The notes under the pieces: model-generated
The model's input: the letters and a program-made list of their open reading frames with translations, nothing else
Databases searched by the model: none
What the model was told of the DNA's origin: nothing
Shown: positions 1 to 64,000 of the stretch, one piece after another
How positions within the stretch are numbered: the first letter of the stretch is position 1
Layout of the letters: every line of letters begins with the position of its first letter
Position numbers and translations under genes: made by a program
Virus record (IMG/VR): IMGVR_UViG_3300028591_000006
Span: 1-64,000 of that record
Reading direction: 5' to 3' (one strand)
DNA from: a virus
Taxonomy: Duplodnaviria > Heunggongvirae > Uroviricota > Caudoviricetes
DNA length: 64,000 nucleotides

Positions 1-177
1 ATAAGCATATTTATATACATAATCAGGAAGTGAGAAGTATTATTACGAACATCTTTTGTAACTTCATTCCACAACTTATATTGTTTTTCTATAGCGAGTT
101 TAGAACAAGCATTATCAGGGTCAGATAATTTGACAAGTTCTTCTAATTTTTCAAACAATTCATCATCACTCATAGTT

Positions 178-537
178 CTAAAATCCCTTAGTTACTGATA
201 CAGTATCGAGAGTTCCGACAAACAAAATATGAATATCGTCAAAGATAATATTCAGGCTGTGGTCATAAAACTCTTTTCCTGTATGTTCGTGATAATATTC
301 CCATGAAACAAACTTGATGAAGTTACCCTTTGGGAATTCAAACCTATTACCTTTTCCGGGAAGAAAATGATAATCACCCTTTATCATATTTGCAAAGATA
401 AACGAAAGGTCTAGTGCATGGTCCATTCCGTATGGTGTAATGTAGATTACGTTCTTACCTTTCTTTACGAGTTTTAATGCCCGTTTAAGGCAGCGAGTTG
501 TCTTTCCTTTACGTCTATTCAGTTCAATCTTTTTCAT
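178..537 (-). CDS. hypothetical protein (119 aa) with a P-loop-like GKTT motif
   Basis: ORF in the dominant minus-strand array; RRKGKTTRCLK motif near the N-terminus. Confidence 0.4.
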   Translation of the reverse strand: MKKIELNRRKGKTTRCLKRALKLVKKGKNVIYITPYGMDHALDLSFIFANMIKGDYHFLPGKGNRFEFPKGNFIKFVSWEYYHEHTGKEFYDHSLNIIFDDIHILFVGTLDTVSVTKGF

Positions 538-982
538 TATCTTTAATTACCTCTTTAAGTGTACCATGGTCTAATGAAGTTGATAACGTTTGCAAACAAT
601 CTTTCCAATCTTTCGAACAGACATATTCATGGTCTCTGAATTTACTACTGATATTATTAAGTTTGTCTATAATATAATCTACAGTATCTTTTGCCTTACT
701 GAACAAATCATCTTCTCTAAGATAATTACTGAGCCATTCTTCAGCTTCTTTCCGACTGTTGAAACCTGTCTTTAATGGTGGCCTACTTCTTGAATACATG
801 TCTTCCTGTGGTTCTACCTGATAGCGAGGACCAAACTGGTTATAATCAAACGCATTATCGAGAACAGAATACTTCGGCATAACCCACCATTTGGTTTCCT
901 TATTCTCTTCTTCCATAGTGTGAATGAACTCATTAAGTTTACTGATTTGTTCATCTGTCAAATTACTTGTATCGATTTCCAT
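524..982 (-). CDS. hypothetical protein (152 aa)
   Basis: Minus-strand ORF with an SD (gagaaggagat) upstream of the ATG at 982. Confidence 0.45.
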   Translation of the reverse strand: MEIDTSNLTDEQISKLNEFIHTMEEENKETKWWVMPKYSVLDNAFDYNQFGPRYQVEPQEDMYSRSRPPLKTGFNSRKEAEEWLSNYLREDDLFSKAKDTVDYIIDKLNNISSKFRDHEYVCSKDWKDCLQTLSTSLDHGTLKEVIKDNEKD

Positions 983-986
983 AGTT

Positions 987-1412
987 TTATCTCCTTCTCA
1001 ACTTTTCATATACTTCGTTACTGATGTTAGTTATTGTGCTTTTAAGATAATCATCAGGATAACCACTAAGATGTTGAACATTGTCGTATACACTATCCAT
1101 AATCTTAAGAATGTTATCTGACGTAATAGCAGGAGCACCGCACCCACGATTAATAATAGACAGAACATAAATTATAATGATATCTTTGAGAAGTGTATCA
1201 ACAGCATTGAAATTCTTCTCAAGTTCCTCATACTTAGTCTTCAGTTCGTTGTATTCTCTAGTAGTCTTATTACCTGTATTCTTGGCAAGGTTATTGATAG
1301 CATCTATGATTGGTTTATTATTTTCCCTAAGTGCATTATTAATATGATGCCCAAGATTGTCTATAAGGGTATCCTGATAGCTCATTTCATTCCTCCCGTT
1401 CAAATAATACAA
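987..1412 (-). CDS. hypothetical protein (141 aa)
   Basis: Minus-strand ORF with an SD (gggagga) upstream. Confidence 0.45.
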   Translation of the reverse strand: MYYLNGRNEMSYQDTLIDNLGHHINNALRENNKPIIDAINNLAKNTGNKTTREYNELKTKYEELEKNFNAVDTLLKDIIIIYVLSIINRGCGAPAITSDNILKIMDSVYDNVQHLSGYPDDYLKSTITNISNEVYEKLRRR

Positions 1413-1647
1413 TCACATAATCTGTTGGCATAGTATCTCCATTTCTTACAGTGACAGGAGTAATTGATACTATTCTCCAGCCCTGATTAAGCATAGAATT
1501 GATAGCCGGTGTTACATCATAGGTACTGCCATAAGCAGTATAATCTTTAAGAACCTGGTAAGACCTAACACATTGAACAGTCTTGGCAAATACCGGACTA
1601 ATAAACATTAACAGCATTAATACAATCATTAACTTCTTCATACACAC
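1387..1647 (-). CDS. small secreted protein with an N-terminal signal peptide
   Basis: N-terminus MCMKKLMIVLMLLMFISPVFA-KT has the form of a cleavable signal peptide. Confidence 0.45.
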   Translation of the reverse strand: MCMKKLMIVLMLLMFISPVFAKTVQCVRSYQVLKDYTAYGSTYDVTPAINSMLNQGWRIVSITPVTVRNGDTMPTDYVIVLFEREE

Positions 1648-1862
1648 TCCTTACTCTTACAAATCTTTTTGAATGGAATACAATCCTTTGGTAAACATTC
1701 ATAACCACAATAAATACATCTTATATTTTTACTCTTGGGAATTTTAGCCATTGGCCAATGATAATAACATTTAGGGCATCGAAGATTTGAATCAATTGTA
1801 CTAGTCTTTCTCATATACTTCTTTCTCCATGAGTATGGCAAGTTTATGTAATCGTTTCTCAA
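1638..1862 (-). CDS. Cys-rich zinc-ribbon protein (74 aa)
   Basis: CPKC...CIYCGYEC...C motifs. Confidence 0.4.
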   Translation of the reverse strand: MRNDYINLPYSWRKKYMRKTSTIDSNLRCPKCYYHWPMAKIPKSKNIRCIYCGYECLPKDCIPFKKICKSKECV

Positions 1863-2307
1863 TCTGTTTATACAGTCTGTGTATTTTAGGATTTTTGAAA
1901 CAATTCATATAATCACTTTCAGCTCCAAGTGTCATAAAATTAACTTTATCAAACAGTGCTTTCTTGCGTTTGTGCTCTTTATCCTTACCGTCTTCAATAA
2001 CTTTATCAAGATTATCTACAAAGCCATAATTCTTAGTCACACCTTCTCTATAGGTTCTGTCTTTCTGTTGCTCAAAAAACCATTCAGTACCACTCTTACC
2101 ATACTGACTGTAAACGATGTTTCTTTCCGTATTAGCGAGATAATTTTCAATATCAAAATCACTACACGTAAAACGGTCTGTGGAATGTCTGAAGATAATC
2201 TCAATACGGTCATCTTCATACCGATGGTAAAGAATATCAGTACCTGGAAGAATAATCATTTCATGATTATCAAGGTCTGTAATGTCAATTGTACTAATTA
2301 CTATCAT
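1801..2307 (-). CDS. hypothetical protein (168 aa)
   Basis: Minus-strand ORF. Confidence 0.4.
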   Translation of the reverse strand: MIVISTIDITDLDNHEMIILPGTDILYHRYEDDRIEIIFRHSTDRFTCSDFDIENYLANTERNIVYSQYGKSGTEWFFEQQKDRTYREGVTKNYGFVDNLDKVIEDGKDKEHKRKKALFDKVNFMTLGAESDYMNCFKNPKIHRLYKQIEKRLHKLAILMEKEVYEKD

Positions 2308-2310
2308 AAT

Positions 2311-2931
2311 TTACTCCTTATTCTTACTTTCACAAAGCATTTCAAGATATCTGTTCCGTACATCAGTAATCTTATTTGCAATTTCAACATCACCGTTATA
2401 GCGTTCCTGATTGCCATATTCCATTAAAGCATTTTGAATAATATCTTCATCACTTGCGGCAAGAACAGTGAGACGTTCGTATTCTTTCTGCTTTACCGCA
2501 ATCTGATGACTAAGCCAATTTGCTACAGATTTATCAAACAATGGTTTACCTGGTGTATTGTAGTTTTTCTTTTCCATTTTCTTCAGATAGTTCAGGATTG
2601 CACATGTATTAACACGCTTAATGTAGTTAGCTTCGTCCTGTTCTTCCGGACTATATTCACCCTTTTCGTGAAGTTCCTTAATACGTTCTGAAGAGATTCT
2701 AAGGTCGTTATACTCAACTTCCCTTAAATTCTTTTCTACATCACCAACATTAGGTCCGGATAAAACAAAATCTTTATCCTTACTATGAACTGTAAGATTG
2801 ATATGACTAACAAGGTCTTTTTTACCCTTACGGATATTATACGAAACGAGTACACCTTCACCAATATGGATTGGTACTGTACTACCGAATGCAGCAAAGT
2901 CAAACGGTTCTTTTACGATATATCTTCCCAT
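2311..2931 (-). CDS. hypothetical protein (206 aa)
   Basis: ORF preceded by the TTCTATAATTAAG promoter motif and an SD (aggag). Confidence 0.5.
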   Translation of the reverse strand: MGRYIVKEPFDFAAFGSTVPIHIGEGVLVSYNIRKGKKDLVSHINLTVHSKDKDFVLSGPNVGDVEKNLREVEYNDLRISSERIKELHEKGEYSPEEQDEANYIKRVNTCAILNYLKKMEKKNYNTPGKPLFDKSVANWLSHQIAVKQKEYERLTVLAASDEDIIQNALMEYGNQERYNGDVEIANKITDVRNRYLEMLCESKNKE

Positions 2932-2947
2932 AATTATTGCTCCTAAC

Positions 2948-2959
2948 TTAATTATAGAA
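2948..2959 (-). promoter_or_regulatory. phage promoter motif (TTCTATAATTAA, -10 only) upstream of 2311..2931
   Basis: Member of the repeated motif family described below. Confidence 0.5.
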
Positions 2960-2974
2960 TTATTTTATTTTCTG

Positions 2975-4306
2975 TTATATCCAAAGTGCTCCACGAAGAT
3001 TCTCTCTGCTGCGGAACTCAAGTTTAGCACCGTCCTGTTTGAATCCGTCCTGTTCAAATACAATGAAGTATTTCGTATTATAGATTGCTACCAGGATTGC
3101 AACATGACCATATTTATTTGTCTTGGAAGAATCCCAAATAAGGATATCTCCCTTGTCGTAATCTGCGGTAGGACTATCAACAGTCTTTTTGAGATTGGTA
3201 CACTTATCAAAAATATCCTTAGCTCCACCTTCTGCTCCTAATGCAGGGAATTGGTCTACACCAAGTACATCATGCACATACTGTCTCGCCAGGTCTACAC
3301 AATTATGAACCTTATAGTTATTACAAATATAAGTATGTGTATTGTCAGTTTCGAAATTATAAACCTCAGCTTTGAAAGTCTCGCTTATTTTCACCCTTTT
3401 GTTCATACGTTTTGTAGATTTACAAAGAGACAATCTATAAATTGGTTTTACAGATTTCACTTGTTTACCTCGAATAAAAATAGGTTCCGAACTTCTTTTC
3501 GAGATACGAATAGATTTATTTACATAACCCAACTTGATAGCAATTGCCTGTAAGCTATAAATTAAAGAAGGACTCGTGTTCATTAGTACAATCGTATTTC
3601 CTTTTTTATATCCATCAGCCTCAATAAACCCGTTAAGAATCAACTCAGATTCTCGATTACTAAAAATTAGAGGTAATTTTTTATATTCTCCTCGACATTG
3701 TTCGAGAATGATTTTAGTAAGCAAGGGATGCTCACGTTTAGAAATTGCTCCAACAAAAGCATGTTCAGATTCATGATGTGGTCTTTCAGAAGAGAGCATG
3801 TTGAGAGAATGTACAAAATCAACTTTCTTTTCTCCAAAAGTTAATCTTATTTCATCTGTTTTATTATCTTTATGTCTACCAATATTTCCATCTCCTAACC
3901 AGAATCCTAAAAATAAAAGTTCATTATCAGTAAGACCTGTCTCATCAAAACACTCCTTATCATAAAGAGATGCTAGTTTTGTTTTCAATTCTACTGCCGG
4001 AGAAAATGTTCCATCTTTGAAATAGAATGGGTGGTCAGGAGTTACGCAAAAATCACAAAGAGGTGTTCTAATGTTTACAACCTCTTTAATACTCTTGAAT
4101 GTTTTAGTAACTGTATTAACTTCATTATCATATCCGATTACTTTATCTCCAACAACAATATCCTGAATTGGTTTATAAGTCCAGTCAGCCATAAGAATCA
4201 TATGGTTTTTAGTGAAACACTGAAAACTCTTGTCACCTTTGAATACATCATCTTTATAATCAACCTTTTTACCTTTGTAAGTTTTAATAAACTCAGTTAG
4301 ATTCAT
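2975..4306 (-). CDS. CHAP-domain peptidoglycan hydrolase (endolysin-like) interrupted by a HINT+LAGLIDADG intein
   Basis: The extein is about 137 aa: MNLTEF...GDKSFQ | CVDLARQYVHDV...GHVAILVAIYN, which matches CHAP motifs Q-C-V-D and a downstream His. The intein spans residues 30-335: CFTKNHMILMAD...VGDKV (block A), CVTPDHPF (block B), LLFLGFWLGDGN and ELILNGFIEADGY (two LAGLIDADG motifs), and it ends ...YKVHN|C. Confidence 0.8.
   Translation of the reverse strand: MNLTEFIKTYKGKKVDYKDDVFKGDKSFQCFTKNHMILMADWTYKPIQDIVVGDKVIGYDNEVNTVTKTFKSIKEVVNIRTPLCDFCVTPDHPFYFKDGTFSPAVELKTKLASLYDKECFDETGLTDNELLFLGFWLGDGNIGRHKDNKTDEIRLTFGEKKVDFVHSLNMLSSERPHHESEHAFVGAISKREHPLLTKIILEQCRGEYKKLPLIFSNRESELILNGFIEADGYKKGNTIVLMNTSPSLIYSLQAIAIKLGYVNKSIRISKRSSEPIFIRGKQVKSVKPIYRLSLCKSTKRMNKRVKISETFKAEVYNFETDNTHTYICNNYKVHNCVDLARQYVHDVLGVDQFPALGAEGGAKDIFDKCTNLKKTVDSPTADYDKGDILIWDSSKTNKYGHVAILVAIYNTKYFIVFEQDGFKQDGAKLEFRSRENLRGALWI
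3302..4219 (-). mobile_element. intein (HINT splicing domain plus LAGLIDADG homing endonuclease) at the catalytic Cys of the CHAP domain
   Basis: Begins with Cys (TGT at 4219-4217) and ends HN (3307-3302), followed by the +1 Cys (3301-3299), which is the CHAP active-site Cys. Confidence 0.75.
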
Positions 4307-4710
4307 TCTTGTACCTCATTTACAACCTTATTTAGGAACTCATTGTATTCTGATTCATTTATCTCAGATACAATAACCTGTCCATTAATAACATTCTCAG
4401 CTACAATAAGAAAACCACTTTTAAGAATAATGTACTGATTCCACTTATCACCATCATAATGTATAATCAACTTTGGTATTTCCAAACGATTATCCACATA
4501 CTTACAGTTCTCATACTTGAAATAACCGGTACATTTCACACCATCGCCATTATCTTCATCAAACCTGTAATACTTACCTTTCTTAAGGTTGATGATTTCC
4601 TTGGCGTGTTTGAATGCAAGTTCAGCCTGTTTCTTATTCAGCTTCTCGTCCTGTTCCTTTAATGATTTTCTTTTAAGATTAATCTTTTCAATTTCGTCCT
4701 TATACTCCAT
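4303..4710 (-). CDS. hypothetical protein (135 aa)
   Basis: Minus-strand ORF. Confidence 0.4.
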   Translation of the reverse strand: MEYKDEIEKINLKRKSLKEQDEKLNKKQAELAFKHAKEIINLKKGKYYRFDEDNGDGVKCTGYFKYENCKYVDNRLEIPKLIIHYDGDKWNQYIILKSGFLIVAENVINGQVIVSEINESEYNEFLNKVVNEVQE

Positions 4711-5011
4711 ATATTCTCCCTTTAATTACAATTTCTATATCTCTCTTGGCACAACAACCAAGTATTTTATATTCCCCATAAGAATAAACGTTATACAGTC
4801 CATGAAGGAACCAATTAGAATAGATTGGAAAAAGCGAATAACGCTTTGTTCGATTATCATACAGTACAACGCAGGTCATGTCTTTGTATTTAACAATGTC
4901 ACCTACCTGTATCTGCTGCCCATGCTTATCGAAATACATTGTCCATGTACTAATAGGATAATATATGTTTGTATAAATTGTGTTGTACAATCGTTTTAAT
5001 TTTTTAATCAT
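4700..5011 (-). CDS. hypothetical protein (103 aa)
   Basis: Minus-strand ORF. Confidence 0.4.
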   Translation of the reverse strand: MIKKLKRLYNTIYTNIYYPISTWTMYFDKHGQQIQVGDIVKYKDMTCVVLYDNRTKRYSLFPIYSNWFLHGLYNVYSYGEYKILGCCAKRDIEIVIKGRIYGV

Positions 5012-5130
5012 TCAAATAGTCTCCTAAGCAAATCTTTTATTACATTTATTAATATTAGAACGGAGAAGGTTAGTGCTGGTGCACAGAATACAACATAGAT
5101 GATTATGTAGATTATGTCCTTGACTGTCAT

Positions 5131-5538
5131 TTATTCAGTCTCCTTTGGAAGTACAATTTCTTTCCAAGCATAAACAGAATCTATATTCTGCATTACACAA
5201 GATTTTTCATTAAAGATTTCAAACTGATTACTTCTGTAATAACCTATCAATGCTTGAACTCCATTTATAGTTTTTCTTGCGAGTAAAAGCATTGCACTTT
5301 CAGACGGAAGTTCATCTTTCACATAATGCCATTCATTATCCACAATCTGATTTACCTTTTCATTTGATTTCACACCAAACTCAAAGCCCTTGTTATAGCC
5401 GAACTCAGCACCTTTCTGCCATTTTTCTTTAGAACATTCCTTACAGGTACAATGTTCCCTACTTTTACATTTTTCATATCTTGAGCAATCTTTACAAACA
5501 CTGTCTATCACCCATTCTTCTGCTTCTTTCTCAAACAT
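5131..5538 (-). CDS. MFEKE-family protein, paralog 1 (135 aa)
   Basis: Shares MFEKEAEEW, KGAEFGYN, EWHYVKDELP and VYAWKEIVLP blocks with 37414..37821 and 38173..38508. Start uses the GGAGTAACTATG junction module. Confidence 0.6.
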   Translation of the reverse strand: MFEKEAEEWVIDSVCKDCSRYEKCKSREHCTCKECSKEKWQKGAEFGYNKGFEFGVKSNEKVNQIVDNEWHYVKDELPSESAMLLLARKTINGVQALIGYYRSNQFEIFNEKSCVMQNIDSVYAWKEIVLPKETE

Positions 5539-5540
5539 AG

Positions 5541-5708
5541 TTACTCCTTTTTAATACACCAATGCCTTCTTTCTAACTTTTTAAGTTCACCGTCATCACA
5601 CTCAATATAAACTGCATAATGCCTTTCGATTTTTATTACTTTTCCAACAAGTTCACTTTTGTCCCAATGATTTATGCATCGAACTCTATCACCAACTTCA
5701 TAATCCAT
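5541..5708 (-). CDS. small protein (55 aa, MDYEVGDRVRCINHWDK...HWCIKKE), not in the ORF track
   Basis: Hand-translated from ATG 5708-5706. Preceded by GGAGTAACT, and its TAA stop lies inside the GGAGTAACTATG module of the downstream gene. Confidence 0.4.
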   Translation of the reverse strand: MDYEVGDRVRCINHWDKSELVGKVIKIERHYAVYIECDDGELKKLERRHWCIKKE

Positions 5709-5710
5709 AG

Positions 5711-5992
5711 TTACTCCCATTTGATTGTTAATTTGTCATAATAAAAAATACCAGAGAATGTAAATTCTCCCCTTTCCAATTCACACTTAAAACCTTTTGC
5801 TTCTAATTTCTTTGAAACTAACCACAAGGCAAAGTAATCGTATAATTTACAACTTCTTTCTATCACACAATAATTGCTTGTTGCATTTTTAATTTTATGT
5901 TTTGCAACATCCATTAAAAACCAAAACTTTTCTCTAGTTTCTCGTTTCCAATTTTTTCTTGTACGTTTTCGCAGTTTTTCAATTTCTGTCAT
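5711..5992 (-). CDS. hypothetical protein (93 aa)
   Basis: Start uses the GGAGTAACTATG module, coupled to the upstream stop at 5995. Confidence 0.45.
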   Translation of the reverse strand: MTEIEKLRKRTRKNWKRETREKFWFLMDVAKHKIKNATSNYCVIERSCKLYDYFALWLVSKKLEAKGFKCELERGEFTFSGIFYYDKLTIKWE

Positions 5993-5994
5993 AG

Positions 5995-6186
5995 TTACTC
6001 CTTCTTTACAAAATCGACTAAATACCTACAGCCAAATTGTGAACACCCTTTACTTCGATTACACTCTGCACACTTGTGAGTATGTTCATAACAACAATCT
6101 TCACAATTCTGCCAAATATCAACATTACAGTTAACGCAGTCTCTTTTTAGTTTTCTTCCGTCTTTTGTATTATTGCAATAAACCAT
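5995..6186 (-). CDS. Cys-rich small protein (63 aa)
   Basis: Ten Cys residues (CVNCNV...CEDCCYEHTHKCAECN...CSQFGC). Confidence 0.4.
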   Translation of the reverse strand: MVYCNNTKDGRKLKRDCVNCNVDIWQNCEDCCYEHTHKCAECNRSKGCSQFGCRYLVDFVKKE

Positions 6187-6274
6187 AGTTATTCTAATTA
6201 CTCCTTTATTTTAGTTTCCGCCTTAAAAGTAAAATAACAGGTTTTCTAATTTCATTTTTCCACCTTTTCGGTTT

Positions 6275-6535
6275 TTATTCATTCTCCAACTCACTTAACG
6301 TTTCTACCATTGTTCTCAATGCTTTAACTAGATTATTAGGATATTTTTTCTTATAAGTGCAATAACTTATAAATGAAACACCTTTAAGATGCAGTCTCCA
6401 CTCAACAAAATCCTTAGCGTCTTTTCTTGAAATATGATTCACACTTGAAGTCATATCAATTAAACGCTCTTTCAGTTTCATTTTCTTTTCAAATCGTGTT
6501 TGTATTTTGTGATGCTTTCTCCTGTTCATTTGCAC
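6275..6535 (-). CDS. hypothetical protein (86 aa)
   Basis: Minus-strand ORF. Confidence 0.35.
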   Translation of the reverse strand: MQMNRRKHHKIQTRFEKKMKLKERLIDMTSSVNHISRKDAKDFVEWRLHLKGVSFISYCTYKKKYPNNLVKALRTMVETLSELENE

Positions 6536-7194
6536 TCCTGTAAGAATTGCTCTGCTTGTTGTTTAATTTCTTCGTAAGCAAGATTAAAAAACGAAGAAGG
6601 TTCTCCGTCTTCATCTTTCCCATAAATTGTTCTTGGAGTTGTTAACAATCTTTCAATAAGTTTCTTTGCTTTGGTGAGTTGTTCGTCTTTATCAAACACC
6701 ATATTTCTGTATTTATCCCTTTCTTCTTCAAGTGCCTTATTCAGTGAATTAAGACCCTTGTTCAAAATTGAACCTACCGCAAGACCTTCTTTGAGTTTCT
6801 TGTTTTCAAAGTGTCTGTTCATATTGCTAGACTGTTGGAACTCTGTAATCTTTCTAAGTTCTGCGTTTTCCTTTTCAAGTTCCTTGTTAATCATAATGTT
6901 ATGGTCTTTAAGGTTGGCAGTCTTGCACCATAAATCCGCCTTGTCTTTCCATTCTTTTACTTCTGCTTCAAGTTCTGCAATCCGCTTTTCTCTTGGCTCT
7001 GCTCCTGCAAGATAGTATTGCTTGATGTTTGCTAAATCGTAGCAGTCTTCTTTACCTGGACAACGTTCTGGATTACCACAATGTGCACATTGCTCACGTT
7101 CAGCATATTCAAAGGCTTCTTTTTCAAGTTCTTCTTTATTCATTCTTCTTCTACCTCCCTTGAAGTTATAAAAACCTGTTCTCCTCTTAGCCAA
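6526..7194 (-). CDS. hypothetical coiled-coil protein with an N-terminal Cys cluster (222 aa)
   Basis: CAHCGNPERCPGKEDC followed by a long charged helical region. Confidence 0.45.
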   Translation of the reverse strand: MAKRRTGFYNFKGGRRRMNKEELEKEAFEYAEREQCAHCGNPERCPGKEDCYDLANIKQYYLAGAEPREKRIAELEAEVKEWKDKADLWCKTANLKDHNIMINKELEKENAELRKITEFQQSSNMNRHFENKKLKEGLAVGSILNKGLNSLNKALEEERDKYRNMVFDKDEQLTKAKKLIERLLTTPRTIYGKDEDGEPSSFFNLAYEEIKQQAEQFLQECK

Positions 7195-7508
7195 TTTTTA
7201 TATCGGTCTTTCTTCTTCTGTTCGACATTTACCTTACAGTAACAATCTGCACATATATCGAAATAAGTCATTGTATTATATGAAACAAACCTTCTAATGG
7301 TTGTATTCGTACAGTTTTCACCACACCATTTACATTTTGGAATAAAGAATATTTTCCCTTTCTTTTTCTTATATCCATTAAGATAATAACCGATAAGATT
7401 ATCAAACATTCTATTTCTCCTTAATATAATCATTGAAGTGTTTCTGTATCTCTGATTCTTCGTAACTGAAAGCAAACAAGTCATAACCCATAAATTCACG
7501 CTTATCAA
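7140..7508 (-). CDS. zinc-ribbon protein (122 aa)
   Basis: CKWCGENC...CADCYC motifs. Confidence 0.4.
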   Translation of the reverse strand: MISVNLWVMTCLLSVTKNQRYRNTSMIILRRNRMFDNLIGYYLNGYKKKKGKIFFIPKCKWCGENCTNTTIRRFVSYNTMTYFDICADCYCKVNVEQKKKDRYKNWLRGEQVFITSREVEEE

Positions 7509-8405
7509 TCATCTCAATATTTCCTCTTTCTTACCAATAATAGAACCATCCAAGAAAGTGAAATTATCGAAAAGCTCTTTTAATTTAAGATTCTCGTAAC
7601 CGGTACCTACATCACAATCATAATAATCACGCTCAAAGAAAAAGTCGATAATGAGATGTACACTATTACATTCCTTATTCTTTATCCAGATAAGCGGCAT
7701 GAGTAATTCATGATTAAACTCAAGACCACTCTTCTTTTTCCAAGCATCAATTAATTCCTGTACTGAATTGAACGGAACATATTCAACCTCATCTTTAATT
7801 CGCCATTCCTTCCATTTGTCAAAAGCACTTGCACGAGGAATTTCAATGAGATGCCAATCTATCCATTCATCACCTTCTTTATACTGAATTGTCTTACCCT
7901 GTTTCCAGGCAAGCATTATCTTTTCAAATGATTTGTAGTTGTCATACCACTTAATACATTCATCTTCGGTACCTTTGAATACAACATACCTATCATTCTT
8001 TGAGTTAGTGCGGGAAAGTCCATAGTCATCAAGAACAATATACCAGGTTGTTTCAGGTTTGATACGATATTCGTCTGTAGTGAATAATGGTGCAAACCCT
8101 TCTAATACATCTTCCCAATCACCATTATGATTTTTGAACTGTAGCTGCTTACCTTCAAGATATGCTTTACGGAACTCATAGTATGGGTCGTAATATGCAA
8201 ACTGATAATCACAAGTTATTTCTCCATCGTCATAATAAGTGAATGGACAAACATCATCACCACTGCTAGATAACGTTACCATAGCTTCAGGATTATCTTT
8301 TACCTGACGTCTTAATGATGCAATATCCTGTGCAACAAATCCTTTCTTATCTTCAAGTATTTTATCCCATTCAAAATAAACGAATTTCTTATTATACAAT
8401 TCCAT
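7509..8405 (-). CDS. hypothetical protein (298 aa)
   Basis: Minus-strand ORF. Confidence 0.5.
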   Translation of the reverse strand: MELYNKKFVYFEWDKILEDKKGFVAQDIASLRRQVKDNPEAMVTLSSSGDDVCPFTYYDDGEITCDYQFAYYDPYYEFRKAYLEGKQLQFKNHNGDWEDVLEGFAPLFTTDEYRIKPETTWYIVLDDYGLSRTNSKNDRYVVFKGTEDECIKWYDNYKSFEKIMLAWKQGKTIQYKEGDEWIDWHLIEIPRASAFDKWKEWRIKDEVEYVPFNSVQELIDAWKKKSGLEFNHELLMPLIWIKNKECNSVHLIIDFFFERDYYDCDVGTGYENLKLKELFDNFTFLDGSIIGKKEEILR

Positions 8406-8586
8406 AACTATTCCTCCACAATCATCTTCTTTAATTCTTCATAGCATTTATCACATAATCCAAAGTTCTTATTCATTTTTGTGTTTTCATAGTCATAACG
8501 GTGAATTGTGATAAATCTTCCTTTACCTGTTTTCCCACATACATAACATGGCTGTATTGTTATATTTTTAATTATTTTCATAATTT

Positions 8587-8799
8587 TTACTCATTCGCAT
8601 AAAGTGTCTTGTTGATGAACTCAATAAGCTGCTCTTTAGACATAATCTGTAAAGCAACATCCAATTTTGATTTTACGTCATCTGCTTTTACACTTTCAGA
8701 ATGAAGTTTTTCTTCAAGCTCCCAAATCTCAGGTTTCATAGCAAGAGCTTCTTCCTGTGTATAAACATGTGGTTTTTTCTTAATTACATCTGGATTCAT
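8587..8799 (-). CDS. hypothetical protein (70 aa)
   Basis: Minus-strand ORF. Confidence 0.35.
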   Translation of the reverse strand: MNPDVIKKKPHVYTQEEALAMKPEIWELEEKLHSESVKADDVKSKLDVALQIMSKEQLIEFINKTLYANE

Positions 8800-8846
8800 A
8801 ATTTTACTCCTTTCCTTAATACTAGAAAGTTGCGTCTCCCCAGATT

Positions 8847-9044
8847 TTATTCTTTCGTTTCTGCACCAATCTCTATTTTATCACCAATCTTCACATGAAA
8901 ATTCTTGAAGGTCTTACGGATAATTCTCATTACAAGTGCAAGAACAATACATAGCAGTATGGCAGCTCCAACAATAAATGCAACATCACTTCCCGTAATC
9001 TCATCATCATATTCAGATGGTACTTCTTCATAATATTCTTCCAT
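8847..9044 (-). CDS. small membrane protein (65 aa, one TM helix)
   Basis: Acidic N-terminus followed by the hydrophobic stretch VAFIVGAAILLCIVLALVM. Confidence 0.4.
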   Translation of the reverse strand: MEEYYEEVPSEYDDEITGSDVAFIVGAAILLCIVLALVMRIIRKTFKNFHVKIGDKIEIGAETKE

Positions 9045-9156
9045 ACGCTATTCTCCTATTCTTCGAGATTTCGAAACATTATCTTAAGGACTATAAGTAT
9101 TACCGGAATCGCAATAACGAATCCGGTAATAAAACCAATTATAAACATCTTCATGA

Positions 9157-9432
9157 TTAATATGCGAAAGTAAAACTCTTTTTCTGGTCTTTCACTGCAC
9201 CAGTAAACAATACAATACGGATACCTTCATAACTCCAGGAATCAGGAATAATGTTTGATGTATCCTTGAACTCCTTCATACGTTCTTTCCATTCTTTTTT
9301 CGGAACATGTGTACTCACTTCGAGTTCTACACGATTATCTCCACATTGTCTGATACGTGCCTCATCACAAAACAGCTGATACAATCTACTCTTCAGTTCT
9401 TCCATCTTTATCTCCCGGCAATTTAAGTGCAT
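9157..9432 (-). CDS. hypothetical protein (91 aa)
   Basis: Minus-strand ORF. Confidence 0.35.
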   Translation of the reverse strand: MHLNCREIKMEELKSRLYQLFCDEARIRQCGDNRVELEVSTHVPKKEWKERMKEFKDTSNIIPDSWSYEGIRIVLFTGAVKDQKKSFTFAY

Positions 9433-9640
9433 TTACGACGACATTATGTCCGCAGAAAGGACAGCTGCGGAATATATCAATGATTGACATCTTATATTTC
9501 TTTGCAACCTTAAATATATTCACACCGTTCGAACTGTTTTTCAGGCAGCTTGGAATATAGACATTTCCCTTGCCGTTTTCCTTTTCGGTCCATACACAGC
9601 AGACCATTCTCTGCTCAGTCATATCTTTTGGTTTGTTCAT
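9386..9640 (-). CDS. zinc-finger protein (84 aa)
   Basis: CCVW...C...CPFCGH motifs. Confidence 0.35.
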   Translation of the reverse strand: MNKPKDMTEQRMVCCVWTEKENGKGNVYIPSCLKNSSNGVNIFKVAKKYKMSIIDIFRSCPFCGHNVVVNALKLPGDKDGRTEE

Positions 9641-9754
9641 AATTACATACTCCCATATAATAACGACAGATATTCATCTTCCAATATAGAAAGGTGATTA
9701 CCGTCAATCATTTCAAGTTCTTCATCACTGTAGCCGATGTTATTCAGCCACATC

Positions 9755-9940
9755 TTAAATTCCTTTACGTGCATAGCTGTAGTCCTCATTGATATAATAT
9801 TTACCAAGGGCAAGTTTTTCATTTTCCTTACTGGCTCTTACCCTTTTCAGCACATTAATATCCGGTTTATCAAGATGTACCAGATACCGTCTTCCTTCGT
9901 CAGGAATCTCAATAATTTCCATTGTTCCTATAGTTTTCAT
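9755..9940 (-). CDS. small protein (62 aa); probable true start MKTIGTMEII
   Basis: ATG at 9940. The TATAAT box at 9956-9945 lies 7 nt upstream, suggesting a leaderless start. The longer track ORF reads through the promoter. Confidence 0.35.
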   Translation of the reverse strand: MKTIGTMEIIEIPDEGRRYLVHLDKPDINVLKRVRASKENEKLALGKYYINEDYSYARKGI

Positions 9941-9944
9941 ACTT

Positions 9945-9956
9945 TTAATTATAGAA
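9945..9956 (-). promoter_or_regulatory. phage promoter motif (-10 TATAAT), 7 nt before ATG 9940
   Basis: TTCTATAATTAAAAGT-ATG. Confidence 0.45.
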
Positions 9957-9968
9957 AACTGACAGGAC

Positions 9969-10045
9969 AAAAAAAACCCTACAGTATAGTTTAGGAGTAA
10001 TACTGTAGGGTTGCAAATTATGAATCATGAAATTATTCATTTGTT
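9969..10045 (-). ncRNA. candidate small RNA 1 (about 77 nt): promoter c, then hairpin, then U-tract
   Basis: A -10 box (TATAAT, 10058-10063 on the minus strand) lies upstream. The 13-bp perfect hairpin aaccctacagtat/atactgtagggtt (9975-10012) has minus-strand loop UACUCCUAAACU and is followed by U8 (plus-strand A-run 9969-9976). Confidence 0.45.
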
Positions 10046-10051
10046 TCTAAC

Positions 10052-10079
10052 TTAATTATAGAAACTCTGATTTTCTCAG
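10052..10079 (-). promoter_or_regulatory. phage promoter c (CTGAGAAA-N-TTCTATAATTAA)
   Basis: Full bipartite motif; 13 nt between CTGAGA and TATAAT. Confidence 0.55.
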
Positions 10080-10164
10080 AAAAAAAGAAGGGTTATCTGA
10101 CCGGGTGGGAGGGAAAAGGTCAGATAACCCAAAACCTTCAGGAGGTGCCAAAATGTCAAGGCAT
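10080..10164 (-). ncRNA. candidate small RNA 2 (about 85 nt): promoter d, then single-stranded CACCUCCU, then 13-bp hairpin, then U-tract
   Basis: Promoter motif at 10171-10198. The minus-strand transcript contains GGCACCUCCUGAAGG (10149-10135). The hairpin gggttatctgacc/ggtcagataaccc (10090-10130) is followed by U7 (plus-strand A-run 10080-10086). Confidence 0.45.
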
Positions 10165-10170
10165 CATAAT

Positions 10171-10198
10171 TTAATTATAGAAAGGAATGTATTCTCAG
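10171..10198 (-). promoter_or_regulatory. phage promoter d (CTGAGAAT-N-TTCTATAATTAA)
   Basis: Full bipartite motif. Confidence 0.55.
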
Positions 10199-10203
10199 TC
10201 AAT

Positions 10204-10260
10204 AAAAAAGACCCTACAGTATGTAGGAGTATACCATAGGGTCAAAGAGTTTATAATGAC
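10204..10260 (-). ncRNA. candidate small RNA 3 (about 57 nt): promoter e, then hairpin, then U-tract; paralog of sRNA 1
   Basis: Promoter motif at 10267-10301. The hairpin gaccctacagtat/ataccatagggtc (10210-10243, two internal mismatches) has minus-strand loop ACUCCUAC and is followed by U6. Confidence 0.4.
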
Positions 10261-10266
10261 TAGTAT

Positions 10267-10301
10267 CTTAATAATAGAATGTGCCTTTATTTCGCTCTCA
10301 G
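10267..10301 (-). promoter_or_regulatory. phage promoter e (variant: CTGAGAGC...TTCTATTATTAAG)
   Basis: Variant of the motif, immediately downstream of the terL stop. Confidence 0.4.
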
Positions 10302-10377
10302 ATTGCGTATAACACGTTCTACAGGCTCTGGTAATGATATTTGTCGATTGAGTGCATTTGAACGCAATACAGAGCCT

Positions 10378-12234
10378 CTATGGCTCAAATGGAGCATATT
10401 TATCATCAAGTCCATATAGGTCATTTTGGAACAACGCTATCTCATCTTCAACATCATCTTCAGTTCCGGTTATATCTATCGAACTGTAAAATCCGTCGTC
10501 CGGTATGCTCATCTTTTCCGTTTCCTTTTCGATAAGCATTTCCTCATAATGTACATGTTCATTCACATATATCAACTGAGTTGCTGCAGCGAAACAGTCC
10601 GAACAGTCCTTGAAATATACAGGATGATTAGGGTCAGTATTATGCGGATGGTCTACCTTTCCGGTCGCACGGTCATATAAAAGATTAGACAATTCGTATT
10701 CAAGCTGCTTATAGTACGGAATACTGTAACGCTTAAGTTTCATGAAGTTCAGTGTTGTAAGGTATGCTGCTGGAGTTACATCAACCGAATAATAATCTGA
10801 ATACTCATTACCGAATATCTTCTTGCATTGCGGAATAAGATAATCCTTTGCATATCTATCACCACTTATGAACTTAAAATTTACACCATTATCCCTCATA
10901 TAAAGAATCAGTTGCAGTATCTTTTCCTGGTCTATCTGATTGTCGTTTATCTCTTCATTAAGGAATAATGATGCGGTCAGTAATGAACGGATTTTGTTTT
11001 CTTCACGGTCATAATATAAAGCTGAGAATCCTGTATGGTCATGTTTCTGCGATGCATCTATATGCAGATATACGTTCTCTCCATGGTAATGTTCCATGGC
11101 TCTGTCAGCATTCCAGATAAGGAAAGGACTGTTCTGGTCATATATACCAATCTCAGGTATCTCGGTCAGTAACGGAGACTTCTCGTCATTCCATAAGTTC
11201 TTTATGATACTGCTATTATTGATAAACTTGTTCGTTCCCGTCTGTACCTTACCGGACATATTAGCAAGGGAGAATGAAATGTCTTCTTCATAGAATTTAC
11301 GGATGGATACCGGCACAGGCTCAATAAGGTTCGGATGGTCTTCTACGAACTGGTCAAGAGTCTGTCCGTAAGTATCCGCTATCTGAGTCTTTATCGCACT
11401 ATCAGCCTGGTCAATAATAAAAGGTGCTATTGTTCCATTACCTATAAATACATTGAACTTTTCCTTACTGTACTGCTCAGGGTTAGCCTCATATACGGAT
11501 GCTTCCATAATGGCTGTATCACCATCTTTCTTTGCCTTTTCAAGTTCAATTGCTACAAATGAAGATGATGTAGTTGAAGATGAGATAATGCCGCTGAATC
11601 CGCCCCATATACCGTTCTTACTGAATGTCATTACTGAACGCTGACGCATTTCCTGGAACATCTTCTGTGTTTCTTCTACTTCAGTTCCTTTGGCTACCTT
11701 TCGTACATTCGCCTCATCCAATACACACCCGAGCATATCTTCACCGACAATATGTTCAACCTGAGAACCAGGAAGTATCTCGCAGAAAGGAAATATAAGT
11801 TCAGTTTCAACATCCTTACGTTTCAAACCTGGCAACTGCCAATATGGAACGCTATCAATATCTTTTATAAGCTGCTTGAGACCGGTTGACTTTGATTTAC
11901 TAAGAGTATATGACAGCCAGAATATCTTTGGTGTTGTATTAGGGTCAAGTCCGAACAGACAGGGAAAGTTCTTCCAGCAGCTCATTTCATATAGGATACG
12001 CTGAATGAGTTTACGGGCACCATATGACTTTCCAGTACGTGATGCTCCGGTTGCTATGAACTTTCTCTTTGGTACTGTAAGACCCATCTCGTTTACATAG
12101 GTCGCATTGTTGAATTCCTCTATGAACTCCCTTACATACGGTCGGATATAGTTTGCCGAAGGTCCGACATAAAAGGGGTCTTGTATCCAGTCGGATATCG
12201 GCACAATCTCTCGAATTTGTTCCGCACGAGTCAT
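10378..12234 (-). CDS. terL: terminase large subunit
   Basis: Walker A (KRKFIATGASRTGKS), Walker B-like (VLDEAN), and a C-terminal nuclease-type region (VYLHIDASQKHDHTGFSALYYD). 618 aa, comparable to T4 gp17. SD aaggaga upstream. Confidence 0.7.
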   Translation of the reverse strand: MTRAEQIREIVPISDWIQDPFYVGPSANYIRPYVREFIEEFNNATYVNEMGLTVPKRKFIATGASRTGKSYGARKLIQRILYEMSCWKNFPCLFGLDPNTTPKIFWLSYTLSKSKSTGLKQLIKDIDSVPYWQLPGLKRKDVETELIFPFCEILPGSQVEHIVGEDMLGCVLDEANVRKVAKGTEVEETQKMFQEMRQRSVMTFSKNGIWGGFSGIISSSTTSSSFVAIELEKAKKDGDTAIMEASVYEANPEQYSKEKFNVFIGNGTIAPFIIDQADSAIKTQIADTYGQTLDQFVEDHPNLIEPVPVSIRKFYEEDISFSLANMSGKVQTGTNKFINNSSIIKNLWNDEKSPLLTEIPEIGIYDQNSPFLIWNADRAMEHYHGENVYLHIDASQKHDHTGFSALYYDREENKIRSLLTASLFLNEEINDNQIDQEKILQLILYMRDNGVNFKFISGDRYAKDYLIPQCKKIFGNEYSDYYSVDVTPAAYLTTLNFMKLKRYSIPYYKQLEYELSNLLYDRATGKVDHPHNTDPNHPVYFKDCSDCFAAATQLIYVNEHVHYEEMLIEKETEKMSIPDDGFYSSIDITGTEDDVEDEIALFQNDLYGLDDKYAPFEP

Positions 12235-12236
12235 AA

Positions 12237-12695
12237 TTATTTCTCCTTTCTTAATTCCTTTTTGTAATCACATATATCCTTGCCATCATTGATTTCAACC
12301 ATACGGTCTAATATACGTTTCAGACGTTTGAGTACATCTTTATCCTTTCGATAATATCCATACAAATAATGAACAAGGTCATGAGTTGTTCCATTCAGAG
12401 GAACGAACCTATCTTTCTTCAGGATTATATACTCTGAGGGATTTAAGCACATATGATGAAGATTGAATCTCTTTGGTAATTTCTTTAATGTAATAGGGTC
12501 CACCTGACCTTTGAAGAAATTACGGAACTCTTTCCAAATAGTAGTTTCACGGAACTTAGATTTCTCCTGCTGGTTAAGGGCTTTACCTTTACAAGATTCA
12601 ATAAAGTCCTGTTCCCTTTTCAGTTTTTCTTTTTTCTGTTCTGCACGTGTCAATTTGTGTTTACTCCTTATAAAATATATAAAAGTCCTTGACAT
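12237..12695 (-). CDS. HNH-motif endonuclease-like protein adjacent to terL
   Basis: NLHHMCLNPSEY...NGTTHDLVH resembles an HNH motif. Position immediately upstream of terL. Confidence 0.4.
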   Translation of the reverse strand: MSRTFIYFIRSKHKLTRAEQKKEKLKREQDFIESCKGKALNQQEKSKFRETTIWKEFRNFFKGQVDPITLKKLPKRFNLHHMCLNPSEYIILKKDRFVPLNGTTHDLVHYLYGYYRKDKDVLKRLKRILDRMVEINDGKDICDYKKELRKEK

Positions 12696-12750
12696 ATTTT
12701 AGTATCTGTTATAATATTTACTAAAGTATTTTAGTATCTGTTACGATAAT
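12689..12750 (+). promoter_or_regulatory. sigma70-type promoter for the plus-strand cassette, with a duplicated 17-mer operator-like element
   Basis: TTGACA (12689-12694), 15-nt spacer, then TGTTATAAT with the TATAAT hexamer at 12710-12715. TATTTTAGTATCTGTTA occurs twice, at 12695-12711 and 12727-12743. Confidence 0.6.
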
Positions 12751-12826
12751 AAAAGTATGTCGGATATCCGGTCATAAAGGGAAGTATGACCGAATTTGAA
12801 ATATTTATAATAATAGGTGGGAAATT

Positions 12827-13012
12827 ATGTATTATCTTCTTTTAATTGCTTTAATGCTCAGTGCCGGTTTGTTTGTATTCTTTACAGACAAAAGTCTTCA
12901 GTTTCGAAAGGTAAAAGAACTTCATAAGTCAAATATTGCATTTAATCTCAGCATGATTAGTGGAATAATTGGTGTTCTTATGATTCTTATACTTATTTTT
13001 GTAGGAGAATAA
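12827..13012 (+). CDS. small membrane protein (61 aa); plus-strand early cassette gene 1
   Basis: Two hydrophobic helices. Lies downstream of a sigma70-type promoter. Confidence 0.45.
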   Translation: MYYLLLIALMLSAGLFVFFTDKSLQFRKVKELHKSNIAFNLSMISGIIGVLMILILIFVGE

Positions 13013-13015
13013 ATT

Positions 13016-13261
13016 ATGCGGATGAATGAACTTACACAGTCAGAACGTGAGTTCCTTGACAGAGTAAATGAACTAAACCAGAAATATTGCAGCGATAAGG
13101 ATATTTCCTTATGGAATGTCTGCAAGGGTTATCTGACCGGAAAGATAAAGGACGACTTTCTTGATTTACCGGAAGAAGAAATCGAAAATGTTCTGGCTGA
13201 ACTTAATGGTGAGCTGCATATAAGTAAGACTATGAAAAAGGCATCAGCCATGCTATTCTAG
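13016..13261 (+). CDS. hypothetical protein (81 aa); plus-strand cassette gene 2
   Basis: SD (aggaga) before the ATG. Confidence 0.45.
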   Translation: MRMNELTQSEREFLDRVNELNQKYCSDKDISLWNVCKGYLTGKIKDDFLDLPEEEIENVLAELNGELHISKTMKKASAMLF

Positions 13262-13290
13262 TTATATATTACTGTAAGGAGGAATTTCTT

Positions 13291-13530
13291 ATGAAAGAAA
13301 CCTTTTTCATGCTTAAGAACAACAGTAAGTCCGAAGGAACTTACCTGATTGATGGAGAATACAAACCTATTTATCCGGGTGAAACCATCACTCTTAAGAA
13401 ATCGCCTGTCAATCATACAAGTAATGTATCAGTAGTTATCTACCGAAAAGACACAGGTAATAATGAGATTCTTTACAAGAAACCTGTAAAAGCACAGGAA
13501 GAACCTAAGAAGAGTAAAAAGAATTCTTAA
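13291..13530 (+). CDS. hypothetical protein (79 aa); plus-strand cassette gene 3
   Basis: Strong SD (taaggagga). Followed by an intrinsic terminator. Confidence 0.5.
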   Translation: MKETFFMLKNNSKSEGTYLIDGEYKPIYPGETITLKKSPVNHTSNVSVVIYRKDTGNNEILYKKPVKAQEEPKKSKKNS

Positions 13531-13537
13531 GTACAGA

Positions 13538-13572
13538 CCCGTAACCTTTATGGTTGCGGGTTTTCTGTTTCA
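13538..13572 (+). terminator. intrinsic terminator after the plus-strand cassette (possibly bidirectional)
   Basis: 10-bp stem acccgtaacc/ggttgcgggt (one G·U) with loop TTTAT, followed by TTTTCTGTTTC. Confidence 0.5.
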
Positions 13573-14261
13573 TTTGGCTCAACATATTCTTTTTCATAAA
13601 TCTTATTTTCATTCAAATAGATAACAATTTTATCAATGTAATCAAATCCATGACAGTAAGGAACGCTGAGTTTAACGGTATAACTTGCATTAAGGTCAAA
13701 ACTTCTGTTTTTATCATTATCTACATTATCTGTAGCCTGAAGACCAGTCTGCATTACTTCAGCACGTGTGGTCAATGACTTACAGTTAGTCAGAAGTTCT
13801 TTTATATCAATGTCAAAATAACGAAGCCTATCCATATCTATGAGATTCTGATTTACACGGTCTCGGAATGACTTGTAGTAAGAGCTGCTGAACAATTCGA
13901 ACTTTACTTCGAGGTCATATAAGAATCCACGTTCACATTTTATTTCACCATCGGTTGTTTCATATGAGAAATCACGTGGTAATACGGAACGTGCATAGAA
14001 AGCCTGGTCTTCATTCCATTCGAGCAAAGATGTACGCCATAAGCATACAAATGGAGAAAGAACACCATGCAACTGAAAGTTTCGTTTCTTGCTGAGATTT
14101 GCAGGACAAAGAAACATATGCTTATATACATCTTCCACAGAATCTTCACGGCAATGTGGTTTGATGATACTGACCAGTCTGTTACGGAATAATTCAAAAA
14201 TCCTGAATTCAATGTATTTTGCGAGAGTCGATTCTACTTTGTCATTTATTGTTCCATTCAT
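13548..14261 (-). CDS. hypothetical protein (about 237 aa; start trimmed to MNGTINDK)
   Basis: The N-terminal 18 residues of the track ORF translate a U-rich leader. Confidence 0.45.
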   Translation of the reverse strand: MNGTINDKVESTLAKYIEFRIFELFRNRLVSIIKPHCREDSVEDVYKHMFLCPANLSKKRNFQLHGVLSPFVCLWRTSLLEWNEDQAFYARSVLPRDFSYETTDGEIKCERGFLYDLEVKFELFSSSYYKSFRDRVNQNLIDMDRLRYFDIDIKELLTNCKSLTTRAEVMQTGLQATDNVDNDKNRSFDLNASYTVKLSVPYCHGFDYIDKIVIYLNENKIYEKEYVEPNETENPQP

Positions 14262-14363
14262 ATAATAATAATATAAAAGAAAGAGGGCATATAGGTGAAA
14301 ACCAAAGAAAAACACCTACATGCCCTCAAAGGAGTAAACCCGAACACACGGATTTCTTATTTG

Positions 14364-14693
14364 TTATGCCTTTTTAACGGCAAGAACACCAAAAATAATT
14401 GTGAGAATACCAATTACTGCACCGGCAAGTGTAGCAAAGATAGAATCAGAAAGACCACCAACTGCAACAAGAACTGCACCAATAACAGCAAGAGCAATAA
14501 CCAGAATATATTTCCAGTTGAACTTCTCACCTTCTTTCTTGTATTTCTTAACAACTGCAACAATTGTAGTTGCAAGAGCAAAAGCTGCAAGAGCAATAGA
14601 AATAATATCTGCACTTTCAAACTTGCAGAAATAACCAACAACAACAGATGCTACAAAGAGCAATGAACCGATAATTCCAAAAATCTTATTCAT
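14364..14693 (-). CDS. small polytopic membrane protein (109 aa, 3-4 TM helices)
   Basis: Strongly hydrophobic helices. SD (ggagga) upstream. Confidence 0.55.
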   Translation of the reverse strand: MNKIFGIIGSLLFVASVVVGYFCKFESADIISIALAAFALATTIVAVVKKYKKEGEKFNWKYILVIALAVIGAVLVAVGGLSDSIFATLAGAVIGILTIIFGVLAVKKA

Positions 14694-14754
14694 CGTTTTC
14701 CTCCGAATAATTTAATTATGTTTAAGTAGTGTTTACTCCTTATGAACATATATA

Positions 14755-14789
14755 TAAAAAAAGACCGGCAGAGTTTTAATCTACCGGTC
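14755..14789 (-). terminator. intrinsic terminator downstream of uvsX
   Basis: Hairpin gaccggcagag/tctaccggtc (14763-14789) followed by U7 on the minus strand. Confidence 0.55.
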
Positions 14790-14813
14790 AGGAGCAAAAT
14801 ATGAAAATGGATA

Positions 14814-16193
14814 TTAAATGATTACATCTTTATCTGTAGATTGCGGCTGAGTTGCATAGAACTTTGCATATTTACCACCACTAACAGCCGGTGTATGCTT
14901 TGCCGCTTCATCTTCAAAGGCTTCCCATTTCTCTTCAACACGTCTGTCAAGTTCATCTTCCAGATTGTTTTCACGAATGTATTTTATGAGAGAGTTTCGG
15001 TCCATAGCAAGAGCAAATGACTCACCGAATTTAGATTTAATGGATTCATCACCATTGATAAACTTCATGGCTGTATCCATACTAAATCTTTCACCCTCGG
15101 AAAGTGTAGCACGATAATCATCATACCATTTATTATCAATAAGCCACTGTCTGATTTCTGGACCGACCATAGGTTTCTTATCAGGATTTTTCTCCCACTC
15201 ACAACATTTTGCTGCCGGAGCAGAAATATCACCTGTTCTAGTACGACAGTCGAACAGATAATCAACCCCTGTTTCAACATTATCAATTCCATAATTGAAA
15301 TAATAAGTATAGAAACATTCACGATAAGGTCGTGGTACTTTACCTTTAGTTACCTTCAGTTTATTTGTACCGCCAAGAATTACCTTACGCTCACCTTCTT
15401 CATACTCATATTTCTTAGCAGTTGCAAGCCATATAACCATAAAACAATAGAAATCCATTGCTTTACCACCAGCACGGTCATATTTCTCAAAACTGAATGG
15501 GTCTACATTTTCACGAATCTGAGAAACAATTACAAGTAAAACATTATATTTCTCAAGTTTTTTACAAAGCTGAGCGAAGAACTCCTGGGAAAGATATTTT
15601 GCCTTACCCATTCCCATAGTTCCTTTGTCATAAGTTTTACCCTTATCCATTGCGGCAATCCTTTCTTCGGCACGTTTATCCTGTTCTTCAGATGTAAGAG
15701 CATCCAGAGAATCAATAACATAAACACCGAATTCATCTTTACCAAGAGAATCACAGAACTTCCATAAACGATAGAACGCTTCTTCTACTGTTTCAGGTTT
15801 ATCACTTTCTTCAGTACAAATGTCCATACCATAAAGTGTCTGAGTATCAAAAGAATATCCATGTTCACAATCCGCATACATCCACTTAAACTTATCACCA
15901 TAAGTCCAATGAGCATTAGCAATAATTTCATTATTGATAAATGTTTTACCGGCAGATTTATCACCGACTACATTAAGAATACGACCTGCTGGATTGCCAT
16001 GAACACCTTTTTCACCGCCCATAACAAGGTCAATAAGTCTTACACCTGTTTTGAAATATGGTCTATTAAACTTCATATTTTCACTTCTCCTGTTTTTAAG
16101 TCCGTTTATTATACTGTCCGATAACTCTTTCAATGTCTGTTCGTTTTGCATAATAAAGTCCATTCTGTTCCATACCGAGTTTGGTGATTTCAC
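14814..16193 (-). CDS. uvsX: RecA/UvsX-family recombinase
   Basis: RecA-like P-loop region GGEKGVHGNPAGRILNVVGDKSAGKTF. Followed by an intrinsic terminator. Confidence 0.7.
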   Translation of the reverse strand: MKSPNSVWNRMDFIMQNEQTLKELSDSIINGLKNRRSENMKFNRPYFKTGVRLIDLVMGGEKGVHGNPAGRILNVVGDKSAGKTFINNEIIANAHWTYGDKFKWMYADCEHGYSFDTQTLYGMDICTEESDKPETVEEAFYRLWKFCDSLGKDEFGVYVIDSLDALTSEEQDKRAEERIAAMDKGKTYDKGTMGMGKAKYLSQEFFAQLCKKLEKYNVLLVIVSQIRENVDPFSFEKYDRAGGKAMDFYCFMVIWLATAKKYEYEEGERKVILGGTNKLKVTKGKVPRPYRECFYTYYFNYGIDNVETGVDYLFDCRTRTGDISAPAAKCCEWEKNPDKKPMVGPEIRQWLIDNKWYDDYRATLSEGERFSMDTAMKFINGDESIKSKFGESFALAMDRNSLIKYIRENNLEDELDRRVEEKWEAFEDEAAKHTPAVSGGKYAKFYATQPQSTDKDVII

Positions 16194-16458
16194 AGTTATT
16201 CTTTTTCAGAACATACTTCAACGCTGAAAAAGTCATATTATACTTCTTACATGCGTCTTTAATCGAGATATATGAACTGTCAATCAAATGGTTATCAAGC
16301 CATTCTCTAAACTTGTCTTCATCAACACGATATTTGTCACGACCTTTCTCTTTATACTGAATAAGAAAGCCATACCTTTTACCATATCTATAAATCAAAG
16401 GCACAGAGAAGTTGTAACCCCTATCCGCACATTCTTTAATCATCTGTTTCTGATTCAT
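16096..16458 (-). CDS. hypothetical protein (120 aa), possibly DNA-binding
   Basis: Minus-strand ORF. Confidence 0.4.
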   Translation of the reverse strand: MNQKQMIKECADRGYNFSVPLIYRYGKRYGFLIQYKEKGRDKYRVDEDKFREWLDNHLIDSSYISIKDACKKYNMTFSALKYVLKKNNCEITKLGMEQNGLYYAKRTDIERVIGQYNKRT

Positions 16459-16527
16459 AAAACCTCCATAAATAATGATAGGGTGAAATATTACTATCCC
16501 ACCCTACCGACCGGAAATCATATCTGA

Positions 16528-17574
16528 TTATTCTTTATTCAGACATTTTTCCCACATAACCGTATCACATTTCGTACAGTCAGGATGCTTGTCAGCTTCA
16601 CCCCAGTTATGACCAAATGGACACTGGTTACACTTGGTTTCAGCCGGAGCGGTTTCTTCCGCTTTTTCAACAGGTTTCATATCATTAAATGATGTTCCGC
16701 TTGCGGCTGATGCTGCCTGAGCTGCCAAATCTGCTGTTGGACTTGGTTCATCATAATCAGCAATATTCGCAGATTCTACACTCTGAGATGGAGTTTCTTC
16801 TTTTGTTTCTTCAGACTTAGACTGAACAGCATAAGCCTTACCGGAAATAAGTTTCTCCATATCTTCAGCAGAAGTCTTCTTAATAACTGTTGCAAGGTCG
16901 ATGGAATGTGAAAGAACCTCATCGCTCAATGGTTCACGTGGAACGAAACTGAATGTACTTGGTTCATTGTATTCCTTTCCGGCATACTTCTTCTTAGTTC
17001 CAAGGAAAGTTACAGACATACCATCATGCCAGTCAAATACATTTGCCGGAGCACCTGTCTGTGGGTCTTTTGTAACACGAGCACGTTTAAGAAGTTCTTC
17101 TTCAACAGATTTATAACCAGTATCCCAGAAACCATACTTGTTTGTCTTAAGGTCATGCACAACATAAACAACACGTCTCTTAGCCTTGATTTCAAAAGCC
17201 TTGTCTTCATTCTCTTTTCCACCAAGAGCCTTGATTCTGTCTGATTCACGACAGAGCGGACAATCACATCCGTACTGTGTAAGACAGGTAATATTTGCCT
17301 TGTTCGGTCCGATACTACGATGTACAAAATAATCAAGGGAATACATCGGGTCTCCAACTTCAGCCTTACCTGCAATTACAAGCGGATTCTCAGCTGTTGC
17401 ATTGAAAGGAACGAAATCTACTGTGTTTTCGCCTTCAGCCGGTTTCCATCTTTCAAGACCAGCCTTCTTTGTGTCGAGACTATCCTGAAAACCACCGCTG
17501 TTACCAAAACGGTTTCCATAAGGATTCGAACCGTTCTCATAAGCCTTTGCTGTCATTGTTTTCTTCTGAAACAT
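16528..17574 (-). CDS. gp32-like single-stranded DNA-binding protein
   Basis: N-terminus MFQKKTMT...GNRFG parallels T4 gp32 MFKRKST...GNKGF. His/Cys zinc cluster H-x11-C-x5-C-x-C-x2-C. RRVVYVVHD block similar to gp32 RFLVNVYVV. Confidence 0.6.
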   Translation of the reverse strand: MFQKKTMTAKAYENGSNPYGNRFGNSGGFQDSLDTKKAGLERWKPAEGENTVDFVPFNATAENPLVIAGKAEVGDPMYSLDYFVHRSIGPNKANITCLTQYGCDCPLCRESDRIKALGGKENEDKAFEIKAKRRVVYVVHDLKTNKYGFWDTGYKSVEEELLKRARVTKDPQTGAPANVFDWHDGMSVTFLGTKKKYAGKEYNEPSTFSFVPREPLSDEVLSHSIDLATVIKKTSAEDMEKLISGKAYAVQSKSEETKEETPSQSVESANIADYDEPSPTADLAAQAASAASGTSFNDMKPVEKAEETAPAETKCNQCPFGHNWGEADKHPDCTKCDTVMWEKCLNKE

Positions 17575-17660
17575 AAATCTTTTCTCCTTGGCATATGCCG
17601 ATATTGATTTGTTTATTATTTCACCTGACAGTTGACAACGCTGTCAGGATTTTGGCTATA

Positions 17661-17690
17661 TAATAATTATAGAAACTAAAAAATTCTCAG
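17661..17690 (-). promoter_or_regulatory. phage promoter upstream of the gp32-like SSB gene
   Basis: CTGAGAAT-13-TATAAT. Confidence 0.55.
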
Positions 17691-17693
17691 ATT

Positions 17694-18164
17694 TTAACGT
17701 TCCGGAACTCTGTTCATAGAATTACGCAGATAATCTGAAGATGTTTCATTATTCAAATCTTTAGTTGGTTTTGCTACGTTATCAACATAAGCACCATTAC
17801 AGCGAAGTCTTACAAGGTTATCCAATTCAGATTTTTTAATCTCAAGAGCCTTTACACCAACACTGATACGGTCAAAGGTTGCTGTAGCATCACGAAGTTC
17901 TTTCATTGCTTTTACAACATCAGAGTCACACTGAACCATTGATTTAATAATGTCTTCAGTAACTTTCTTGCCTTCATTAGCACAGTGTTCACGAATAGCG
18001 ATATTACGCTCAGCCTGGATTACTTTAAGCATATCTGTTTTCTCAGATACTAAACCCTTAGCCTCTCGTGCCATATCTGCATAATTATAATAAGTGCTAC
18101 TCATTGTAATACATTCAGCTTCAAGATTATACTGGTCTACTTCTACATCTGATTTAATATCCAT
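17694..18164 (-). CDS. UvsY-like recombination mediator (tentative)
   Basis: About 150 aa. YNLEAECITMSSTYYNY and DMLKVIQAERN resemble the T4 UvsY N-terminal blocks. Located next to the SSB and UvsX genes. Confidence 0.3.
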   Translation of the reverse strand: MDIKSDVEVDQYNLEAECITMSSTYYNYADMAREAKGLVSEKTDMLKVIQAERNIAIREHCANEGKKVTEDIIKSMVQCDSDVVKAMKELRDATATFDRISVGVKALEIKKSELDNLVRLRCNGAYVDNVAKPTKDLNNETSSDYLRNSMNRVPER

Positions 18165-18179
18165 TATTTACCTCGTAAT

Positions 18180-18191
18180 TTAATTATAGAA
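18180..18191 (-). promoter_or_regulatory. phage promoter (-10 motif) upstream of the UvsY-like gene
   Basis: TTCTATAATTAA followed by SD gaggt and the ATG. Confidence 0.45.
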
Positions 18192-18196
18192 ATATA

Positions 18197-19130
18197 TTAT
18201 TTTTCAAAAATTTCATTGTAAATACTGTTACTCACATAATTACCATTTATTCTCCCATCACGCTTATACTTTTCAGTAGATAGATACCGTTTCTTAAACA
18301 CAGAAGACTCGTAACAATTTATAGGGTTTATACAATTTATATCAGGATTTATTCCCGGAAGAATCCAATCTTCAACTTCTTCTTTCTTCAGGATAATATT
18401 TCCATTTGTATATTCAGGCAGTTCTACAGACCTCTTCAAAGAATATGTAATCATTTCATCTGTCAGTTTAGACTTCGCATAATCATCTTTTATATGTTTC
18501 AATAGAGCAATGTCATTGGATACTATAGTTCCATTATCTCCGGAGAAACAATCTATACCAAGCAGACGCAGAACGATTCTATCTGATTCATTTAGAGTTG
18601 CTTTCAGATGATATTTCTTATTAATGCAATAGAATTGTTTCCGCAGCATACCTTCAAGATAATATTCAAGGTTGCGTTCAGTTAAATCTTCTTTATCAAG
18701 TTCTTCAAGTTTATGACGGATTATATTCAGATTTATTCCATTTTCTGTCAATGTAATATTGCCCGTCTCACCAAACAAACGAATAAACTTAGTATACCAG
18801 TAGGTTATCGTGTCGTAGCCTGCAAAAGGTATATGAGTTATAGAAGGGTCAAAGTCTTCCTTGAAGTATCCCCTTATTGCAAGTTCATCTTTATACTCAG
18901 TTGTCTGTCTGATTACCGGATAATGATTTACAGATATTTCACGTTTATGTGTGGCAACAGCTTTCTCAAAAATAGTTGTAGGTAATGTATCAAAAGAACA
19001 TTTAAGACAAATTCCTTTTATAGGTTTTGGAGATATCTTCCATTCACCCAGGGAATATACTTCCATACCTTCTTTTATTTCTTCAATGGGAATCTGACCT
19101 TGTTTTGTTGTAATCAATCTGTATTGCATA
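18197..19130 (-). CDS. free-standing intein-derived homing endonuclease (HINT + degenerate LAGLIDADG), lacking splicing residues
   Basis: YRLITTKQGQIPIEEIKEGMEVYS resembles intein block A but without Cys1. SVNHYPV resembles block B. LRLLGIDCFSGDNG resembles a LAGLIDADG motif. The C-terminus INGNYVSNS is a degenerate block G. The track ORF's N-terminal 48 aa translate a structured leader. Confidence 0.5.
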
Positions 19131-19330
19131 AGAAAAAGAATGAGAGCCGGAATAATCGTAAGAGTTGCATTATTTATTTCCGGCTCTCTGGAGCAAATAT
19201 GATAACAAAATATGTTAGCACATTTATAGATACAGAGGAGAGTTGCACTCCTAATTAAAGGGTTAATCCCCACCGGACCGATTTAAGTTACCGTTTAGAG
19301 GGACTGACATTTTACAACCGTTCACCTCCC
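19131..19330 (-). promoter_or_regulatory. structured 5' leader (about 200 nt) of the intein-derived homing endonuclease gene
   Basis: Contains an 11-bp perfect stem gagagccggaa/ttccggctctc (19142-19190) and other helices. The track ORF translates it as a nonsense N-terminus. Confidence 0.4.
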
Positions 19331-19363
19331 GTATTTACTATTCTACGCACTGTATCATCTATT

Positions 19364-19390
19364 TTAATTATAGAATATAAACAATTCTCA
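19364..19390 (-). promoter_or_regulatory. phage promoter (TTGAGAAT-13-TATAAT) driving the structured leader and the HINT-LAGLIDADG gene
   Basis: Full motif with T at position 1 of the upstream box. Confidence 0.5.
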
Positions 19391-19407
19391 AATTACATGT
19401 TATAAGA

Positions 19408-20313
19408 TTATTTATAAGATTTTCGTTGATAGCAAGTATTATAAAAATCAGGAAAATGTTGTCTAATATATTTCCCAGCTTTATTTTCAGCAATGCCAAA
19501 AAGTATTGATATTTCTTTAACCCAACCAAATTTAGAAAAATCTATATTAGAATTCTGTATAATATTCCAACGCTCATTTTCTAAAGATTTATCAATATAA
19601 GATATATGTTTTCTTGATTTCTTTAATTTCAAAGAATTTTCCAATTCTACCCAATATGAAACATCGGTATTATCTCTATTTGGAATAGAACTATATCCTA
19701 AATCAGACAACATAAAATTTTTACACTCTTCTTCAGATTCTATCCATTTAACAAAGGGATAATGTTCTTTAATGTAAACATCTTTATTATCTGAATTTTG
19801 ATGTTCCGAAATATATTTAGATTTTACTTCTATGAAACAATGATATGTTTCAACATAAAAATCAGGGAAATATCCATGTTCATTACCTTTTGAATCTAAA
19901 TAAGGAATTCTTATTAAAGGTTGATACCACTTAACACCAAGTTCATCCAAACGTTTAGCTACAATAAGTTCCCATTGCGAATCTAATTTTATTAACCCTG
20001 CTATTTTACTTTCATAAATTATTGGATTCTTACTGCGATATTTCCAAAAAGTATTATACTTAGTTCTTTCAGATGCTCTCTTACGAGATTCAGGTTTATT
20101 AAACCATGCGTTCTTTTGAATCTCAGATACTTGTTTAGATTTTTCAGGAGTCCATTCTCTTTTACGAGTATCCGCAGAACGCTGATAACATTGCATACTC
20201 CAAGATTTGCAAATATCACATTCTTTTCTATGAGCAAATAATTCTCTTCTAGTTCTAAATATTATATTACATTGTGATTTCCATGTACCATACGGTGAGG
20301 TTATAGTATTCAT
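19408..20313 (-). CDS. PD-(D/E)xK-family nuclease with an N-terminal zinc finger
   Basis: HRKECDICKSW zinc motif; GYFPDFYVETYHCFIEVKSKY has a PD...E-x-K arrangement. Confidence 0.45.
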   Translation of the reverse strand: MNTITSPYGTWKSQCNIIFRTRRELFAHRKECDICKSWSMQCYQRSADTRKREWTPEKSKQVSEIQKNAWFNKPESRKRASERTKYNTFWKYRSKNPIIYESKIAGLIKLDSQWELIVAKRLDELGVKWYQPLIRIPYLDSKGNEHGYFPDFYVETYHCFIEVKSKYISEHQNSDNKDVYIKEHYPFVKWIESEEECKNFMLSDLGYSSIPNRDNTDVSYWVELENSLKLKKSRKHISYIDKSLENERWNIIQNSNIDFSKFGWVKEISILFGIAENKAGKYIRQHFPDFYNTCYQRKSYK

Positions 20314-20335
20314 AAGAACTCCTAATTATAAATTA

Positions 20336-20424
20336 CTCGGTGGGCAGGATTCGAACCTACACAATTCATGTATGAATCACCAGAATCAAAATCTGGGGAG
20401 ATACCAATTACTCTTTACCACCGA
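20336..20424 (-). tRNA. tRNA, anticodon UUG (Gln-type), with an unusually long (about 19 nt) variable arm; 89 nt
   Basis: Acceptor stem TCGGTGG/CCACCGA. Anticodon arm CCAGA-UUUUGAU-UCUGG, with the anticodon at plus positions 20387-20389. T-arm GTAGG-TTCGAAT-CCTGC. CCA is not encoded. Confidence 0.6.
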
Positions 20425-20498
20425 AAGATATATAATATATAAATATTAGAACCTTATTAAAAGCCGTTGGCTTACCGCTTGCCGACGACCCACTATAC

Positions 20499-20528
20499 TT
20501 ATAATTATAGAAAAATCCTAATTCTCAG
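20499..20528 (-). promoter_or_regulatory. phage promoter upstream of the tRNA
   Basis: CTGAGAAT-13-TATAAT. Confidence 0.55.
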
Positions 20529-20964
20529 ATTCTTCCTTGTTATTGACTTCATTCACCTGCTGAAAAATAGATGTTGTTCCATTCATCACCTTATCAGCAA
20601 CACCTTGTTTTTCAAAATATTCAAGCAAAGCACTGTTATCTTCACCCTTGCCTTTCTTTGGTTCAAGAGCTTTAATCATAACTTCACCACGAAGAAGGGT
20701 TTCAATAAGTTTACGCTTACTTTCATTAACATCTGCCTTAGCCTTGCTCAATGTCTTTACAGCTGCAACAAGCTGTTCAGGGTCAAGAGCAAGAGAACCA
20801 TCATCAAGAATACGATACAGTTCATCAAGAGCCTTGTCTGTTGTCTTAGCCAGTTTATCTTCGTAATCTTTTACAGATTTAGAATTGATGAAATCAAACT
20901 GTTCTCTCAGCATAGGTAAAATCTCTGAGAGTTTATCATTGTTCGTTATCTGTTTCTCCGCCAT
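20518..20964 (-). CDS. hypothetical protein (148 aa)
   Basis: Minus-strand ORF. Confidence 0.45.
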   Translation of the reverse strand: MAEKQITNNDKLSEILPMLREQFDFINSKSVKDYEDKLAKTTDKALDELYRILDDGSLALDPEQLVAAVKTLSKAKADVNESKRKLIETLLRGEVMIKALEPKKGKGEDNSALLEYFEKQGVADKVMNGTTSIFQQVNEVNNKEESEN

Positions 20965-21307
20965 CTTCTTCTCCTGTAGATTCTATAACCGGAATATACC
21001 AGTGGTTGAGAATTTTCTTTTCTTCAGCAACTACGTTATACCATTCGCCTTTATAGAAAAGACTATCGTATTTTTCATAGTCGGCAAATTCTCGTTTGTC
21101 ATCTTCAATAAAATGAATGTTATGAGCATTTGCAGCATTAAGTCTTCGTTTAGAAGGTATGTGTAAATCCTGCCCTTCAAAGATATGCAATAACATAAAC
21201 AACTGGTCGCCACAAACAAGATATGCGGACAGTATTCTATCCATATCAATATTATTTTTCTGTGCCAGATTTAACAGCATTTTGTCGTTTGGTTTTGAAA
21301 ATATCAT
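20936..21307 (-). CDS. hypothetical protein (123 aa)
   Basis: Minus-strand ORF. Confidence 0.4.
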   Translation of the reverse strand: MIFSKPNDKMLLNLAQKNNIDMDRILSAYLVCGDQLFMLLHIFEGQDLHIPSKRRLNAANAHNIHFIEDDKREFADYEKYDSLFYKGEWYNVVAEEKKILNHWYIPVIESTGEEDGGETDNEQ

Positions 21308-21911
21308 TACGCCCTACCACGGATTTATCCATTGCTCGCCAAGCCGCAAAGGCTATTAAAGGTGCCGATTCTTTTTCCGATTTACCATCGTACTCGGTAT
21401 ATACCTTATATAACTCTTGAAGATTGACTTCTACCCCTAGTGAATTGGCATAACGCTCAAAATCACTGAACATTTCATATAATTCTGTTTCAGACTTCGC
21501 AATTAAATCAGATTGAATCACAGGGTCATCAGAATCTACTTCAGTCTTAGCAATCTTATTCTTCATATAAAGTCGCCAAGCTTCATTATTTATTCGGCTA
21601 ATACAGAAAGTCTGTATTTGTGAAATCTTGGGGTCAAACTCTGCTATTTTTGAAAGCAAAGCCTCCCAACACAAAGAATAGAAATTATCGAAATCTGTAA
21701 ACAGTGTCCACCTTTTATAAACTTTCCAACACCAGTATTTATAATCGTGTATAAACTCAGGTGTAAAAGTATGCGTAGTCAGATAACTTGTAAATCCACT
21801 GTACTTTGGTTGTTTCGCCATAACTCTACATCTCCATGGTTCCGGCAAGTCCATACTTAATCGTAATCTTATCCTTATACCATCGTTCAACTTCATGAAC
21901 CATACGGGCAT
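21252..21911 (-). CDS. sigma-70 region-2-like factor (gp55-like late sigma candidate)
   Basis: FYSLCWEALLSKIAEFDPKISQIQTFCISRINNEAWRLY parallels sigma region 2.1-2.4 (...kFDP..g.rFsTYA.wwIrq...). No clear region 4. Confidence 0.45.
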   Translation of the reverse strand: MPVWFMKLNDGIRIRLRLSMDLPEPWRCRVMAKQPKYSGFTSYLTTHTFTPEFIHDYKYWCWKVYKRWTLFTDFDNFYSLCWEALLSKIAEFDPKISQIQTFCISRINNEAWRLYMKNKIAKTEVDSDDPVIQSDLIAKSETELYEMFSDFERYANSLGVEVNLQELYKVYTEYDGKSEKESAPLIAFAAWRAMDKSVVGRNDIFKTKRQNAVKSGTEK

Positions 21912-22065
21912 AGGTTGTATTTCTTACAGGATACCAGTACATATATGTTCCTTTACTGAGATTTGTCTGTCCGTGGAACATTCCTTTATATCGTGCCGGT
22001 AATGTACAGGGTTTCTTTACACAAATCTGTACGCCAACAAGAAGTGTTTCTTTTTTCTCTGTCAT
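21826..22065 (-). CDS. hypothetical protein (79 aa)
   Basis: Minus-strand ORF. Confidence 0.3.
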   Translation of the reverse strand: MTEKKETLLVGVQICVKKPCTLPARYKGMFHGQTNLSKGTYMYWYPVRNTTYARMVHEVERWYKDKITIKYGLAGTMEM

Positions 22066-22250
22066 TCTTCTTCCTCTGAATCTAATTCAAAACATTCAAT
22101 CTCATAAGAATACTCATCTTCATCATGCTGAGAATTCAGACGGTCGCACATGTGCTTTGCTTTCTCTTTATCTGAAAAAGCTGCAATATTCCAAGATGCA
22201 CCATCCTGAGCATTATAAGCCTTGATGATATATGCTTTCATCAGATACAC
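22062..22250 (-). CDS. small acidic protein (62 aa)
   Basis: Minus-strand ORF. Confidence 0.35.
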   Translation of the reverse strand: MYLMKAYIIKAYNAQDGASWNIAAFSDKEKAKHMCDRLNSQHDEDEYSYEIECFELDSEEEE

Positions 22251-22432
22251 CTCATTGTAGATGTACGCATTGTAAGCTGACAGTTAAGTTCCTGGGAAAG
22301 TTTTTCCTTTGCAGATTCAACATCTTTCTGCAATCCGCTCATAACTACAGTTCCATCAGGTTTCACAAGCTGCCAAGTAGTTTCAGGTTCACCCTTAATG
22401 TTTACAATTCCATTTTTTCCAAATGCTGGCAT
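22241..22432 (-). CDS. hypothetical protein (63 aa)
   Basis: Minus-strand ORF. Confidence 0.3.
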   Translation of the reverse strand: MPAFGKNGIVNIKGEPETTWQLVKPDGTVVMSGLQKDVESAKEKLSQELNCQLTMRTSTMRCI

Positions 22433-22435
22433 AGT

Positions 22436-22729
22436 TTATTCCTCCGTTCCTACACAAAGTATATCATAAATGCTGACAAAATCATACTCAACTTCCTTAC
22501 CATCTTCTTTCTGTTTGACAGGAATATTGAGACCTTTCGGATAATAGACATACATTCCCACTTCAACACCAAATTTCTTAATGTCTTCGTGAGTACCTAC
22601 ATCTACTACAATACCCTCATACTTTCTTTCCTGACCGGCTGAGTCCGGAATAATAATTCCACCGGCTGTAACAACTTCGTTAGTTGCTACCTTTACTAAA
22701 ACTTTGTCTCCAAGTGCTTTGGTTTTCAT
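22436..22729 (-). CDS. GroES/Cpn10-family co-chaperonin
   Basis: MKTKALGDKVLVKV...TAGGIIIPDSAG...GIVVDVG...ILCV aligns with the GroES pattern (K-P-L-x-DRVLVK...SAGGI...G.VvAVG). Confidence 0.65.
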   Translation of the reverse strand: MKTKALGDKVLVKVATNEVVTAGGIIIPDSAGQERKYEGIVVDVGTHEDIKKFGVEVGMYVYYPKGLNIPVKQKEDGKEVEYDFVSIYDILCVGTEE

Positions 22730-23004
22730 AGAACAGCCTCCTTAGCTTTCTGATTCATCAATATATCAAGACACTCTTCATCACTAAGCGGAAGAAGTGA
22801 CTTCTGTTTATCCTTTTTTACTTTCTGAACAAGAGTTTCATCCACAACAGGAATCTTAAACTTTTCATCACTCATTGCTTTAATAGTATAATATTTTTGT
22901 AGAATTATAAACAATGAGATATAATCACGCTCAGAGAGTTCTTCATTATCTTCATACTTTAATGGTGAGATATGATACCTTTTTAATATTTCCTTAAAAC
23001 ACAC
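22726..23004 (-). CDS. hypothetical protein (92 aa)
   Basis: Minus-strand ORF. Confidence 0.35.
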   Translation of the reverse strand: MCFKEILKRYHISPLKYEDNEELSERDYISLFIILQKYYTIKAMSDEKFKIPVVDETLVQKVKKDKQKSLLPLSDEECLDILMNQKAKEAVL

Positions 23005-23055
23005 AATTATCTCCTTACATAAATCTTAGAAAATAATTATGTTAAATATTATAAT

Positions 23056-23349
23056 ATGAATGAAAAAGAATTAATAGAGAAATTAAAAGAACGATATGGA
23101 ATTATTTTTCCGGAAGGATATATTCATTTTGCTCTGACATTCAATGACCTGGATAAAAAATCAAAAGACCTTCAGCGACATCATATCTGTCCTCGCTGCT
23201 GTGGTGGTGGAAATGAAGATGAAAATCTTGTAAGAATTACATTCCACCACCATAGAAAACTTCATCAGTTAATCCTTCAAACTAAAGAACTAACTGACGA
23301 ACAAAGACAAAAACTTACTTTTGCTTATCAGAAGATGCGGGGATGCTGA
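23056..23349 (+). CDS. small HNH endonuclease (97 aa); plus-strand gene
   Basis: QRHHICPRCCGGGNEDENLVRITFHHHRKLH matches the HNH pattern (HH...N...H...H). Confidence 0.6.
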   Translation: MNEKELIEKLKERYGIIFPEGYIHFALTFNDLDKKSKDLQRHHICPRCCGGGNEDENLVRITFHHHRKLHQLILQTKELTDEQRQKLTFAYQKMRGC

Positions 23350-23459
23350 AACTCAATTCAACATAATCCGACTCTGTTATCTTTATACAATCTATAGCTA
23401 ATGTTAATTCCTCTGTTTCAGGGTCATAACTTTTCTCTATGATTTGTACATTAGTATAC

Positions 23460-23804
23460 TTACTCAATCTTTCTGTCTCCGCATACAATTCTTACATCAA
23501 ACACATCATCTGGAATATCTGTATAGATACTGAGAATTGCAACCTTATTGAAAATCATTTTAAGTTTATTCACTGTTGAAAGTAAATCCACAAGATATTC
23601 ATTCCATCGACCACTACCATTTTTGCCACCGTGAATAGCCCAAACATAATGTGGATTTCCAATTTCTTCAGGTGATGGAACTCCGGCAACATAATTTGTT
23701 GATAGGTTATCTGTTCCCTTAAGACATGAATCAAATTTCTGAATTATCTCAGAATCTTCAATCTTAATCCAATCTTCATTAAACTCGTTTTTAATCATTT
23801 CCAT
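23460..23804 (-). CDS. hypothetical protein (114 aa)
   Basis: Minus-strand ORF. Confidence 0.4.
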   Translation of the reverse strand: MEMIKNEFNEDWIKIEDSEIIQKFDSCLKGTDNLSTNYVAGVPSPEEIGNPHYVWAIHGGKNGSGRWNEYLVDLLSTVNKLKMIFNKVAILSIYTDIPDDVFDVRIVCGDRKIE

Positions 23805-23817
23805 AATTATTTCTCCT

Positions 23818-24450
23818 TTAGAATCTATGATTTACATCATAGGTATCATAATTTCGTTCTTCTGAGAATATAGCCAAGAATGTCACATCATCAGCCCATT
23901 TCTTATTGTAACCTGCCTGTAGACGGTCAAGAAGTGCAGATTTAAGACCTTCAATCTTTTTATACTCAGATACCAATGAGCCTGTAAGACCCTTTTTAGA
24001 TAATTCTTTATATGTATTTTCATCAAAGAAATATCCTATAATCTGATGCTGACGGTCCTGTAATTCTTTACCACGTTTTTGAAGTTCCTTAATTTCTTCT
24101 TCAGAAATATCAACACCACCACGAAGACGTTCTTGAAGCTGAGAACGTTTGTGTTCAAGACCAAGACCAAGTTTATCAAAAATATAATAAGGGGCATCTT
24201 CAGGAACACCATTTGGAAAATACTTATCCTTCATTTCTTTTCCAACACGTTCTCTTATTTCATTTGCAATCTTTTCGTTTTCTTTCTGTTTATTATATGA
24301 CTCTATATCATCTATAAGTTCTTCTCGAAAACGTTTCTCAAAATCTTCAGGTGTAAATTCTTTTTTACAAGCTTTCATTCTCGTTCCAATTGGAGCTGTG
24401 GCTTCATAATCATCAACTTTTTCATCCATATATTCATCAAATTTATTCAT
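23818..24450 (-). CDS. hypothetical charged coiled-coil protein (210 aa)
   Basis: Minus-strand ORF downstream of the SPFH gene. Confidence 0.4.
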   Translation of the reverse strand: MNKFDEYMDEKVDDYEATAPIGTRMKACKKEFTPEDFEKRFREELIDDIESYNKQKENEKIANEIRERVGKEMKDKYFPNGVPEDAPYYIFDKLGLGLEHKRSQLQERLRGGVDISEEEIKELQKRGKELQDRQHQIIGYFFDENTYKELSKKGLTGSLVSEYKKIEGLKSALLDRLQAGYNKKWADDVTFLAIFSEERNYDTYDVNHRF

Positions 24451-24505
24451 AATTATTTCTCCTATAAAAACAGGATTACCCTTTATGGATAACCCTGTAA
24501 TAATT

Positions 24506-25798
24506 TTATTTACTTGTAAGAGGTACTACAGCACCAGTACCAGGAACAATATAAGCTGCATCTGGAACTTCTTTACCATTCCAATGTTTAGCACGTTCCA
24601 TCTGAATCTCATAATCCCACTGTCTCTGATAAGCCTGCTGATTGGCAGCAATCTGTCTAGCCTCATAAGCGTCGGCATCTGCCTTAATCTTCTTTGCTTC
24701 AGCTTCACCGTGAGCCTTTGCAATTTCTGCCTGAGCATCAAGTTCTGCTGCCTGTCGATTTGCTTCAGCTTCCTTTACTTTCTTCTGTGCCTGAGCTTCA
24801 GCAATATTTGCCTCTTGCTCCGCAATCTTTACAGCCTGTGCTCGATTCGCCGTCTCCTTAATTTGACGGTCAAAGTCATCACTCCAGTCCCAATTGGTAA
24901 TAGTAGTCTGACTAATAAGAATTGGATAATCTGCCATACGAGAAAGAATCGCTGCAGCAACCTTGGATGTTACTTCAGGCTGTTTCTCAACAAGTTCATA
25001 AATAGAATATGTACCAACAACTTCTTTCACAGAAGCCATAATGTTTGATTTCATAGCGGATTCAACTACACTATCACCATATCTTGTAGCAACATCCATA
25101 ATCTTAGTTTCATCAAAAGCATATTTCACATTTACAGTAGTACCAACAGTCTGCATATCTTTTGTAATAGCACCGTTAGCACCTACAGGAAATGTCACTT
25201 CAAAAGTTCTTGGTGCAATACTGTATTTCTTTACTTTCTGAAAATAAGGTGCTTTAAATGTAAGTCCAGGTTCTACAACCTGTTTAGCTACACCAAACTG
25301 ATACAATACACCTCTTTCTCTCTGTTGAACTACAGAACATGAATTAATACTTGTTATTACGACAAACAATCCGATAAGTCCAATAACAACCCATTTTACA
25401 ATTTTCTTAATTGAAAAATCTTCTTCATCCATAATCTTACTCCTTTCTTTATGGTTTATTTTATTCTTTGGAACTCCAAAGTATCTTACAAGAACGTTAA
25501 TAACTTTATCTTGGTCGGTAATGGCTTGATTACAGTCATCCAATAACATAACAACAATTTCCGCCATTGGAACTCTGCTTGTATCAAAATATTCATTAAG
25601 TATTTCAACAATCTGGTCAAAGTCTGACTTCCATCCAGCACCATTACTTATTTCCATTATCTTTGACATAGCAGAAACAATGTCATTATAGTTCTCACAA
25701 TCTATCAATCGCATTACGCATCTCCTAATGGGATTACCCATAAGAGTAATCCCATTTAGAATTTTAACCCAACTGGGCAAGATAATCCTGGAAATCAA
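24506..25798 (-). CDS. SPFH/band-7 (prohibitin/HflKC-like) membrane protein, preceded in frame by a 120-aa upstream domain
   Basis: An internal start MDEEDFS (ATG 25428-25426, SD aaaggag) is followed by a TM helix (IVKWVVIGLIGLFVVITSI), an SPFH core and an Ala/Glu/Gln-rich coiled coil (AQAVKIAEQEANIAEAQAQKKVKEAEANRQAAELDAQAEIAKAHGEAEAKKIKADADAYEARQ). The N-terminal 124 aa have no stop separating them. Confidence 0.7.
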   Translation of the reverse strand: MISRIILPSWVKILNGITLMGNPIRRCVMRLIDCENYNDIVSAMSKIMEISNGAGWKSDFDQIVEILNEYFDTSRVPMAEIVVMLLDDCNQAITDQDKVINVLVRYFGVPKNKINHKERSKIMDEEDFSIKKIVKWVVIGLIGLFVVITSINSCSVVQQRERGVLYQFGVAKQVVEPGLTFKAPYFQKVKKYSIAPRTFEVTFPVGANGAITKDMQTVGTTVNVKYAFDETKIMDVATRYGDSVVESAMKSNIMASVKEVVGTYSIYELVEKQPEVTSKVAAAILSRMADYPILISQTTITNWDWSDDFDRQIKETANRAQAVKIAEQEANIAEAQAQKKVKEAEANRQAAELDAQAEIAKAHGEAEAKKIKADADAYEARQIAANQQAYQRQWDYEIQMERAKHWNGKEVPDAAYIVPGTGAVVPLTSK

Positions 25799-26702
25799 GC
25801 AATGCTACCCAGATTGCAGAAACACCATTACGGTATGTATCAGCATTACTGAAAGCCTGTATCATTGCAATAGCAGTCTTATTCATAGATTTCTTCAGAA
25901 CACTTGTAGCATAACTCATTACAAGTCTGCGTACACCTTCCGGATTGGTAGAAACATCATCTTTGATTTTCTCCATACACTCAACATATTTCTCCCAACC
26001 TTCAGTTCTGATAAGAGCACGGCACAGTTCTATAGCATCTTCATTCTCATCAATGTTAGGATTAAGTTTTATAAAATTTCTTCGTTCATCATCATTTTCA
26101 AGATAAAGAATCTGTCCTAAACGTTTAAGAGCATTTCTTGAAGAACCATTACTTTCAGCAGCGACTGTTTTCAATATTTCCTGGTCTATTGCAACACCTT
26201 CTTTATGAGCAACTGTTCTAAGCAAACGATAAGTTGTATCTAAATCTAAAGGTTTGAAACGTACCAATGATAATCTTGAACGTAATGCCTCTTTCAACTT
26301 TTCAGGATTTGTCGTAGCAAAAATAAATACAACCCATTCAGGTGATTTTTCAATAATTTGCAGCAAACAGTCTTGAGAATCATTTGTAAGCCCATGACAT
26401 TCATCAAATATATACACCAACTTGCTATTCTCTAAAGGTGTAAATTTAAGTTCTTCACCAATAGCACGAATATCCTCAATTTTTCTCTCATTAGATGCAT
26501 TAATCATACGAATATTCAATTCATTAGCACCCAAATACCTTGCTACACATTCAGCAGTGGTCGTTTTTCCACAACCTTTTTCAGCAACAAACAGAAATGA
26601 ATTATGCCCAGCTTGAAGTTCAGCTTTTATAGATTTTATGGCATCATCATTTCCAAGAATTTCATCGAAAGTTTTCGGTCTATACTTATTGTATAATTCC
26701 AT
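25764..26702 (-). CDS. clamp-loader AAA+ ATPase subunit (T4 gp44 / RFC small subunit-like)
   Basis: Walker A (VAEKGCGKTTTA), Walker B/DExx (VYIFDECH), and a sensor region. Confidence 0.75.
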   Translation of the reverse strand: MELYNKYRPKTFDEILGNDDAIKSIKAELQAGHNSFLFVAEKGCGKTTTAECVARYLGANELNIRMINASNERKIEDIRAIGEELKFTPLENSKLVYIFDECHGLTNDSQDCLLQIIEKSPEWVVFIFATTNPEKLKEALRSRLSLVRFKPLDLDTTYRLLRTVAHKEGVAIDQEILKTVAAESNGSSRNALKRLGQILYLENDDERRNFIKLNPNIDENEDAIELCRALIRTEGWEKYVECMEKIKDDVSTNPEGVRRLVMSYATSVLKKSMNKTAIAMIQAFSNADTYRNGVSAIWVALLDFQDYLAQLG

Positions 26703-27675
26703 TGTTTTTCTCCTTCATACTTTGTCTATGGCGTTTCATAGACTCACTTATTTTCTTTCTGGTTTCAGGGCTAACAGTTCTTAATTTTCCAATTTCTCGT
26801 AATTTTTGTTTAGTTTCTTCAGAATGATGCTTTCCATAAAAATGATTCTTTTCACCCAAAAGACTTTCACTTATTTTACGTTTACTTTCATCAGAATGAT
26901 GTTTACCCTTTATCCAAGGTATTTTCCCTTTATTTTTCTCACTTAATATCTTTTTTCGTTCTTCCGGAAATTCCCTATTTTCCCAATATTTCAACCTAGA
27001 TATTCTCATTCTTTCTTTTTGTTCTTCAGTACGTTTCTTACCTTTATTTTTTTCAGCAATCTTATTAACGATTTCTTCGGAACGTTTCTTTCCAAGATTT
27101 GAATTTATCAAGGCTTGTTTATGTTCTTCAGATAAGGTATAACCATTCTTTTTTCTAGTTATCCAACCTCTTTTCGATTTTTCTGAACAGTCTTGCTTTA
27201 ATAGACTATTTGAAAGTTTTTCTTTACTTTCATTCTTCATAGGAATACTTTTATTCCAGGTTGGTTTACCTATATGTGAATTAGACATCTTTTTCTTAAC
27301 ATCTGAAGAATTTAATTTTTCAATTATCTTCTTGCGAATTTCTAATTTTTCTTCAGGTGTCAAAAATTCTAGGGAATATCCATGACCTCCTTCAGCAATA
27401 TTATATTCTGCTTTACCAATACTTTTGTATAAAGAAATATATGAAGTTTCAAGAATATCAATTTCTTTTGAAGAATGACATATTGCTAATATTTCCTTAT
27501 CAAAGTTATTAATACCATATTTATTTTCAGCCCGAATTATGTATTTTCCAGACCCCATATATCCATCGGTTAATGGCGTAACAACTCTACGTTTATATTT
27601 TCGCAAACGTCTTTGACCAACATAATTCTTACCATTAATTTTGTTTGTTATAAGATAAATATAATAAGTTTCCAT
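26686..27675 (-). CDS. GIY-YIG homing endonuclease with NUMOD3-type repeats (start trimmed to METYYIYLITN)
   Basis: YYIYLITNKINGKNYVGQ...R...GYMGSGKYI is a GIY-YIG core. The C-terminal half carries repeated basic modules of the form HSDESKRKISESLLGEKNHFYGKHHSEETKQKL. Inserted between the clamp-loader and clamp genes. Confidence 0.8.
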   Translation of the reverse strand: METYYIYLITNKINGKNYVGQRRLRKYKRRVVTPLTDGYMGSGKYIIRAENKYGINNFDKEILAICHSSKEIDILETSYISLYKSIGKAEYNIAEGGHGYSLEFLTPEEKLEIRKKIIEKLNSSDVKKKMSNSHIGKPTWNKSIPMKNESKEKLSNSLLKQDCSEKSKRGWITRKKNGYTLSEEHKQALINSNLGKKRSEEIVNKIAEKNKGKKRTEEQKERMRISRLKYWENREFPEERKKILSEKNKGKIPWIKGKHHSDESKRKISESLLGEKNHFYGKHHSEETKQKLREIGKLRTVSPETRKKISESMKRHRQSMKEKNNGIIQ

Positions 27676-27769
27676 ATATCCTTTTATCCTCATTTATAAA
27701 AGTCTACCCAAACCGGACTAACTTATATTATCAAATAACAAACAAAAGGTAAAGAATATCGTCACCTCT

Positions 27770-28831
27770 TTATTCTGTCATAGAAGAGAACAACTTTACA
27801 GCGTTTTCAGATTCAAGGATACAATGAACAGGATTACTTGTATCAAAGTCCGGAGTATCTGAAACAACCTTAAGAACATCAAAGAACTTCTCAGATGAAA
27901 TGAAATCATTGTAATCGAAGTTCATTTCCTTTGGATTCTCGATATCTACAGTCATATCATTGACAGTTTCTTCATAACTACCGGATGTTCTACTGCCCTT
28001 AATCTTAACTTCTTTACCAAATTCAACAACAACTGCTTCATGCTCATCGATAGTGTGGCTGAATTCAGACGCACGGTTGATTGCATCATAAAACTGCGGT
28101 TTAAGTTCGATTTCAAACGCTTTCTTTGCACGGATTCCATCTTCAAGAATAGGAAGAATAGTTGCCAGCGGATAATCTGTAATATTCATACTTCTTACAG
28201 AGAATACGGTATCATCTGTTGAAAGGAACTGTACCCATACCTTGTTGTATTGAACCTTTACAAAATTATTCCACTTCACAAGCTGCGAAACGGCTTTATC
28301 ATCAATCCAGAAATCAGGATATTCATTCTTCATAATACACTTTGTTATAATCCACTTGTTTGTAGCAACAGCCTTATCACCAGTAAAGTAGATACCCTTG
28401 AACTTCGAATTGTTTGCCGAGATTGCACAAACCTTGAGAGCCATATTGAAATCTTCACCATCAATGTCATACCATTCATCAGTTGGTGTAAGAGTTTCAA
28501 AGCGTTCCATAAGATTTTCTTCAGGGAGAAGTTTAATAGCAATCTTAATCTTTCCATCAGTGATTTTCCATGATTCTTTTGATACATCAAGTTCAATTTC
28601 ATCACCTGGAAGTTTGGAAAGACAATTGTAGAAGTCGATACCCTTTACAACACCCTTGATGTCTACTCCTTCAGGGAGTTTTGCATCTACAGAAATTGCA
28701 GTATTGTAAGAATATACATGTCCATTTGTGAATACGATTTTGTCAGCATCCTCAACAGACACATTGCCTACAGCAATTCCCGGAAGAACCTTGTTGATTG
28801 TACTCAGAAGGTCTTTACGATTGATTTTCAT
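27770..28831 (-). CDS. DNA sliding clamp (DnaN/beta-like, 353 aa)
   Basis: MKINRKDLLSTINKV, FYNCLSKLPGDEIELDV and ALKVCAISANNSKFKGIYFTG parallel the DnaN blocks (HLLKPLQQV, FFDICRGLPEGAEI, ILSNEKFRGV). Confidence 0.6.
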   Translation of the reverse strand: MKINRKDLLSTINKVLPGIAVGNVSVEDADKIVFTNGHVYSYNTAISVDAKLPEGVDIKGVVKGIDFYNCLSKLPGDEIELDVSKESWKITDGKIKIAIKLLPEENLMERFETLTPTDEWYDIDGEDFNMALKVCAISANNSKFKGIYFTGDKAVATNKWIITKCIMKNEYPDFWIDDKAVSQLVKWNNFVKVQYNKVWVQFLSTDDTVFSVRSMNITDYPLATILPILEDGIRAKKAFEIELKPQFYDAINRASEFSHTIDEHEAVVVEFGKEVKIKGSRTSGSYEETVNDMTVDIENPKEMNFDYNDFISSEKFFDVLKVVSDTPDFDTSNPVHCILESENAVKLFSSMTE

Positions 28832-28866
28832 AAGATTTACTCCTTAATAAATTTTATATCTATACT

Positions 28867-28894
28867 TTAATAATAGAATCCTTGTGATTTTCAG
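28867..28894 (-). promoter_or_regulatory. phage promoter upstream of the clamp gene (variant CTGAAAAT...TATTAT)
   Basis: Abuts the polymerase stop codon. Confidence 0.45.
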
Positions 28895-30910
28895 CTAGAA
28901 CAGACTTGAACCTCTTTGCAGCTCGTATCCATACTGTTCAAGGCGTTTCTTAGCAATATCAATGTACCATTTCTTATTTATCTTAATACTGAACGGAACA
29001 TCTTTAACCGACTTATTATAAATGAAACAATGTTCAGGTGTATCCTGAAACTTACTGATTGTCTTTCCGATATCTTCACACTTTCCAAGATAGGTATCTG
29101 TTTTGTCAGTAGACGCAAAAACACGATATGTCTTATCGGTAAGATATTCTCCATTGTGCCATGCGTATTTATCACCGGTAAGTCTGTAGATACTCTGGAA
29201 TTTAATCATTTCATTACAGTTATTAATTGTATCTTCAACAGGAATGTTCTTGCTGATATAATTAACCATTGCCTCGTTGAGAATAGGAAGGTCATTATCA
29301 AGCGGATTATTCTCCTTTACAAAACTTCCCTTACGCTCAATAACTTTCATGTTTCCATTCTCATCAGGTCTTGAGAAAGCAACATAATTGTTTACATCTT
29401 TCTGTACGATTCCACCCCATTCTTCATGAGCGAATGTAAGTTTGGTTCGTGCACACCATTCATCACAGATATGACGGTAAATCTTTTCTGTCATTTCATC
29501 TTCAGCAAGTTTTACAACGATACCATCAGTATTTGACTGAATCAACTGAAATCTGTCACCAAGACGAAGTTCAAGTTTTTCAAGAAGGTCTGTAATCATA
29601 AGCTGACCATTTACACAGATGTTATTAGCCTGAACAGGGTCATATGCCTCACTGTTCTTATCCTTTGTGATTCCATACTGGCTGTTAAGAATTACCTTAT
29701 ATGGTGCCTGTTCTTTCTTTTTTCCGGCTTTCTTAAGAGCCATACGTGTATCATAAACTTCCTTGAACTTCTCAGGACTGCGACAGTTACGTGTAAGGAA
29801 ATCCCAGCCAATCATACTGCTCGGATAGTAACTGCCGATATCACTATGATACAGTTTACCAAATACGTGAACCGGTTTTGTAGGACAGCCATGCAGACCA
29901 CCCCATCCGAAAGTATGATTTACTCCACATACCAGTGTCTGGAAAGAAGTCTTGCTATCTTTATTTTTCTTAACCTGTTCACCCTTATCAAGAATGTATT
30001 TATTCTCCGGAGTATTTGGAAGTTCACCTTTGTAATCTTCAAGTTTCAGAAATCTTTCAAACCAGTCTCGGATATAAACATATTTTTCAAGTTGAATGCA
30101 CGGAAGGAATGTAACATTGAATTCATCATCGTGCGGTTGTTTCTTGCAGTCTACAATAAGTGCTGTAAGCTGACCCTTAGTTCGTGATACATTTTTGAAC
30201 GGAAGGTCAAATGTTTCTACCAATGCAATCTGAGCATCAAACTCGCTGATACGAAAACGGAATACCTCGATTGTCTGTTCAACATCATGAATACAATAAC
30301 GCATTGTGGAGAAAATCTCTTTCTGAGTTAAAGGTCTGTCAAGGTTGAAATCTACTTCAGTTTCTTCAATGTCATTACCCATAAATCCTTCAAGAAGTTT
30401 AAGGGATTCAGGCGGCATTTTCTTCATCATAACATCATATGAATAAATCTCTATATCATTCAGATTATACTCTTTTGAAAGTTCGTAAGGTTTCTTTCCT
30501 TCCACAATTAATTTATCAGAAATCTCTTTAGGGTCATAACCTAAAAGGATTCCTTTCATAATCGGAACATCATAATGTTTGTTATTGTATCCAGTCCAGA
30601 TGTAAGTCTTATGCAACTCAAAGAACTCACGGAGTGCTGAACGGTTATTTGCTATGATTGTCTTTATCTTTGCAACAGGGTCAATGATTACAACAAGCCA
30701 GTCGTACATAAAAACTTCAAAGTCATAAAACACAATGCCATAAGGATATTTCTCTGCTGTAAAGTCAGCATATCCTGGAATATCTGTGATTGTACGGTTT
30801 ATGTGTACAAGTTCTTCGTAAGTTACATTTCGTTTCTTTACAGGTAGTTTTGCAACTGTTGGTGCAACAACAGTCTTTTCAGGTTCAATATCAAAATCAA
30901 AAAGTGCCAT
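28895..30910 (-). CDS. family-B DNA polymerase with 3'-5' exonuclease (compact, 671 aa)
   Basis: Exo I (FYDFEVF), Exo II (YNNKHYDVP), Exo III (YCIHD). Pol motif A (DIGSYYPS), motif B (KVILNSQYG), motif C (SNTDGI). Confidence 0.8.
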   Translation of the reverse strand: MALFDFDIEPEKTVVAPTVAKLPVKKRNVTYEELVHINRTITDIPGYADFTAEKYPYGIVFYDFEVFMYDWLVVIIDPVAKIKTIIANNRSALREFFELHKTYIWTGYNNKHYDVPIMKGILLGYDPKEISDKLIVEGKKPYELSKEYNLNDIEIYSYDVMMKKMPPESLKLLEGFMGNDIEETEVDFNLDRPLTQKEIFSTMRYCIHDVEQTIEVFRFRISEFDAQIALVETFDLPFKNVSRTKGQLTALIVDCKKQPHDDEFNVTFLPCIQLEKYVYIRDWFERFLKLEDYKGELPNTPENKYILDKGEQVKKNKDSKTSFQTLVCGVNHTFGWGGLHGCPTKPVHVFGKLYHSDIGSYYPSSMIGWDFLTRNCRSPEKFKEVYDTRMALKKAGKKKEQAPYKVILNSQYGITKDKNSEAYDPVQANNICVNGQLMITDLLEKLELRLGDRFQLIQSNTDGIVVKLAEDEMTEKIYRHICDEWCARTKLTFAHEEWGGIVQKDVNNYVAFSRPDENGNMKVIERKGSFVKENNPLDNDLPILNEAMVNYISKNIPVEDTINNCNEMIKFQSIYRLTGDKYAWHNGEYLTDKTYRVFASTDKTDTYLGKCEDIGKTISKFQDTPEHCFIYNKSVKDVPFSIKINKKWYIDIAKKRLEQYGYELQRGSSLF

Positions 30911-30912
30911 AT

Positions 30913-30960
30913 CTTAATAATAGAAAGAGCCACCTTTTCAGGTGGCTCTTATATTCAGCA
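30913..30960 (-). promoter_or_regulatory. terminator hairpin plus -10 element upstream of the polymerase gene
   Basis: 9-bp hairpin agagccacc/ggtggctct (30927-30950). The following U-tract merges into TTCTATTATTAAG, which lies directly before the polB ATG. Confidence 0.45.
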
Positions 30961-30969
30961 GTTTATATT

Positions 30970-31593
30970 TTAAGCAACAGCATAACCGATTCTGTTCCAG
31001 AAGGATTTTATCTCACCCATAACTGAATCCACAATTGCCGGAGTATAACCAAACTTTCTGCTGATTGAAACGGTGTTTGGTTTTACTTTGGCATGTGCAT
31101 TCACCCATTCTTGGCTGATGATATACTTCAGAACCTGATATCCTTCATACGAAAGTTCTTCCTTTGCTACAACCATAAGTTCATTGTCGTCAATGTTGTA
31201 ATTGCGGCTTTCGATTGTACTTTCATAAGAATTATCTTCTGTACCATTGTGCTTTGCGTTTGTTGCAAAATCTTCATAGTGTGAAATCTCTTTCATCGTG
31301 CACTTATAGTAATCTTCAAGTCTTCCCATAAGATTCTGAAAGAGAAATGTTGTAAACTTTGTACCCTTGGAACCACTATAAGACTGAAGACACTGTGCAT
31401 AAATCAGCTGACCTTCTGCATACACATCATCGAACTGTACGTCAGGTCTTTCAAATCTTTTCTTTTTCCATGTAGAGAGTGCAAGTTTGTAAATCATGTT
31501 TTTGCATGATTCGAAATCAGGTAAGTTTTGTTTGTTCATAATTTGCTCCTTTGGTTTAGTTTTTTTATTTAGGATAACTCTAATATAACACAT
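30970..31593 (-). CDS. sigma-70-family factor (regions 2 and 4)
   Basis: DVYAEGQLIYAQCLQSYSGSKGTKFTTFLFQNLMGRL aligns with sigma region 2.2-2.3 (dLiQEG.lgL..av.kFd..kG.kFsTYA.wwIr). The C-terminal NTVSISRKFGYTPAIVDSVMGEIKSF resembles a region-4 HTH. Probable start is MNKQNLPDF. Confidence 0.5.
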   Translation of the reverse strand: MCYIRVILNKKTKPKEQIMNKQNLPDFESCKNMIYKLALSTWKKKRFERPDVQFDDVYAEGQLIYAQCLQSYSGSKGTKFTTFLFQNLMGRLEDYYKCTMKEISHYEDFATNAKHNGTEDNSYESTIESRNYNIDDNELMVVAKEELSYEGYQVLKYIISQEWVNAHAKVKPNTVSISRKFGYTPAIVDSVMGEIKSFWNRIGYAVA

Positions 31594-31627
31594 ACTAAAA
31601 CCTTAGTCAAGCAAATTATTACAAATA

Positions 31628-31876
31628 CTAAATTGATTTCCAATCATAAGAATTCTCAAGCTGCTCCATAAGTTTATTGCGGCTTTCTGTTTTCTCAGCA
31701 ATATCCTTATTAATTTCATCACGCTTTTTCTTAGCTTCTTCAAGTGTCCTGAAACCATATTTCTTTTCCCAGTTATTTTCAATGGTTTCAATCTTACCTT
31801 CAGAACTTGCACTGCTAAGTTCAATTTCTTTCATTTCATTTTTAATCTTTTCGAATTCCGATGGTGTCATTTTCAC
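31628..31876 (-). CDS. small charged protein (82 aa)
   Basis: Minus-strand ORF. Confidence 0.35.
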   Translation of the reverse strand: MKMTPSEFEKIKNEMKEIELSSASSEGKIETIENNWEKKYGFRTLEEAKKKRDEINKDIAEKTESRNKLMEQLENSYDWKSI

Positions 31877-32177
31877 TCCCTTTCAAAAGTTCATCAAGTT
31901 CATTTACCTTGGTATAAATCTGATAAAAATATTTAAGTGTCCGGTAACGCATTACCACATCTCTATTATCAGGATTTACATCACGAAAATCCACTTTATC
32001 CAGGTCATACATTCTGCCATACATCTGCTCGATGACCTGAATATTCTCTTCAATCTGTTCCGGGGAAAGATTAAAGAATTCTGTCATTGTCTTCTCAACA
32101 GTCTTCTTAAACTTTCCAAAATCTTTTATGAACATGTTAAATCTCCATTCGCTATCGGCTTGCCACAGTATGGACAA
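31842..32177 (-). CDS. hypothetical protein (111 aa)
   Basis: Minus-strand ORF. Confidence 0.4.
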   Translation of the reverse strand: MSILWQADSEWRFNMFIKDFGKFKKTVEKTMTEFFNLSPEQIEENIQVIEQMYGRMYDLDKVDFRDVNPDNRDVVMRYRTLKYFYQIYTKVNELDELLKGSENDTIGIRKD

Positions 32178-33148
32178 ATATCCGGTAACTTTGTTTGTAA
32201 TTCCTCCCGTTTCTTCTTTAATGATAGAATCTTTTCGTTTTCCAATTCATAAGATTTAATTTGTTCATCAAGTTCAGATACATCCGAGATATCCATTAAT
32301 TCAATCTGATGTACAAGTTTCTTCTGCTTGGATAAATCTATGATATAGGATTTTGCATGTTCATATTCTTTTATATCATCATCAAGTTCAGATACATCCG
32401 GAATATCAATATTCTCAATCTGCTCAACAAGTTTCTTCTGCTCAGACATATCAATGATTGTTATGTTTTCTCTATCGGAAATTGCAGCTGAAAGTTCAGC
32501 AGACTCGGTTTCTTTCTTCTGAAGAATTTCGTTGTACTTCACAATGCGTTTACAAATATTATCAGCTTCATCAATCCAATCTGTATCCTTTAATCCTTCT
32601 TCGAGTTTCTTAATATCGGCTTCCACAACCTTCTGTTCTGAAGATAACTGTCGTTTATCAGAATCAGCAATAGACATAATCTTATCAATACTATCGAGGT
32701 GAACAATCTCATTAAGATACTTACTTGCTTCACCTGCACTTTTACTGATAAGGTATAAAGGGTCGAGCTGATACTGAAAGTTTACATCTGAAACATTAAG
32801 GAAGTCTATTACTTCTTTTGGTACACCTTTACCAATAGCGTCTAAGTTAGTTTCTTTTTCACCGTTCTTACAGATGTTATATCCGTTTCGTTTTTTATCA
32901 CGGATTCTCTCAACATAACCTTTCTCAGTATACAATTTTACAGAAAGTGGTTCCTTGAAATCTTCATTCCAATTCGAGTTTATCTTTTCTGTACCCTGTG
33001 GCTGATTATCTACTACCCAACGGATAGCACGGATAACAGCTGACTTACCGTTATCAGATTCACCACAGATAACATTTACACCCTTATCAAATTCAAGGAT
33101 TGTATTCTTATGCGACTGGAAATTCTTTATCTCTATTTTCGTAAACAT
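32126..33148 (-). CDS. Rad50/SbcC-like ATPase, N-terminal half (Walker A + coiled coil + C-terminal CxxC zinc hook)
   Basis: MFTKIEIKNFQSHKNTILEFDKGVNVICGESDNGKSAVIRAIRWV is an SbcC/Rad50 N-terminal Walker A. A long coiled coil contains an internal 30-aa duplication. The protein ends ...LPDICPYCGKPIANG. Confidence 0.6.
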   Translation of the reverse strand: MFTKIEIKNFQSHKNTILEFDKGVNVICGESDNGKSAVIRAIRWVVDNQPQGTEKINSNWNEDFKEPLSVKLYTEKGYVERIRDKKRNGYNICKNGEKETNLDAIGKGVPKEVIDFLNVSDVNFQYQLDPLYLISKSAGEASKYLNEIVHLDSIDKIMSIADSDKRQLSSEQKVVEADIKKLEEGLKDTDWIDEADNICKRIVKYNEILQKKETESAELSAAISDRENITIIDMSEQKKLVEQIENIDIPDVSELDDDIKEYEHAKSYIIDLSKQKKLVHQIELMDISDVSELDEQIKSYELENEKILSLKKKREELQTKLPDICPYCGKPIANGDLTCS

Positions 33149-33525
33149 CTTTTCAACTCCATAATATTTCTATTACTGAATGCGATAGGATAATCATGTT
33201 TCTTATCGTACGGAAACTTGGCTGTAATTATCCAGGTTTCATCCCAACCAATTCTTGTATCAGGCTCATCATAATATAATTTACATTTAATAGAATCTAT
33301 AATAATATCCTTATCCTCTTCTACACAATGAGATATAAAGTCATTCCAATCTTTTGGTTCAAAATAAGTTTCCATAGAATCTTTAAGACCACCTCTATGA
33401 AATCTTACCTTGTAAACATCCTGACCTTTTATCCTCTCACATTCATTAAAAGTTTCAGCTTTTACATTATTTGAAACTTCTCTATTAATCATTGCATTAA
33501 ATATGTTATTTTGAAATTTCTTCAT
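33133..33525 (-). CDS. hypothetical protein (130 aa)
   Basis: Minus-strand ORF. Confidence 0.4.
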   Translation of the reverse strand: MKKFQNNIFNAMINREVSNNVKAETFNECERIKGQDVYKVRFHRGGLKDSMETYFEPKDWNDFISHCVEEDKDIIIDSIKCKLYYDEPDTRIGWDETWIITAKFPYDKKHDYPIAFSNRNIMELKRCLRK

Positions 33526-33605
33526 TCATAATACCAGAAGCGGTTAATAATTCTTTCTCAAGTCTTTTGCCTATATCTTCTTCACTCATTCAATATACTC
33601 CTACA

Positions 33606-34097
33606 TTAAATAATTTTCTTAAAAATATACTGACAATGTGGACCAGAGTTTATATAATCAATTACATAAGGTTTACCTTTTGTAATATCACCATAAGTAA
33701 CTTCAGAATCATAAGGAATATAAAATTCAATCTCATGAGTTTTCAGACCACTCCATATATACAATAATAGCTTACATTGTGCTGAATTTTCATATGAAAC
33801 AATCTTATAATCTTTTAATTTACCTTTCCATTTATAATAACAATCCGCACCCATTGAATTAGCATAATGTTCTTCAATTTTCACAAGTGCATATCTTTTA
33901 AGAGTGCGAATAGCATTTCGTAAATGGTGTTTATCAAAATACATACAATTATTCCTTATCACATGCCTTTTCGTCAGGGTCATAGATTGCCATCTTACAA
34001 CCTTTCTTTCCAATATCAACAGTAAATTTATCAATAAGTTTTTCTCTAGGAAATTCTTCGTAAATCGTGTTAATTGCAACAGAATAACCTTCAACAA
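33606..34097 (-). CDS. hypothetical protein (likely shorter; start near MTLTKRHV)
   Basis: Minus-strand ORF. Confidence 0.35.
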   Translation of the reverse strand: MLKVILLQLTRFTKNFLEKNLLINLLLILERKVVRWQSMTLTKRHVIRNNCMYFDKHHLRNAIRTLKRYALVKIEEHYANSMGADCYYKWKGKLKDYKIVSYENSAQCKLLLYIWSGLKTHEIEFYIPYDSEVTYGDITKGKPYVIDYINSGPHCQYIFKKII

Positions 34098-34170
34098 TTA
34101 AAGGTTTCACAAAGTCCACAACATTTTGAAGACTGTTAAATTCGTAAGTACCTGAATTAATCATTGACAT
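33949..34170 (-). CDS. hypothetical protein (73 aa)
   Basis: Minus-strand ORF overlapping the upstream frame. Confidence 0.3.
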   Translation of the reverse strand: MSMINSGTYEFNSLQNVVDFVKPLIVEGYSVAINTIYEEFPREKLIDKFTVDIGKKGCKMAIYDPDEKACDKE

Positions 34171-34468
34171 ATTTATTCTCCTTATTATAAATCTTTCCTT
34201 CTCTTAAAGCGGTCATATATTCATGTCTATCCTTGAAACCATATTTCACAATATCAATTGCTATCATTTCAGCAACAACCCACGAAGAAATCATATCATA
34301 ACCACTTACTACAATATTTGAAACAATTTTATGAATTTCATTAATATCCCTATGAGATTGTTTAAGCAACCATTTAACTTTATTATTTTGTCCACTTGGA
34401 TTTTTGTGGTGTTCAAGGATGTTGGTTCCACGCATACCTTGTTTTCGTTTAATTATACTTACTGCCAT
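34157..34468 (-). CDS. hypothetical protein (103 aa)
   Basis: Minus-strand ORF. Confidence 0.4.
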   Translation of the reverse strand: MAVSIIKRKQGMRGTNILEHHKNPSGQNNKVKWLLKQSHRDINEIHKIVSNIVVSGYDMISSWVVAEMIAIDIVKYGFKDRHEYMTALREGKIYNKENKYVND

Positions 34469-34725
34469 TATTCTTCACCTCTCTGCTTTCTAATTTTCTT
34501 TGAATATTCATGACCTTTCCAAAGTGTTCGCATAATCTTCTCATTGTTAGCTCTTGAGAAACAGGACTTACAGATATAAGCTGCACACTCAGAACCGTCA
34601 GAATACTGTCCATCTTTACGGATAGTTTTTCTCATAAGTCCAATCTGATAACAAAGGTCTGTAAGACGCTTACCATTTTCATCAAATAACTGTTTTCCAC
34701 AAATACAACATTTATCATTAATCAT
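34468..34725 (-). CDS. zinc-finger protein (85 aa)
   Basis: CCICGK...C...CAAYICKSC motifs. Confidence 0.4.
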   Translation of the reverse strand: MINDKCCICGKQLFDENGKRLTDLCYQIGLMRKTIRKDGQYSDGSECAAYICKSCFSRANNEKIMRTLWKGHEYSKKIRKQRGEE

Positions 34726-35315
34726 TTCTCACCTCTGAGTAAATATAAATTATTCTTTACTTCAGGAAGATATACATTCAAAGTAGACTGCGGAATATTA
34801 CCACTCATTACCTTAGTTTCTCCACAGTTATAAGCCATAATAATATCATCTTCTACTCCAAGTTTTTCTTTAAGATAATGAATATGATGAACAGCTACAT
34901 AGGTACTATGTTTCCAATTTGCCGGATTAAATTCAACATTCTCAAATTTCCAATATCTGTCCTTAAATGTTGTCCACAAATATCGGTCATTCATCTGCCA
35001 CAGAAAAAGGTCAACTGTTCCGTTATCATTTACATGTATTGCCATTGGGTCAAACTTTGGATTTTCCATCATAAGAATTGATACATCTAAATCAGAATCA
35101 TCACCAAGTCCATCACATAAATCACAAATATAATTACTGAATTCTTTTGGCATAAACTTATATTTTGGTTCACGTTCATCAAAAGTTGGTTCTTCAAGTG
35201 ATAAGTCTATTGCGATTATTTTTGCTCTCTTACTTCCTAACAAATAACAGGCTATCATTAAAGCAACTAATAATATTCCCATTAAACTTGTCAAAATTAT
35301 TTTACTTCGTTTCAT
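34722..35315 (-). CDS. membrane-anchored protein (197 aa), possible murein-hydrolase-like domain
   Basis: N-terminal signal-anchor ILTSLMGILLVALMIACYLLG. AYNCGE resembles the AYNAG motif of lytic transglycosylases, but the match is weak. Confidence 0.3.
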   Translation of the reverse strand: MKRSKIILTSLMGILLVALMIACYLLGSKRAKIIAIDLSLEEPTFDEREPKYKFMPKEFSNYICDLCDGLGDDSDLDVSILMMENPKFDPMAIHVNDNGTVDLFLWQMNDRYLWTTFKDRYWKFENVEFNPANWKHSTYVAVHHIHYLKEKLGVEDDIIMAYNCGETKVMSGNIPQSTLNVYLPEVKNNLYLLRGEK

Positions 35316-35333
35316 TTTATCTTATTCCTTATT

Positions 35334-35345
35334 ATAATTATAGAA
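35334..35345 (-). promoter_or_regulatory. phage promoter (-10 motif) upstream of 34722..35315
   Basis: TTCTATAATTAT. Confidence 0.4.
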
Positions 35346-35357
35346 TCTTATCAATTT

Positions 35358-35774
35358 CTAATTCTTATAATATTCGTTATGCCATTTTTCAATAATTGCA
35401 TCTTTAATCTTATCGTAATTACCTACAAGTTCTTTCTGAAAATCATACAGAAAATCTTTTGGCATATCTGAAAGATACTTAAACCTATAATTATGTTCAT
35501 TATACAACCAATACATATCATGTGACCAAGAATTTCCTTGACTATCACACAGGTAATCTCTTTCGACAGCCATATACATATTCCAATTCTCAAGTTTGAC
35601 CATAATTTGTAAATTACCTTTATGAATCTTAATGTAAGTATTTGTTTCAGGAATATGATATGTTCCTTCAAACTTAACATTGCGATAGTCATAAGTTAAT
35701 TCAATAGCATCATATAATGTTGAATTGAAAATACAATGTTTCCTAAATTCTTTCCATTTCTCAAATAGATTCAT
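35358..35774 (-). CDS. hypothetical protein (138 aa)
   Basis: Minus-strand ORF. Confidence 0.4.
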   Translation of the reverse strand: MNLFEKWKEFRKHCIFNSTLYDAIELTYDYRNVKFEGTYHIPETNTYIKIHKGNLQIMVKLENWNMYMAVERDYLCDSQGNSWSHDMYWLYNEHNYRFKYLSDMPKDFLYDFQKELVGNYDKIKDAIIEKWHNEYYKN

Positions 35775-36389
35775 TTATTCTGCTCCTTTATTCTTCAACT
35801 GTTCTGTAGCAAGTTCGAAAGCAAGCAAATATAATTCAACTATTCCTGTACTTCTTTTTCCAATACTAGACGCATATTCCCAACAGTCTGAATCAATTTT
35901 ACTGAGTACGTCATATCCTTTTTCAGATAAACCTCTTCTATCTGAAAAATCTTCTAATGCATCACGTATAAAATCGTGAGTATTTTCGTAATCTTCTGGT
36001 AATTCTAATTCATAATCTTTTATATATTCTTCAATTTCCTTATATGCAGAATCTTCGTCATATTCAAATAAATCTCTACTATGACAATTAATTTTACCCA
36101 TGAAATAAGACGGATTATGTACAAAATCACCAAAACATTCATAAGTCATATTTTTATAATTAGTTGCAGTAAGTTCACCTAAATCACCGGTAATGTGTAA
36201 GCAATAAGAATCTTCATCAAAAAGAAACCTTATACGATAACAGCAATTATCTGGTTCTGCAAAATCCAAAATCTTTATTTGTCCTAAGTCGATAAACTTA
36301 GCAACGTGTTTTTCAAAGTATTTTTTCTGTATTTCAAGATTTAACATTATTCTGCTCCTTCTAATTCCCTGACTGTTCAATCCAATCAT
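35775..36389 (-). CDS. hypothetical acidic protein (204 aa)
   Basis: Minus-strand ORF. Confidence 0.4.
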   Translation of the reverse strand: MIGLNSQGIRRSRIMLNLEIQKKYFEKHVAKFIDLGQIKILDFAEPDNCCYRIRFLFDEDSYCLHITGDLGELTATNYKNMTYECFGDFVHNPSYFMGKINCHSRDLFEYDEDSAYKEIEEYIKDYELELPEDYENTHDFIRDALEDFSDRRGLSEKGYDVLSKIDSDCWEYASSIGKRSTGIVELYLLAFELATEQLKNKGAE

Positions 36390-37242
36390 TTATTTTATTC
36401 TGTATACCTTTATCGTGATTGACTGCTTCTTTTCTTAAAGATGAGATATAATCCAGGGTAACATCTTCTACCTTAATACCTTCTACGAAATTCTCAATAG
36501 TCTGGTCCAGAGTTTTCTTTTCGTATCCGTTGTGATTAAACTTTTGTTCAAGTCCTATTGGAATAAACTTTACCTCTTCAGTTTCAGTATCGATAATGTA
36601 TACACCGGGAGTATAATCTTCAAAATCAGCAGCCTGTCGCATAAGACAACCGGAATTAATAACATGACGATGATTTGAACAATATTCAAAGTTCTTATGA
36701 TAATCTCCCGTAAACACCCATTGTGCAGAACTGTATTTCTCAAGTAAAGATTCAGGTGTTTCACATTCAATAAAATCAGGTTTATCTTTACTTGGCATTG
36801 TAAGAACATGCTTAAAAATTAATTTAGCATCACCATAGTCGTCTTCATCAAAATTACAGGCTTTAATATAACTTGTATCTCTAGCCATATTACGAACACA
36901 TTTTGAATTGAGAAGTACACCAATAGCTGACTTTGGAATATTGGAACTACTGTGATTAATAAGGTCGTGATTACCTGCAAAAATATAAACAGGAATGTTT
37001 TCTTTATCAGCATCCTGTGCAAAATCCTGAAGAATATATGTACATTCATTTGTTGCAGTTCTTTCACTGTGGTACAAATCTCCACCAACATCTATTTCAT
37101 CAACCTTATTTTCTTTTGCAATTTCAAGAACTCTATGTACAGACTTCTTTTGAAAATCCATCCATTCTTCAGGTGTTGCTTCAATACAACTTGGTACGGT
37201 ACTTCTTATATGCCAATCAGCCGTTATTAAATGCTTACTCAT
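36361..37242 (-). CDS. sbcD: SbcD/Mre11-family metallophosphoesterase nuclease
   Basis: Phosphoesterase motifs DWHI (motif I), GGDLYH (motif II) and AGNHD (motif III). Confidence 0.75.
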   Translation of the reverse strand: MSKHLITADWHIRSTVPSCIEATPEEWMDFQKKSVHRVLEIAKENKVDEIDVGGDLYHSERTATNECTYILQDFAQDADKENIPVYIFAGNHDLINHSSSNIPKSAIGVLLNSKCVRNMARDTSYIKACNFDEDDYGDAKLIFKHVLTMPSKDKPDFIECETPESLLEKYSSAQWVFTGDYHKNFEYCSNHRHVINSGCLMRQAADFEDYTPGVYIIDTETEEVKFIPIGLEQKFNHNGYEKKTLDQTIENFVEGIKVEDVTLDYISSLRKEAVNHDKGIQNKINDWIEQSGN

Positions 37243-37413
37243 CTATTCGTTCTCCTTTATCACATAAACAAGTTCATATTTATCATTTACATAAGGATAT
37301 TTGGTTTTATGAGAATATTCTTCTATGAATCCCTTCTCAGTTATTGGTATCTCATCTGCTGTTTCAATATCCTGTAAGAAATAATTACATCCTGTCTGAA
37401 TAATTGCTTTCAT

Positions 37414-37821
37414 TTAATTCTCCTTTGGTGGTAATACAGGACACTCTTTCCAAGCGTAAACCTGTTCATCGAAACATTCATAATCATCATCATCTTCCCA
37501 ATGGAAATCTTCTTCACAATCTGTTTCTTCTACCCAATTCAGAATTGCTCCACTCTTATATCCACGACCATTATCCATAGCAACATAATAAGAACCTTCG
37601 CTTTTTGGGAAATCTCCTTTTGACGGATAGTGCCATTCATCAGCCTTTCTTTCTTCTTTACTTTCCCAATGCTTATTCAGATAGTCTATTTCTTCTTTGG
37701 CAAAATTATAGCCAAACTCTGCACCGTCTTTCCAATCTGTAATATGATTTTTATATCCTTGAACACTTGAAGGATATTTTTTCATAATTGCTTTTTCTGC
37801 TTCTTTCTCAAACATTCTCAA
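37414..37821 (-). CDS. MFEKE-family protein, paralog 2
   Basis: MFEKEAEKA, DGAEFGYN, EWHYPSKGDFP and VYAWKECPVLP blocks. Confidence 0.55.
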   Translation of the reverse strand: MRMFEKEAEKAIMKKYPSSVQGYKNHITDWKDGAEFGYNFAKEEIDYLNKHWESKEERKADEWHYPSKGDFPKSEGSYYVAMDNGRGYKSGAILNWVEETDCEEDFHWEDDDDYECFDEQVYAWKECPVLPPKEN

Positions 37822-37999
37822 ACTCCTTTGTTTCTTCTAAAAACTTATCAATTATATCGTAATATTTACTTTCAGTTTCAAAAGAATTATAAGTTGATTG
37901 TTTATTACCCATAATCATAATTTCTCTTGCCTGTTTAATTAATTTTAGTAATCTGTAATATTCTCGATTTAGTTTATCATATCTCATATCCTGTATCAT
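37808..37999 (-). CDS. hypothetical protein (63 aa)
   Basis: Minus-strand ORF. Confidence 0.3.
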   Translation of the reverse strand: MIQDMRYDKLNREYYRLLKLIKQAREIMIMGNKQSTYNSFETESKYYDIIDKFLEETKEFENV

Positions 38000-38172
38000 T
38001 TATTTCATCTCCTTAAAGTATCTTGTAACCTGTCGATAAATGACTTTATTACCCTCACCACCTTGTATACATTTGAACTTACGCTCCAATGGAATTAAAA
38101 ACGCATTTCTTTCGGGGTTCATCATATCAACTTTTACATCTACATCAACAACATAAATCTCTTGTGGTTGTT

Positions 38173-38508
38173 TCATTCACTCTCCTTTAGTTCTGGAAGT
38201 ACAATTTCTTTCCAAGCGATAACTGTACTCATAGGAATAAAACCCCAACCTTTTGACATAAAATGATTTTCAACTTTTTCCGCAACATAGCAATTATTCA
38301 AGTCTGTATAAATTAACATATACTCTTTATCTTTCGGGAAATCCCCATCTTTCACATAATGCCATTCGTTCGCCTTGTTAAATCCGAACTCTGCACCTTT
38401 TTGAAAGGTTTTTGAATGATTATCTATATCATCAACATAGCCATTACCAAGTTCTTTTGTTGCCCATAACTTTGATTCTTTCTCAAACATAGTTACTCCT
38501 CCAAGCAC
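38173..38508 (-). CDS. MFEKE-family protein, paralog 3
   Basis: MFEKESK, KGAEFGFN, EWHYVKDGDFP and IAWKEIVLP blocks. Start uses the GGAGTAACTATG module. Confidence 0.55.
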   Translation of the reverse strand: MLGGVTMFEKESKLWATKELGNGYVDDIDNHSKTFQKGAEFGFNKANEWHYVKDGDFPKDKEYMLIYTDLNNCYVAEKVENHFMSKGWGFIPMSTVIAWKEIVLPELKESE

Positions 38509-38799
38509 TGTTTTACCCTTACATACCCAACATAGATAAAATCACGAGCAGCTATTGCATCTGTTCTCTGCTGTTCTGTAATGGTTTTATCTTTAGCAAT
38601 TGCATCTATTCTGTCCATTATGTCTATCAGTTCAAGTCTGATATTATACATTCCTTCTTGAAACATTCTTTCTGCTCCTTATTATCCTTAAAAGTATCTT
38701 TCATAGCCTGTTTATACATTTCTAACATTTCGGATTTATGCTCATTTGGAACACGATTGTATAAATCTTTTAGAAAATCTAATGTACTATAAAGTTCCA

Positions 38800-38985
38800 T
38801 TACTCACTCTTATTAAATATTTTTATAAAACACTTTTCACAAATATGTTTTGCTATATGGTCAGTTCCAGTTGTATTAAGTTTCTGTAATGCTTGAGGAA
38901 GAACCCAATAAAGATGTTTACTTGTTACGGTAAACTCAACGTTTATATTACTTCCACATAAATCGCAATTTCTCATATTACCCAT
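38800..38985 (-). CDS. zinc-ribbon protein (61 aa)
   Basis: CDLCGS...CEKC motifs. Confidence 0.35.
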   Translation of the reverse strand: MGNMRNCDLCGSNINVEFTVTSKHLYWVLPQALQKLNTTGTDHIAKHICEKCFIKIFNKSE

Positions 38986-39321
38986 TTAATTCTCCTTATT
39001 CTCAGCCCCGTGAATATAAGCCAACTTTACAAGATTATGTATTTTTCTAACAACATCTGAATCTCTGGAAATATATTTAATATGGTTTGAAACTGCTTTA
39101 GAATAAGAATATTTCTCAGCATCATCTTTTACTTTCTGCTCGTTTTCTTTCTTTAACGATTCTTCACAAATAGCATTTTGCAATTTTGTCTGTTCAAATT
39201 CAAATAATTTAGCTTTTGCTCCTGTTATGTAACCTCGAACAAACAAAGGTCTATCAATTAATGGAATTACTTCCCATTCAGGTGTTGCTGTTGCTTCTTT
39301 AATTAATTCATCATCACTCAT
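38986..39321 (-). CDS. hypothetical protein (111 aa)
   Basis: Minus-strand ORF. Confidence 0.4.
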   Translation of the reverse strand: MSDDELIKEATATPEWEVIPLIDRPLFVRGYITGAKAKLFEFEQTKLQNAICEESLKKENEQKVKDDAEKYSYSKAVSNHIKYISRDSDVVRKIHNLVKLAYIHGAENKEN

Positions 39322-39671
39322 TATTTTCTCCCTTCTTGTGTATTTATAAACTTATTCACTCGGCTAGCAAGTATAGATGCACTCTTCCAATTATCATTAT
39401 CTTTTAATTCATCTCTGAGCCATATAATTAATTTTGTAGCTTCACACAAATCCTTATACATCATTGTTGCACCTTCACAACTCTCTAAAAGACTTCGATT
39501 TTCTTCCTGTAAATCTTTTGTAGTCTGAATGGCAACTGCCGTAGCAACTTCTATCATTGGTTCTTCGAAAAGTTCAAATGATTTATCTTCCCAATCATAT
39601 TCCTGCTTTGCATAATCAATCCATTCTTTTACCTGTTTCTCAGCTTTAGCAACAATCTCATGTTCTATCAT
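39321..39671 (-). CDS. hypothetical protein (116 aa)
   Basis: Minus-strand ORF. Confidence 0.4.
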   Translation of the reverse strand: MIEHEIVAKAEKQVKEWIDYAKQEYDWEDKSFELFEEPMIEVATAVAIQTTKDLQEENRSLLESCEGATMMYKDLCEATKLIIWLRDELKDNDNWKSASILASRVNKFINTQEGRK

Positions 39672-39674
39672 TAT

Positions 39675-39896
39675 TTACTCCTTGTTCTCATATTTCTTTC
39701 TAATTTCTTTATTATAAAAATATACCTTTATATCATGAACAATCATTATAGCAGTAAGGATGATAAGTATAGCTGCTAATACAAGATTAATTATTCCATT
39801 AATCTTATGATTAGATTTAAGGTTATAATAACCAACTAAAATATTAAACACAATACAAACTAATTCAAAAATATAAACTCTCATTTCTTCTCCCAA
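39675..39896 (-). CDS. small membrane protein (73 aa, two TM helices)
   Basis: Hydrophobic helices. Confidence 0.4.
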   Translation of the reverse strand: MGEEMRVYIFELVCIVFNILVGYYNLKSNHKINGIINLVLAAILIILTAIMIVHDIKVYFYNKEIRKKYENKE

Positions 39897-40033
39897 CCTT
39901 TATCGGCAATGTAATAAATCAATGTTGCAACACAATACGCAACCATTAATTTTGTAAGAATATCTTCAGGTAAAAGAAATAAAATAACACCCTGAACGGT
40001 AATTACCAAAAGGTCTACAAGAATCTTTTTCAT

Positions 40034-40630
40034 TTATACCACCTCACTCACTTTATTTATCTTCTTGATAACAAATCGTTTATCACTGTTATCCATAAGT
40101 TCTTCAACATGAGTAACTTCAATTATCTGTATATGTAATCTTTCAGAGAATGTATGAACAACTTCTGCAACCTTTTCTCTTAAACCTTTACTGACAAATC
40201 TGAATGGTTCATCGTATACCATAACATTATCAGTATGACTAATATTAAATACTGCAACTCTTAAAGCAAAACAAAGAACATCAACTAATCCGCCACCGTT
40301 CTGTTCCTTAGGGTCTACTTCCTTACCATTCTGAAGAAGTAAGAATTCAACTTCCGTCTTACCACGAGCAGGTACATAATTAAGCTTAAATGTATACTCA
40401 TCCCCAAAACATGTTGCAAGTGCAAGATTAACAATAGTATCAATCTTTACTGAAAGTTGCTTCTGAACTTCTGTTGCTACTTCCTGACAAACAGATAATG
40501 ACTTTAGAACTTCTTCAGTTTCAACCTTAATTTCTTCAAGTCTTTGTTTACGAGATTTTAACAGTTCTTCGTTCGACTGTTTCTTTACCTTAAGAGTATT
40601 TAATTTTTCTTTTATTTCTGTGAATTCCAT
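40034..40630 (-). CDS. Rad50/SbcC-like ATPase, C-terminal half (coiled coil + signature-like + Walker B + H-loop)
   Basis: N-terminal coiled coil, then NGGGLVDVLCFALRVAVF (ABC signature-like), VMVYDEPF (Walker B) and IIEVTH (H-loop). Confidence 0.5.
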   Translation of the reverse strand: MEFTEIKEKLNTLKVKKQSNEELLKSRKQRLEEIKVETEEVLKSLSVCQEVATEVQKQLSVKIDTIVNLALATCFGDEYTFKLNYVPARGKTEVEFLLLQNGKEVDPKEQNGGGLVDVLCFALRVAVFNISHTDNVMVYDEPFRFVSKGLREKVAEVVHTFSERLHIQIIEVTHVEELMDNSDKRFVIKKINKVSEVV

Positions 40631-40634
40631 ACCT

Positions 40635-40661
40635 TAATTATAGAATTCCGGATAAACTCAG
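40635..40661 (-). promoter_or_regulatory. phage promoter upstream of the Rad50 C-half gene (CTGAGTTT-13-TATAAT)
   Basis: Full motif between the SNF2 stop and the 40630 start. Confidence 0.5.
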
Positions 40662-40664
40662 AAA

Positions 40665-42410
40665 TTATTCATATTCTATCTGAACACCTTTCTTATTCTT
40701 CAGCAGTTTTCTCTGCTTTACCTTGGCAATCATAGACTCATTTATATCTACAAACTGAGCGTTTGTATTACCATCCATAACGGCAACAATGTCTTCATAA
40801 TGTTTACTCAGACTCTCAAGCGGACCCTCATCAATCGTATCCTTTACAACAAGATAATAAATAACACATCTGTCAGCAGTCTGTCCGATTCGGCAAATCC
40901 TATCCATTGCCTGCATATGCTGAGCCGCAGTTTGTCCGAACTCGGTAAAGATAACTGTATGACTTGCTGTAAGGGTAATTCCGGTAGACGCTGCCTGAAT
41001 CTGTCCTACAAATATCTTAACTTTATCATCTGTCTGGAAAGCGTCAATCATAGACTGTCTTTTCTCAGAAGGAACAGAACCATTTATACCAACAGCCTGT
41101 TTACCGAATACCTTCATAAGTTCATCGTACATCCGGTTATGATAAGTAAAGATAACAAGTTTATCTTCTACTTCAAGCATATCCTTTATAAACTGGATAG
41201 TCGCTTCAAGTTTAATATCAACCAGAGCTTCTTTCATTTTTGCAAGGTATGTAAACTGATGGATACCTTCTTCCTGGGAAAGCAGCTCTTCTTCCATAAG
41301 GTCATATGTATTACGGCTCTTATCATCAAGGTCAAAATAAATAGGAATTGTCTGTTTCTTAGGCAGCTGAGGAAGTACATCTTCTTTCTTATGACGTATC
41401 ATGATACCCGAGAGTTTCTCACGAAGTTCGGGAATATTACTTGCACCTTTATACTCCCAGCCAAATCCATTGTAATAAGGAGCACAATATCTCTGCTTGA
41501 AATCCCATTCTTTCGGAAACAAATCAGGAGCAAGTAAATGACAGGCATTATAAAACTGTACAACCCTTGTCTCGAATGGAGTTCCAGATAAAAACATTTT
41601 CTTTACTTTAGAGTTTACTGAAATCTGTGTAACACCACGGGTTCTTACAGCCTTGGAAGATTCAATAGCCTGGACTTCATCAGCAATTATGACTTTCGGT
41701 TTAAGTACATCATTGATTATATCTACCCAGCCTTTAATCGGTATAAATGCCTTGCGGTAATAGTATCCTTTCTCCTTGGCTATCTTGATACGTTCCTTCT
41801 CTTTCTTCTGAAGTTCCTTATCATCCACACCAAGAATATCATAATTGATTATTACCACGTCAGCCTGCTTTGCACTATTGAGAATGTATTTATTTTCATA
41901 TGAGCTGCGACCATTGATTACATAAGTCTTTACATCAGGATTCCATTTCTCAAACTCAACCGCCCAGTTCGTTTTAAGGGATGCAGGGCATACTATAAGA
42001 GCCGGATAAAGGTCTGCTTTCTTAGCAAGGTACATTATGGACATAAGGCTCTTACCAGTTCCCTGGTCTGACGCAAGAAGGATATTACCGTTCATATGCA
42101 GCATCTGATATACACTTTCTTTCTGGAAAGGATACATACATTCCGGAAGATTAAGGGCGTTTATATCTTCCTTACGTTTTTCAATTACCTTATCAATTTT
42201 TGCTTTAAGTGAAAGGAATGAATCATCAAAGATTGCATTTTCTATCTTTGCAACCTCAAGGACATTCTGTACAGTACGGTTAAATGCAAAAGCATTCAAC
42301 TTTGGAAGATACTCAGCGTTGAACTTTTCTGCAAGAGAATTCAGTTTGTCCACATCAAGACGGGCAGCGTCTACAATAATTCTACTGCCATCAAATAATA
42401 CACGTGCCAT
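40665..42410 (-). CDS. SNF2/Rad54-family helicase
   Basis: Helicase motif I (ASDQGTGKS), motif II (IIADEVQAI), motif III (LSGTPFE) and motif VI (QAMDRICRIGQ). Confidence 0.8.
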   Translation of the reverse strand: MARVLFDGSRIIVDAARLDVDKLNSLAEKFNAEYLPKLNAFAFNRTVQNVLEVAKIENAIFDDSFLSLKAKIDKVIEKRKEDINALNLPECMYPFQKESVYQMLHMNGNILLASDQGTGKSLMSIMYLAKKADLYPALIVCPASLKTNWAVEFEKWNPDVKTYVINGRSSYENKYILNSAKQADVVIINYDILGVDDKELQKKEKERIKIAKEKGYYYRKAFIPIKGWVDIINDVLKPKVIIADEVQAIESSKAVRTRGVTQISVNSKVKKMFLSGTPFETRVVQFYNACHLLAPDLFPKEWDFKQRYCAPYYNGFGWEYKGASNIPELREKLSGIMIRHKKEDVLPQLPKKQTIPIYFDLDDKSRNTYDLMEEELLSQEEGIHQFTYLAKMKEALVDIKLEATIQFIKDMLEVEDKLVIFTYHNRMYDELMKVFGKQAVGINGSVPSEKRQSMIDAFQTDDKVKIFVGQIQAASTGITLTASHTVIFTEFGQTAAQHMQAMDRICRIGQTADRCVIYYLVVKDTIDEGPLESLSKHYEDIVAVMDGNTNAQFVDINESMIAKVKQRKLLKNKKGVQIEYE

Positions 42411-42412
42411 TA

Positions 42413-42424
42413 TTTAATATTAGA
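42413..42424 (-). promoter_or_regulatory. phage -10 motif (TTCTAATATTAA) 2 nt upstream of the SNF2 ATG (leaderless-type)
   Basis: TTCTAATATTAAATA-ATG. Confidence 0.35.
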
Positions 42425-42542
42425 ATCAGATTCTACCAAACTACCATCACAACGTGGGCATCTAGGTGTTCGCCATAAATCCTTTGCTAAGAAAATGATT
42501 TCTGTCTTACATTTTACACATATCAATAACTTATAATTCATA

Positions 42543-43388
42543 TCAAATATTTAATTTTTTTACTTTGTTTTTCATATTTATAAAGTTATCTTTAGCAGTT
42601 TCCTTTCTGTAACAACCACAAGATTTTGTATAACCATTTATTAAAGCAGATTCTTCAACTATCTTCTCAACTCCACAATCACACTTACATATCCAATATT
42701 CTTTTTTATTCTTATCATGTCTTTCAAGTCTTTTAATTGCGGTTAATCTGTTAAATTTTCTACCTTGAATGAAAACATCTTTGTCCTTACGTTTGGTTTC
42801 AAAACGATTTATTCTTTTATGAGAGATTTGTAATTCTCCTCTATATTCCTGTATTTGATGTTTCAATCCATGTTCTACGATATATTTATTCCTAGCTTCA
42901 AGTCCTTCTTTTTGTGTATTGAAAGTTCCTATATTCACACTTTTATCATTTATTGATAATGTAACCAACCATCTGCCCGATGATTGTAAAAACAAACCTG
43001 TATATCCACTTTTATTATTTCTGTTTTTAGACAAATGTGTATTTTGTGTAAGGTAATCTACCCATCTACAGTTAGAAGGTTCATAATCTCCATTAGGGTC
43101 GATTCTATCTATAGTTAATAAATTCCTTCCATTCCTATCAGGGATATATTTATATCCGTTATTTAGACTCCAATTATAAAAATTATCAAAATCAAACCAA
43201 TCATCGCATACCCTAATACCTTTTTCTCCATACTTTTTATAATTCTGAGAACTTGAATTAAAACACCTTTGTTTCATCGCACTCCATACAACTCTCAATT
43301 TGTTTCTTATGAAAGTTTTTTCATCTTCAATCATTTCACTTTCCGGTTTTCTATTTGCGTAATTCTTTCCTTTACTCATCTTCTTCAC
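42543..43388 (-). CDS. HNH homing endonuclease with an AP2-like DNA-binding domain and a C-terminal CxC zinc module
   Basis: LTIDRIDPNGDYEPSNCRWV is an HNH_3 motif. YTGLFLQSSGRWLVTLSINDKSVNIGTF is AP2-like. WICKCDCG...KSCGC is a zinc module. Sits between the SNF2 and DnaB genes. Confidence 0.6.
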   Translation of the reverse strand: MKKMSKGKNYANRKPESEMIEDEKTFIRNKLRVVWSAMKQRCFNSSSQNYKKYGEKGIRVCDDWFDFDNFYNWSLNNGYKYIPDRNGRNLLTIDRIDPNGDYEPSNCRWVDYLTQNTHLSKNRNNKSGYTGLFLQSSGRWLVTLSINDKSVNIGTFNTQKEGLEARNKYIVEHGLKHQIQEYRGELQISHKRINRFETKRKDKDVFIQGRKFNRLTAIKRLERHDKNKKEYWICKCDCGVEKIVEESALINGYTKSCGCYRKETAKDNFINMKNKVKKLNI

Positions 43389-44793
43389 TCTCCATTATGA
43401 GATTATCAGCCAAAATAGGTTCATCAAACATAAATTGTCCAAGAGCAAGACACTGTGGGAATACACAGCAATCCACACTCTCACCATTACGCATAACAAC
43501 ATTTCGCAAACGCATAACATGGTTCTTTTTCATCTTAGGTGTCTGCTCCATTGATATCATTGAAGTTACATGAGTTACCTTGCGATAATCTTCAGCAATC
43601 GCATTTACATCTACAACAGATGAACTATAACCTGAACGGTTTGTCTGGGTGGCTGTAATTACCGCACAATGAAAATCCATAGCAAATCCACGAAGATACT
43701 GAGTAATGGCATTGAGCTGATTTCTCAATTCCTTATCTCCACCAATCGGTCGTGTGATATCAGCATAGTCAATAATAAGAACATCCGTTACAAAGTTTTC
43801 TTTTGCAGCAAGTTCTTCTACACGGTCACAGATATCAATAACAGATGCCTTTCCAGCCGGGTAAGCAATGATTCTGAGGTTCGCACTATACTGAGTCAAC
43901 GCACGTAACTGACTTTGCAGCTCACTTACATCCCTACCCATATTTTCCTTTACGTTTATATCATAAAGTTCAATCTTGTATTTTCCCTTTTCATCCGGAC
44001 ATTCCACGAACTTACAGCTTTCATAAACACCGGGTTTTATCAGACCTGACTTTGCTCCGAACAGTTCCTTCCACACACGCTGAATCATTTCTTCACGTGT
44101 CATTTCAAGACAGACCATAGTTACATTCAGACGCTGTTTCAACGCCTCCGTTCCGAACTTCTGAAGGAACCATGACTTTCCTTTCTTAGCACCCGCCATA
44201 ATCATAATAAAGTCATTACGATGAATATTGCCTATTACGTCATTCATTTTCCCAGGCATTGTAAACAGAATCTCATCCTGTTGACGCAGAGCATTTTCAA
44301 TAATCTGCACAGCATCTTTATCGAGAAGAGCAACTTCATTCGTTTCGGTTTCTGCAACCTTATTATAGTTCTGCTGAATCTTACGGGCTTTTTTCATGTC
44401 ACGTGTATCAAGACACGCCTGAAGGTTTTCCGTATATTCAGTAAGAGCCTTATAGTCAATGAAATCTCTTCCACGGTCTACAAGGAAATCTTCATTGTTT
44501 ATGTTTATCTTAGATTCGGCAATATTCTTGAGATAATCATAAACAAGGTCTTTCAAAGCCTCATCAGCAATCTCATCACATCTTGCCTTATAGATTGACG
44601 TTACATCTTTCTTTGGTGCAACCTTGAATTTATGATAGTAATCAGTTACCCACGATACGATAACTCTTGAATAGTCACAGTCAAAATAAGTAGGCTTAAC
44701 ATAATCAAGAAGAATCTGGTCGCACTTATCTGACATAATCAGACTTGCAACAAAATCCTTCTCATTGGTGTTTTCAATAACTTCTCGTTTCAT
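43372..44793 (-). CDS. DnaB-family replicative helicase
   Basis: GKMNDVIGNIHRNDFIMIMAGAKKGKSWF (Walker A, H1), VLIIDYADI (Walker B), and a RecA-like C-terminal domain. Confidence 0.75.
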   Translation of the reverse strand: MKREVIENTNEKDFVASLIMSDKCDQILLDYVKPTYFDCDYSRVIVSWVTDYYHKFKVAPKKDVTSIYKARCDEIADEALKDLVYDYLKNIAESKININNEDFLVDRGRDFIDYKALTEYTENLQACLDTRDMKKARKIQQNYNKVAETETNEVALLDKDAVQIIENALRQQDEILFTMPGKMNDVIGNIHRNDFIMIMAGAKKGKSWFLQKFGTEALKQRLNVTMVCLEMTREEMIQRVWKELFGAKSGLIKPGVYESCKFVECPDEKGKYKIELYDINVKENMGRDVSELQSQLRALTQYSANLRIIAYPAGKASVIDICDRVEELAAKENFVTDVLIIDYADITRPIGGDKELRNQLNAITQYLRGFAMDFHCAVITATQTNRSGYSSSVVDVNAIAEDYRKVTHVTSMISMEQTPKMKKNHVMRLRNVVMRNGESVDCCVFPQCLALGQFMFDEPILADNLIMESEEDE

Positions 44794-44798
44794 ATATT

Positions 44799-44828
44799 TT
44801 ATAATAATAGAATTATATCTTTTTTCAG
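44799..44828 (-). promoter_or_regulatory. phage promoter (CTGAAAAA-13-TATTAT) abutting the DnaB ATG
   Basis: Motif variant. The -10 lies 4-9 nt before the ATG at 44793. Confidence 0.4.
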
Positions 44829-45775
44829 AAAATCGGAATGTCTTCGATATCTACAACAACCTTTTCAGTTTTCTGTTCAACCTTTGCAAACGACTCATCT
44901 GTATAATAACTGTCAATACTTTTCGGCATCTGTTTGAGTGCATTAAACTTTCCGTCTGCTATTCCGTTTCTCAACCACTCCTTGAACATCCCGTCAAGCA
45001 TGTCAGAACCATATCCGTTCAGCCTGAAGTAATAAGCATTGATTACAGGATTATCACCTTCCTTCCACTTCAGACGTTTCATCATGAATGTCCGGAAATC
45101 CTTAAAAGGATTTCCATCTTCACAGGCAGAAATAAAATCTCCGTAAATATTCGGAAAGGCTTTACGGAAACATCTGAGCCATCTTGTCCAGTCTTCCATA
45201 TCATACCAGAACAAAAGTTGCTGATGTTTAACCTTGAAATGCTTGTTTGCAAAACTCTCGGCACTTTCAAGAATCAAAGGATGTACATTCTCCTTGATTT
45301 TATTTATCGTGATATTCGAGTTGTAATCATGCGACATCTTCGGCTCATTGATAAACTTCATAAAGTTACTGTCAAAGCAGCCATCATTATTAAATCTGAC
45401 AGAACCTTCAAAGAAAGTTGCAAAAGATATATCCTCAAGGAATTTCTTGTTGAATGGCATACGGTCTTTGTCTTTGGCAAGTTCGTAGTTATTAAGGGCA
45501 TTGAGAATGATTGTCCTTACCATACCCCACGAACCTTTAACGGCCTTTACCTTGTCATTCACATGCTCCATATTGTACTGGCTGATACGTGAATATACAA
45601 AGTTATGGCGGAGGAATGTTCCGTCATAAAGTTCACGGATAAACCACGCATTACGGGCATATACCGGACTTTCAGGTTTAGGATTGTTATTCTTCAGACG
45701 CATAAGCATCTGACTGATAATAGCCGTTACATGAGGGTCGTATTTCGGACCATCATCAAACAAAGGGGTAGCCAT
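44825..45775 (-). CDS. hypothetical protein (316 aa), replication-module neighbour
   Basis: Minus-strand ORF. Confidence 0.45.
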   Translation of the reverse strand: MATPLFDDGPKYDPHVTAIISQMLMRLKNNNPKPESPVYARNAWFIRELYDGTFLRHNFVYSRISQYNMEHVNDKVKAVKGSWGMVRTIILNALNNYELAKDKDRMPFNKKFLEDISFATFFEGSVRFNNDGCFDSNFMKFINEPKMSHDYNSNITINKIKENVHPLILESAESFANKHFKVKHQQLLFWYDMEDWTRWLRCFRKAFPNIYGDFISACEDGNPFKDFRTFMMKRLKWKEGDNPVINAYYFRLNGYGSDMLDGMFKEWLRNGIADGKFNALKQMPKSIDSYYTDESFAKVEQKTEKVVVDIEDIPIF

Positions 45776-45784
45776 AAAATCTCC

Positions 45785-47410
45785 TTAAGCAACATAATTC
45801 TCAAGTTCATGATTTCCGGCAAGCGGAATATCATAACGTACAGTATGTTCAAAATCTTCTGCAACTTCAGTGTAATCAAGACCTTTCCACTTTATCTTTG
45901 ATTCACCAAAACGCATTTTAAGCAGCTTTATTTTATCTCCTATCTCGGCAATTATTTCTTCCCAGGACTTGTATCCGCCAAACTTCATGGCAGAATTCTT
46001 GAACCAGTTTACAGTCTTTACCGTATCCATTACAAAAAATATCGCCATATAAGAATATAAAGTTGGTCGGCTGATTCCAAAAATTTTTGCAATCTCAGTC
46101 AGAGAATAATCGGCTGCAAGAAGAGCCATAAAGTTCTTCTTCATCTTCTTGGCACGTTTAAGCTTCTCTGAACGCTGATTGCGGTTCCAGTATACCGAAC
46201 TTTTCCACTGTCCGTTACTTTCGTTCTTGTCCTTATAGTTTGTTACAGACCATCTGTAAAGCGAATGAACCTGACCGGAAATCTCCTTATCCGAGTGCGG
46301 CTCTTTCATGCACTTGTCTGCAATCTCAATTTTATTTTCAAGAAGGAAGTCTTCCAAATCTTTCTCAGACGGAACGTTTCCCTTTCTCATATTGCTCCAC
46401 ATCCATTCACGTGCATAAATCATAGTCAGCTTATGACGTGAAAGTTCAGGATTCTTTTCGTCAATATCCTGTACATCAAGATTAATGTTCTTTCTCAGAA
46501 TGACTTTCTTTTCATCAAGGAAGTTTATATAATCTGAAAAATCATTACCAGCCGGTCTTCTCTCCCTTAAACTTATAAATCTGTTGTTTACAAAGAGATA
46601 AGACTCCTGGCACACATTAAAAGGATTGCGGCACATTGTACCCTGATAATAAAGGTCAGTACCGCTGAATATTCCCTTAAAATACTTGGCAAATCTTTTT
46701 ACTGTCCGGATATAGACATCGTGGTTTCCTTCATTGCGTTTCACAGTCGGAATATATTTACCATTGGCATTCTTTTCACTTAAATCAATTGTCTTTACAT
46801 ATACCGGATTCTTAAGATAGAACTGTATCTGCCAGTGTCCTGTGCTGATATGTCTTGTGCAAAGACACTCAGGAATATCTCCAAGACTACGCAGCTTATC
46901 AAAGAAAGTCTTTACATCAATTCTCTGGTCAATATCCACGGCAATAAGGTCTTTACGCATTGAAGACTTGCCGCATTCAGCCATAGGAAACATGCTGTAT
47001 TTTCTGTATATACCAAGAAGGCTCTTGAAGTCTTTTTCAGAAGGTCTCAATGTTTCTGTCGTATGCACACGCATAGGACTTCCTTTCTTGGTTTCCTTCA
47101 CGAGAAAACTCATCTGCATGGCATCAGCCAGTTTCTCATAATGCGTTTCATATACTTCAGAATCTCCGATAAGGTCCGGGTCTTTTACAAGATTAAAAGG
47201 ATTTGTTACTGTAGTGAATTGTATTTTATTGGATTTCTTTATATAATTCTTATAACATTTCGTTCGCAGACCGTCAGATTTTCCAACTTTTTCCTGGCGG
47301 TCTTTTTTATTTTCTTCAGCACAATCCATATTTATAATTATAGAATTATCTGATTTTTCGAGGATATTGATATTTTCAGGAGTTTCCGTTATATAATTAA
47401 GACAGTCCAC
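45785..47410 (-). CDS. putative AEP-family primase (PrimPol-like); real start may be the internal ATG at 47330
   Basis: LIAVDIDQR (AEP motif I, DxD), STGHWQIQF (motif II, sG.H) and GNHDVY (motif III). The promoter motif at 47334-47362 lies inside the annotated N-terminus. Confidence 0.4.
   Translation of the reverse strand: MDCLNYITETPENINILEKSDNSIIINMDCAEENKKDRQEKVGKSDGLRTKCYKNYIKKSNKIQFTTVTNPFNLVKDPDLIGDSEVYETHYEKLADAMQMSFLVKETKKGSPMRVHTTETLRPSEKDFKSLLGIYRKYSMFPMAECGKSSMRKDLIAVDIDQRIDVKTFFDKLRSLGDIPECLCTRHISTGHWQIQFYLKNPVYVKTIDLSEKNANGKYIPTVKRNEGNHDVYIRTVKRFAKYFKGIFSGTDLYYQGTMCRNPFNVCQESYLFVNNRFISLRERRPAGNDFSDYINFLDEKKVILRKNINLDVQDIDEKNPELSRHKLTMIYAREWMWSNMRKGNVPSEKDLEDFLLENKIEIADKCMKEPHSDKEISGQVHSLYRWSVTNYKDKNESNGQWKSSVYWNRNQRSEKLKRAKKMKKNFMALLAADYSLTEIAKIFGISRPTLYSYMAIFFVMDTVKTVNWFKNSAMKFGGYKSWEEIIAEIGDKIKLLKMRFGESKIKWKGLDYTEVAEDFEHTVRYDIPLAGNHELENYVA
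47334..47362 (-). promoter_or_regulatory. phage promoter inside the annotated primase N-terminus, 7 nt before the internal ATG 47330
   Basis: CTCGAAAA-14-TATAAT then TATAAAT-ATG. Confidence 0.4.
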
Positions 47411-47612
47411 GAAATAATCTTCCTATTTTGTGAGATTAGAGAAGTATTGGTACTAGACATACCGGTACTTCTCGTTTTTATTTAACCCTAATTTATACCC
47501 TATCCATAATAAAATCAATACATTTCATACAGAATACGCATAATAACGGATATTCAGCCGCATATAAGAGCTATATTATTCATATAGGGGTTTACACTTC
47601 ACCTAGTTTTAT

Positions 47613-47689
47613 AAAAAAAAGAACTACCGGAGTAGGAGTTCCAGTAGTTCAAACAAGATGAATTTATACTTTGTAAAGAACAAGTATTA
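47613..47689 (-). ncRNA. candidate small RNA 4 (about 77 nt) with the same ACUCCUA loop
   Basis: A -10 motif (TTCTATAATTAAG, 47696-47707) lies upstream. The hairpin 47621-47650 (10 bp including one G·U) has minus-strand loop AACUCCUACU and is followed by U8 (plus-strand A-run 47613-47620). Confidence 0.4.
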
Positions 47690-47823
47690 TTTATCTTAAT
47701 TATAGAAATTGTATAAGACTGATATATTCGTTCTGAGAGCCTTTATGGGCATTGGTAATGATATTAGTCGATTTAATGCAGAAAGTCGCTCAGAAACAAT
47801 CCTAGGGGCATTATAGACCAAAT

Positions 47824-48303
47824 TTAGAAGGATAATTCTTTCTTCAAATCAGCATTGTTTGTTGGTTTAAGAAAATATGTCCTTTTAAGTACCTGACCCA
47901 AACCATCATCCTTAATTGCAGCAACGACAAATATCATATCACCCCAGATACTTGTAGCACCCGGAATGGCTGTACGGATATAATCATTTTCATGGAGCGG
48001 AACATCTGATTTTATGAAAGCTGAGCATAATTCTTCAGAATCTTCAGGAAACCAGTTGAAATGATAAAACGTTGATTTGGATATCGTGAAGTTTATCCAG
48101 ATACGTGACTCATAACGCTGATATTTATTACCGAGAACCTTATCGCTGTCGAGTTTTTTCACTTCATCATAATTTACATCTTCATATCCGAGATTAGTCT
48201 GGTTTGACGGAGTAAAAATGGATGCCGGTTGACCCCAGATAGAAAGCTGCCGGTCCATAAACTCGATATACTGCTCATAATTTATGAAGTTTTCGATACT
48301 CAT
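47824..48303 (-). CDS. hypothetical protein (159 aa)
   Basis: Minus-strand ORF. Confidence 0.4.
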   Translation of the reverse strand: MSIENFINYEQYIEFMDRQLSIWGQPASIFTPSNQTNLGYEDVNYDEVKKLDSDKVLGNKYQRYESRIWINFTISKSTFYHFNWFPEDSEELCSAFIKSDVPLHENDYIRTAIPGATSIWGDMIFVVAAIKDDGLGQVLKRTYFLKPTNNADLKKELSF

Positions 48304-48305
48304 AA

Positions 48306-49106
48306 CTAAAATTCCTCTATTTCAGAATCTTCATCGAACCATTCATCCGGATTTCCGATTTCACCTTCAGAAACATTGTCCTCTTCAGCGGTTTCTTCTT
48401 CCATTTCGTGAACTTCTTCGATATCTTCCATGTCTTCTATAAGTTCATCATCTTCAGCGGCAATGCGTTCAAAGAAAATATCGCCTTCGTCATTCTTCTT
48501 ACCGATTGTGATTGTAGTACCCTGTGGATTTACGGCATAAATGGACTGACCATCATTAAGTCTGTCATAATAAGCTGCGAACATTTTGGCGATAAGTTCT
48601 TTGTTACGCAGAATCCATTGAAATACAGCGTCTTGGTGTTTACATATAGTTCCACGAAGATTTGGATTTCTTATTTTTGGAAACCTTTTCTCTCCTGGGA
48701 TTCCATAGAGATATCTTAGGGCATCTGCTTCATAATTATAGCCCCAAAATGTCGCTGCCGGGCATCGACACCTTGCGTGAATATCACCAAAGTTGATTGC
48801 ATAATCAATAGCATCCTCAAAATCAATATCACGGTCTTTGCCAATACAGTAAAAATCCTCAAACAATACATAGACATCATACCAAGTTTGATTAGTACCT
48901 GTTCTCCCATCTTTGAACTTTACCGTTTCTCCGAAGTGGGAAGATTTAATCTTAAATTTCAGAGTGTTTGCATAACAATATTCCAAAACAGGTGATTCAA
49001 GTTCTTTAGTATATTGGTCATGATGTATAAAGTTTCCATCTCTGTTATCGAGTAATTCCTGAATTGTAAATGAATATATGGGTTCTTTTAATTTTATGTT
49101 CTGCAT
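48306..49106 (-). CDS. SWIM-type zinc-finger protein with an acidic C-terminal tail
   Basis: CRCPAATFWGYNYEADALRYLYGIPGEKRFPKIRNPNLRGTICKH fits the SWIM pattern CxC...CxH. The C-terminal 60 aa are highly acidic. Confidence 0.4.
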   Translation of the reverse strand: MQNIKLKEPIYSFTIQELLDNRDGNFIHHDQYTKELESPVLEYCYANTLKFKIKSSHFGETVKFKDGRTGTNQTWYDVYVLFEDFYCIGKDRDIDFEDAIDYAINFGDIHARCRCPAATFWGYNYEADALRYLYGIPGEKRFPKIRNPNLRGTICKHQDAVFQWILRNKELIAKMFAAYYDRLNDGQSIYAVNPQGTTITIGKKNDEGDIFFERIAAEDDELIEDMEDIEEVHEMEEETAEEDNVSEGEIGNPDEWFDEDSEIEEF

Positions 49107-49120
49107 AAAAAATATATAAT

Positions 49121-50158
49121 TTACTCTTTAGTTTTTCTTTTCTTACCCAAATTGAACTGTCTTAATTTTTCTTTAGTTTCTTCTTTCATTGGTAATTTCC
49201 CTCTAACAAATCCTTCTGGACATTTGAATGATTGGACTTGTTTGATTCCATTGTTCCACCATTTCATACCGGTATTACCAACATTATTAAAATTAATTCT
49301 TCCAGGAACAAACCCTGGCGGACACTCTTTACCACGATAATTTTCTTTCCCATTATTGTACCAGTGGGTGTTAACCAAGTTATCTTTAGGTTTACCTGTA
49401 AGAGATTTTGATAAACGTTTTCTGTGCTCTTCTGAAAATTTTCTACCAGTCAATGCAAGAATCATTCTTTCTCTCATTTCAGGTGTCCATTTCCTACCCT
49501 TAGCTTTCTCAGACATTTTCCTACGAGATTCTTCGCTAAGATGTCGACCTTTATTAATGTCAGACATTCTTTTTCTAAACTCTGGATTCTTTCGAGAAAT
49601 TTTATATTTTTCTGAGTTCTTAACTTTTTCACCTGTCTTTTTTCGTTCTTCAGGATTTTGATATCTCTTTTTAACTATTTCTGACATCTTTCTTTTAGTT
49701 TCTAAATTGGCTTTGTGTCCTTTGTTCGGAGAAGGTCTACCCTTTAATTTCTCAGAAATATTTTTACGTTGTTCTTCGGTAATTATTTTTCCTTTGTTTG
49801 CAAGACTTATTTTACGTTTAATTTCAATTTGTCTAATTTCGGAAAGATATAACCAATTACCTTTTCCACCAAGACCACCCGGTGCAATATTAAATTCCGC
49901 TTTTCCAATTTGTTTATACAAACGAATATACTCGATTTCGAGAATATCTAATATTTCTTGTGTATAACAAATTGCTAAAATTCTCTTAGAGAAATTCTCA
50001 ATACCATATTTCTTTTCAGCAGCAAGAATGTGTTTTCCTTTACCCATATAAGAAGTGTCAGTTTCCGGAGTTTTATTCAAAGGACAATGACGCTGACCAA
50101 TATAATTTCTTCCATCACCATTATAGGTAATTTCATAAATGTAATATGTCTGTAACAT
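49121..50158 (-). CDS. GIY-YIG homing endonuclease with NUMOD3-type repeats (paralog 2; start trimmed to MLQTYYIYEITYN)
   Basis: YYIYEITYNGDGRNYIGQ...SYMGKGKHI is a GIY-YIG core. C-terminal half carries repeated basic modules of the form SEEHRKRLSKSLTGK. SD aaggaga before the ATG at 50158. The track ORF's N-terminal extension translates the structured leader. Confidence 0.75.
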   Translation of the reverse strand: MLQTYYIYEITYNGDGRNYIGQRHCPLNKTPETDTSYMGKGKHILAAEKKYGIENFSKRILAICYTQEILDILEIEYIRLYKQIGKAEFNIAPGGLGGKGNWLYLSEIRQIEIKRKISLANKGKIITEEQRKNISEKLKGRPSPNKGHKANLETKRKMSEIVKKRYQNPEERKKTGEKVKNSEKYKISRKNPEFRKRMSDINKGRHLSEESRRKMSEKAKGRKWTPEMRERMILALTGRKFSEEHRKRLSKSLTGKPKDNLVNTHWYNNGKENYRGKECPPGFVPGRINFNNVGNTGMKWWNNGIKQVQSFKCPEGFVRGKLPMKEETKEKLRQFNLGKKRKTKE

Positions 50159-50215
50159 AAATTTTCTCCTTAAATAAAAAACCTCTGATTGAGAATGTCG
50201 AGGAACCACCCTCAC

Positions 50216-50314
50216 AACTGTCCAACTACGAAACAGTTATAACATTCTCAACCAAAGGTCTTAGAATAGTGTAGTTGTATGTAACAGGGTGGTTTGTTTC
50301 CTGTCACATACATT
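50216..50314 (-). promoter_or_regulatory. pseudoknot-like structured 5' leader of GIY-YIG homing endonuclease 2
   Basis: Helix A (50228-50237 / 50277-50286, 10 bp), helix B (50241-50249 / 50306-50314, 9 bp) and helix C (caactac / gtagttg). Helices A and B interleave. Confidence 0.4.
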
Positions 50315-50327
50315 ATAAATTATAGAA
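50315..50327 (-). promoter_or_regulatory. phage promoter (-10 motif) driving the structured leader of GIY-YIG paralog 2
   Basis: AATTCTATAATTTAT. Confidence 0.4.
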
Positions 50328-50341
50328 TTTGATTTGTCTAC

Positions 50342-50587
50342 TTAAAATCTCCTGTTGCCATCAAGTTCCTGCATAATGAACGGTAATACAAGAGTGTTGA
50401 TAATCTCAGGGTCGGTATCTTCAAAAGAAATACTTCTGTCATTTATCACATAAGATGAACCGTTATCAATAACCTTGACAGTATTTTCTCCGTTACTGAT
50501 TTCACATTCATCATCTGACAGCGGTTTAACGTCAACACCTTTCGGCATGATTGAGGCAAGCAATGTCCATTTATCTTCGTTTTCCAT
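50342..50587 (-). CDS. hypothetical protein (81 aa)
   Basis: Minus-strand ORF. Confidence 0.4.
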   Translation of the reverse strand: MENEDKWTLLASIMPKGVDVKPLSDDECEISNGENTVKVIDNGSSYVINDRSISFEDTDPEIINTLVLPFIMQELDGNRRF

Positions 50588-50621
50588 ATAAGAAATATAT
50601 AATTATATTTGAGGAGTTATT

Positions 50622-50900
50622 ATGAGTAACGAAGAATTATTAAAATACTGCCAGAGCAGAATTAAAACCTATACGTTCCACAAACTCAGCCTTAAGGGAG
50701 TTACAGACAAGGAACGTTTCAATGAATGTGTAAATGCACTTATTGACGATATCAATGATGATTCGGCTATGCTTATGGATATTGAAAAGAATGGCGGACC
50801 AGTTCCAAAGCCGGTAGTTCAGGCTTTTGCAAGTCTTGGTGCATATTCAGATAATGTCATGCAGTTTTATTGCCGCTATAAAGAACTGATGAATCTGTAA
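50622..50900 (+). CDS. hypothetical protein (92 aa); plus-strand cassette
   Basis: SD gaggag 6 nt before the ATG. Confidence 0.5.
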   Translation: MSNEELLKYCQSRIKTYTFHKLSLKGVTDKERFNECVNALIDDINDDSAMLMDIEKNGGPVPKPVVQAFASLGAYSDNVMQFYCRYKELMNL

Positions 50901-50908
50901 AAATTTCT

Positions 50909-50939
50909 GTTGACATAATCTTTTAGTATCTGTTATAAT
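50909..50939 (+). promoter_or_regulatory. sigma70-type promoter for plus-strand gene 50959..51303, sharing a 19-mer with the 12.7-kb promoter
   Basis: TTGACA (50909-50914). TTTTAGTATCTGTTATAAT (50921-50939) is identical to 12698-12716. Extended -10 TGnTATAAT. Confidence 0.6.
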
Positions 50940-50958
50940 CATATTCAAGGAGCAGATT

Positions 50959-51303
50959 ATGATTAGTAACTGTCTGATTGAAGCGATTAAAGCAAAGATT
51001 AAAGACCCTAAGAACGTAAAGATTTATCTTTATCCGCCAAGAATTAATGACGGAAAGGTTCATTTTTACTGGACTAACAAAGGGTCTTTTTATCATTTTA
51101 TTAAAGACAGCAAGAAATCAATCATGCTCTTTGAAGGTCACGTAAAAGAAAGTAATGAAAAATTGTTTTATTCTTTTATGGGTCATAAAATGTTTACTTC
51201 AGGATTAAACAGAGAACAGTCATATCAGCTTGCAAAAAAATATCGTCTCCCATTTACGAGAGACGATATCGAGCACATTTATTTCAATGAAGAAAATGAT
51301 TAG
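50959..51303 (+). CDS. hypothetical protein (114 aa); plus-strand cassette
   Basis: Sigma70-type promoter with an extended -10 lies upstream. SD aaggag. Confidence 0.5.
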   Translation: MISNCLIEAIKAKIKDPKNVKIYLYPPRINDGKVHFYWTNKGSFYHFIKDSKKSIMLFEGHVKESNEKLFYSFMGHKMFTSGLNREQSYQLAKKYRLPFTRDDIEHIYFNEEND

Positions 51304-54300
51304 TAATCTTCTTTACTGTAATGGCTGAACTTCATGGTTCCGGTATCTTCAGAATAACCGGCATCCTGAACTCTACTAGCAAGAGTAGAATTTCGTGCCT
51401 TTTCTTCAGTAGGGAATACTTTAGCCTGTTTGTCTGTAGACCATCCCTGAGCATTGTTATCAAGACTTACGAATTCCCAGCGACCATTCTTCAGAATCTC
51501 AATAACAGTTTCTTCATCTGCTGTAAGTACAGATTTAATCAAGCTGCTTGCAAGGAATGTGCGTTCATCAATCTCATTACCGTTATGGTCAAAGAGTGTA
51601 TAACCGTACAGTTCATCCGGTTCAAGGTCATAGAAATCAGCGGTGTCGCCTTCATCACAGTATGGGTCGGTAGGAGTTACTTTTGTAATCTGCCATGAAG
51701 TATACTGTTCACGGTCTTCATCCCAGTCTTCACCATCAAAATAATAAATAAGACCTTCAGCCTCAAAACTGCCAAATTCTTCACTCGGAGAAAGAATCTC
51801 GTCAGAGAATTCATCACCTTCATTGATTGTATCACCTTCTGAATATGTATGGGTGTATGGATTAAGTTCAATACCGGTGCACTGCCATCTGTCATCAGAT
51901 ACTTTCTGGAACCAATACTGATTTCCATCACCGTCTTCAAGATAACATTCATCAAAACCTACATCTACATCATCTTCTGTTTTCCAGTTCCAGTAATCTT
52001 CTTTGTTTGGTTTCTGGAAGAGTGAAGAATTTGTACGCAGAGCATCTTCAACTTCAGCCTGTAAAGATTCAATGAAACTGTCATATTCAGAATCACTTGC
52101 ACGTTCTTCATGGTCGAGCCACTTCTGAATCTGTTCATTTACAGTCATATCTACTTTTTCAATGAGATAGCGGGCTGCGGCATTTACTGTTTCATTACCA
52201 TAGCCACGACCAATCATATCACCATCGTTGTTGTAACGATAAATAATCTGTGATGCTGCACGAACGATTTCACCACCAACAGTATTTGATTTTCCACTGT
52301 CGTTACAATACTGTTCGAACCATGTCTCAAGGTCACCATCAACATCAAACTCAGCGTTGATATCTTCTGCAATATCAAGGATTCCCGACTTAATCAACTT
52401 AGGTTTGTACTGTTCAATCCAAGATGAAAGAATCTGTTTTGCATAACCTACATTGATGTCCTGTTTCTGAGCGATACATTCTGTAGCATAATCTTCTGAC
52501 CATTTACCTGAAAGAATGTTCTTTACAGTTTTTACAGGGAACGAACGGTTGCTTGTAATTTCAGGTGATTCTGGCTGAATAGTATTTGTATCAATGCCAT
52601 GTTCATCTAAAACTTTATTTATGATACTTATGGCAAGTTCCTTATTATCAAAACAAGGGTCATCTTCATCTGTATATTCGCCACCTTTAGATTCATACTC
52701 TTCAAATATTTCATCGAAACATTCAGCATCATAAATGGCATTTTCAATTGGTGTAGCCATATCTTTACCGAAAGTATCGTAAAGTAAATCAAACAGAGCA
52801 TAATCTTTTACATCATCGTCAATCTCTCTTTCATCTTCTTCATTATCATATTTATCCCATTCTCTGAAATCATTCATACGGAAGATGAAAGCAAGGTCTT
52901 CTGCAAGTTCATCATATCCGGCAGCCTGAGTAAGATTGTCAAAGAGCTGGTCTTCACCCATAATTTCCTTAGCCGATTCATATTTATCCCAACCATTATC
53001 ATAATCTTCAAGTTCTTCTGCAAATCCCCACTGTTGAGCGATATAATCAATGTTCTCTTCAAGAGTGTTATCGCCCATGGCTTTTGCAATCTGTTCAAGG
53101 GCATCTTCCTTTCCGAAGTATTCTACGAATAAATCAAGGGCTTCAGGAACATCAGAAGAGCGAACTTCCCAGCCACCGTCTACTGCTGAAGTGATTTTGC
53201 GAGATGAAGTAATATCGTACATAAGGTCTTTATCGATACTTACTCCGAATTTATTTTCAAACCATTTCCATATTTCAAAACGGTCTGTTCCAGCTTCAAA
53301 TTGCAAAAAATCTTCTTCAATTTCATCATTTTCGTTAATAGGGATATTTTCAAAATCAGTCCACAATTTTTTTGCTTCTTCAAGATTTTTCTTTGAACTA
53401 AATAACCCCTTATTCTCTTCCTGTCCTTCAGATGCTTCAGAATCAGTAATGGTTACATCCTCACCCCATTCATTTACAGCTTCTTCATAAGTATCTGCCG
53501 AGCCAAGAACTTCTCCACTTTCCGGGTCTGTTGCAATATAGCGAGCTGAAGTGATTTTACCATGTGGCGAAACATATTTTTTAAGATTTTTCAATTCATC
53601 ATAAGAAATAGTATTACCACAATTATAACATTTAATATTATGTTCTTTAATGTTTTCAAACAATTCAGGTTCACCACAATTTGGACAACAAAGATATGAG
53701 TCTAAACCTGAAGTGATTTTACGAGATGATTCGATTTGTTCATTTTCAAAACTAACAATTCCTATAGTATCTTCTAAATAATGTGTACAATCAATTATTA
53801 TTTTCCTGCATTCCCTTTTAAGATTATAACTATTTACATTTACCTTTTCAGTTTCATACTTGAATATATCATTCTCATGTTCGCCAAAACCAAGTACTGA
53901 ACCATAGACTATTTGATTTTCTTCATTAATGTAGATAGTAAAACTACCATCACGATGTTTATGGTCAAAATTAAAATTATCCCAAGATGGTCTTGTAATT
54001 ATATAATCTTTTTTCAATTTCATTTCATTTATCAATTCAAACATAACATCAGTAAATTTACCACCATCTGTTACTCGTTCTGATTTAATAGGTCTACGAG
54101 AATTACGAACATAAGAGCCGCCTTCAACTTCTGTAACCCAAACATCCGTTACAGCAACTCCCTGAGCATTTTTGGTGTCTTTATAATCTTTCCAACTTTT
54201 TGAAGTGAAATAAGTATGCTGAACAGAACCGTCAGAACTTTGAACTGTAAGAACAGCCTGATTTCCACGACTCTCAATTGCGTCAATGATATTTTCAACA

Positions 54301-54608
54301 TCAAGGATTCCCATACCTCTTGTATCGATATAGTAATCATCATATCGAGTTCCTTCTGCTACATTCTCGAATTCTTTCTGTGATGAAGAGATTCTATGAG
54401 ATGATGTTAATTCGACACCTGAATAATATCTGTCTACATTTTCTTGGTTTTTGAACCATTTGCATAATTTAAGATAATCTTCGTGAGAACACCTTCTTCC
54501 GTCTGAAAAAGCAAGAGCCAGCTCAGGAATATTCAAACCGTTTCTCTGACCAAAATTAACAGCCCTTTTAATAAAATCATCTGTTTCAGATTTAATATAT
54601 TGTTTCAT
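51300..54608 (-). CDS. large highly acidic protein (1102 aa) with a C4 zinc ribbon
   Basis: Asp/Glu-rich over much of its length. CCPNCGEPELFENIKEHNIKCYNCGN motif. No catalytic motif recognised. Confidence 0.55.
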   Translation of the reverse strand: MKQYIKSETDDFIKRAVNFGQRNGLNIPELALAFSDGRRCSHEDYLKLCKWFKNQENVDRYYSGVELTSSHRISSSQKEFENVAEGTRYDDYYIDTRGMGILDVENIIDAIESRGNQAVLTVQSSDGSVQHTYFTSKSWKDYKDTKNAQGVAVTDVWVTEVEGGSYVRNSRRPIKSERVTDGGKFTDVMFELINEMKLKKDYIITRPSWDNFNFDHKHRDGSFTIYINEENQIVYGSVLGFGEHENDIFKYETEKVNVNSYNLKRECRKIIIDCTHYLEDTIGIVSFENEQIESSRKITSGLDSYLCCPNCGEPELFENIKEHNIKCYNCGNTISYDELKNLKKYVSPHGKITSARYIATDPESGEVLGSADTYEEAVNEWGEDVTITDSEASEGQEENKGLFSSKKNLEEAKKLWTDFENIPINENDEIEEDFLQFEAGTDRFEIWKWFENKFGVSIDKDLMYDITSSRKITSAVDGGWEVRSSDVPEALDLFVEYFGKEDALEQIAKAMGDNTLEENIDYIAQQWGFAEELEDYDNGWDKYESAKEIMGEDQLFDNLTQAAGYDELAEDLAFIFRMNDFREWDKYDNEEDEREIDDDVKDYALFDLLYDTFGKDMATPIENAIYDAECFDEIFEEYESKGGEYTDEDDPCFDNKELAISIINKVLDEHGIDTNTIQPESPEITSNRSFPVKTVKNILSGKWSEDYATECIAQKQDINVGYAKQILSSWIEQYKPKLIKSGILDIAEDINAEFDVDGDLETWFEQYCNDSGKSNTVGGEIVRAASQIIYRYNNDGDMIGRGYGNETVNAAARYLIEKVDMTVNEQIQKWLDHEERASDSEYDSFIESLQAEVEDALRTNSSLFQKPNKEDYWNWKTEDDVDVGFDECYLEDGDGNQYWFQKVSDDRWQCTGIELNPYTHTYSEGDTINEGDEFSDEILSPSEEFGSFEAEGLIYYFDGEDWDEDREQYTSWQITKVTPTDPYCDEGDTADFYDLEPDELYGYTLFDHNGNEIDERTFLASSLIKSVLTADEETVIEILKNGRWEFVSLDNNAQGWSTDKQAKVFPTEEKARNSTLASRVQDAGYSEDTGTMKFSHYSKEDY

Positions 54609-54643
54609 AATTACAATTCTCCTTGATATTAAAATATATAATT

Positions 54644-55459
54644 CTATTCGATAAGGTCATCTACGGTAATGACTGGACCCTGTGGTTCAGTAAAGTCTTC
54701 ATTCTCTACTGTTTCAACAGGTTCAGGTTCTTCATCTTCTTCCATACCCATATCTCCGCTCATGTCCATATCAATGTCCATATCCATATCTCCACCGCCT
54801 GAAGGTGCTGGCGGCATATCTTCAGCCATTTCACCTTCCATAACGTTCACAGGTTCTTCTTCCACAACAAACATATTGTCAGCAACATCAAGTATATTTG
54901 CCACATACTCTACGCACTTAAACATTGCCTCTACGACAGTTGTATATTCATGGTCTTCAAGTTTAATCTCAACATCGTTGATTGTTACCTGATTGATGAA
55001 TCCGCTGAAGTGAAGTTTCATTCCTTCAATGATAACACAGTCTTCTTCATACGGACCTTCCTGGATATCACACATCATACCAATATTTTCACAAAGTCCA
55101 TATACAAGGCTTTTCCAGTCGTAAACATCTTCAAGCAGAACGACCGAAAGCAGCTCGTTAAACGTAAGTGTGGTTACTTCAAGAACCGTCTTGTAGAAGA
55201 ATACCGAAAGATAATAAATAAGACTGACCGGAGTAATGAACTGTATTGCCACATATTCATCACTGTCATAATCATTGTTATAGATTACCTTAATGGAACC
55301 GTTACCGATTGAAAGTGAACTTGCAACAGCACCATCTACATTGATAAGAAGTTCAACGGTTTCTGCATTGCTTGTAACTATGAAATCATAGCGGCTTTCA
55401 GGTAACTGCAAGCGTTTGGTGAATTCTTCAGTTACATTCTGTATTGTTTCTATATCCAT
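54644..55459 (-). CDS. acidic protein with a Met/Asp-rich C-terminal segment (271 aa); scaffold or core-like candidate
   Basis: DMDMDIDMDMSGDMGMEEDEEPEP tail. Confidence 0.35.
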   Translation of the reverse strand: MDIETIQNVTEEFTKRLQLPESRYDFIVTSNAETVELLINVDGAVASSLSIGNGSIKVIYNNDYDSDEYVAIQFITPVSLIYYLSVFFYKTVLEVTTLTFNELLSVVLLEDVYDWKSLVYGLCENIGMMCDIQEGPYEEDCVIIEGMKLHFSGFINQVTINDVEIKLEDHEYTTVVEAMFKCVEYVANILDVADNMFVVEEEPVNVMEGEMAEDMPPAPSGGGDMDMDIDMDMSGDMGMEEDEEPEPVETVENEDFTEPQGPVITVDDLIE

Positions 55460-55462
55460 ATT

Positions 55463-57424
55463 CTATTTTCTCCATACATTTGCACAATAATTATCAAGGG
55501 CACCATTCATATAGTTATAAAGATATGTGCAGACATCAGCCTTACTTGTAAGGTGGTGATTGCCGCATTCATCAATATACAGATTATTAACATAAGAGAT
55601 AGACGCAAGGTCGAGGTCTCCGGCTGTAATTTCCATTCCCTTTGTACAGTAGATAGGGAACTTGAAGTTTACGCCATCACCTTCTGCATGTTTGGAACTG
55701 TTTACATAATCTTTATGCAGATTCTTCTTGTCTTCCATAATGACAAATCCGGATAAATCCATAGGAGCGTCACGTTTTACAGCGAATGAAGAATAAACCT
55801 GTTTAAGTGTTACAGGATTGCTGATTTCCCTAATAACAGATTCCTTTCCGTCATTAGTCAGGGCAGACACGATTTCCTTAGCATCTTTCTTTTCGATAAG
55901 ACCATTGAGAACCATAACACGTGTATCTTCTGCAAGGATTTCTTTCTGAAAAGAATTGAACTTACCTTTACGGAAAGATGTTCCAATCATCATAGAACCG
56001 TCTTCAGGAACTCCAAGGTCTTTGTCAGCTTCCATAAGTTTCTCAGAATCAACACCATAATTAGCAAGTGCATCACCAAGCAGAGCCTTTACAAGATACT
56101 TTTTATTGAAGTCAGCCTGCATATTGTTCAGACTGTCTGTAATCTCTTTAAGGTTTTCAACAGCGAGTTTAAGTGTTTCTCCCTTGTCCATATCTTCAAG
56201 CATTGTCTGAGATACTGTAAGGTAAGACCAGTCATTCTTTGTTATGTTATATCCGAGAGAACGTAAATGCAGATAGTCGATGTTCTTAAGGGCATTAAAA
56301 GCTGAGAATGAAACAGCCTTACATACTTTTGCAAAACGCTTATCCCAGGTAATTGCAGCACTATCACCAAGACTGCTTGGAGTATCTGAACTGAATCCAA
56401 TCATACTTGGCTGTAACTGAAGTGCTGAGAAAAGTTTCTGATACTGAACATCAAGGTCTTTGAGAGATTTAACATCAATCTCACCGCCAATGTTCTGAAC
56501 ATTTACACCCTGATTCTGTGTCTGCGGAATGATTACTTCAAAGTTCTGGTTATTACCACGTGAACTCATTCCGTCAGAATCATAAGATACACGTCTTACT
56601 TTCTTGAAAAGGTTACGGTAATAGTTAAGAACCTGGATTGCAGACTTACTGTAAACCTGACCACCAACATTTACAGAAATAATTCTATAGTAGTTGCTCT
56701 GGTCCATACGATTAAGGAGTAATGCATCTTCGATTATGTTTACATTTCTCCATGGCTTACTTGCAGCTCCAAGATAACTGTTGGCATAGGTGAACTCATT
56801 CTGAAACTGATTGCTCTGGTCATTGTTTGCACCACCAATAGTCATTGATGTATTCTGGGTATTACCGCCAAGGTTCTTGTAATATTCAAGCTGAGAATAG
56901 GTATATTCGTAAGAAGGAACAAAATCACCTTTCTCATTCATAAATCCGATTGTCTTTCCGGATATGATTACAGGGGTGATGGATGTAAAGTCAGGAATAG
57001 GCACTACCCTTTCAAGTACACCATCTTCATTATAAATGTGTTTCCAGGGCAGCTGACCCCACAAAAGGTTGTTATAGCCATCTGTAAGGATAAAGTTGTC
57101 AGCATTAATTTGGTCATGAAAAGCGTCAAGTTCCTGTTGAATTACTTCATAAGGTGTATTGAGTTCAAAAAGTTTGTTTTCAGAGTTTGACTGAAAGGCT
57201 GTCTGCATAACGCATTTTACAGCTGCTGAACAGATAGGGTCTTCATTCATTGCTGTCACATCTTTGAGCGAATTCAAAATAGATTTTGTCATCGCATTGT
57301 TGACAGAATAGTTCGGGTAATTATTGAATTCCTCTACCTTGTTAAAGAGTTCTTCTTCCTGTTCAGGAAATATAAAATGTTTTACTCTTGCCGGAAGTGT
57401 CTGTTTTGTTTTATTTGTAGGCAT
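55463..57424 (-). CDS. large virion structural protein (653 aa), portal-like candidate
   Basis: Size, Asn/Gln-rich composition and position in the structural block. SD is sequestered in a leader hairpin. Confidence 0.3.
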   Translation of the reverse strand: MPTNKTKQTLPARVKHFIFPEQEEELFNKVEEFNNYPNYSVNNAMTKSILNSLKDVTAMNEDPICSAAVKCVMQTAFQSNSENKLFELNTPYEVIQQELDAFHDQINADNFILTDGYNNLLWGQLPWKHIYNEDGVLERVVPIPDFTSITPVIISGKTIGFMNEKGDFVPSYEYTYSQLEYYKNLGGNTQNTSMTIGGANNDQSNQFQNEFTYANSYLGAASKPWRNVNIIEDALLLNRMDQSNYYRIISVNVGGQVYSKSAIQVLNYYRNLFKKVRRVSYDSDGMSSRGNNQNFEVIIPQTQNQGVNVQNIGGEIDVKSLKDLDVQYQKLFSALQLQPSMIGFSSDTPSSLGDSAAITWDKRFAKVCKAVSFSAFNALKNIDYLHLRSLGYNITKNDWSYLTVSQTMLEDMDKGETLKLAVENLKEITDSLNNMQADFNKKYLVKALLGDALANYGVDSEKLMEADKDLGVPEDGSMMIGTSFRKGKFNSFQKEILAEDTRVMVLNGLIEKKDAKEIVSALTNDGKESVIREISNPVTLKQVYSSFAVKRDAPMDLSGFVIMEDKKNLHKDYVNSSKHAEGDGVNFKFPIYCTKGMEITAGDLDLASISYVNNLYIDECGNHHLTSKADVCTYLYNYMNGALDNYCANVWRK

Positions 57425-57427
57425 AAA

Positions 57428-57478
57428 AGATAATACTCCTTTCGCTATATAAAATAATATATAACGAAAAGGAGTATT
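57428..57478 (-). promoter_or_regulatory. leader hairpin sequestering the SD of the 653-aa structural gene
   Basis: AATACTCCTTTCG ... CGAAAAGGAGTATT form a long imperfect inverted repeat with a 20-nt AT loop. The SD AAGGAG lies in the 3' arm. Confidence 0.4.
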
Positions 57479-57487
57479 GTTGCCATT

Positions 57488-58093
57488 TTAGAACGCATAG
57501 TATTCTTTTCTCAGAGCGTCTGCGTTTTCATCCTTACGAAGTTCAAGAGCAATGTCAAAGAGAGAATCATAGAAACTTTTGAGTTCAGCCTGAATAAGTT
57601 CTTCAGTAACAAACTGTTCCGGAGCAATTACGTCAACGTTCTTGGCATAAGTCCAGTAAACGTTGCCGTTGTCATCTTTGATACCAATTCTTGTTTCTTT
57701 TCCCCAAGGTCTGTCATAAGGGTCATAATTTACTTCCTTAAGCCAGAATACTTCACCTTCGATTCCGTGTGGAACTTTTCTTCCACGAGAAACAACAACA
57801 CGTTTTCCACGTGATACTTCATTACCCTGGCGGAGCAAATCTTTTTTAATAATATCTGTTCTTACACTCTTTGCTTTAGAAGACCACCATTCGTTGAGTT
57901 TTTCAAAAGAAAGGTCTTTTGTAGCATATCCGCCGCCAGCAAAACGTGTTGTGTCATACTCTTCGTAACCGAGAGTTCCATTTTCGAAATCGAGATAATT
58001 AGCATAGAAATCACTGTCATTATAACCATTGTGTTCACCAAGATAATAAACACAACCTACGAATTTTGCTTCCTGGTTTTCATATTTAATCAT
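57488..58093 (-). CDS. hypothetical protein (201 aa), structural block
   Basis: Minus-strand ORF. Confidence 0.4.
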   Translation of the reverse strand: MIKYENQEAKFVGCVYYLGEHNGYNDSDFYANYLDFENGTLGYEEYDTTRFAGGGYATKDLSFEKLNEWWSSKAKSVRTDIIKKDLLRQGNEVSRGKRVVVSRGRKVPHGIEGEVFWLKEVNYDPYDRPWGKETRIGIKDDNGNVYWTYAKNVDVIAPEQFVTEELIQAELKSFYDSLFDIALELRKDENADALRKEYYAF

Positions 58094-58141
58094 AATTTGC
58101 TCCTTTTCCGGTTTAAGGATAACCGGAAACCTTATTTAGAT

Positions 58142-58720
58142 TTAAGCTGCTTTCTTAGAGTTCTTTGCATGTTCAATAGCTCTGTATTTAATCATATATT
58201 CTACAAAAGCATCCCAAGAATTAAACTGTCTGTCAGAAGAATTGTTTATCTTTCCAACATGATATGTGTACCAAACGTGCTCACCGTCTGAATGCTTGCA
58301 AGGAATCATCCAGACTTCCTCACCATCTTCTGCAACATAAAGTTTATGACTATGATTGTCATTCATCTTTTCCATTTCAGCAGTTACTTCTTCACGAATA
58401 GCATTTTTAGCGTCACGTATAATTTCCCAATCGTATTCAACGTGAGCGAAGATGTTACAACCGCTAAGGATTTCCTGAGCATATTCATCATATCTGATGT
58501 ACTCAACCTGTTCTACGATTTTGCGAACTGTATCAAAATCAACTGATAAATCTTTGATGTAGCAATCTACGGATGTTGAATATCCACAGTCAGATACACG
58601 AGTTGAAACCATTCTGCTTGTAATTCCAACTTTCTTGAGTTCTGCACGGATAAAAGCACCGAGTTCTTTGTTTGTCATAGAATTGAATTTTGTTGAAACT
58701 GAATCATTTGTTATATACAT
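58142..58720 (-). CDS. hypothetical protein (about 193 aa; start trimmed to MYITNDSV)
   Basis: SD aaggag 8 nt upstream of the ATG at 58720. The track N-terminus translates the upstream terminator and U-tract. Confidence 0.45.
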   Translation of the reverse strand: MYITNDSVSTKFNSMTNKELGAFIRAELKKVGITSRMVSTRVSDCGYSTSVDCYIKDLSVDFDTVRKIVEQVEYIRYDEYAQEILSGCNIFAHVEYDWEIIRDAKNAIREEVTAEMEKMNDNHSHKLYVAEDGEEVWMIPCKHSDGEHVWYTYHVGKINNSSDRQFNSWDAFVEYMIKYRAIEHAKNSKKAA

Positions 58721-58788
58721 AATTTGCTCCTTAAGGTTTCTCTCAACCTTTCTGTAATTCATTATACTGTCTTGTATAACGCTTGTCA

Positions 58789-58843
58789 AGAAAAAAAATA
58801 AAAAAAATAAAAAAGTGCATTGTTTGGGTAAGAAACAATGCAC
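58789..58843 (-). terminator. strong intrinsic terminator downstream of the capsid candidate
   Basis: 11-bp perfect stem gtgcattgttt/aaacaatgcac (58815-58843) with loop GGGTAAG, followed by a roughly 25-nt U-rich tract. Confidence 0.7.
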
Positions 58844-58876
58844 TAGAGCAAAATTATGAATTAAGTAGGAGGCTAC

Positions 58877-60184
58877 CTAATTTACGATAACTTTAGTGAG
58901 CGAGTTGAATACGCCCTTCTGGTCATTGATTCCAAAGTCAGCAAGAATCTTCTTGCATTCAGAACCGATAACCTTTCCAACCTTATTTGTCATGTTTACA
59001 GGTTTTTCTGAAACAGGAACAAACTCACAGCAGTTGCTTACGATACATGCAATTGCCGGGTCTTCAATATGGAATGAAAGTCCACTTTCAAGTTCACTGA
59101 GCATATATCCTTCTCTCTTGAGAGAGCTGCGGATTTCTGACAAATCAGGAACCATACGGAACTTTGCTACGCTTGTACTGTTGCACAATTCGCAGAGAAT
59201 AGACTTATTTGAATCCATCTGGAATGTAACATCTGTAGCATTACGCAGATACTTCTGGAATACATTCTTATACTCAAGACTTTCATTCATCTTTGCAGAA
59301 AGAACGATTGCCGGAGTTTCATAAGCAATTACCTGTTCCATAGCTGATAGACACAATCCGTCAGGGTACTTGGTGTCAACATAGTTGTTGATTGCTTTTC
59401 TTCCGGAAACAGAACTGAAAATCTGTTTACCCTTTGCAGCATAAGGATTCTTTGTACGCATTGTACCTGAAGTAACGTTTCTGCGAGCCGGTGTATTGTA
59501 AGCAAAAATCTTGTTGCAGTCTTCTTCAAAGTTAATCTGATTAACCTTGTCGGCAGATGAACAGCAGAATACACCTACGACAGATTTACCAACATCATTG
59601 ATACATTCTGAACGTGGTGAAACGGCATAGTCATCAATGTTTGCTGAAGAACGGAGAAGAGTGAGTTCAACATCCATTTCAGCACAAGATTTCAGCGGCT
59701 CTCTGTCGTGGATGCTGTATGCTGAAAATCCATCAAGCATAACCAGAGCGTCATCAGCATTTACCATACGAGCGTCTTCATAATAAGAAAGAACAGCCTT
59801 TGGATTAGAACCTTTTACAGTCCATTTTCTTCCAGCCGGGTCTTCAAGAATAACAGAGTTTCCGATAACCTTTGTAGGAACAAAGAAAACATTATCATAC
59901 TTGTTCGACTTGATTCCTTCTTTTGTCTGAATACCGAAAAGTGACTGTACAATATAGCGGTGAAGAACTTCATCAAGACGACCTGATTCAATCTCCATAA
60001 TGTTATTCTTTTTCTGATTGTAAATCAAAGCACCGCCTTTGTCATTCAGTCTTACAGAAACAATGTTTCCTTTGTACTGAATGTCGTAGCCGTTTTCGAG
60101 TATTATTGCATCATCCACCAGACCTTTGTCTGACAGAGCTTTAATATAATTATCTGTACGAATCATTTGTTTTCTCCTTCGCAA
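58877..60184 (-). CDS. major capsid protein candidate (435 aa)
   Basis: Large ORF followed immediately by the strongest intrinsic terminator in the window, which suggests abundant expression. No sequence motif recognised. Confidence 0.3.
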   Translation of the reverse strand: MRRRKQMIRTDNYIKALSDKGLVDDAIILENGYDIQYKGNIVSVRLNDKGGALIYNQKKNNIMEIESGRLDEVLHRYIVQSLFGIQTKEGIKSNKYDNVFFVPTKVIGNSVILEDPAGRKWTVKGSNPKAVLSYYEDARMVNADDALVMLDGFSAYSIHDREPLKSCAEMDVELTLLRSSANIDDYAVSPRSECINDVGKSVVGVFCCSSADKVNQINFEEDCNKIFAYNTPARRNVTSGTMRTKNPYAAKGKQIFSSVSGRKAINNYVDTKYPDGLCLSAMEQVIAYETPAIVLSAKMNESLEYKNVFQKYLRNATDVTFQMDSNKSILCELCNSTSVAKFRMVPDLSEIRSSLKREGYMLSELESGLSFHIEDPAIACIVSNCCEFVPVSEKPVNMTNKVGKVIGSECKKILADFGINDQKGVFNSLTKVIVN

Positions 60185-60198
60185 TAAGATACATTTAG

Positions 60199-60221
60199 GG
60201 AAATTAGGGGAAAATTTCCCC
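60199..60221 (-). promoter_or_regulatory. perfect 9-bp palindrome/hairpin between the repeat protein and the capsid candidate
   Basis: attagggga-aaatt-tcccctaat, with a flanking tagggaaat direct repeat. Could be an attenuator or an operator. Confidence 0.35.
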
Positions 60222-60230
60222 TAATTTCTA

Positions 60231-62042
60231 TTAGAACATACCTTTGTACATCTTTTCGAGTGTTTCCATATTGCGAGTATTGTTTGACTTGATTTCTTTC
60301 TTTTCTTCAGAAATCTGACGCTGAGAACTCTGGAACAGTCTCTGACGCTCTTCAGCTTCGTGCATTGAGCGTAACTGCATTTCGTTCTTCTTAGCCTCAT
60401 TTGCAGAACGGATAGCCTGGCGTGTCTGTCTGTTAGCATTCATTACTTCTCTGCGAGCAGATGTAATCGGCTTTCTCACAGGAGTTGCACCAACAGGTCT
60501 GCGAGCGGCTGAAGTTACAGGCTTACGAACAGCAGATGCAACTGGCTTACGAGCAGGTGTTTCAAGTGGTCTGCGAGCAGCCGATGTAACCGGTTTACGA
60601 GCAGATGTATTGCGAACTTCGTCACGGAGACGTGAAGAACGAACAGGTTTACGAGCCATATTTGGTCTGCGAGCAGCAGATGATGCAACACGTTTCTTAG
60701 CAAGGTTCATACCTTCCTTACGACCTTCAATACGTGCACTTGCAATTTTCTTTGCAATTACAACTCTTTCGGCAGCTGAGAAGATATCAACTGATTTACC
60801 TTTAGATATAACAACCTTGTTATTCTTGAGAACAGTTGAGTAAGCACCCTTACCAGCATCAACATATGCTGCGGCACAGCAGAGAAGACCCTGAGAACCG
60901 TTTCTGAATGCGAATCCAACCTTACCGCATTTGATAACCTTTCCATTGAGAGTTTCAATTTCTTTTGTAGAATTGATTACCTTGTATACGTTGTAACCCT
61001 TTGCAAGGCGACTTGATACTTTCTGCATACGAACCTTTTTCTTGCTGTTTGTAAGAGGTACATCTACAACGATAATATCTTCATCAGGAACATCAACACC
61101 TTCTGCGTTAAGTTTTTCTGTCGTGTCACCAGAGTTGTTTGTTGCATCTTTCTGAGTAATCTGCTCAGGTGATGTTGCATTCTCTGGATTTCCTTCTTCA
61201 TGATATCCTGGATTTCCTTCACCAGTTGTTTCAGCAGGTTTATTTTTTGGGTCTGTTGCTCCACCGTTTGGTTCAAAATCTTCGCTTGACTTCAACAGTT
61301 TTGAACAGAACTGATTCTTTCTGTCTTTATTTGAACGGATGATTTTGATGAGTTTACACTCAATCTTTTTCTTCTTCTTATCTTCCTCTTCCTCTTTCTT
61401 TGCAAGGGCAGAAACGATTACCCAGTGAGCAGGAGTAAGTTTAGCAGAACCAACCATCTTCTTTACTTTCTTGAAAGCTGCAGACCATGCTTTCTTGTTA
61501 GCACTTGATTTGAGTACAACAAATCCCTTCTTGTACTTGTTAGATTTACTGTTACCGATTACGAGAACATCATCTCCAGGCTCAGCTGCGTCATCTTCAA
61601 TTTCAAGTGGAATTTCATCACAAGTATCAAATACAGTACATTCCATGTCATCAATAGTATCGTTGCGAATTTCATCAGGTGTCTGTTCAAGTTCAACGGC
61701 ACCATCTTCAGATACCATTACACGAACAGCTGAATTTGTAAGTTCTTCAGGAAGTTCCTCTTCCTCAGAGAACTCATCTTCAGCAGGTTCTTCTTCGTGA
61801 GTTTCATCAATCATATCACGAACTTCGTCAAGGAGAGCGTCTGCATCAATCTCTTTTTCCTCAACATTTGCTTTCTCAATTACAGCGTCAGCCAAAGCCT
61901 CGATTGCCTGAACTGCATCCACGATGTCTTCTTCTGTTACTTCGACATCGGCAAACTCTTCTGCATTAGAAACCTCGTCAATGATTGATTCATCAACTTC
62001 GAACTGGTCTTCTTCTGCGGACTTAATCAAACGTTTAGCCAT
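60231..62042 (-). CDS. highly charged protein with an acidic N-terminus and basic RKPV(T/A)SAARRP tandem repeats (603 aa)
   Basis: ARKPVTSAARRP, ARKPVASAVRKPVTSAARRPVGATPVRKPITSARR repeats. The N-terminal 150 aa are acidic. Confidence 0.5.
   Translation of the reverse strand: MAKRLIKSAEEDQFEVDESIIDEVSNAEEFADVEVTEEDIVDAVQAIEALADAVIEKANVEEKEIDADALLDEVRDMIDETHEEEPAEDEFSEEEELPEELTNSAVRVMVSEDGAVELEQTPDEIRNDTIDDMECTVFDTCDEIPLEIEDDAAEPGDDVLVIGNSKSNKYKKGFVVLKSSANKKAWSAAFKKVKKMVGSAKLTPAHWVIVSALAKKEEEEDKKKKKIECKLIKIIRSNKDRKNQFCSKLLKSSEDFEPNGGATDPKNKPAETTGEGNPGYHEEGNPENATSPEQITQKDATNNSGDTTEKLNAEGVDVPDEDIIVVDVPLTNSKKKVRMQKVSSRLAKGYNVYKVINSTKEIETLNGKVIKCGKVGFAFRNGSQGLLCCAAAYVDAGKGAYSTVLKNNKVVISKGKSVDIFSAAERVVIAKKIASARIEGRKEGMNLAKKRVASSAARRPNMARKPVRSSRLRDEVRNTSARKPVTSAARRPLETPARKPVASAVRKPVTSAARRPVGATPVRKPITSARREVMNANRQTRQAIRSANEAKKNEMQLRSMHEAEERQRLFQSSQRQISEEKKEIKSNNTRNMETLEKMYKGMF
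60430..60660. repeat. tandem 33-bp coding repeats (5-6 copies) encoding RKPVTSAARRP units
   Basis: Repeated ggtctgcgagcRgcYgaWgtWacMggYttWcgaRcag units inside 60231..62042. Confidence 0.5.
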
Positions 62043-62127
62043 TTTACTCCTCCATGGATATAAAAATAGTATTGTTATTATAAATATATAAATGAATGTA
62101 TAGAGAAATAAGAAATAACTGTGTTAA

Positions 62128-62160
62128 AAAGCAAAGGGCGACAGTCACAAAGACCATCGC
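62128..62160 (-). terminator. intrinsic terminator downstream of 62206..62541
   Basis: Stem agggcga/tcgccct followed by a U-rich tract on the minus strand. Confidence 0.4.
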
Positions 62161-62205
62161 CCTCAGATACTGTTTGTACACATGGTACATCAGCTAATTA
62201 TAAGA

Positions 62206-62541
62206 TTAATATCGTAACTCGAATCCTGTAAGTTCTGCAAATTTGTTGCATTTTTCTTCAAAATCTTCGATTTCTTCAGGATTTCCCACAAAAGCAACAT
62301 CAGATGCCATATAATTAAATTGTGGTTCAACTAAACTTAAAGCATCATCACCAAATGCTTCATATGCGGCATTTTCTATGGCAACTTGCCATATAGCACC
62401 ACAATCAATCGAACCAAATTCATTTTTACATTCATCAATAGCATTGGAAAGAATCTCATCATCCATACTTCCAAAGCATGATTCTATATCGAGTTCTCCA
62501 CAACCGATAATATTAGATAATATAAATTCTGCTGTTGTCAT
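62206..62541 (-). CDS. small acidic protein (111 aa)
   Basis: Minus-strand ORF with an SD. Followed by a terminator. Confidence 0.45.
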   Translation of the reverse strand: MTTAEFILSNIIGCGELDIESCFGSMDDEILSNAIDECKNEFGSIDCGAIWQVAIENAAYEAFGDDALSLVEPQFNYMASDVAFVGNPEEIEDFEEKCNKFAELTGFELRY

Positions 62542-62552
62542 TCATATTCTCC

Positions 62553-62882
62553 TTACAAGCCATAATTAATTATAACGTACTGTTCATCAGGGTCACCAAC
62601 AACATAATAACCATTCTCTTCAATCCATTCATCAACACTCATACCATTAAGATTGTAATTAGATTCAATCTCGTTATAAGGTTTGATTTCACCATTAATG
62701 GCAATATTATCAACAATATATGACGGTGTATTATATTCAGGTTTAAGCCAACCCATTTCTTCAAGGTCATCAAATATACCCCACCATACCGATTCCGGAT
62801 AATACTTGTCATATCCATATTGCTGTACTCTTTCCCAGAGCATGTCTTTGAATGTGTCGTCATCAACTTCCATAGTAACCAT
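62553..62882 (-). CDS. hypothetical protein (109 aa)
   Basis: Minus-strand ORF. Confidence 0.45.
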   Translation of the reverse strand: MVTMEVDDDTFKDMLWERVQQYGYDKYYPESVWWGIFDDLEEMGWLKPEYNTPSYIVDNIAINGEIKPYNEIESNYNLNGMSVDEWIEENGYYVVGDPDEQYVIINYGL

Positions 62883-62902
62883 AATTTTATATCTCCTTTG
62901 CT

Positions 62903-63631
62903 TTATGCAATATATGTTACAAGGGATTTATTACTAAATTCCTCTTTATCCTTAGCCAGTTTGTCCTGCCAGTATTTGGCAACGCCTTCAGCTTCCTTAC
63001 CTACACCAAGTGCCTGTGCCCCCATCTGCATTTCTGCATTAAACAGATTACAGAGGTCATACAGTACATCTTTAAGTGCAGCGTATTCAAAGTCGTACAG
63101 ATACCAGAACTCATCATCACGGTCAAGACTTGGGAGATATTCAACCCTAAGCATTCCGACCTTTCTGACCTGAAGTAACTGTCTTCCTTCTTCATCTTTG
63201 GGCCAGAGTTCACAATCGCCATCAAGTTCAAGCTGCCTTATCATACCATTCAGATTAGAACGGAGAGCGATATAGTCATAGACACTTGAAAGGCTTGTAA
63301 AACTATTGCCGCCAATAATCAGGGGTAACAGACCAACTTCTGGAAGAATAGTATTGAACTGTTCATCAAAGTTGTCCTGATAGTACACGTTATTGATAAC
63401 CGCTATTTTCTGATTAGATACATCAACAAAATGTCCGCCTTTATAGTTGATGATATTCTCAGGCTTTATAAGAAGTGGTCTTGGTGTAAAGATAGCTTCA
63501 TCAAGCCAGGAAAGAGCCTGCTGAAACTGGTCTTCATAGTCTTCCCTGTCGAGCATTGATGCTATCTTCTTGAACCTTGATGTTCCTTCCGTGAGAATCT
63601 GTTCTTTCGTATACTTCTTCAATGAAATCAT
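62903..63631 (-). CDS. hypothetical protein (242 aa)
   Basis: Minus-strand ORF. Confidence 0.45.
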   Translation of the reverse strand: MISLKKYTKEQILTEGTSRFKKIASMLDREDYEDQFQQALSWLDEAIFTPRPLLIKPENIINYKGGHFVDVSNQKIAVINNVYYQDNFDEQFNTILPEVGLLPLIIGGNSFTSLSSVYDYIALRSNLNGMIRQLELDGDCELWPKDEEGRQLLQVRKVGMLRVEYLPSLDRDDEFWYLYDFEYAALKDVLYDLCNLFNAEMQMGAQALGVGKEAEGVAKYWQDKLAKDKEEFSNKSLVTYIA

Positions 63632-63874
63632 TTATTTCTCCAGCGGACTTACAAAACCTGATTTGGAACGTTTTGCAATTTTATCAGCTTCCTGTTTACT
63701 GTCGAAAATCTTAATGGAAGGTCGAGAATAATTATTTTCATCATAGAAACAGTTGTCTTCACAATAATAAAGTTTAGAACCATCATTCATTGTCTTACCT
63801 ACTATAAAAGACTGATTGACTGGTTCTTCTTTGTGTAATTTTACCTTGAAACCATCCTGTTTGAATCCCATCAT
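63632..63874 (-). CDS. hypothetical protein (80 aa)
   Basis: Minus-strand ORF. Confidence 0.35.
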   Translation of the reverse strand: MMGFKQDGFKVKLHKEEPVNQSFIVGKTMNDGSKLYYCEDNCFYDENNYSRPSIKIFDSKQEADKIAKRSKSGFVSPLEK

Positions 63875-64000
63875 TTCATCAAAATCTTCAGTAACATAAG
63901 GTTCATCAATACCGGGTCTATAAATATCCCATTTCTTACCTTTCCAAGGTTTATCAGATGATTTGATTGGTTTGCGAGAAGATGTAAGATTATTTGGATA

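Follow-up and report, generated by a model that had tools for sequence, protein, structure and literature searches.

Candidate CU-rich small-RNA genes in a tandem array of promoter-terminator units downstream of terL in an uncultured phage

The spacer that follows terL in this uncultured phage contains three promoter-to-terminator units, located between the terL stop codon and the next gene (ATG at 9940), and a fourth unit is present at 47613-47707 of the 64,000-nt stretch that was analysed (the window). Each unit spans approximately 60 to 90 nt from promoter to terminator and lies on the minus strand, which is the coding strand of every gene in the window. By analogy with known regulators, we tentatively propose that these units may be phage small-RNA genes of the CU-rich, Shine-Dalgarno (SD)-pairing kind found in low-GC Gram-positive bacteria, a reading to which we give a little under even weight. 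The three units located after terL are named A, B and C in transcription order, and correspond respectively to units 3, 2 and 1 of an earlier note on this DNA, whose three tandem units and fourth distant unit were all recovered. Their features are listed in Table 1. Fourteen related phage loci, designated by L numbers, made up the comparison set.

Table 1. Positions of the units, of their main elements and of the associated box in the window
Feature	Position	Strand	Description
Unit A	10204..10276	-	-10 element TATTATTAAG (TATTAT) at 10271-10276; ~25 nt of transcript before the hairpin
Unit A hairpin	10210-10243	-	13 bp; loop ACUCCUAC; U6 tract at 10204-10209
Unit B	10080..10197	-	Bipartite promoter TGAGAA-N12-TATAAT at 10174-10197
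Unit B 5' part	10140-10147	-	CACCUCCU, within a small hairpin ACCU-CCUGA-AGGU
Unit B terminator	10090-10130	-	13-bp hairpin; 15-nt loop UUUUCCCUCCCACCC; U-tract at 10080-10089
Unit C	9969..10078	-	Bipartite promoter TGAGAA-N12-TATAAT at 10055-10078
Unit C conserved motif UAAUUUGCAACC	10009-10020	-	Kept in relatives
Unit C hairpin	9977-10010	-	11-13 bp; loop UACUCCUAAACU; U8 tract at 9969-9976
Unit 4	47613..47704	-	-10 element TATAATTAAG at 47699-47704
Unit 4 hairpin	47621-47650	-	11 bp; loop ACUCCUAC; U8 tract
Fourth promoter of the array	9940..9953	-	-10 element at 9948-9953; drives the downstream gene
Box AATCGACAAATATCATTACCA	10329..10349	-	terL 3' region, upstream of the unit A promoter
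Second copy of the AATCGACAAATATCATTACCA box	47753-47773		Precedes unit 4

The results of the folding analysis showed that the four units fold far better than shuffled sequences, with minimum free energies of -18.4, -28.5, -21.9 and -20.3 kcal/mol and z scores of -3.93, -4.37, -6.54 and -5.34 for units A, B, C and 4, respectively. The hairpin loops of units A, C and 4 are predicted to be unpaired, as is the terminator loop of unit B, in which UCCC occurs twice. Units A and C are paralogous and share their 3' arm. Only the minus strand carries the promoters and the U-tracts of the units, and the stems of unit A (in the window, L001 and L002) and of unit B (in L001 and L205) contain G-U pairs; since these pairs become A-C mismatches on the other strand, they argue for minus-strand specificity, and the orientation given in the earlier note stands. 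The exact pattern of the AATCGACAAATATCATTACCA box was found twice in the window, for 0 expected. L205 and L206 also have this box downstream of terL, L133 has it downstream of the neighbour gene of unit 4, its core is inverted in L001 and L002, and no significant fold was obtained for it (z of -0.3 to -0.6).

Motif counts showed that the promoters of the units belong to a class that is strongly enriched on the coding strand. The TCTATAATTAA motif, with at most one mismatch, occurs 21 times in the window when 5.5 occurrences are expected, 18 of the 21 being on the minus strand, and the TGARAA-N12-TATWAT motif occurs nine times, always on the minus strand, when 0.24 are expected. TATAAT-type promoters had been described for the three tandem units with a spacing of N13; the promoters are present, but the correct spacing is CTGAGAAT-N11-TATAAT, and the upstream box is found at the consensus spacing in units B and C only. 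Unit A has its upstream box at a non-consensus spacing (CTGAGAGC-N17-TATTAT), while the promoter of unit 4 consists of an extended -10 element only, without a TGAGAA box at the consensus spacing. The next consensus promoter is found within 10 to 25 nt of each terminator U-tract. The mRNA of the downstream gene is probably leaderless, because its ATG is only 7 nt past the -10 element of the last promoter, and a last promoter of the same leaderless type is found in L002 and L206. Such a promoter-terminator anatomy cannot be due to chance. The promoters of the units share their class with that of the tRNA gene and with those of early-type genes, among which is the operon with the AAGGAGUAACUAUG genes; the class is absent from the structural block at 51-64 kb.

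The name terL was given to a 618-aa ORF (10378-12234, minus strand). No sequence match to this ORF was found in Pfam, PHROG or PDB, but the name is acceptable because annotated large terminases of Vibrio phages can be aligned with 88% of its length, at 24-25% identity (E 2e-23). A total of 115 terL homologs were found. The nearest cultured relatives of the portal protein belong to Bacillus, Listeria and Streptococcus phages and are only 23-24% identical, and no nucleotide similarity to cultured phages was found. The GC content is 31-41%, and strong AAGGAG-type SDs are located ahead of most genes of this phage, so that sites complementary to a CU-rich RNA are plentiful. A tRNA-Gln gene at 20335-20425 was the sole ARAGORN or Rfam call in the window.

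Comparison of the related loci showed that the relatives with a terL that is 91-93% identical keep the architecture of the array, with three units in L001 and L002 and four units, each with its own promoter, in L205 and L206. The earlier note had left open that the units were simply stacked terminators; the presence of a consensus promoter before each terminator, in an arrangement conserved in relatives, indicates that they are more than that. The units are nevertheless dispensable, because none is found after terL in L208, L211 and L212 or in the relatives with a terL identity of 60-70%. The ACUCCUA loop was found, among the related loci compared, in this genome only. The homologs of unit A have a GUC loop on a homologous stem in L001 and L002, and the loops UUUUUCAUCUUG in L205 and AUUUCCUAACAUACUUUCC in L206, while the homologs of unit C carry unrelated hairpins.

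These results bear on the central proposal of the earlier note, in which a family of small RNAs with ACUCCUA loops titrates the AGGAGUA core of the AAGGAGUAACUAUG start module and brings about a timed shut-off of early-gene or host translation. Three of the four sense-strand copies of ACTCCTA are within the units, in the unpaired hairpin loops of A, C and 4, and GGAGTAACTATG occurs four times when 0 occurrences are expected. The loop of unit C, UUACUCCU, is the 8-nt complement of AGGAGUAA, present in AAGGAGTAA 12 times (10 on the minus strand), and that of unit A is complementary, without a mismatch over 13 nt, to the ribosome-binding site at 33594-33606. However, conservation of the loop, on which the note itself had made the proposal depend, was not observed, since the loop is absent from all homologous units of the relatives. 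The hairpin of units A and C was recently copied, and the three loops are not independent. The complementarity to the AGGAGUA module exists, but pairing over 6 to 8 nt is generic and extends to structural genes, such as the portal gene with its start at 57424, and the 13-nt match, with a BLAST E of 0.04 within the window alone, was rejected as a specific target. A temporal shut-off is further weakened by the promoters, because the small RNAs and their proposed early targets (the GGAGUAACUAUG genes) share the same class and no temporal offset is provided. We consider this explanation highly unlikely.

Unit B, which had been treated as the exception in the array, proved to be the conserved unit. 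The core of its loop, CCCUCCCAC(C/A)C, is invariant but for one substitution in seven sequences that represent six distinct stems, in which the six bases nearest the loop are only 33% identical in pairwise comparisons. Two of the seven loops are located in tRNA-like folds and not in terminators, one beside a tRNA-Asn in L007 and the other in L164/L177, a phage that has no detectable similarity to the window yet carries the loop; Rfam and ARAGORN gave only tRNAs in the L007 and L164 regions. Pattern scans of IMG/VR with the unit B loop and with the upstream RNA of L007/L164 mostly returned chance matches located in high-GC or coding DNA.

Short CU-rich motifs were also found in the other units. 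In the relatives, (C)ACCUCC(U) or CCCUCCC is found unpaired in post-terL units that have nothing else in common, as AACACCUCC(U) and ACACCUCC in the linkers of the L205 and L206 units and as CCCUCCCAAUAA (CCCUCCC) in the 12-nt loop of the L213 unit. L003, L117, L207, L209 and L210 have a GCUACCUCC[C/U]G unit in which the motif lies across the junction of stem and loop and is only partly exposed, and in the terS leader of L117, L207, L209 and L210 ACUCCUAU is located opposite AUAGGAGU in cis. The sequence AUUUGC[A/G]UCC directly precedes unrelated hairpins in L001, L002, L129, L205 and L206, and this stretch (10-12 nt) is kept down to a terL identity of 62%. A census of approximately 45 terminators of the clade, made with a loop read-out and used because a MAFFT alignment set the arms of unit 4 out of register, showed that CUCC loops are found only in the four units of the window and in the homologs of unit B, and in none of the approximately 38 other terminator-like hairpins listed. 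On the sense strand of the window, CTCCT occurs 26 times, and four of these copies are inside the units (312 nt in total, with an expectation of 0.13), although the enrichment of CTCCT and ACTCCTA has to be read with the knowledge that both motifs were picked after the data had been seen and that units A and C are paralogous. CUCCU is depleted on the sense strand overall (26 sense versus 78 antisense copies). The claim of anti-SD-like motifs thus holds to the extent that CU-rich loops mark exactly these units, whereas the ACUCCUA loop itself is restricted to one lineage.

The variability of the spacer would also be compatible with recombination cassettes. The PeSLs of T4-type phages act as promoters and terminators and mediate shuffling (PMC2839356, PMC4122927), and like the array they combine a repeated phage promoter with a stem-loop terminator at hypervariable intergenic sites that undergo indels between relatives. 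According to this explanation, each terminator hairpin with a consensus phage promoter would insulate neighbouring transcription units and provide homology patches at which genes are inserted or deleted; recombination would have left the tandem units behind as empty cassettes, with short transcripts as by-products and no RNA function for the CU-rich motifs. The post-terL slot is conserved, while the spacer is hyperplastic, with 0, 1, 3 or 4 units across the relatives and different downstream genes. ORFs for HNH/NUMOD3-type endonucleases are inserted directly after terL, with a duplicated terL 3' end, in L001, L003, L207 and L210, and in L133 the site of unit 4 holds a 142-aa ORF on the reverse strand, between two conserved flanks. 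No part of the array is better conserved than the promoter, a repeat of approximately 35 nt that the window contains in at least 15 copies. Units also look fused or split between strains, unit B of the window being made of the CACCUCCU of U2 and the hairpin of U3 of L205 and L206. However, cassettes leave unexplained an 11-nt loop that is invariant over six unrelated stems, including two tRNA-like contexts, the presence of AUUUGCRUCC ahead of unrelated hairpins at such terL distances, and the confinement of CUCC loops to these units. PeSLs are single composite elements that flank ORFans, whereas the array is a succession of promoter, 60-90 nt and terminator with no conserved ORF between the units; the transcribed parts of the array contain conserved motifs, a feature not reported for PeSLs, and its promoter has an upstream box 11 nt from the -10 element instead of a -35 element. 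We regard the cassettes as the main rival explanation, although a rather unlikely one, and the cassette and small-RNA readings are not mutually exclusive.

The position of the hairpins raises the question of control in cis, in which they would be regulated terminators or attenuators that adjust how much transcription passes from terL, or from internal promoters, into the downstream operon, with the conserved motifs serving as antiterminator or alternative-pairing sites. The hairpin of unit A is the first terminator downstream of terL, that of unit 4 terminates the upstream tail-gene block, AUUUGCRUCC abuts the terminator of unit C, and the downstream gene begins right at the last promoter. No alternative antiterminator pairing was evident in the folds, however, and the downstream operon has its own consensus promoter past the last terminator, which makes control of read-through needless. 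The loop of unit B is also found where there is no terminator (L007 and L164), and control in cis is in our opinion very unlikely.

The results of the duplex-energy scans showed that the loops pair with 100 translation-initiation regions at mean energies of -7.8 to -8.6 kcal/mol, versus -5.1 to -6.7 kcal/mol at internal coding sites, and that approximately one third of all such initiation regions in the window reach -9 kcal/mol or better. When the unit B loop was shuffled, however, its pairing with the initiation regions was as good as that of the real loop (-8.5 versus -8.2 kcal/mol), and the scan therefore cannot discriminate between the models. No extended target of the unit B loop (GGGAGGG or GUGGGAGG) was found in the phage DNA searched of the unit B carriers. 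The 3' arm of unit B is identical over 17 nt to the coding sequence at 13124-13140, but this site is located inside a plus-strand ORF and shows no matching co-variation in L001, so that a role as an antisense target is doubtful.

These observations also relate to the possibility that the motifs are recognised by a protein, either as the sites of an RNA-binding-protein module or as decoys, CACCUCCU being identical to the 3' tail of 16S rRNA, which it could mimic to distract a factor. The invariance of the loop on interchangeable scaffolds (a terminator hairpin or a tRNA-like fold), the result of the search for extended targets and the presence of the exact CACCUCCU in both the window and L206 are in favour of a protein site. 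Nevertheless, the motif varies (CACCUCCU, ACCUCCC, CCCUCCC, CUCCUAA) more than is usual for a specific protein site, no candidate binding protein was identified, and an 8-nt anti-SD identity is within reach of chance for CU-rich seeds. Protein recognition appears to us quite improbable.

Known RNA families and other types of element were also considered. No Rfam family was found at gathering thresholds in the whole window, and with E values of up to 5 nothing significant was obtained at 9900-10420 or 47300-47860; the best sub-threshold score was that of LhrC (19.3 bits for a threshold of 110, E 2.2), and unit 4 had no sub-threshold match. Small proteins were rejected, since the only frame of unit B is the 3-codon ATGATGCCTTGA, inside an insertion unique to the window, and the 31-codon frame of unit C has neither an SD nor a counterpart in L001 and L002. 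CRISPR repeats or an RNA anti-CRISPR were rejected as well, with no match to a CRISPR-DR family and stems of 11-13 bp that are unlike those of CRISPR repeats. A literature search with the sequence of the unit B loop gave nothing relevant.

The small-RNA reading that we favour is based on the likeness of the units to LhrC1-5 of Listeria monocytogenes, RsaE/RoxS, RNAIII, SprD and FsrA, which are also short and have their own promoter (putative in the case of the units) and an intrinsic terminator. LhrC is a multicopy small RNA in which redundant CU-rich UCCC (or CUCCC) motifs of loop A, the linker and the terminator loop bind the SD region (PMC4132741), and unit B shares this three-site layout, with CUCCU in a 5' hairpin and UCCC twice in the terminator loop. 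The pairing of CU-rich UCCC loops with the SD is standard in the small RNAs of low-GC Gram-positive bacteria (PMC4132741), and the mechanism is thus not the undescribed one announced in the earlier note. LhrC differs from the units in that they have no sequence or covariance-model homology, in that its copies are near-identical whereas the four units would give four different RNAs, and in that it is encoded on a bacterial chromosome and not directly after terL in an uncultured phage with a T4-like portal; the unit B loop, moreover, is also found on tRNA-like scaffolds.

In this reading, the terL spacer would be a cluster of very short, independent transcription units that most likely produce non-coding RNAs of 60-90 nt with terminator hairpins as their 3' ends. 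The selected feature appears to be a short, exposed, CU-rich anti-SD-like motif (CCUCC, CUCCU or UCCC), carried by a hairpin loop or a single-stranded linker, while the remainder of each RNA, stems included, turns over rapidly. By analogy with these regulators, the RNAs could pair with the purine-rich ribosome-binding sites of host mRNAs, phage mRNAs or both, and could alter their translation or stability. Unit B, with the two UCCC of its terminator loop and CACCUCCU near its 5' end, would be the conserved core member, and the ACUCCUA loops of units A, C and 4 would be a recent, lineage-specific variant of the CU-rich theme, probably spread by the copying of one hairpin since units A and C share their 3' arm. 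Among the points against this reading, the SD complementarity is short and generic, and the replacement of the stems could have taken place at the DNA level, by templated or quasi-palindrome correction, and not through selection for RNA pairing, a possibility to which the 17-nt identity of the unit B 3' arm with 13124-13140 is relevant.

Two systems of phage T4 were also compared. The T4 species 1 and 2 RNAs (band C and band D) are stable RNAs that are co-encoded with the phage tRNAs and processed from tRNA clusters. They can be likened to the C-rich loop hairpin that is located, in L007 and L164, in a tRNA-like fold by a tRNA or a tRNA-like element, whereas the hairpin of the window shows no features of a tRNA and is provided with a promoter and a terminator of its own. 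The RegB endoribonuclease of T4 inactivates early mRNAs at GGAG Shine-Dalgarno sequences; it is a protein nuclease, while the units would produce putative antisense RNAs, and the analogy is functional only.

There is a further, improbable possibility, in which the 11-nt C-rich CCCUCCCAC(C/A)C loop and its CACCUCCU companion would be a portable phage RNA module, carried by a terminator or a tRNA-like scaffold in phages without detectable similarity to each other and acting on a conserved host component. This would be a new class of host-takeover or anti-defence RNA and not an ordinary antisense regulator. Its target might be a specific G-rich host RNA or a protein that recognises the 3' end of 16S rRNA, or the module might bias initiation away from SD-led messages and towards the leaderless first genes of the phage.

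To our knowledge, the small RNAs of lytic phages are poorly catalogued and their targets are mostly unknown. Provided that they are transcribed, the units would clearly represent a phage cluster of SD-complementary, CU-rich small RNAs, the counterpart of the multicopy regulators of the LhrC/RsaE type. If they are only terminator and promoter cassettes, they would extend modular shuffling of the PeSL type beyond the T4 group. Stems or scaffolds that are freely exchanged while a loop of 11 nt stays invariant, within a spacer where units come and go, would provide a signature to look for in metagenomic phages.

All ORFs of any length in the window lie on the minus strand, apart from a small plus-strand module (12700-13563) treated separately. 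The 618-aa ORF at 10378-12234 (minus strand) had no match in Pfam, PHROG or PDB sequence searches, and in a tblastn search 88% of its length aligned with Vibrio phage sequences annotated as large terminase subunits (24-25% identity, E 2e-23), an alignment which makes the label terL acceptable. The spacer of about 440 nt between the terL stop and the next gene (ATG at 9940) holds three units, each with a promoter, a hairpin and a U-tract, which we call A, B and C in order of transcription; a similar unit, unit 4, lies far from terL. The hairpin of unit A doubles as the terL terminator.

Features of the post-terL spacer, of unit 4 and of the leaders upstream of terL in related phages
Feature	Elements and positions	Strand	Remark
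Conserved box	10329-10349	minus	in post-terL spacer
Unit A	-10 TATTAT 10271-10276; hairpin 10210-10243, loop ACUCCUAC; then U6	minus	
Unit B promoter and 5' motif	TGAGAA-N12-TATAAT 10174-10197; CACCUCCU 10140-10147	minus	
Unit B terminator	hairpin 10090-10130, loop UUUUCCCUCCCACCC; then U-tract	minus	
Unit C promoter and motif	TGAGAA-N12-TATAAT 10055-10078; UAAUUUGCAACC 10009-10020	minus	
Unit C terminator	hairpin 9977-10010, loop UACUCCUAAACU; then U8	minus	
Fourth promoter of spacer	-10 at 9948-9953	minus	7 nt from ATG 9940
Unit 4	box 47753-47773; -10 47699-47704; hairpin 47621-47650, loop ACUCCUAC	minus	layout of unit A repeated
Leaders of the gene upstream of terL	L117 about 150-300; L207 about 1890-2000; L209 about 1390-1500; L210 about 240-350		

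The earlier note had described an array of promoters, short transcripts and terminators, and this observation was confirmed by anatomy, motif enrichment and folding. With up to one mismatch allowed, the extended -10 element TCTATAATTAA occurred 21 times in the window against 5.5 expected, 18 times on the minus strand, and the bipartite motif TGARAA-N12-TATWAT had nine copies, all of them minus-strand (0.24 expected). The four predicted unit transcripts folded into the hairpins given above, with z-scores from -3.9 to -6.5 and loops predicted to be unpaired. CTCCT was found 26 times on the sense strand and 78 times on the opposite strand, where the Shine-Dalgarno (SD) sequences lie; four of the 26 fell within the 312 nt of the units (0.13 expected) and three of the four sense-strand copies of ACTCCTA fell in unit loops. 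Both statistics are post hoc, and they include two paralogs, units A and C. Four copies of the junction module GGAGTAACTATG were present in the window. The promoters had been given a uniform N13 spacing; the actual arrangement is CTGAGAAT-N11-TATAAT, and the upstream box at this spacing was found only in units B and C.

Transcription from the plus strand, which would have overturned the earlier proposal, is contradicted because the promoters and U-tracts of the units are on the minus strand only and because G-U pairs in the stems of unit A (window, L001, L002) and unit B (L001, L205) would become A-C mismatches in a plus-strand RNA (L-numbers designate loci of related or motif-bearing phages collected for comparison). 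A temporal shut-off of translation is highly improbable since the promoters of the units share their class with those of early-type genes and of the tRNA gene; none of this class was found in the structural block at 51-64 kb. TATAAT-N6-7-ATG was seen at several promoter-proximal first genes (starts 9940, 40630, 47327 and 30907), the mRNAs of which are probably leaderless, and internal genes have strong AAGGAG SDs.

No nucleotide-level match to any cultured phage was found. Relative loci were gathered from IMG/VR, JGI metagenomes, ENA and Logan with terL as an unbiased anchor. The array was kept in relatives of 91-93% terL identity, with three units in L001 and L002 and four in L205 and L206. 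Homologs of unit A retained the stem family or the position, with loops GUC, UUUUUCAUCUUG or AUUUCCUAACAUACUUUCC. Those of unit C retained the position, the promoter and AUUUGC[A/G]UCC directly before the hairpin, down to L129 (62% terL identity), and the hairpin itself was different in each lineage. At the unit 4 site of L133 the box and downstream flank were kept, and a reverse-strand 142-aa ORF stood in place of the promoter and hairpin. The ACUCCUA loop, whose conservation in related phages the earlier note had set as a test, is thus not kept in relatives.

The conserved box AATCGACAAATATCATTACCA lies just past the stop of terL and of gene 47824-48303; it was also seen in L133 (about 3033-3053) and after terL in L205, L206, L001 and L002, with its core AAATATCATTACC inverted in the last two. 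Reverse-strand genes were inserted beside it in L001 and L133. These observations suggest that the box works on the DNA, in protein binding or recombination, rather than in an RNA; its sequence gave no significant fold. In L001 (5857-6453), L003, L207 (3851-4474) and L210 (3135-3749), terL is directly followed by an inserted ORF of about 200 aa on the reverse strand. This ORF has repeated NUMOD3-like motifs besides His-rich HNH-like ones, and the final 30 nt or so of terL are duplicated on its far side; it resembles a homing endonuclease that entered the spacer.

These putative endonuclease insertions with a duplicated gene end, a unit count after terL varying from 0 to 4 among relatives, differing downstream genes and units that look fused or split between strains show the spacer behaving as a hyperplastic region, in the way described for the promoter-early stem-loop (PeSL) cassettes of T4-type phages (PMC2839356, PMC4122927). 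PeSL-like terminator/promoter cassettes in a hyperplastic spacer are the main rival. As sole explanation they are rather unlikely, as they explain neither an invariant loop on unrelated scaffolds, nor the AUUUGCRUCC motif, nor why CUCC loops occur in these units only; the PeSL and small-RNA views can coexist. Two minor rivals, that the units are protein-binding or decoy RNAs and that they are regulated terminators, are improbable, the second slightly more so.

The invariant loop is that of unit B, which the earlier note had taken as an exception and which is, by sequence comparison, the conserved member. Its core CCCUCCCAC(C/A)C was found in the window, L001, L002, L205, L206, L007 and L164/L177, on six distinct, unrelated stems (mean identity 33% over the six loop-proximal bases). 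In L007 the C-rich-loop hairpin forms the long arm of a fold resembling a cloverleaf, which lies beside tRNA-Asn in the stretch from the capsid genes to terL. In L164/L177, from a phage for which tblastx showed no similarity to the window, a hairpin resembling a T-arm comes after it. IMG/VR was scanned for this loop by loop sequence alone, and in two of the four distinct low-GC (<0.40) matches of the second scan (TTCCCTCCCACCCG) the motif sat exactly in a hairpin loop, on a stem of at least 6 bp. An apparently structured segment of about 75 nt (CUCCUAAAUGGG ... hairpin ... AAGCGAAAGCGAGUCG) was common to L007 (2960-3090) and L164 (2500-2620), phages otherwise without detectable similarity, upstream of the tRNA or tRNA-like element bearing the C-rich loop; it had no Rfam match, and an exact 16-mer scan of IMG/VR gave no further clear members.

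Replacement of the unit B stem may partly reflect templated events at the DNA level. Its 3' arm and flanks (CCGGTCAGATAACCCTT, 10086-10102, minus strand) are identical over 17 nt to 13124-13140 (blastn-short E 2.6e-4), inside the plus-strand ORF 13016-13261, so that unit B RNA would be perfectly complementary to the mRNA of this ORF. L001 keeps the gene sequence and has a different stem, and therefore the two do not co-vary; the identity may be a templated copy or an antisense target.

A second exposed motif, (C)ACCUCC(U)/CCCUCCC, was present as ACCUCCUGAAGGU in the window and L002, and L001 had this small hairpin with compensatory changes in the stem (GUCU-CCUAA-AGAC). AACACCUCC(U) lay in the single-stranded linker of a separate unit in L205 and L206, and CCCUCCCAAUAA formed the 12-nt loop of a 5' hairpin in L213. 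In L003, L117, L207, L209 and L210, GCUACCUCC[C/U]G was found in a different, single unit, where it spans the stem-loop boundary and is only partly exposed. In a census of terminator-like hairpins of the clade, CUCC loops were confined to the four units of the window and the homologs of unit B, with none in about 38 others. The interpretation in the earlier note is partly supported: its theme of anti-SD-like small RNAs is upheld in a form other than that proposed, but the ACUCCUA family and early shut-off are not.

Several other elements were observed. Another sense-strand CCUCC in non-coding RNA belongs to a small hairpin, UUAGGUAG-CCUC-CUACUUAA (GCCUCCUAC), at 58810-58880 (minus strand) in the 3' UTR of gene 58877-60184, just before the terminator at 58815-58843. 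Downstream of unit 4, a long non-coding stretch contains a plus-strand promoter-hairpin unit (47390-47480; TATATAATTAA at 47390-47400), a candidate fifth small RNA of about 80 nt with two predicted hairpins (MFE -28.8 kcal/mol, z -6.27), a CU-rich first loop (AUCUUCC) and a second hairpin at 47439-47474 followed by U5. The 12700-13563 module, the sole one on the plus strand, comprises three small ORFs, for proteins of 61 aa (two TM), 81 aa and 79 aa, and its own terminator at 13535-13563. The divergent region that precedes terS has two copies of the direct repeat TAACAGATACTAAAATA (about 12700-12760), and the module resembles a moron under operator control. The gene at 2975-4306 (minus strand) encodes 443 aa with Hint and LAGLIDADG matches and a C-terminal CHAP domain, and is probably interrupted by an intein. 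At 20335-20510 (minus strand), a 91-nt tRNA-Gln(UUG) call with an insertion has a consensus phage promoter (-10 at 20504-20509) and, upstream, a fragment resembling a tRNA 5' half (UGGGUCGUCGGCAAGCGGUAAGCCAACGGCUUUUAAUAAGG). A repeat finder gave a 182-nt direct repeat (27380-27561 and 49869-50050; 71% identity, 22.5 kb apart).

Most genes of the window phage have strong AAGGAG-type SDs. Predicted pairing of the CU-rich loops was stronger at translation-initiation regions (mean -7.8 to -8.6 kcal/mol) than at internal coding sites (-5.1 to -6.7 kcal/mol), a preference which is generic because a shuffled unit B loop paired with these regions equally well; the collected phage DNA yielded no extended target of the unit B loop. 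In four relatives the terS leader, too, probably uses ACUCCUAU in cis, opposite AUAGGAGU. In these relatives (L117, L207, L209 and L210) the gene upstream of terL has a leader with AUACUCCUAUUAUAG about 80 nt before UAUAGGAGUG-N9-AUG, a possible cis anti-SD sequestering hairpin.

The nearest phages by portal protein are those of Bacillus, Listeria and Streptococcus, at 23-24% identity only. Among documented mechanisms, the nearest is the one by which UCCC-motif sRNAs act in low-GC Gram-positive bacteria. LhrC, a multicopy sRNA, binds the SD region of lapB through each of its CUCCC motifs, which lie in loop A, in the linker and in the terminator loop, and the same motif also acts in RNAIII, RsaE, SprD and FsrA (PMC4132741); unit B shares the three-site layout of LhrC. 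As the best explanation we tentatively infer from sequence that the array encodes small base-pairing RNAs of the UCCC-motif kind, their transcription, pairing and effect included. No Rfam family matched the units, which would be a new, uncurated set of RNAs, most likely working like this known class.

Follow-up and report, generated by a model that had tools for sequence, protein, structure and literature searches.

A candidate domesticated intein derivative behind a composite leader in a clade of T4-like phages

The window analyzed here is a 64,000-nt stretch of DNA (positions 1 to 64,000 of IMGVR_UViG_3300028591_000006, Caudoviricetes) from a T4-like gut or rumen phage. The gene at 19129..18197 is, on balance, best explained as a domesticated, fixed and probably non-cleaving intein derivative located behind a composite leader. 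HINT-N and HINT-C halves flanking a LAGLIDADG-type domain would have been retained after splicing was lost and the exteins had disappeared. The protein would then act as a sequence-specific nucleic-acid-binding factor, rather than as a homing nuclease. The features of the locus are summarized in Table 1.

Table 1. Features of the HINT-LAGLIDADG gene, its leader and the adjacent cassette.
Feature	Position	Strand	Description
HINT-LAGLIDADG ORF	18197..19129, stop codon included	-	310 aa, MQYRL…IFEK
HINT-N	residues ~1-75 of the 310-aa protein		
LAGLIDADG-like domain	residues ~83-233 of the 310-aa protein		
HINT-C	residues ~236-270 of the 310-aa protein		
Variable C-terminal tail	from about residue 266-271 to 310		~45 aa, low model confidence
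U-rich tract AUUCUUUUUCUU	19130..19141	-	hairpin to AUG; no Shine-Dalgarno
Terminator-like hairpin	19142..19188	-	11-bp perfect outer stem GAGAGCCGGAA / TTCCGGCUCUC
Invariant single-stranded motif CAUAUUUGCUCCA	19189..19201	-	directly 5' of the hairpin
Small upstream hairpin AUAAAUGUGCUAACAUAUUUUGUUAUCAUAUUU	19194..19226	-	predicted fold; conserved box
tRNA-shaped RNA X	19228..19356	-	129 nt; part of the inserted cassette
Promoter core TTCTATAATTA	19365..19375	-	copy of the phage consensus; TGAGAA 11-12 nt upstream
Putative PD-(D/E)xK (TnsA-N-like) endonuclease gene	19408..20313	-	mobile cassette
tRNA-Gln(UUG)	20335..20425	-	91 nt, long variable arm; cassette-borne; ARAGORN, Rfam tRNA 35.7 bits
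Resident 75-nt tRNA-Gln, surviving 5' half to anticodon loop	20459..20492	-	3' half gone
148-aa gene of unknown function	20518..20964	-	directly precedes the HINT-LAGLIDADG gene at every locus

Gene model and predicted architecture

The reading frame was called at 18197..19273 on the minus strand. All homologues start at a methionine equivalent to position 19129. In relative L134, which is 95% identical, a 4-nt indel in a T-run shifts the frame of the 48-codon N-terminal extension, and the database gene calls P0001 and P0002 carry spurious N-termini that differ from each other. On these comparisons the 48 codons upstream of 19129 are non-coding, as anticipated by the sequence-only reading, which had regarded the N-terminus as over-extended by the ORF caller.

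The AF2 model of the 310-residue protein (pLDDT 87.8, pTM 0.86) displays a HINT fold and an alpha-beta-beta-alpha-beta-beta-alpha LAGLIDADG fold with two packed helices, in which the first half-domain looks truncated, with two strands only after helix 1. Foldseek matched PDB entry 7qsu with an E-value of 1e-6, and all but one of the top matches in a BFVD structure search are inteins inside phage proteins of 520–1400 residues. Searches of Pfam, PHROGs, NCBIfam and PADLOC with the ORF returned no match, nor did megablast and tblastn against GenBank phages or, at E<=10, a profile search against PDB sequences including PI-SceI. Pfam, PDB and profile-profile sequence searches gave no significant HINT or LAGLIDADG match; therefore, intein homology rests mainly on the predicted structure. 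The sole sequence link is a weak match (E 4e-4) of the family profile to one multi-Hint protein. The proposed HINT and LAGLIDADG architecture thus holds at the level of the fold and, with this one exception, finds no support in sequence profiles.

The N-termini of the homologues follow the pattern M-x-Y-x-L-[VI]-T-T, with Gln, Arg or Lys at residue 2 and no Cys, Ser or Thr nucleophile, in agreement with the earlier claim that Cys1 is absent. Relative to block A of mini-inteins, the protein presumably starts some two residues downstream of where Cys1 would be. A block-B-like S66-x-x-H69, placed from the AF2 model, is located on the last HINT-N strand, with the serine present in 26 and the histidine in 34 of 38 members. 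Exteins are absent, as the ORF has its own start and the upstream gene is either in another frame or 0.2–1.4 kb away. All family members found by exhaustive search are free-standing proteins of 99–329 residues, consistent with the description of the gene as free-standing, intein-derived and devoid of exteins and splicing nucleophile.

The confidently modelled HINT-C part ends at Asn265, which is invariant in the segment PGINPDIN|C. The preceding residue is Ile or Val, not His, and the following residue is Cys in 17, Thr in 10, Gly in 10 and Ser in one of the 38 members; several members terminate a few residues further on. The end of the HINT domain had been placed at the protein C-terminus (…NGNYVSNS); it is instead near Asn265, and the remainder is the variable 45-residue tail, which contains no CxxC repeats (residues 266–310).

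The Cys, Thr or Ser after the invariant asparagine (28/38) resembles an intein C-terminal junction, and the 148-aa gene is always adjacent to the ORF. Both observations would fit an unusual true intein, or an intein relic, by which a host gene was split into the 148-aa protein as former N-extein and the tail as former C-extein, the latter possibly still freed by Asn cyclisation after Asn265. Such an arrangement, including the cyclisation, is very improbable, since the reading frames of the two ORFs differ, no Cys, Ser, Thr or Ala stands where intein residue 1 would be, the penultimate residue is not His, Gly occupies the +1 position in 10 of 38 members, and several members stop just past Asn265. 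It was rejected because the homologues of the 148-aa protein, all 66 of which contain 86–155 residues, never carry a tail-like C-terminal extension.

Catalytic positions, selection and synteny

In two hhalign comparisons, LEYYLEGMLRKQF was aligned with the canonical motif LILNGFIEADG, such that the catalytic Asp falls opposite position 165 of helix 2, where the family has R8/S8/T7/G4/Q3. The AF2 model agrees with this placement, as helix 2 ends at residue 164. The end of helix 1 is not conserved either (residue 120, G16/D12/N7; 121, E10/Q7/C5; 122, P14/T9/V9), and neither LAGLIDADG helix ends in a conserved Asp or Glu followed by Gly among the 38 members. On this assignment, made from low-probability hhalign alignments and predicted secondary structure, a conserved catalytic acid is apparently absent from both helices and the protein is probably non-cleaving. 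The lack of conserved acids at the two expected positions speaks against the former designation as a homing endonuclease analogous to HO. A shared origin with the endolysin intein of the window at 2975..4306 (3302-4219 in the sequence-only reading) had also been put forward for testing, and was rejected upon hhalign probabilities of only 0.3% and 3% against that family.

Five charged residues, Glu155, Glu159, His212, Asp215 and Lys219, are invariant and could constitute a non-canonical active site. The gene might accordingly still encode an active free-standing intein-type endonuclease, similar to HO/WHO, using an active site that is non-canonical or has in part moved elsewhere; it might also cut a specific site, such as one in rival phages or in the hypervariable stretch immediately 5' of the gene. 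Both propositions are considered unlikely. They would account for the retention of a complete LAGLIDADG-type domain, for the invariant residues, and for the Asp at 120 (12/38 members) and the Glu at 121 (10/38 members, the window among them). Additionally, expression is apparently under tight restraint, as that of phage nucleases typically is, and in close relatives the upstream intergenic region is a patchwork assembled from tRNA, ncRNA and endonuclease cassettes. These points are opposed by the unconserved catalytic positions, the apparent truncation of the first half-domain, the constant presence of the gene at its locus, a dN/dS of 0.06–0.1 over its whole length, and the fact that upstream turnover is at least partly due to a different endonuclease gene.

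Cassette turnover is concentrated just 5' of the gene. Such turnover is expectable beside an active nuclease gene and was counted against domestication.

An exhaustive profile search of 1.84 billion proteins recovered 29 representatives of the family. The reading frame is uninterrupted in 59/59 clusters, 15 columns are invariant across members at 33–95% identity, and dN/dS, with saturated dS, ranges from 0.059 (window versus L134) to 0.26. On these ratios the gene is under strong purifying selection, and values of 0.06–0.1 are typical of a host-type function. The loss of splicing residues and canonical nuclease residues would also be expected if a homing element had lost its function and were now decaying; that reading is hardly credible, being already contradicted by the intact frames, the invariant columns and the substitution ratios.

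The gene occupies the same locus in every relative examined, and its absence was never seen. The 148-aa gene overlaps it in distant relatives, and when distant homologues of the 148-aa protein were taken as the starting point the next gene was again a family member, with two loci reached independently in this manner. No presence/absence polymorphism was found at the insertion site, including at the loci reached through the neighbouring gene. The downstream genes in the window and closer relatives encode UvsY-like, gp32-like and UvsX proteins, and the locus is the early replication and recombination region. Mobility in the manner of a homing endonuclease gene is at odds with this constant location and with the dN/dS of 0.06–0.1. 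The gene is fixed and vertically inherited within a single clade of T4-like phages of gut or rumen.

The composite leader and the upstream cassette

A 200-nt structured leader had been proposed for the gene. Conservation with the gene is limited to the proximal ~100 nt (small hairpin, then ATATTTGCTCC, big hairpin and T-run), and the distal part belongs to a mobile endonuclease cassette, of which it forms the 3' end. For the 115-nt segment 19118-19232, folding gave z = -5.26 (0/200 shuffles as good). The distal 129–136 nt, folded by themselves, did not outperform shuffles (z = -0.45). An Rfam scan of the leader matched no family.

The big hairpin is formed by an 11-nt perfect inverted repeat (19142-19152 / 19178-19188), inside which five further pairs and a 12-nt loop are predicted. 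Ten pairs are 100% paired in seven sequences, six of them with changes on both sides. The stem occurs in seven different sequences in ten relatives with perfect pairing throughout, which establishes that the 11-bp helix noted earlier is real and selected. Despite these stem changes, all 10 leaders carry TTGCTCC unaltered, with ATAT or ATAA before it. A T-run follows the hairpin in 10/10 leaders and is polymorphic in length (5 versus 9 T in L134). The small hairpin is 90.6% paired by cells in seven sequences, with no double changes; at the same place, L141 has a different 5-bp stem, CATAC/GTATG, read by eye. The segment 19199-19127, from TTGCTCC to the ATG, has an MFE of -19.5 kcal/mol.

In all ten relatives the stem (11 bp, or 16 bp with the inner pairs) is followed by at least five T within 10 nt, as in an intrinsic terminator, and on these sequence features the hairpin and U-run may act in termination or read-through. 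The module differs from intrinsic terminators in its unusually long loop of 12–25 nt and in the invariant ATATTTGCTCC motif before the stem, and a consensus terminator scan did not call the hairpin at 19142-19188. No known role for the motif was found. It also precedes terminator-like hairpins at 14802-14790, 58858-58845 and ~10026-10013, as well as hairpins at homologous sites in L001 and L008, and the combination of motif, hairpin and T-run recurs at the ends of other, unrelated genes. A scan of IMG/VR with the 14-mer CATATTTGCTCCAG gave chance matches only.

The upstream tRNA of L008 is followed by what resembles, by eye, a terminator of its own; thus, the leader module is not simply the tRNA terminator. 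Three other interpretations were discarded. A small antisense ORF on the plus strand (GGAG…ATG of the motif) is not conserved by eye, L136 having an ATG with TAA as the very next codon and L141 no ATG; the antiterminator pairing GCUC/GAGC of the window is, by eye, not conserved in L001; and a Bacteroidetes-type -7/-33 promoter would have the wrong spacing in a genome that uses TATAAT and GGAG.

The promoter core at 19365..19375 has 13 exact copies on the coding strand and 26 matches with at most one mismatch, against six expected. In L001 and L134, real tRNA genes are located at the same spacing from this core. No promoter-like motif was found between the hairpin and the ATG, and no plausible promoter other than this core is available to X and the ORF. 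The AUG follows the U-run module by 3–19 nt without a Shine-Dalgarno sequence; the neighbouring genes have GGAG. Expression of the ORF would therefore be low, as transcription from a sole consensus promoter ~230 nt upstream must cross the small hairpin, the AUAUUUGCUCC motif, the 11–16-bp hairpin and the terminator-like U-run. Very low expression imposed by RNA structure is characteristic of T4 homing endonuclease genes; the present module likewise places a G+C-rich stem and U-run immediately before a nuclease-type gene with a poor ribosome-binding site.

The distal 129 nt form a separate tRNA-shaped RNA, X, delivered by the cassette. X consists of acceptor-like (7 bp), D-like (4 bp) and T-like (5 bp, loop UGCAACU) helices and an anticodon-like stem of 5+2 bp that closes a 23-nt segment with a GUAA mini-hairpin. 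In the three copies, 34 pairs of this cloverleaf are 100% paired, and six compensatory double changes are found in five helices, compared to 0–2 in slid controls. X departs from canonical tRNAs in the absence of a 7-nt anticodon loop, in a T-loop that is not UUCRANY, and in a D-loop without GG. It has no Rfam tRNA match at E<=10. ARAGORN reports X only when relaxed to -ps80, and then with a 56-nt 'intron'; this call is no evidence alone because relaxed thresholds give 47 calls in the window. Further copies were sought with a covariance model on 230 kb of relatives and with patterns on IMG/VR and JGI, and nothing beyond chance matches resulted. Rfam scans of the whole window (gathering threshold) and of 17600-20400 (E<=10) found only tRNA-Gln, with no group I intron, riboswitch, tmRNA or Y-RNA-like match, and likewise in the relatives.

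The cassette spans 20458..19228 (1,231 nt) and stands in place of the 3' half of the resident tRNA-Gln. Positions 1-181 of L134 align with window 20639-20459 and positions 221-1852 with window 19227-17600; the 39 nt missing between the two blocks are this 3' half. X is missing in the cassette-free relatives L134, L146, L148 and L149, and the closest of these have an ordinary tRNA-Gln at its position. The cassette endonuclease matches Pfam Tn7_TnsA-like_N (E 4e-5) and PHROG 22215, 15137 and 9019, its gene varies in presence among near-identical phages, and no relatives were found in IMG/VR and JGI metagenomes. The cassette tRNA-Gln is 78% identical to that of L001. Among near-identical genomes, an endonuclease cassette thus destroys a tRNA-Gln and delivers its own tRNA-Gln together with a new tRNA-shaped RNA.

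The entire region 19130-19400 could be regarded as one structured, cis-regulatory 5' UTR dedicated to the ORF, riboswitch-like or protein-binding. Its 291 nt fold with z = -2.77, compensatory changes occur both in the tRNA-shaped part and in the proximal hairpins, and one promoter apparently drives everything. This interpretation is nevertheless improbable. The distal 129 nt are absent in phages with a 92%-identical ORF, where a normal tRNA-Gln, other RNAs or nothing takes the place of X; in distant relatives the overlap of the ORF with the preceding gene leaves no leader; and neither the occurrence of motif, hairpin and T-run after unrelated genes nor the lack of an Rfam family fits a dedicated leader. 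There is slightly less to recommend a further proposal, that the protein binds, by sequence or structure specificity, the ATATTTGCTCC-plus-hairpin module at its own gene and at several other terminators as an autoregulating termination, antitermination or RNA-processing factor. If true, it would be the first intein recruited for viral gene regulation.

Relation to known systems and significance

The domesticated intein derivative can be compared with three groups of proteins. Canonical endonuclease-bearing inteins (TliVMA, 7qsu; PI-PfuI, 1dq3; PI-SceI, 1jva; and the endolysin intein of the window) have the same HINT-N / LAGLIDADG / HINT-C order and provide the best overall structural match. 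The phage protein may retain a block-B-like S/T-x-x-H, and differs from them by the absence of exteins, a residue-1 nucleophile, a His-Asn terminus and DG-type LAGLIDADG motifs.

HO and WHO ('weird HO') of yeasts are stand-alone Hint and LAGLIDADG proteins without exteins or splicing and with a degenerate C-terminal intein motif (PMC7282813), and HO is domesticated, with homing lost (Coughlan et al. 2020, PMC7282813). Their stand-alone, intein-like gene organization is shared by the phage protein. HO and WHO have a C-terminal zinc-finger domain, are active LAGLIDADG nucleases and show clear sequence relatedness to the VDE intein; in contrast, the phage family is bacteriophage-borne and has no CxxC zinc finger, no intein similarity (VDE included) detectable by sequence and no conserved catalytic acids.

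WhiA/DUF199 (PDB 3hyi, 3hyj, 8dy9) is the product of a bacterial chromosomal gene, with a degenerate double LAGLIDADG domain and a C-terminal helix-turn-helix, but no HINT. The phage protein keeps both HINT halves around its LAGLIDADG domain, has no predicted helix-turn-helix, and its ORF has no Pfam WhiA match. In logic, the best reading of the domesticated derivative is closer to WhiA than to HO: binding would take place, as in WhiA, through a degenerate LAGLIDADG saddle, together with the DNA-recognition surface of HINT.

To our knowledge, domesticated inteins come essentially from one eukaryotic lineage, as HO and WHO in yeasts, and the degenerate LAGLIDADG proteins in other roles that we know of, such as WhiA and maturases, are without the HINT part. 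In the present family, an entire intein (HINT and LAGLIDADG) would have been taken over by a phage clade as a fixed gene under strong constraint, so divergent that Pfam and PDB sequence profiles do not reach it. The family would therefore represent a second, independent case of intein domestication, allow the contribution of the HINT scaffold after the loss of splicing to be examined, and caution that domesticated-intein genes may be invisible to sequence annotation.

Gene extent and protein fold

The mechanical open reading frame (ORF; 18197..19273, minus strand) encodes 358 aa from a GTG. Homologues found among 5.8 billion proteins form 59 clusters of ~270–330 aa that cover just the last ~86% of this frame, and all 59 start at a Met equivalent to position 19129 (M-[QRK]-Y-x-L-[VI]-T-T…). 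In the related locus L134 (95% identical), a 4-nt difference in a T-run shifts the frame across the 48 codons upstream of 19129, a region in which gene callers gave two database proteins (P0001 and P0002) differing artificial N-termini. These 48 codons are non-coding, which bears out the sequence-only reading that the ORF caller had mistranslated the N-terminus.

The protein has no match in Pfam, PHROGs, NCBIfam, PADLOC or the GenBank phages. When the 38 aligned family members were each scanned against Pfam, two Hint_2 matches at E≈0.1 were the only result, and the family profile matched nothing at E≤10 among all PDB sequences. Searched exhaustively with an HMM, 1.84 billion cluster representatives yielded only 29 proteins, all of them free-standing and 68–329 aa long save one outsider of 906 aa. 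This protein, composed of PT-HINT/Hint_2 repeats, was matched across the N-terminal HINT block (E 4e-4) and is the sole sequence-level link from the family to HINT.

The AlphaFold2 model from the 38-sequence alignment is confident, with a mean pLDDT of 87.8 and a pTM of 0.86, and is poor only at residues ~271–300. Its order of secondary-structure elements matches the nested intein plan, with a LAGLIDADG-type domain between two HINT segments. In a Foldseek search of the PDB, the VMA inteins that contain an HE, three in number, rank above all other structures (E 1e-6 to 9e-5), and WhiA is also among the best structural matches. In a viral structure library the best matches, one excepted, are inteins embedded in phage proteins of 520–1400 aa, including helicases, RNR, terminases, polymerases and RecA. 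For the predicted model, these structural neighbours are unambiguous.

Coordinates of the gene, its domains, the upstream region and related sites (window unless a locus is named)
Feature	Position	Strand	Remark
HINT-LAGLIDADG gene	19129..18197	minus	310 aa
HINT-N	residues ~1–75		AlphaFold2 secondary-structure order
LAGLIDADG-type domain	residues ~83–233		AlphaFold2 secondary-structure order
HINT-C	residues ~236–270		AlphaFold2 secondary-structure order
Resident 75-nt tRNA-Gln, surviving 5' half	20492–20459	minus	
Cassette: AT-rich spacer			34 nt
Cassette: distinct tRNA-Gln(UUG)	20335–20425	minus	91 nt
Cassette: putative PD-(D/E)xK / TnsA-N-like endonuclease gene			
Cassette: second consensus promoter copy			TTCTATAATTA
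Cassette: RNA X	19356–19228	minus	129 nt
Other copies of X	L147 4248–4375; L150 2488–2615		
Motif + hairpin	19201–19142	minus	leader of HINT-LAGLIDADG gene
Motif + hairpin + T-run	14802–14763	minus	after UvsX gene
Motif + hairpin + T-run	58858–58814	minus	
Motif + hairpin + T-run	10026–9975	minus	reduced form
Motif + hairpin + T-run	L001 11645–11700; L008 4855–4905		UvsX-distal homologous sites
UvsX intein / TnpB sites	L136 4094–4969; L001 10287–11561		listed together

Leader module and tRNA-Gln slot

The inverted repeat 19142–19152/19178–19188 is exact, and the 115-nt stretch 19232–19118 folds (z = −5.26) into a small hairpin (19226–19194) and a large hairpin of 11 outer and 5 inner pairs. 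Ten leaders from relatives at 55–95% protein identity show seven distinct versions of the large stem (GAGAGCCGGAA, GTCCGACAGAAT, GTCCGTCAGAA, AGAGAGGTGGAA, GTCTACCGGAAC, AAGAGATGAGAT and GGGCTGAAAGA), every one perfectly paired; in a 7-sequence alignment, 10/10 pairs are 100% paired and 6 have changed on both sides. The perfect 11-bp helix proposed upstream of the gene is thus confirmed by the repeat, the fold and the two-sided changes. The sequence ATA(T/A)TTGCTCC immediately 5' of the stem is invariant across the ten leaders, all of which continue after the stem with a T-run and an ATG within 3–19 nt. The leader is missing altogether from the distant relatives.

The recurrence of this module after UvsX and at other sites in the window, L001 and L008 makes it a gene-end element of these phages, most simply a putative intrinsic terminator with an extra upstream motif. 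The motif, CATAWTTT(T)GCTC(C) where it lies immediately 5' of several terminator-like hairpins, is constant while the stems differ, and might serve as a −10-like or a boxA-like (UGCUC) element or as an RNase site. Between module and ATG no promoter-like element fits, and the ATG lacks a Shine-Dalgarno sequence (neighbouring genes have GGAG or GAGG); we infer that the ORF would be expressed solely by read-through and poorly translated. What had been proposed as a dedicated 200-nt structured UTR is instead this conserved terminator-like module, preceded in this genome by the tail of an endonuclease cassette that contains the tRNA-shaped RNA X.

Elsewhere on the minus strand, 9960–10280 holds three or four very small units in which the consensus promoter TTCTATAATTA is followed, after 50–90 nt, by a strong hairpin with a T-run; they contain no ORF and no Rfam match, and are candidates for small RNA genes or for promoter/terminator decoys.

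Four near-identical phages (L134, L146, L148 and L149) carry both a consensus promoter and a 75-nt tRNA-Gln(UUG) that is intact between the gene for a 148-aa protein and the module. L134 1–181 aligns to window 20639–20459 and L134 221–1852 to 19227–17600; in the window, 1,231 nt (20458..19228) take the place of exactly the 39-nt 3' half of the resident tRNA (anticodon to 3' end). The promoter in this cassette has 13 exact copies on the coding strand. L150 carries the same cassette, whereas the L147 version has lost the tRNA and the greater part of the endonuclease gene. The cassette looks like an endonuclease element directed at a tRNA gene, for which it supplies a replacement tRNA of its own. 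The slot in other relatives holds other tRNA-Gln alleles, other RNAs, a 41-aa ORF or nothing. The 91-nt tRNA-Gln(UUG), present also at L001 5819–5909, has a long type-II-like variable arm atypical for tRNA-Gln; the alleles of other relatives in this slot are ordinary, of 73–76 nt.

RNA X alone folds no better than shuffles (z −0.45), and matches no Rfam family. ARAGORN reports it as a 'tRNA with a 56-nt intron' when its threshold is relaxed, and not otherwise, a setting that gives 47 calls across the window. Its three copies (~91% identity), beyond which none was found, keep all 34 predicted pairs, with compensatory double changes in six pairs of five helices (slid controls 0–2; 3/500 shuffles). 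The shape is a cloverleaf with 7-bp acceptor-like, 4-bp D-like, 5-bp T-like and anticodon-like stems; the T-like loop is a non-canonical UGCAACU, and the anticodon-like stem closes a GUAA (GNRA) mini-hairpin where a 7-nt loop is expected. X lies at the same distance from the promoter as the real tRNAs of relatives and meets the module at the same nucleotide. Covariation marks X as a novel tRNA-shaped RNA. More structured or tRNA-shaped sequences lie between promoter and module at L007 3400–3650 and L008 268–470, one combining a 7-bp terminal helix with a T-arm of canonical sequence (GGTTCGACTCC), another with a GGTTGTAAA (GNRA hairpin) motif in common with X.

Splicing and catalytic residues

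The aligned family members have no extein and no N-terminal nucleophile, the chain presumably starting about two residues past the place of Cys1. A block-B-like S66-x-x-H69 is mostly retained (S66 in 26/38 and H69 in 34/38). The confident part of the model ends P-G-I-N-P-D-I-N265, where N265 is invariant and followed by C17/T10/G10/S1. This region looks like the ghost of a C-terminal Asn|Cys junction, but the residue before N265 is Ile or Val, and several members end a few residues past it. The …NGNYVSNS previously taken as a degenerate C-terminus lies within a variable 45-aa tail past the HINT domain.

A canonical LAGLIDADG intein interrupts a CHAP-domain endolysin in the window (2975–4306, minus strand), with Cys1 in 'CFTKNH…', motifs LLFLGFWLGDGN and LILNGFIEADG, and the end VHN|C; an intein within a lysis gene is unusual. 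The common origin that was to be tested for this intein (3302–4219) and the free-standing protein finds no support, the two being unrelated in sequence. Two independent hhalign comparisons, with this intein and with a 17-member alignment of its family, paired one segment only, LEYYLEGMLRKQF with (L/E)LILNGFIEADG. Invariant G160 corresponds to the Gly of 'LAG', and the catalytic Asp falls opposite position 165 (R/S/T/G/Q in the family), in agreement with the AlphaFold2 model, where the helix stops at 164 and residue 167 opens the next strand. The first helix (105–119) is followed by G/D/N at 120, E/Q/C/R/K at 121 and P/T/V at 122, so a conserved acidic residue appears to be absent from both canonical LAGLIDADG catalytic positions. 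N153, E155, E159, H212, D215 and K219 are also invariant. Judged by the defining features, the protein qualifies neither as an intein nor as a LAGLIDADG nuclease, and it is most likely non-catalytic.

Fixation of the gene and relation to known systems

In all close relatives compared (L001–4, L007/8, L134–141 and L146–150), the gene lies 3' of a homologue of the 148-aa gene (window 20518..20964). UvsY-like, gp32-like and UvsX genes form the other flank in most; L141 has different downstream genes, as do L009–L013 (46–52% identity), in which the ORF nevertheless comes next after the 148-aa gene, whose end it overlaps. As a check on circularity, distant homologues of the 148-aa protein (47–50% identity, 144-kb contigs) were taken as the starting point, and the overlapping gene after them also proved to belong to the family (hmmsearch E 1e-138 and 1e-144). 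No empty site was found among relatives, including loci reached through the 148-aa protein. The dN/dS ratio is 0.059 between the window and L134 (dS 0.44) and 0.07–0.10 for pairs at ~75–80% identity. A constant locus without empty sites and a low dN/dS are the signature of a fixed gene that is functional for the phage, and match neither a homing element nor a pseudogene. Because the 148-aa family never exceeds 155 aa, there is no support for reading the ORF as an intein by which a host gene was split.

The phage clade is rich in selfish elements. In one relative, a UvsX/RecA-like gene contains a LAGLIDADG intein (…GLFDGDGCF…), and in another an IS605-type TnpB gene adjoins UvsX. NCBI MAG labels for clade contigs conflict (Methanobrevibacter sp. 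and Eubacterium sp.; proteins P0005 and P0093). Bacterial-type RecA, TATAAT promoters and ribosome-binding sites of the GGAG type speak for bacteria as hosts, and the archaeal label is therefore probably a binning artefact.

HO and WHO of yeasts are intein-like, stand-alone proteins that have no exteins and whose C-terminal block is degenerate; of the two, HO is domesticated (PMC7282813). The phage protein is like them in architecture; HO and WHO differ in having a zinc finger, in being active nucleases and in their recognisable similarity to VDE. WhiA is closer to the phage protein in evolutionary logic, as a LAGLIDADG fold that is no longer catalytic and now serves as a DNA-binding regulator, but it lacks the HINT domain. 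The sequence-only reading of a free-standing, HO-like endonuclease gene was largely right in observation and partly right in interpretation. Confidence is high in the architecture and in the fixation of the gene, and moderate in a protein that would bind without cutting. The phage protein belongs to neither the HO/WHO nor the WhiA family, and adds to the 'domesticated intein' theme a new variant that is a sequence orphan and is carried by a phage.

Follow-up and report, generated by a model that had tools for sequence, protein, structure and literature searches.

The window analysed here, a stretch of viral DNA of 64,000 nucleotides from a source contig of 142.8 kb, carries four genes of interest, all encoded on the minus strand. 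These code for a small helix-loop-helix protein of 80 aa (31628..31870), a 340-aa protein that we designate the N-half of Rad50/SbcC (32126..33148), an SbcD/Mre11-type nuclease of 293 aa (36361..37242) and a 198-aa protein that we designate the C-half (40034..40630). A first-pass annotation of the window had placed the three larger open reading frames at these coordinates, and had interpreted them as a Rad50/SbcC ATPase split at its zinc hook into two genes that flank sbcD at a distance of about 7 kb. All three frames were confirmed and the separation of the halves was determined to be 6.9 kb, with nearer to 20 small genes in between than the 15 or so previously counted. The surroundings include genes for replication and recombination, namely DnaB, an SNF2 helicase, DNA polymerase, clamp loader and UvsX, and a T4-type capsid and portal are encoded by the same phage. 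A near-identity DNA search of region 32000-41000 against the phage collection returned no match.

The N-half comprises ATPase lobe I, then a helical arm made of several segments, and carries a CPYC motif near its C-terminus. It was matched by Pfam AAA_23 above the gathering score (9e-12), by PHROG 16465 (2e-30) and by profile positions 297-641 of the SbcC-like PHROG 77. Its Walker A motif or P-loop, GESDNGKS (residues 29-36; 33041..33064, minus strand), contains residues G29, E30, D32, N33, G34 and K35, which are invariant across 84 sequences. The N-half family profile (alignment A2) matched the Rad50 N-lobe in the PDB (5f3w residues 5-222, E 3.5e-12), and a Foldseek search with the AF2 model (pLDDT 76.7, pTM 0.37) yielded chain A of Pyrococcus furiosus Rad50 (3qkr_A) as the best match, along with 3aux. 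The helical region extends over residues ~150 to 320, and its distal part contains a tandem duplication of 38 aa (residues ~225-300; 32249..32476, minus strand), in which segments ~225-262 and 263-300 are identical at 24 of 38 positions, compared with a maximum of 14 in 200 shuffled sequences. At the DNA level, 80 of 114 bases match, and Tandem Repeats Finder did not detect this 114-bp duplication; the repeat stands out in the protein alone. The Walker A head, coiled coil, duplication and terminal CPYC had all been noted in the first-pass annotation, which gave the repeat as 30 aa. About 10 of 120 N-half homologues measure 301-302 aa, and the two homologues checked in the alignment (P0143 and P0238) each lack ~38 aa at the duplication region.

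The CPYC motif (residues 325-328; 32165..32176, minus strand) lies 12 residues before the stop codon and resembles a zinc hook. Residues C325, P326 and C328 are invariant, as befits, at the sequence level, the hook motif of the Rad50/SbcC family. The 63 distinct tails of the family follow the consensus LPxxCPxCG plus 2-20 further residues, and in 73 of 76 N-halves the CxxC is found 6-23 residues from the C-terminus. A third cysteine, a possible further zinc ligand, occurs after the CxxC in just 31 of the 63 tails. The same break point is observed in gp181 of Tunturi_5 and in relatives from Bacillus phages that share 24% identity.

The C-half has a single long helix (residues 3-75) ahead of ATPase lobe II. 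It was matched by PHROG 15167 'ATPase' (1e-24) and by positions 874-952 of PHROG 77, a part of this profile other than that aligned with the N-half, while no Pfam domain passed its gathering threshold (SMC_N, E 0.17). The C-half family profile (alignment A1) matched the Rad50 C-lobe in the PDB (3aux residues 175-368, E 3.6e-13), so that clear ABC-ATPase homology was found. The AF2 model (pLDDT 89.7) contains a helix of 73 residues plus lobe II, for which Foldseek ranked 1ii8_B and 1f2u_B at the top, the latter with a TM score of 0.79 and an rmsd of 2.9 Å. In agreement with the motifs listed in the first-pass annotation, the N-terminal helix is followed by NGGG (residues 111-114), VYDE (138-141) and VTH (172-174). 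The equivalent of the signature motif (GGG, residues 112-114; 40289..40297), the Walker B catalytic pair D140-E141 within VMVYDEP (40208..40213) and the H-loop histidine H174 (40109..40111), all on the minus strand, are invariant in alignments A1, A4 and A7. The signature reads GGG compared with the canonical SGG, and the D-loop (DEPFRFVS) also differs from that of canonical Rad50.

Walker A is thus present solely in the N-half, and Walker B, the signature and the H-loop solely in the C-half. The two lobes that Rad50/SbcC proteins hold in one polypeptide are here distributed over two genes, each of which is homologous to the complementary lobe of archaeal Rad50 by profile comparison, a check that had been proposed together with the split. 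A second, SbcC-like gene was found neither in the window nor within 10 kb beyond either end, where a complete sbcC would have contradicted the proposal. These data support 32126..33148 and 40034..40630 as the two complementary parts of a single ABC ATPase of Rad50/SbcC type, with the chain broken just past the CPxC hook motif. The first-pass annotation had alternatively considered unrelated SMC-like fragments, to which decaying sbcC remnants devoid of joint function may be added. The intervening 6.9 kb with ~20 unrelated small genes would suit such fragments, as would a C-half that falls below Pfam thresholds on its own. However, each half has over 100 homologues at full length, with identities as low as 37-47% and with catalytic residues that are invariant over 65-84 of them, which excludes chance. 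Moreover, the break point is identical in relatives at 24% identity, the halves strictly co-occur and the free-standing C-half family is large, with 1,314 representatives at E<=1e-30. Unrelated or decaying fragments are hence a most improbable explanation.

The nuclease encoded between the halves was identified as SbcD, as previously annotated, through Pfam Metallophos (2.3e-7), PHROG 100 'SbcD-like' (2e-20) and Mre11 from Thermotoga maritima (3qg5_C, 9.3e-6), with the latter match covering motifs I-III. Judged by gene neighbourhood, it would be the cognate nuclease of the split ATPase, as it shares the cassette with both halves in at least 67 loci. Among relatives, both halves and SbcD are found together in every locus long enough to test, and all loci devoid of an N-half are cut by the contig end on the expected side. 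The synteny and fusion check suggested for related phages yielded unfused halves throughout, with a fused gene in none of ~110 loci. The best 150 of the 1,314 C-half representatives span 154-304 aa, with nearly all at ~200 aa, and none contains an N-lobe. The isolate database returned the same four Bacillus phages plus Tunturi_5 for both halves. In Microbacterium phage Magritte, a weak C-half match was obtained and an N-half match was not found; its genes 4 and 247, considered as N-half candidates, were discarded as they resemble clamp-loader and sliding-clamp proteins.

Most loci display a tight operon in the order N-half, SbcD, ~80-aa helix-loop-helix protein and C-half, an order recorded in 67 loci. 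The arrangement in the window, which runs C-half, SbcD and N-half with 7-kb spacing, is a derived, scattered form of this compact operon that characterises the clade of this phage. Clades differ in whether the N-half precedes the C-half or vice versa, and in Tunturi_5 the gap between halves reaches ~107 kb. From sequence comparison, the split is ancient, fixed in its break point and found in well over a thousand phage lineages. Its description as an unusual architecture holds with respect to textbook Rad50 and fails among phages, where it is common.

The halves might also be rejoined after expression, by a split intein, by RNA trans-splicing or by a translational bypass of the kind known from T4 gene 60. 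Mobile elements abound in such phages, and the window carries HNH and LAGLIDADG-like endonuclease genes as well as a weak Hint-domain match in a lysin. Against this, the N-half continues for just 6-23 residues past the CxxC, and alignments of the C-half with the Rad50 coil and with its family profile start at its very N-terminus, within a few positions of the initial methionine. Such short ends leave no room for intein halves of ~100 and 35 aa. The variable gene order and the ~107-kb gap in turn exclude bypass and cis-splicing. In addition, the N-half, SbcD, the small protein and the C-half each have their own start codon, preceded by a GGAG-type ribosome-binding site in all but the C-half, which has no clear one. 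Rejoining is accordingly very hard to sustain.

A further explanation has the halves acting separately, with the N-half as a non-catalytic, zinc-linked tether or scaffold and the C-half pairing with an ABC lobe from the host or elsewhere. It draws on the distance between the halves in some genomes and on the N-half length, which ranges widely without compensation in the C-half. Yet the invariant Walker A argues against a non-catalytic N-half, neither half could bind and hydrolyse ATP alone by its motif content, and both have an identical phyletic pattern. We regard separate action as unlikely. By contrast, we consider it probable that the Rad50/SbcC ATPase of this phage consists of two polypeptides, the N-half and the C-half, whose assembly is proposed from homology; the complementary lobe matches, the AF2/Foldseek hits and the co-occurrence with SbcD all concur with the hook-split, two-chain architecture originally put forward.

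With regard to the arm, the N-half varies from 296 to 471 aa across loci, with no matching change in its partners. Its length shows little relation to that of the small protein (r 0.22), and neither this comparison nor that with C-half length supports residue-for-residue pairing along the distal arm. Since N-half length varies with no matching change in the partners, the distal arm is probably built by a single chain. The ascending arm measures ~170 aa here and 145-320 aa in the family, compared with 73 aa for the descending helix. In the AF2 models, N-half helices 151-188 and 190-227 total 77 aa, close to these 73 aa.

In the two-chain assembly that we propose, the N-half would provide ATPase lobe I with Walker A and Q-loop, the ascending helix and the distal arm with its terminal CPxC hook, and the C-half would contribute the ~73-residue helix plus lobe II with the signature, Walker B and H-loop. 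The C-half helix may run antiparallel to N-half helices 151-227, which would create the coiled-coil base and a full nucleotide-binding domain. ATP would be held between two of these N/C heterodimers, which would also bind an SbcD dimer, and a zinc ion between two CPxC motifs would join the heterodimers at the far end. The arm beyond the C-half helix would be formed by the N chain alone, where the ~80-aa helix-loop-helix protein may bind. That two polypeptides can form the head follows from PDB entries of P. furiosus Rad50 that hold it as separate N and C chains. These constructs (1F2T/1F2U, 1II8 and 3QKR) give the best structural matches for both window halves, and their N-lobe and C-lobe chains together form a functional head. 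They are laboratory truncations that lack hook and arm, whereas the split here is natural and the N chain retains both. Like T4 gp46/gp47, the complex may use ATP to drive a nuclease that processes DNA ends for recombination-dependent replication, a role that fits the neighbouring replication and recombination genes. In common with T4 gp46/gp47 and Escherichia coli SbcC/SbcD, a CxxC-bearing helical arm lies between the lobe with Walker A and that with Walker B and the signature, and a calcineurin-type nuclease partner lies in the same module in a replication and recombination setting. In contrast to those systems, two gene products are involved here, the first chain ends 6-23 residues past the CxxC, and a descending helix of ~73 aa faces an ascending arm of 145-320 aa.

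The small helix-loop-helix protein is the fourth conserved member of the cassette. An HMM built from 63 ORFs located directly upstream of C-halves matched the window copy with E 2.7e-21, and the family was found in every locus spanning the relevant region. We know of no counterpart of this protein in E. coli or T4. In most main-clade loci, the stop codon of the small protein and the start codon of the C-half are only a few bases apart. This constant presence and adjacency may point to a three-chain Rad50, in which the protein would supply the missing descending coiled-coil segment or cap a one-helix hook. The dimensions are compatible, since the shortest N-halves, of 296-302 aa, have an arm of ~145 aa, roughly the sum of the 80 aa of the small protein and the ~60-73 aa of the C-half helix, and ~115 positions of PHROG 77 separate the hook from the equivalent of the C-half start. 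However, a PHROG scan of the small protein produced coiled-coil-level noise, with a single match at E 0.049 and no significant Rad50/SbcC similarity. Homologues keep to 61-91 aa in 103 of 103 cases regardless of N-half length, none of the 103 is fused to another domain, and no fusion to the N-half, C-half or SbcD was found in ~110 loci. A possible fusion with the C-half (P0312) was dismissed, as its N-terminal extension is hydrophobic and unrelated in sequence. The conserved W, Y and DW residues of the small protein further suggest a specific fold instead of a generic coil. We therefore view a third chain as a tentative option. Its fullest form, an undescribed SMC-like machine in which one chain ending in the hook makes most of the arm, the return strand is a 73-residue stub and the ~80-aa protein is a required third subunit of the ATPase, to complete or cap the arm, is likewise speculative; if true, a closed intramolecular antiparallel coiled coil would not be needed for Mre11-Rad50 function.

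It remains a matter of debate how the Rad50 coiled coil and zinc hook signal to the nuclease and the head, and experiments now rely on engineered truncations. The two-chain family would be a naturally occurring, widespread Rad50 that evidently functions, with its chain broken at the hook, arm strands of very unequal length and a freely varying arm. Given these properties, reconstitution should be possible from small proteins that should express easily, and could show which features of the arm the ATP-dependent control of the nuclease requires. Current annotation labels the halves 'exonuclease', 'ATPase' or 'chromosome segregation protein', which could be corrected, and a hitherto unannotated ~80-aa family would be added to the Mre11-Rad50 module. 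A phrase search of the literature found no description of a split Rad50/SbcC, and the papers that mention SbcCD, on SPN3US and on jumbo and gut phages, do not report a split ATPase.

Other phage enzymes are split in a similar manner, as nrdA of Aeh1, gene 43 and topoisomerase genes in T4-related phages are divided into separately translated pieces (PMC2988022, PMC3045599). There too, an essential enzyme is made as two polypeptides that must reassemble, and free-standing endonuclease genes lie between the halves in some relatives. In the present family, a NUMOD3 protein (locus L004), an AP2 protein (vB_BboS-125) and GIY-YIG-like ORFs (five loci) occupy this position, and no endonuclease is consistently associated with split Rad50 across relatives. 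The T4-related splits arose recently and occur in few phages, whereas that of Rad50 is ancient, keeps a fixed break point and extends over thousands of protein clusters. A member of the same family has already been reported in part: gp8 of Bacillus phage 0305phi8-36 was described as an Mre11/Rad50 fusion that lacks one P-loop NTPase segment, with the C-terminal ATPase segment not observed (Yoshida et al. 2011, PMC3175470). This protein, in which SbcD is fused to the N-half unlike in the window, contains an N-half that ends at a CxxC at position 749 of 769. Three genes downstream of gp8, after gp7 and gp6, gp5 (236 aa) corresponds to the C-half, and by homology it is the segment counted as absent.

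The two reading frames at 32126..33148 (-) and 40034..40630 (-), of 340 and 198 residues and hereafter the N-half and C-half, are the two halves of one Rad50/SbcC ATPase, an identification proposed in the first-pass annotation and borne out by family profiles, PDB matches, predicted structures and invariant motifs. The N-half passed Pfam AAA_23 (9e-12) and matched PHROG 16465, as well as PHROG 77 ('SbcC-like') at profile positions 297-641, and the C-half matched PHROG 15167, a 211-position family of free-standing 'ATPases', together with PHROG 77 at profile positions 874-952. When the family profiles were searched against PDB sequences, archaeal Rad50 was the best match for both halves, in complementary parts: residues 5-222 of 5f3w for the N-half (E 3.5e-12) and residues 175-368 of 3aux for the C-half (E 3.6e-13). 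The predicted C-half model (pLDDT 89.7) consists of a single helix (residues 3-75) leading into a lobe that superposes on the P. furiosus Rad50 C-terminal chain (1f2u_B, TM 0.79, rmsd 2.9 Å), so that ABC-ATPase homology, on which the proposal depended, is evident in both sequence and fold. For the predicted N-half model (pLDDT 76.7, pTM 0.37), the best match was the P. furiosus Rad50 N-terminal chain. The matched P. furiosus crystal entries contain the Rad50 head as two separate chains, and the head can therefore assemble from two polypeptides. Across 65-84 homologues, the invariant residues were Walker A G29..K35, Q127 and C325-P326-x-C328 in the N-half, and GGG 112-114, D140-E141 and H174 in the C-half. 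A complete sbcC elsewhere, which would have spoken against a split enzyme, was searched for in the window and 10 kb beyond each end, and no second SbcC-like gene was found there.

The chain is broken at the zinc-hook-like motif. The N chain ends 6-23 residues past the last CxxC in 73 of 76 cases, with the tail consensus LPxxCPxCG, and the break point is identical in two distant Bacillus isolates at 24% identity, phBC6A51 and vB_BboS-125. It likewise lies at the hook in phage 0305phi8-36, where SbcD, the Mre11-type nuclease, is fused to the N-half as gp8 (locus L003, 2471-4780; ending at a CxxC at position 749 of 769), with gp5 (5797-6507) as the C-half. The 309-kb jumbo Tunturiibacter phage Tunturi_5 is split at the hook too, its halves lying about 107 kb apart as gp14 (C-half; L088 5983-6648) and gp181 (N-half; L090 3992-5449), the latter ending ...LCGKCGDPISKSAA; gp181 is followed by a gene for a 97-aa helical protein, with an SbcD gene nearby. 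Three N-halves without CxxC (L077 4163-5263, L079 7214-8314 and L028 5191-6108) carry what look like variant hook motifs, with one tail shared by the first two (...GVCPVTGEYCEI..., with wider Cys spacing) and another in the third (...PKECLNKNCVFLVE). In the Microbacterium phage Magritte, the C-half is gene 2 (L089 284-934) at the left genome end, and a homologue of the small protein described below (gene 245, L091 720-980) comes after a nuclease gene close to the right end, which suggests a cassette spanning the genome termini; an N-half was looked for in this phage and not located.

In public metagenomes, over 100 full-length homologues were recovered for each half (C-halves of 194-210 aa, N-halves of 301-353 aa), none of them fused. 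Scanning 1.84 billion representative proteins in full with HMMER and the C-half profile gave 5,025 matches, 3,329 at E<=1e-10 and 1,314 at E<=1e-30. Among the top 150 of these 5,025, lengths were 154-304 aa (nearly all about 200 aa), and an N-lobe was present in none. Some free-standing C-halves (P0283, P0291, P0295 and P0308) bear C-terminal tails of 50-100 residues, of low complexity and rich in Arg, Lys and Ser, and such basic extensions may be an added DNA-binding tail.

To place the halves in context, 80 loci from IMG/VR and 22 from genome bins were fetched and surveyed with HMMs for the cassette parts. In 67 first-survey loci the parts run N-half, SbcD, small protein, C-half on one strand, with an N-to-C gap of 1.0-5.6 kb (median 1.7 kb). 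Genome-bin loci with enough flank likewise carried a cassette with N before C; in two of them the small protein or SbcD fell below threshold. The labels of the bins cover very diverse bacteria and archaea. Wherever an N-half is missing, the locus is truncated by a contig end on the side where it would be expected, and in L009, the sole apparent exception, the N-half runs off the contig end. The alternative offered alongside the split, that the two frames are unrelated SMC-like fragments or pseudogenes, is excluded by this conservation and co-occurrence of the halves. Rejoining of the halves via inteins, bypass or splicing is likewise excluded, since the break leaves no room for additional sequence, gene order varies among loci and each half has an independent start. 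SbcD itself appears as two consecutive ORFs in three IMG/VR loci (L028 6908-8296, 131+171 aa; L084 4780-5681, 116+122 aa; L087 180-1044, 115+166 aa), which could be further splits, frameshifts or assembly errors.

The arrangement in the window is a derived one. Here and in near relatives the order is C-half, (SbcD), N-half, then one ORF, then the small protein, and the C-to-N gap varies from 0.5 kb in L015 to 6.9 kb in the window, by way of 1.2 kb in L004, where the halves are separated by a NUMOD3 endonuclease gene. The separation of about 7 kb that had been remarked on therefore reflects scattering by small accessory genes and is no special feature of the enzyme. All window genes lie on the minus strand, in the setting of a phage replication and recombination module that runs, in transcription order, through a DnaB-type helicase (44793..43372), an HNH endonuclease (42543..43388), an SNF2 helicase (42410..40665), the C-half (40630..40034), 12 small ORFs, SbcD (37242..36361), 7-8 small ORFs, the N-half (33148..32126), two small ORFs and a DNA polymerase (30910..28895), followed by a homing endonuclease, a clamp loader and UvsX. 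The small genes reported between the halves are present, in two groups on either side of SbcD, and their number is closer to 20 than to the 15 first given. The source is a 142.8-kb metagenomic contig whose T4-type capsid and portal lie around the right end of the window, just outside and within it, and a DNA-level search of the phage collection returned no close isolate phage.

Several further genes were recorded in the window. The replication module and its surroundings contain three free-standing homing-endonuclease-like genes (the HNH-type gene, plus 26686..27693 and 49121..50215 (-), which match PHROG 314), and NUMOD3, AP2 or GIY-YIG-like ORFs occur inside the cassette of relatives. A 443-aa lysin-like protein (2975..4306 (-)) combines a CHAP/amidase match with a weak Hint-domain (Hom_end_hint) match that could reflect an intein or intein remnant. 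Directly downstream of the C-half, 39675..40033 (-) encodes a pair of small proteins predicted to lie in the membrane (50 and 73 aa), the larger kept at ~60% identity in L008, L009 and L010; according to the SPN3US paper, small transmembrane proteins adjoin T4 gene 47 and the SPN3US SbcC gene. Between the N-half and the small protein, a ~98-aa ORF (31842..32138 (-)) overlaps the N-half stop codon and gave nothing significant against PHROG; L004 and L005 have a 93-aa ORF at the equivalent position.

The cassette has a fourth component: in 63 main-clade loci the ORF that immediately precedes the C-half belongs to one family of about 80 aa, and in most of these loci its stop codon lies within a few bases of where the C-half starts. 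Its HMM detected the window ORF 31628..31876 (E 2.7e-21), which from the ATG at 31870 encodes 80 aa, and weakly matched (E about 1e-3 to 1e-2) the ORFs of 77-78 aa that directly precede the Bacillus phage C-halves. The protein shows a helix-loop-helix pattern, conserves W-x-x-x-Y-G and D-W residues and has no significant match among PHROG families; all 103 homologues are 61-91 aa long and none is fused.

In the predicted models, N-half helices 151-188 and 190-227 together roughly match the length of the C-half helix (73 aa); past them the N-half has short helices, a last helix at 291-320 and the CPYC knuckle. N-halves vary between 296 and 471 aa, and their length shows no correlation with that of either the C-half (r 0.12) or the small protein (r 0.22). 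A tandem duplication of 38 aa lies in the distal arm of the window N-half; of 120 homologues, about 10 measure 301-302 aa, and two that were aligned (P0143 and P0238) each lack about 38 aa of the duplication region. Given this free variation in length and the presence or absence of 38 residues, residue-for-residue pairing between the distal arm and a second chain is very unlikely. It is unlikely that the halves work independently, since neither has a complete ATP site. The most likely mechanism is a heterodimer-based Mre11-Rad50-type nuclease, for which we infer the assembly, zinc site, geometry and small-protein role: the N-half and C-half would rebuild the Rad50 head and coiled-coil base, two such heterodimers would join an SbcD dimer and ATP, with a zinc ion bridging the CPxC motifs, and the resulting end-processing nuclease would serve recombination-dependent replication, as in T4. 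A three-chain model, with the small protein as a further ATPase chain beside the two halves, is a less likely alternative.

The split Rad50 has an ordinary function and an unexpected architecture, and is very widespread. The layout, called unusual at first, is so by the standard of textbook Rad50 but is common in phages. A literature search outside subscription journals found no paper describing a split Rad50 or SbcC. In databases, the halves are stored as separate, vaguely named families. Other essential genes are also split in T4-related phages (PMC3045599). Yoshida et al. 2011 (PMC3175470) reported that one ATPase (P-loop NTPase) segment of the 0305phi8-36 Rad50 protein 'was not observed'; that segment is in fact gp5, the C-half.
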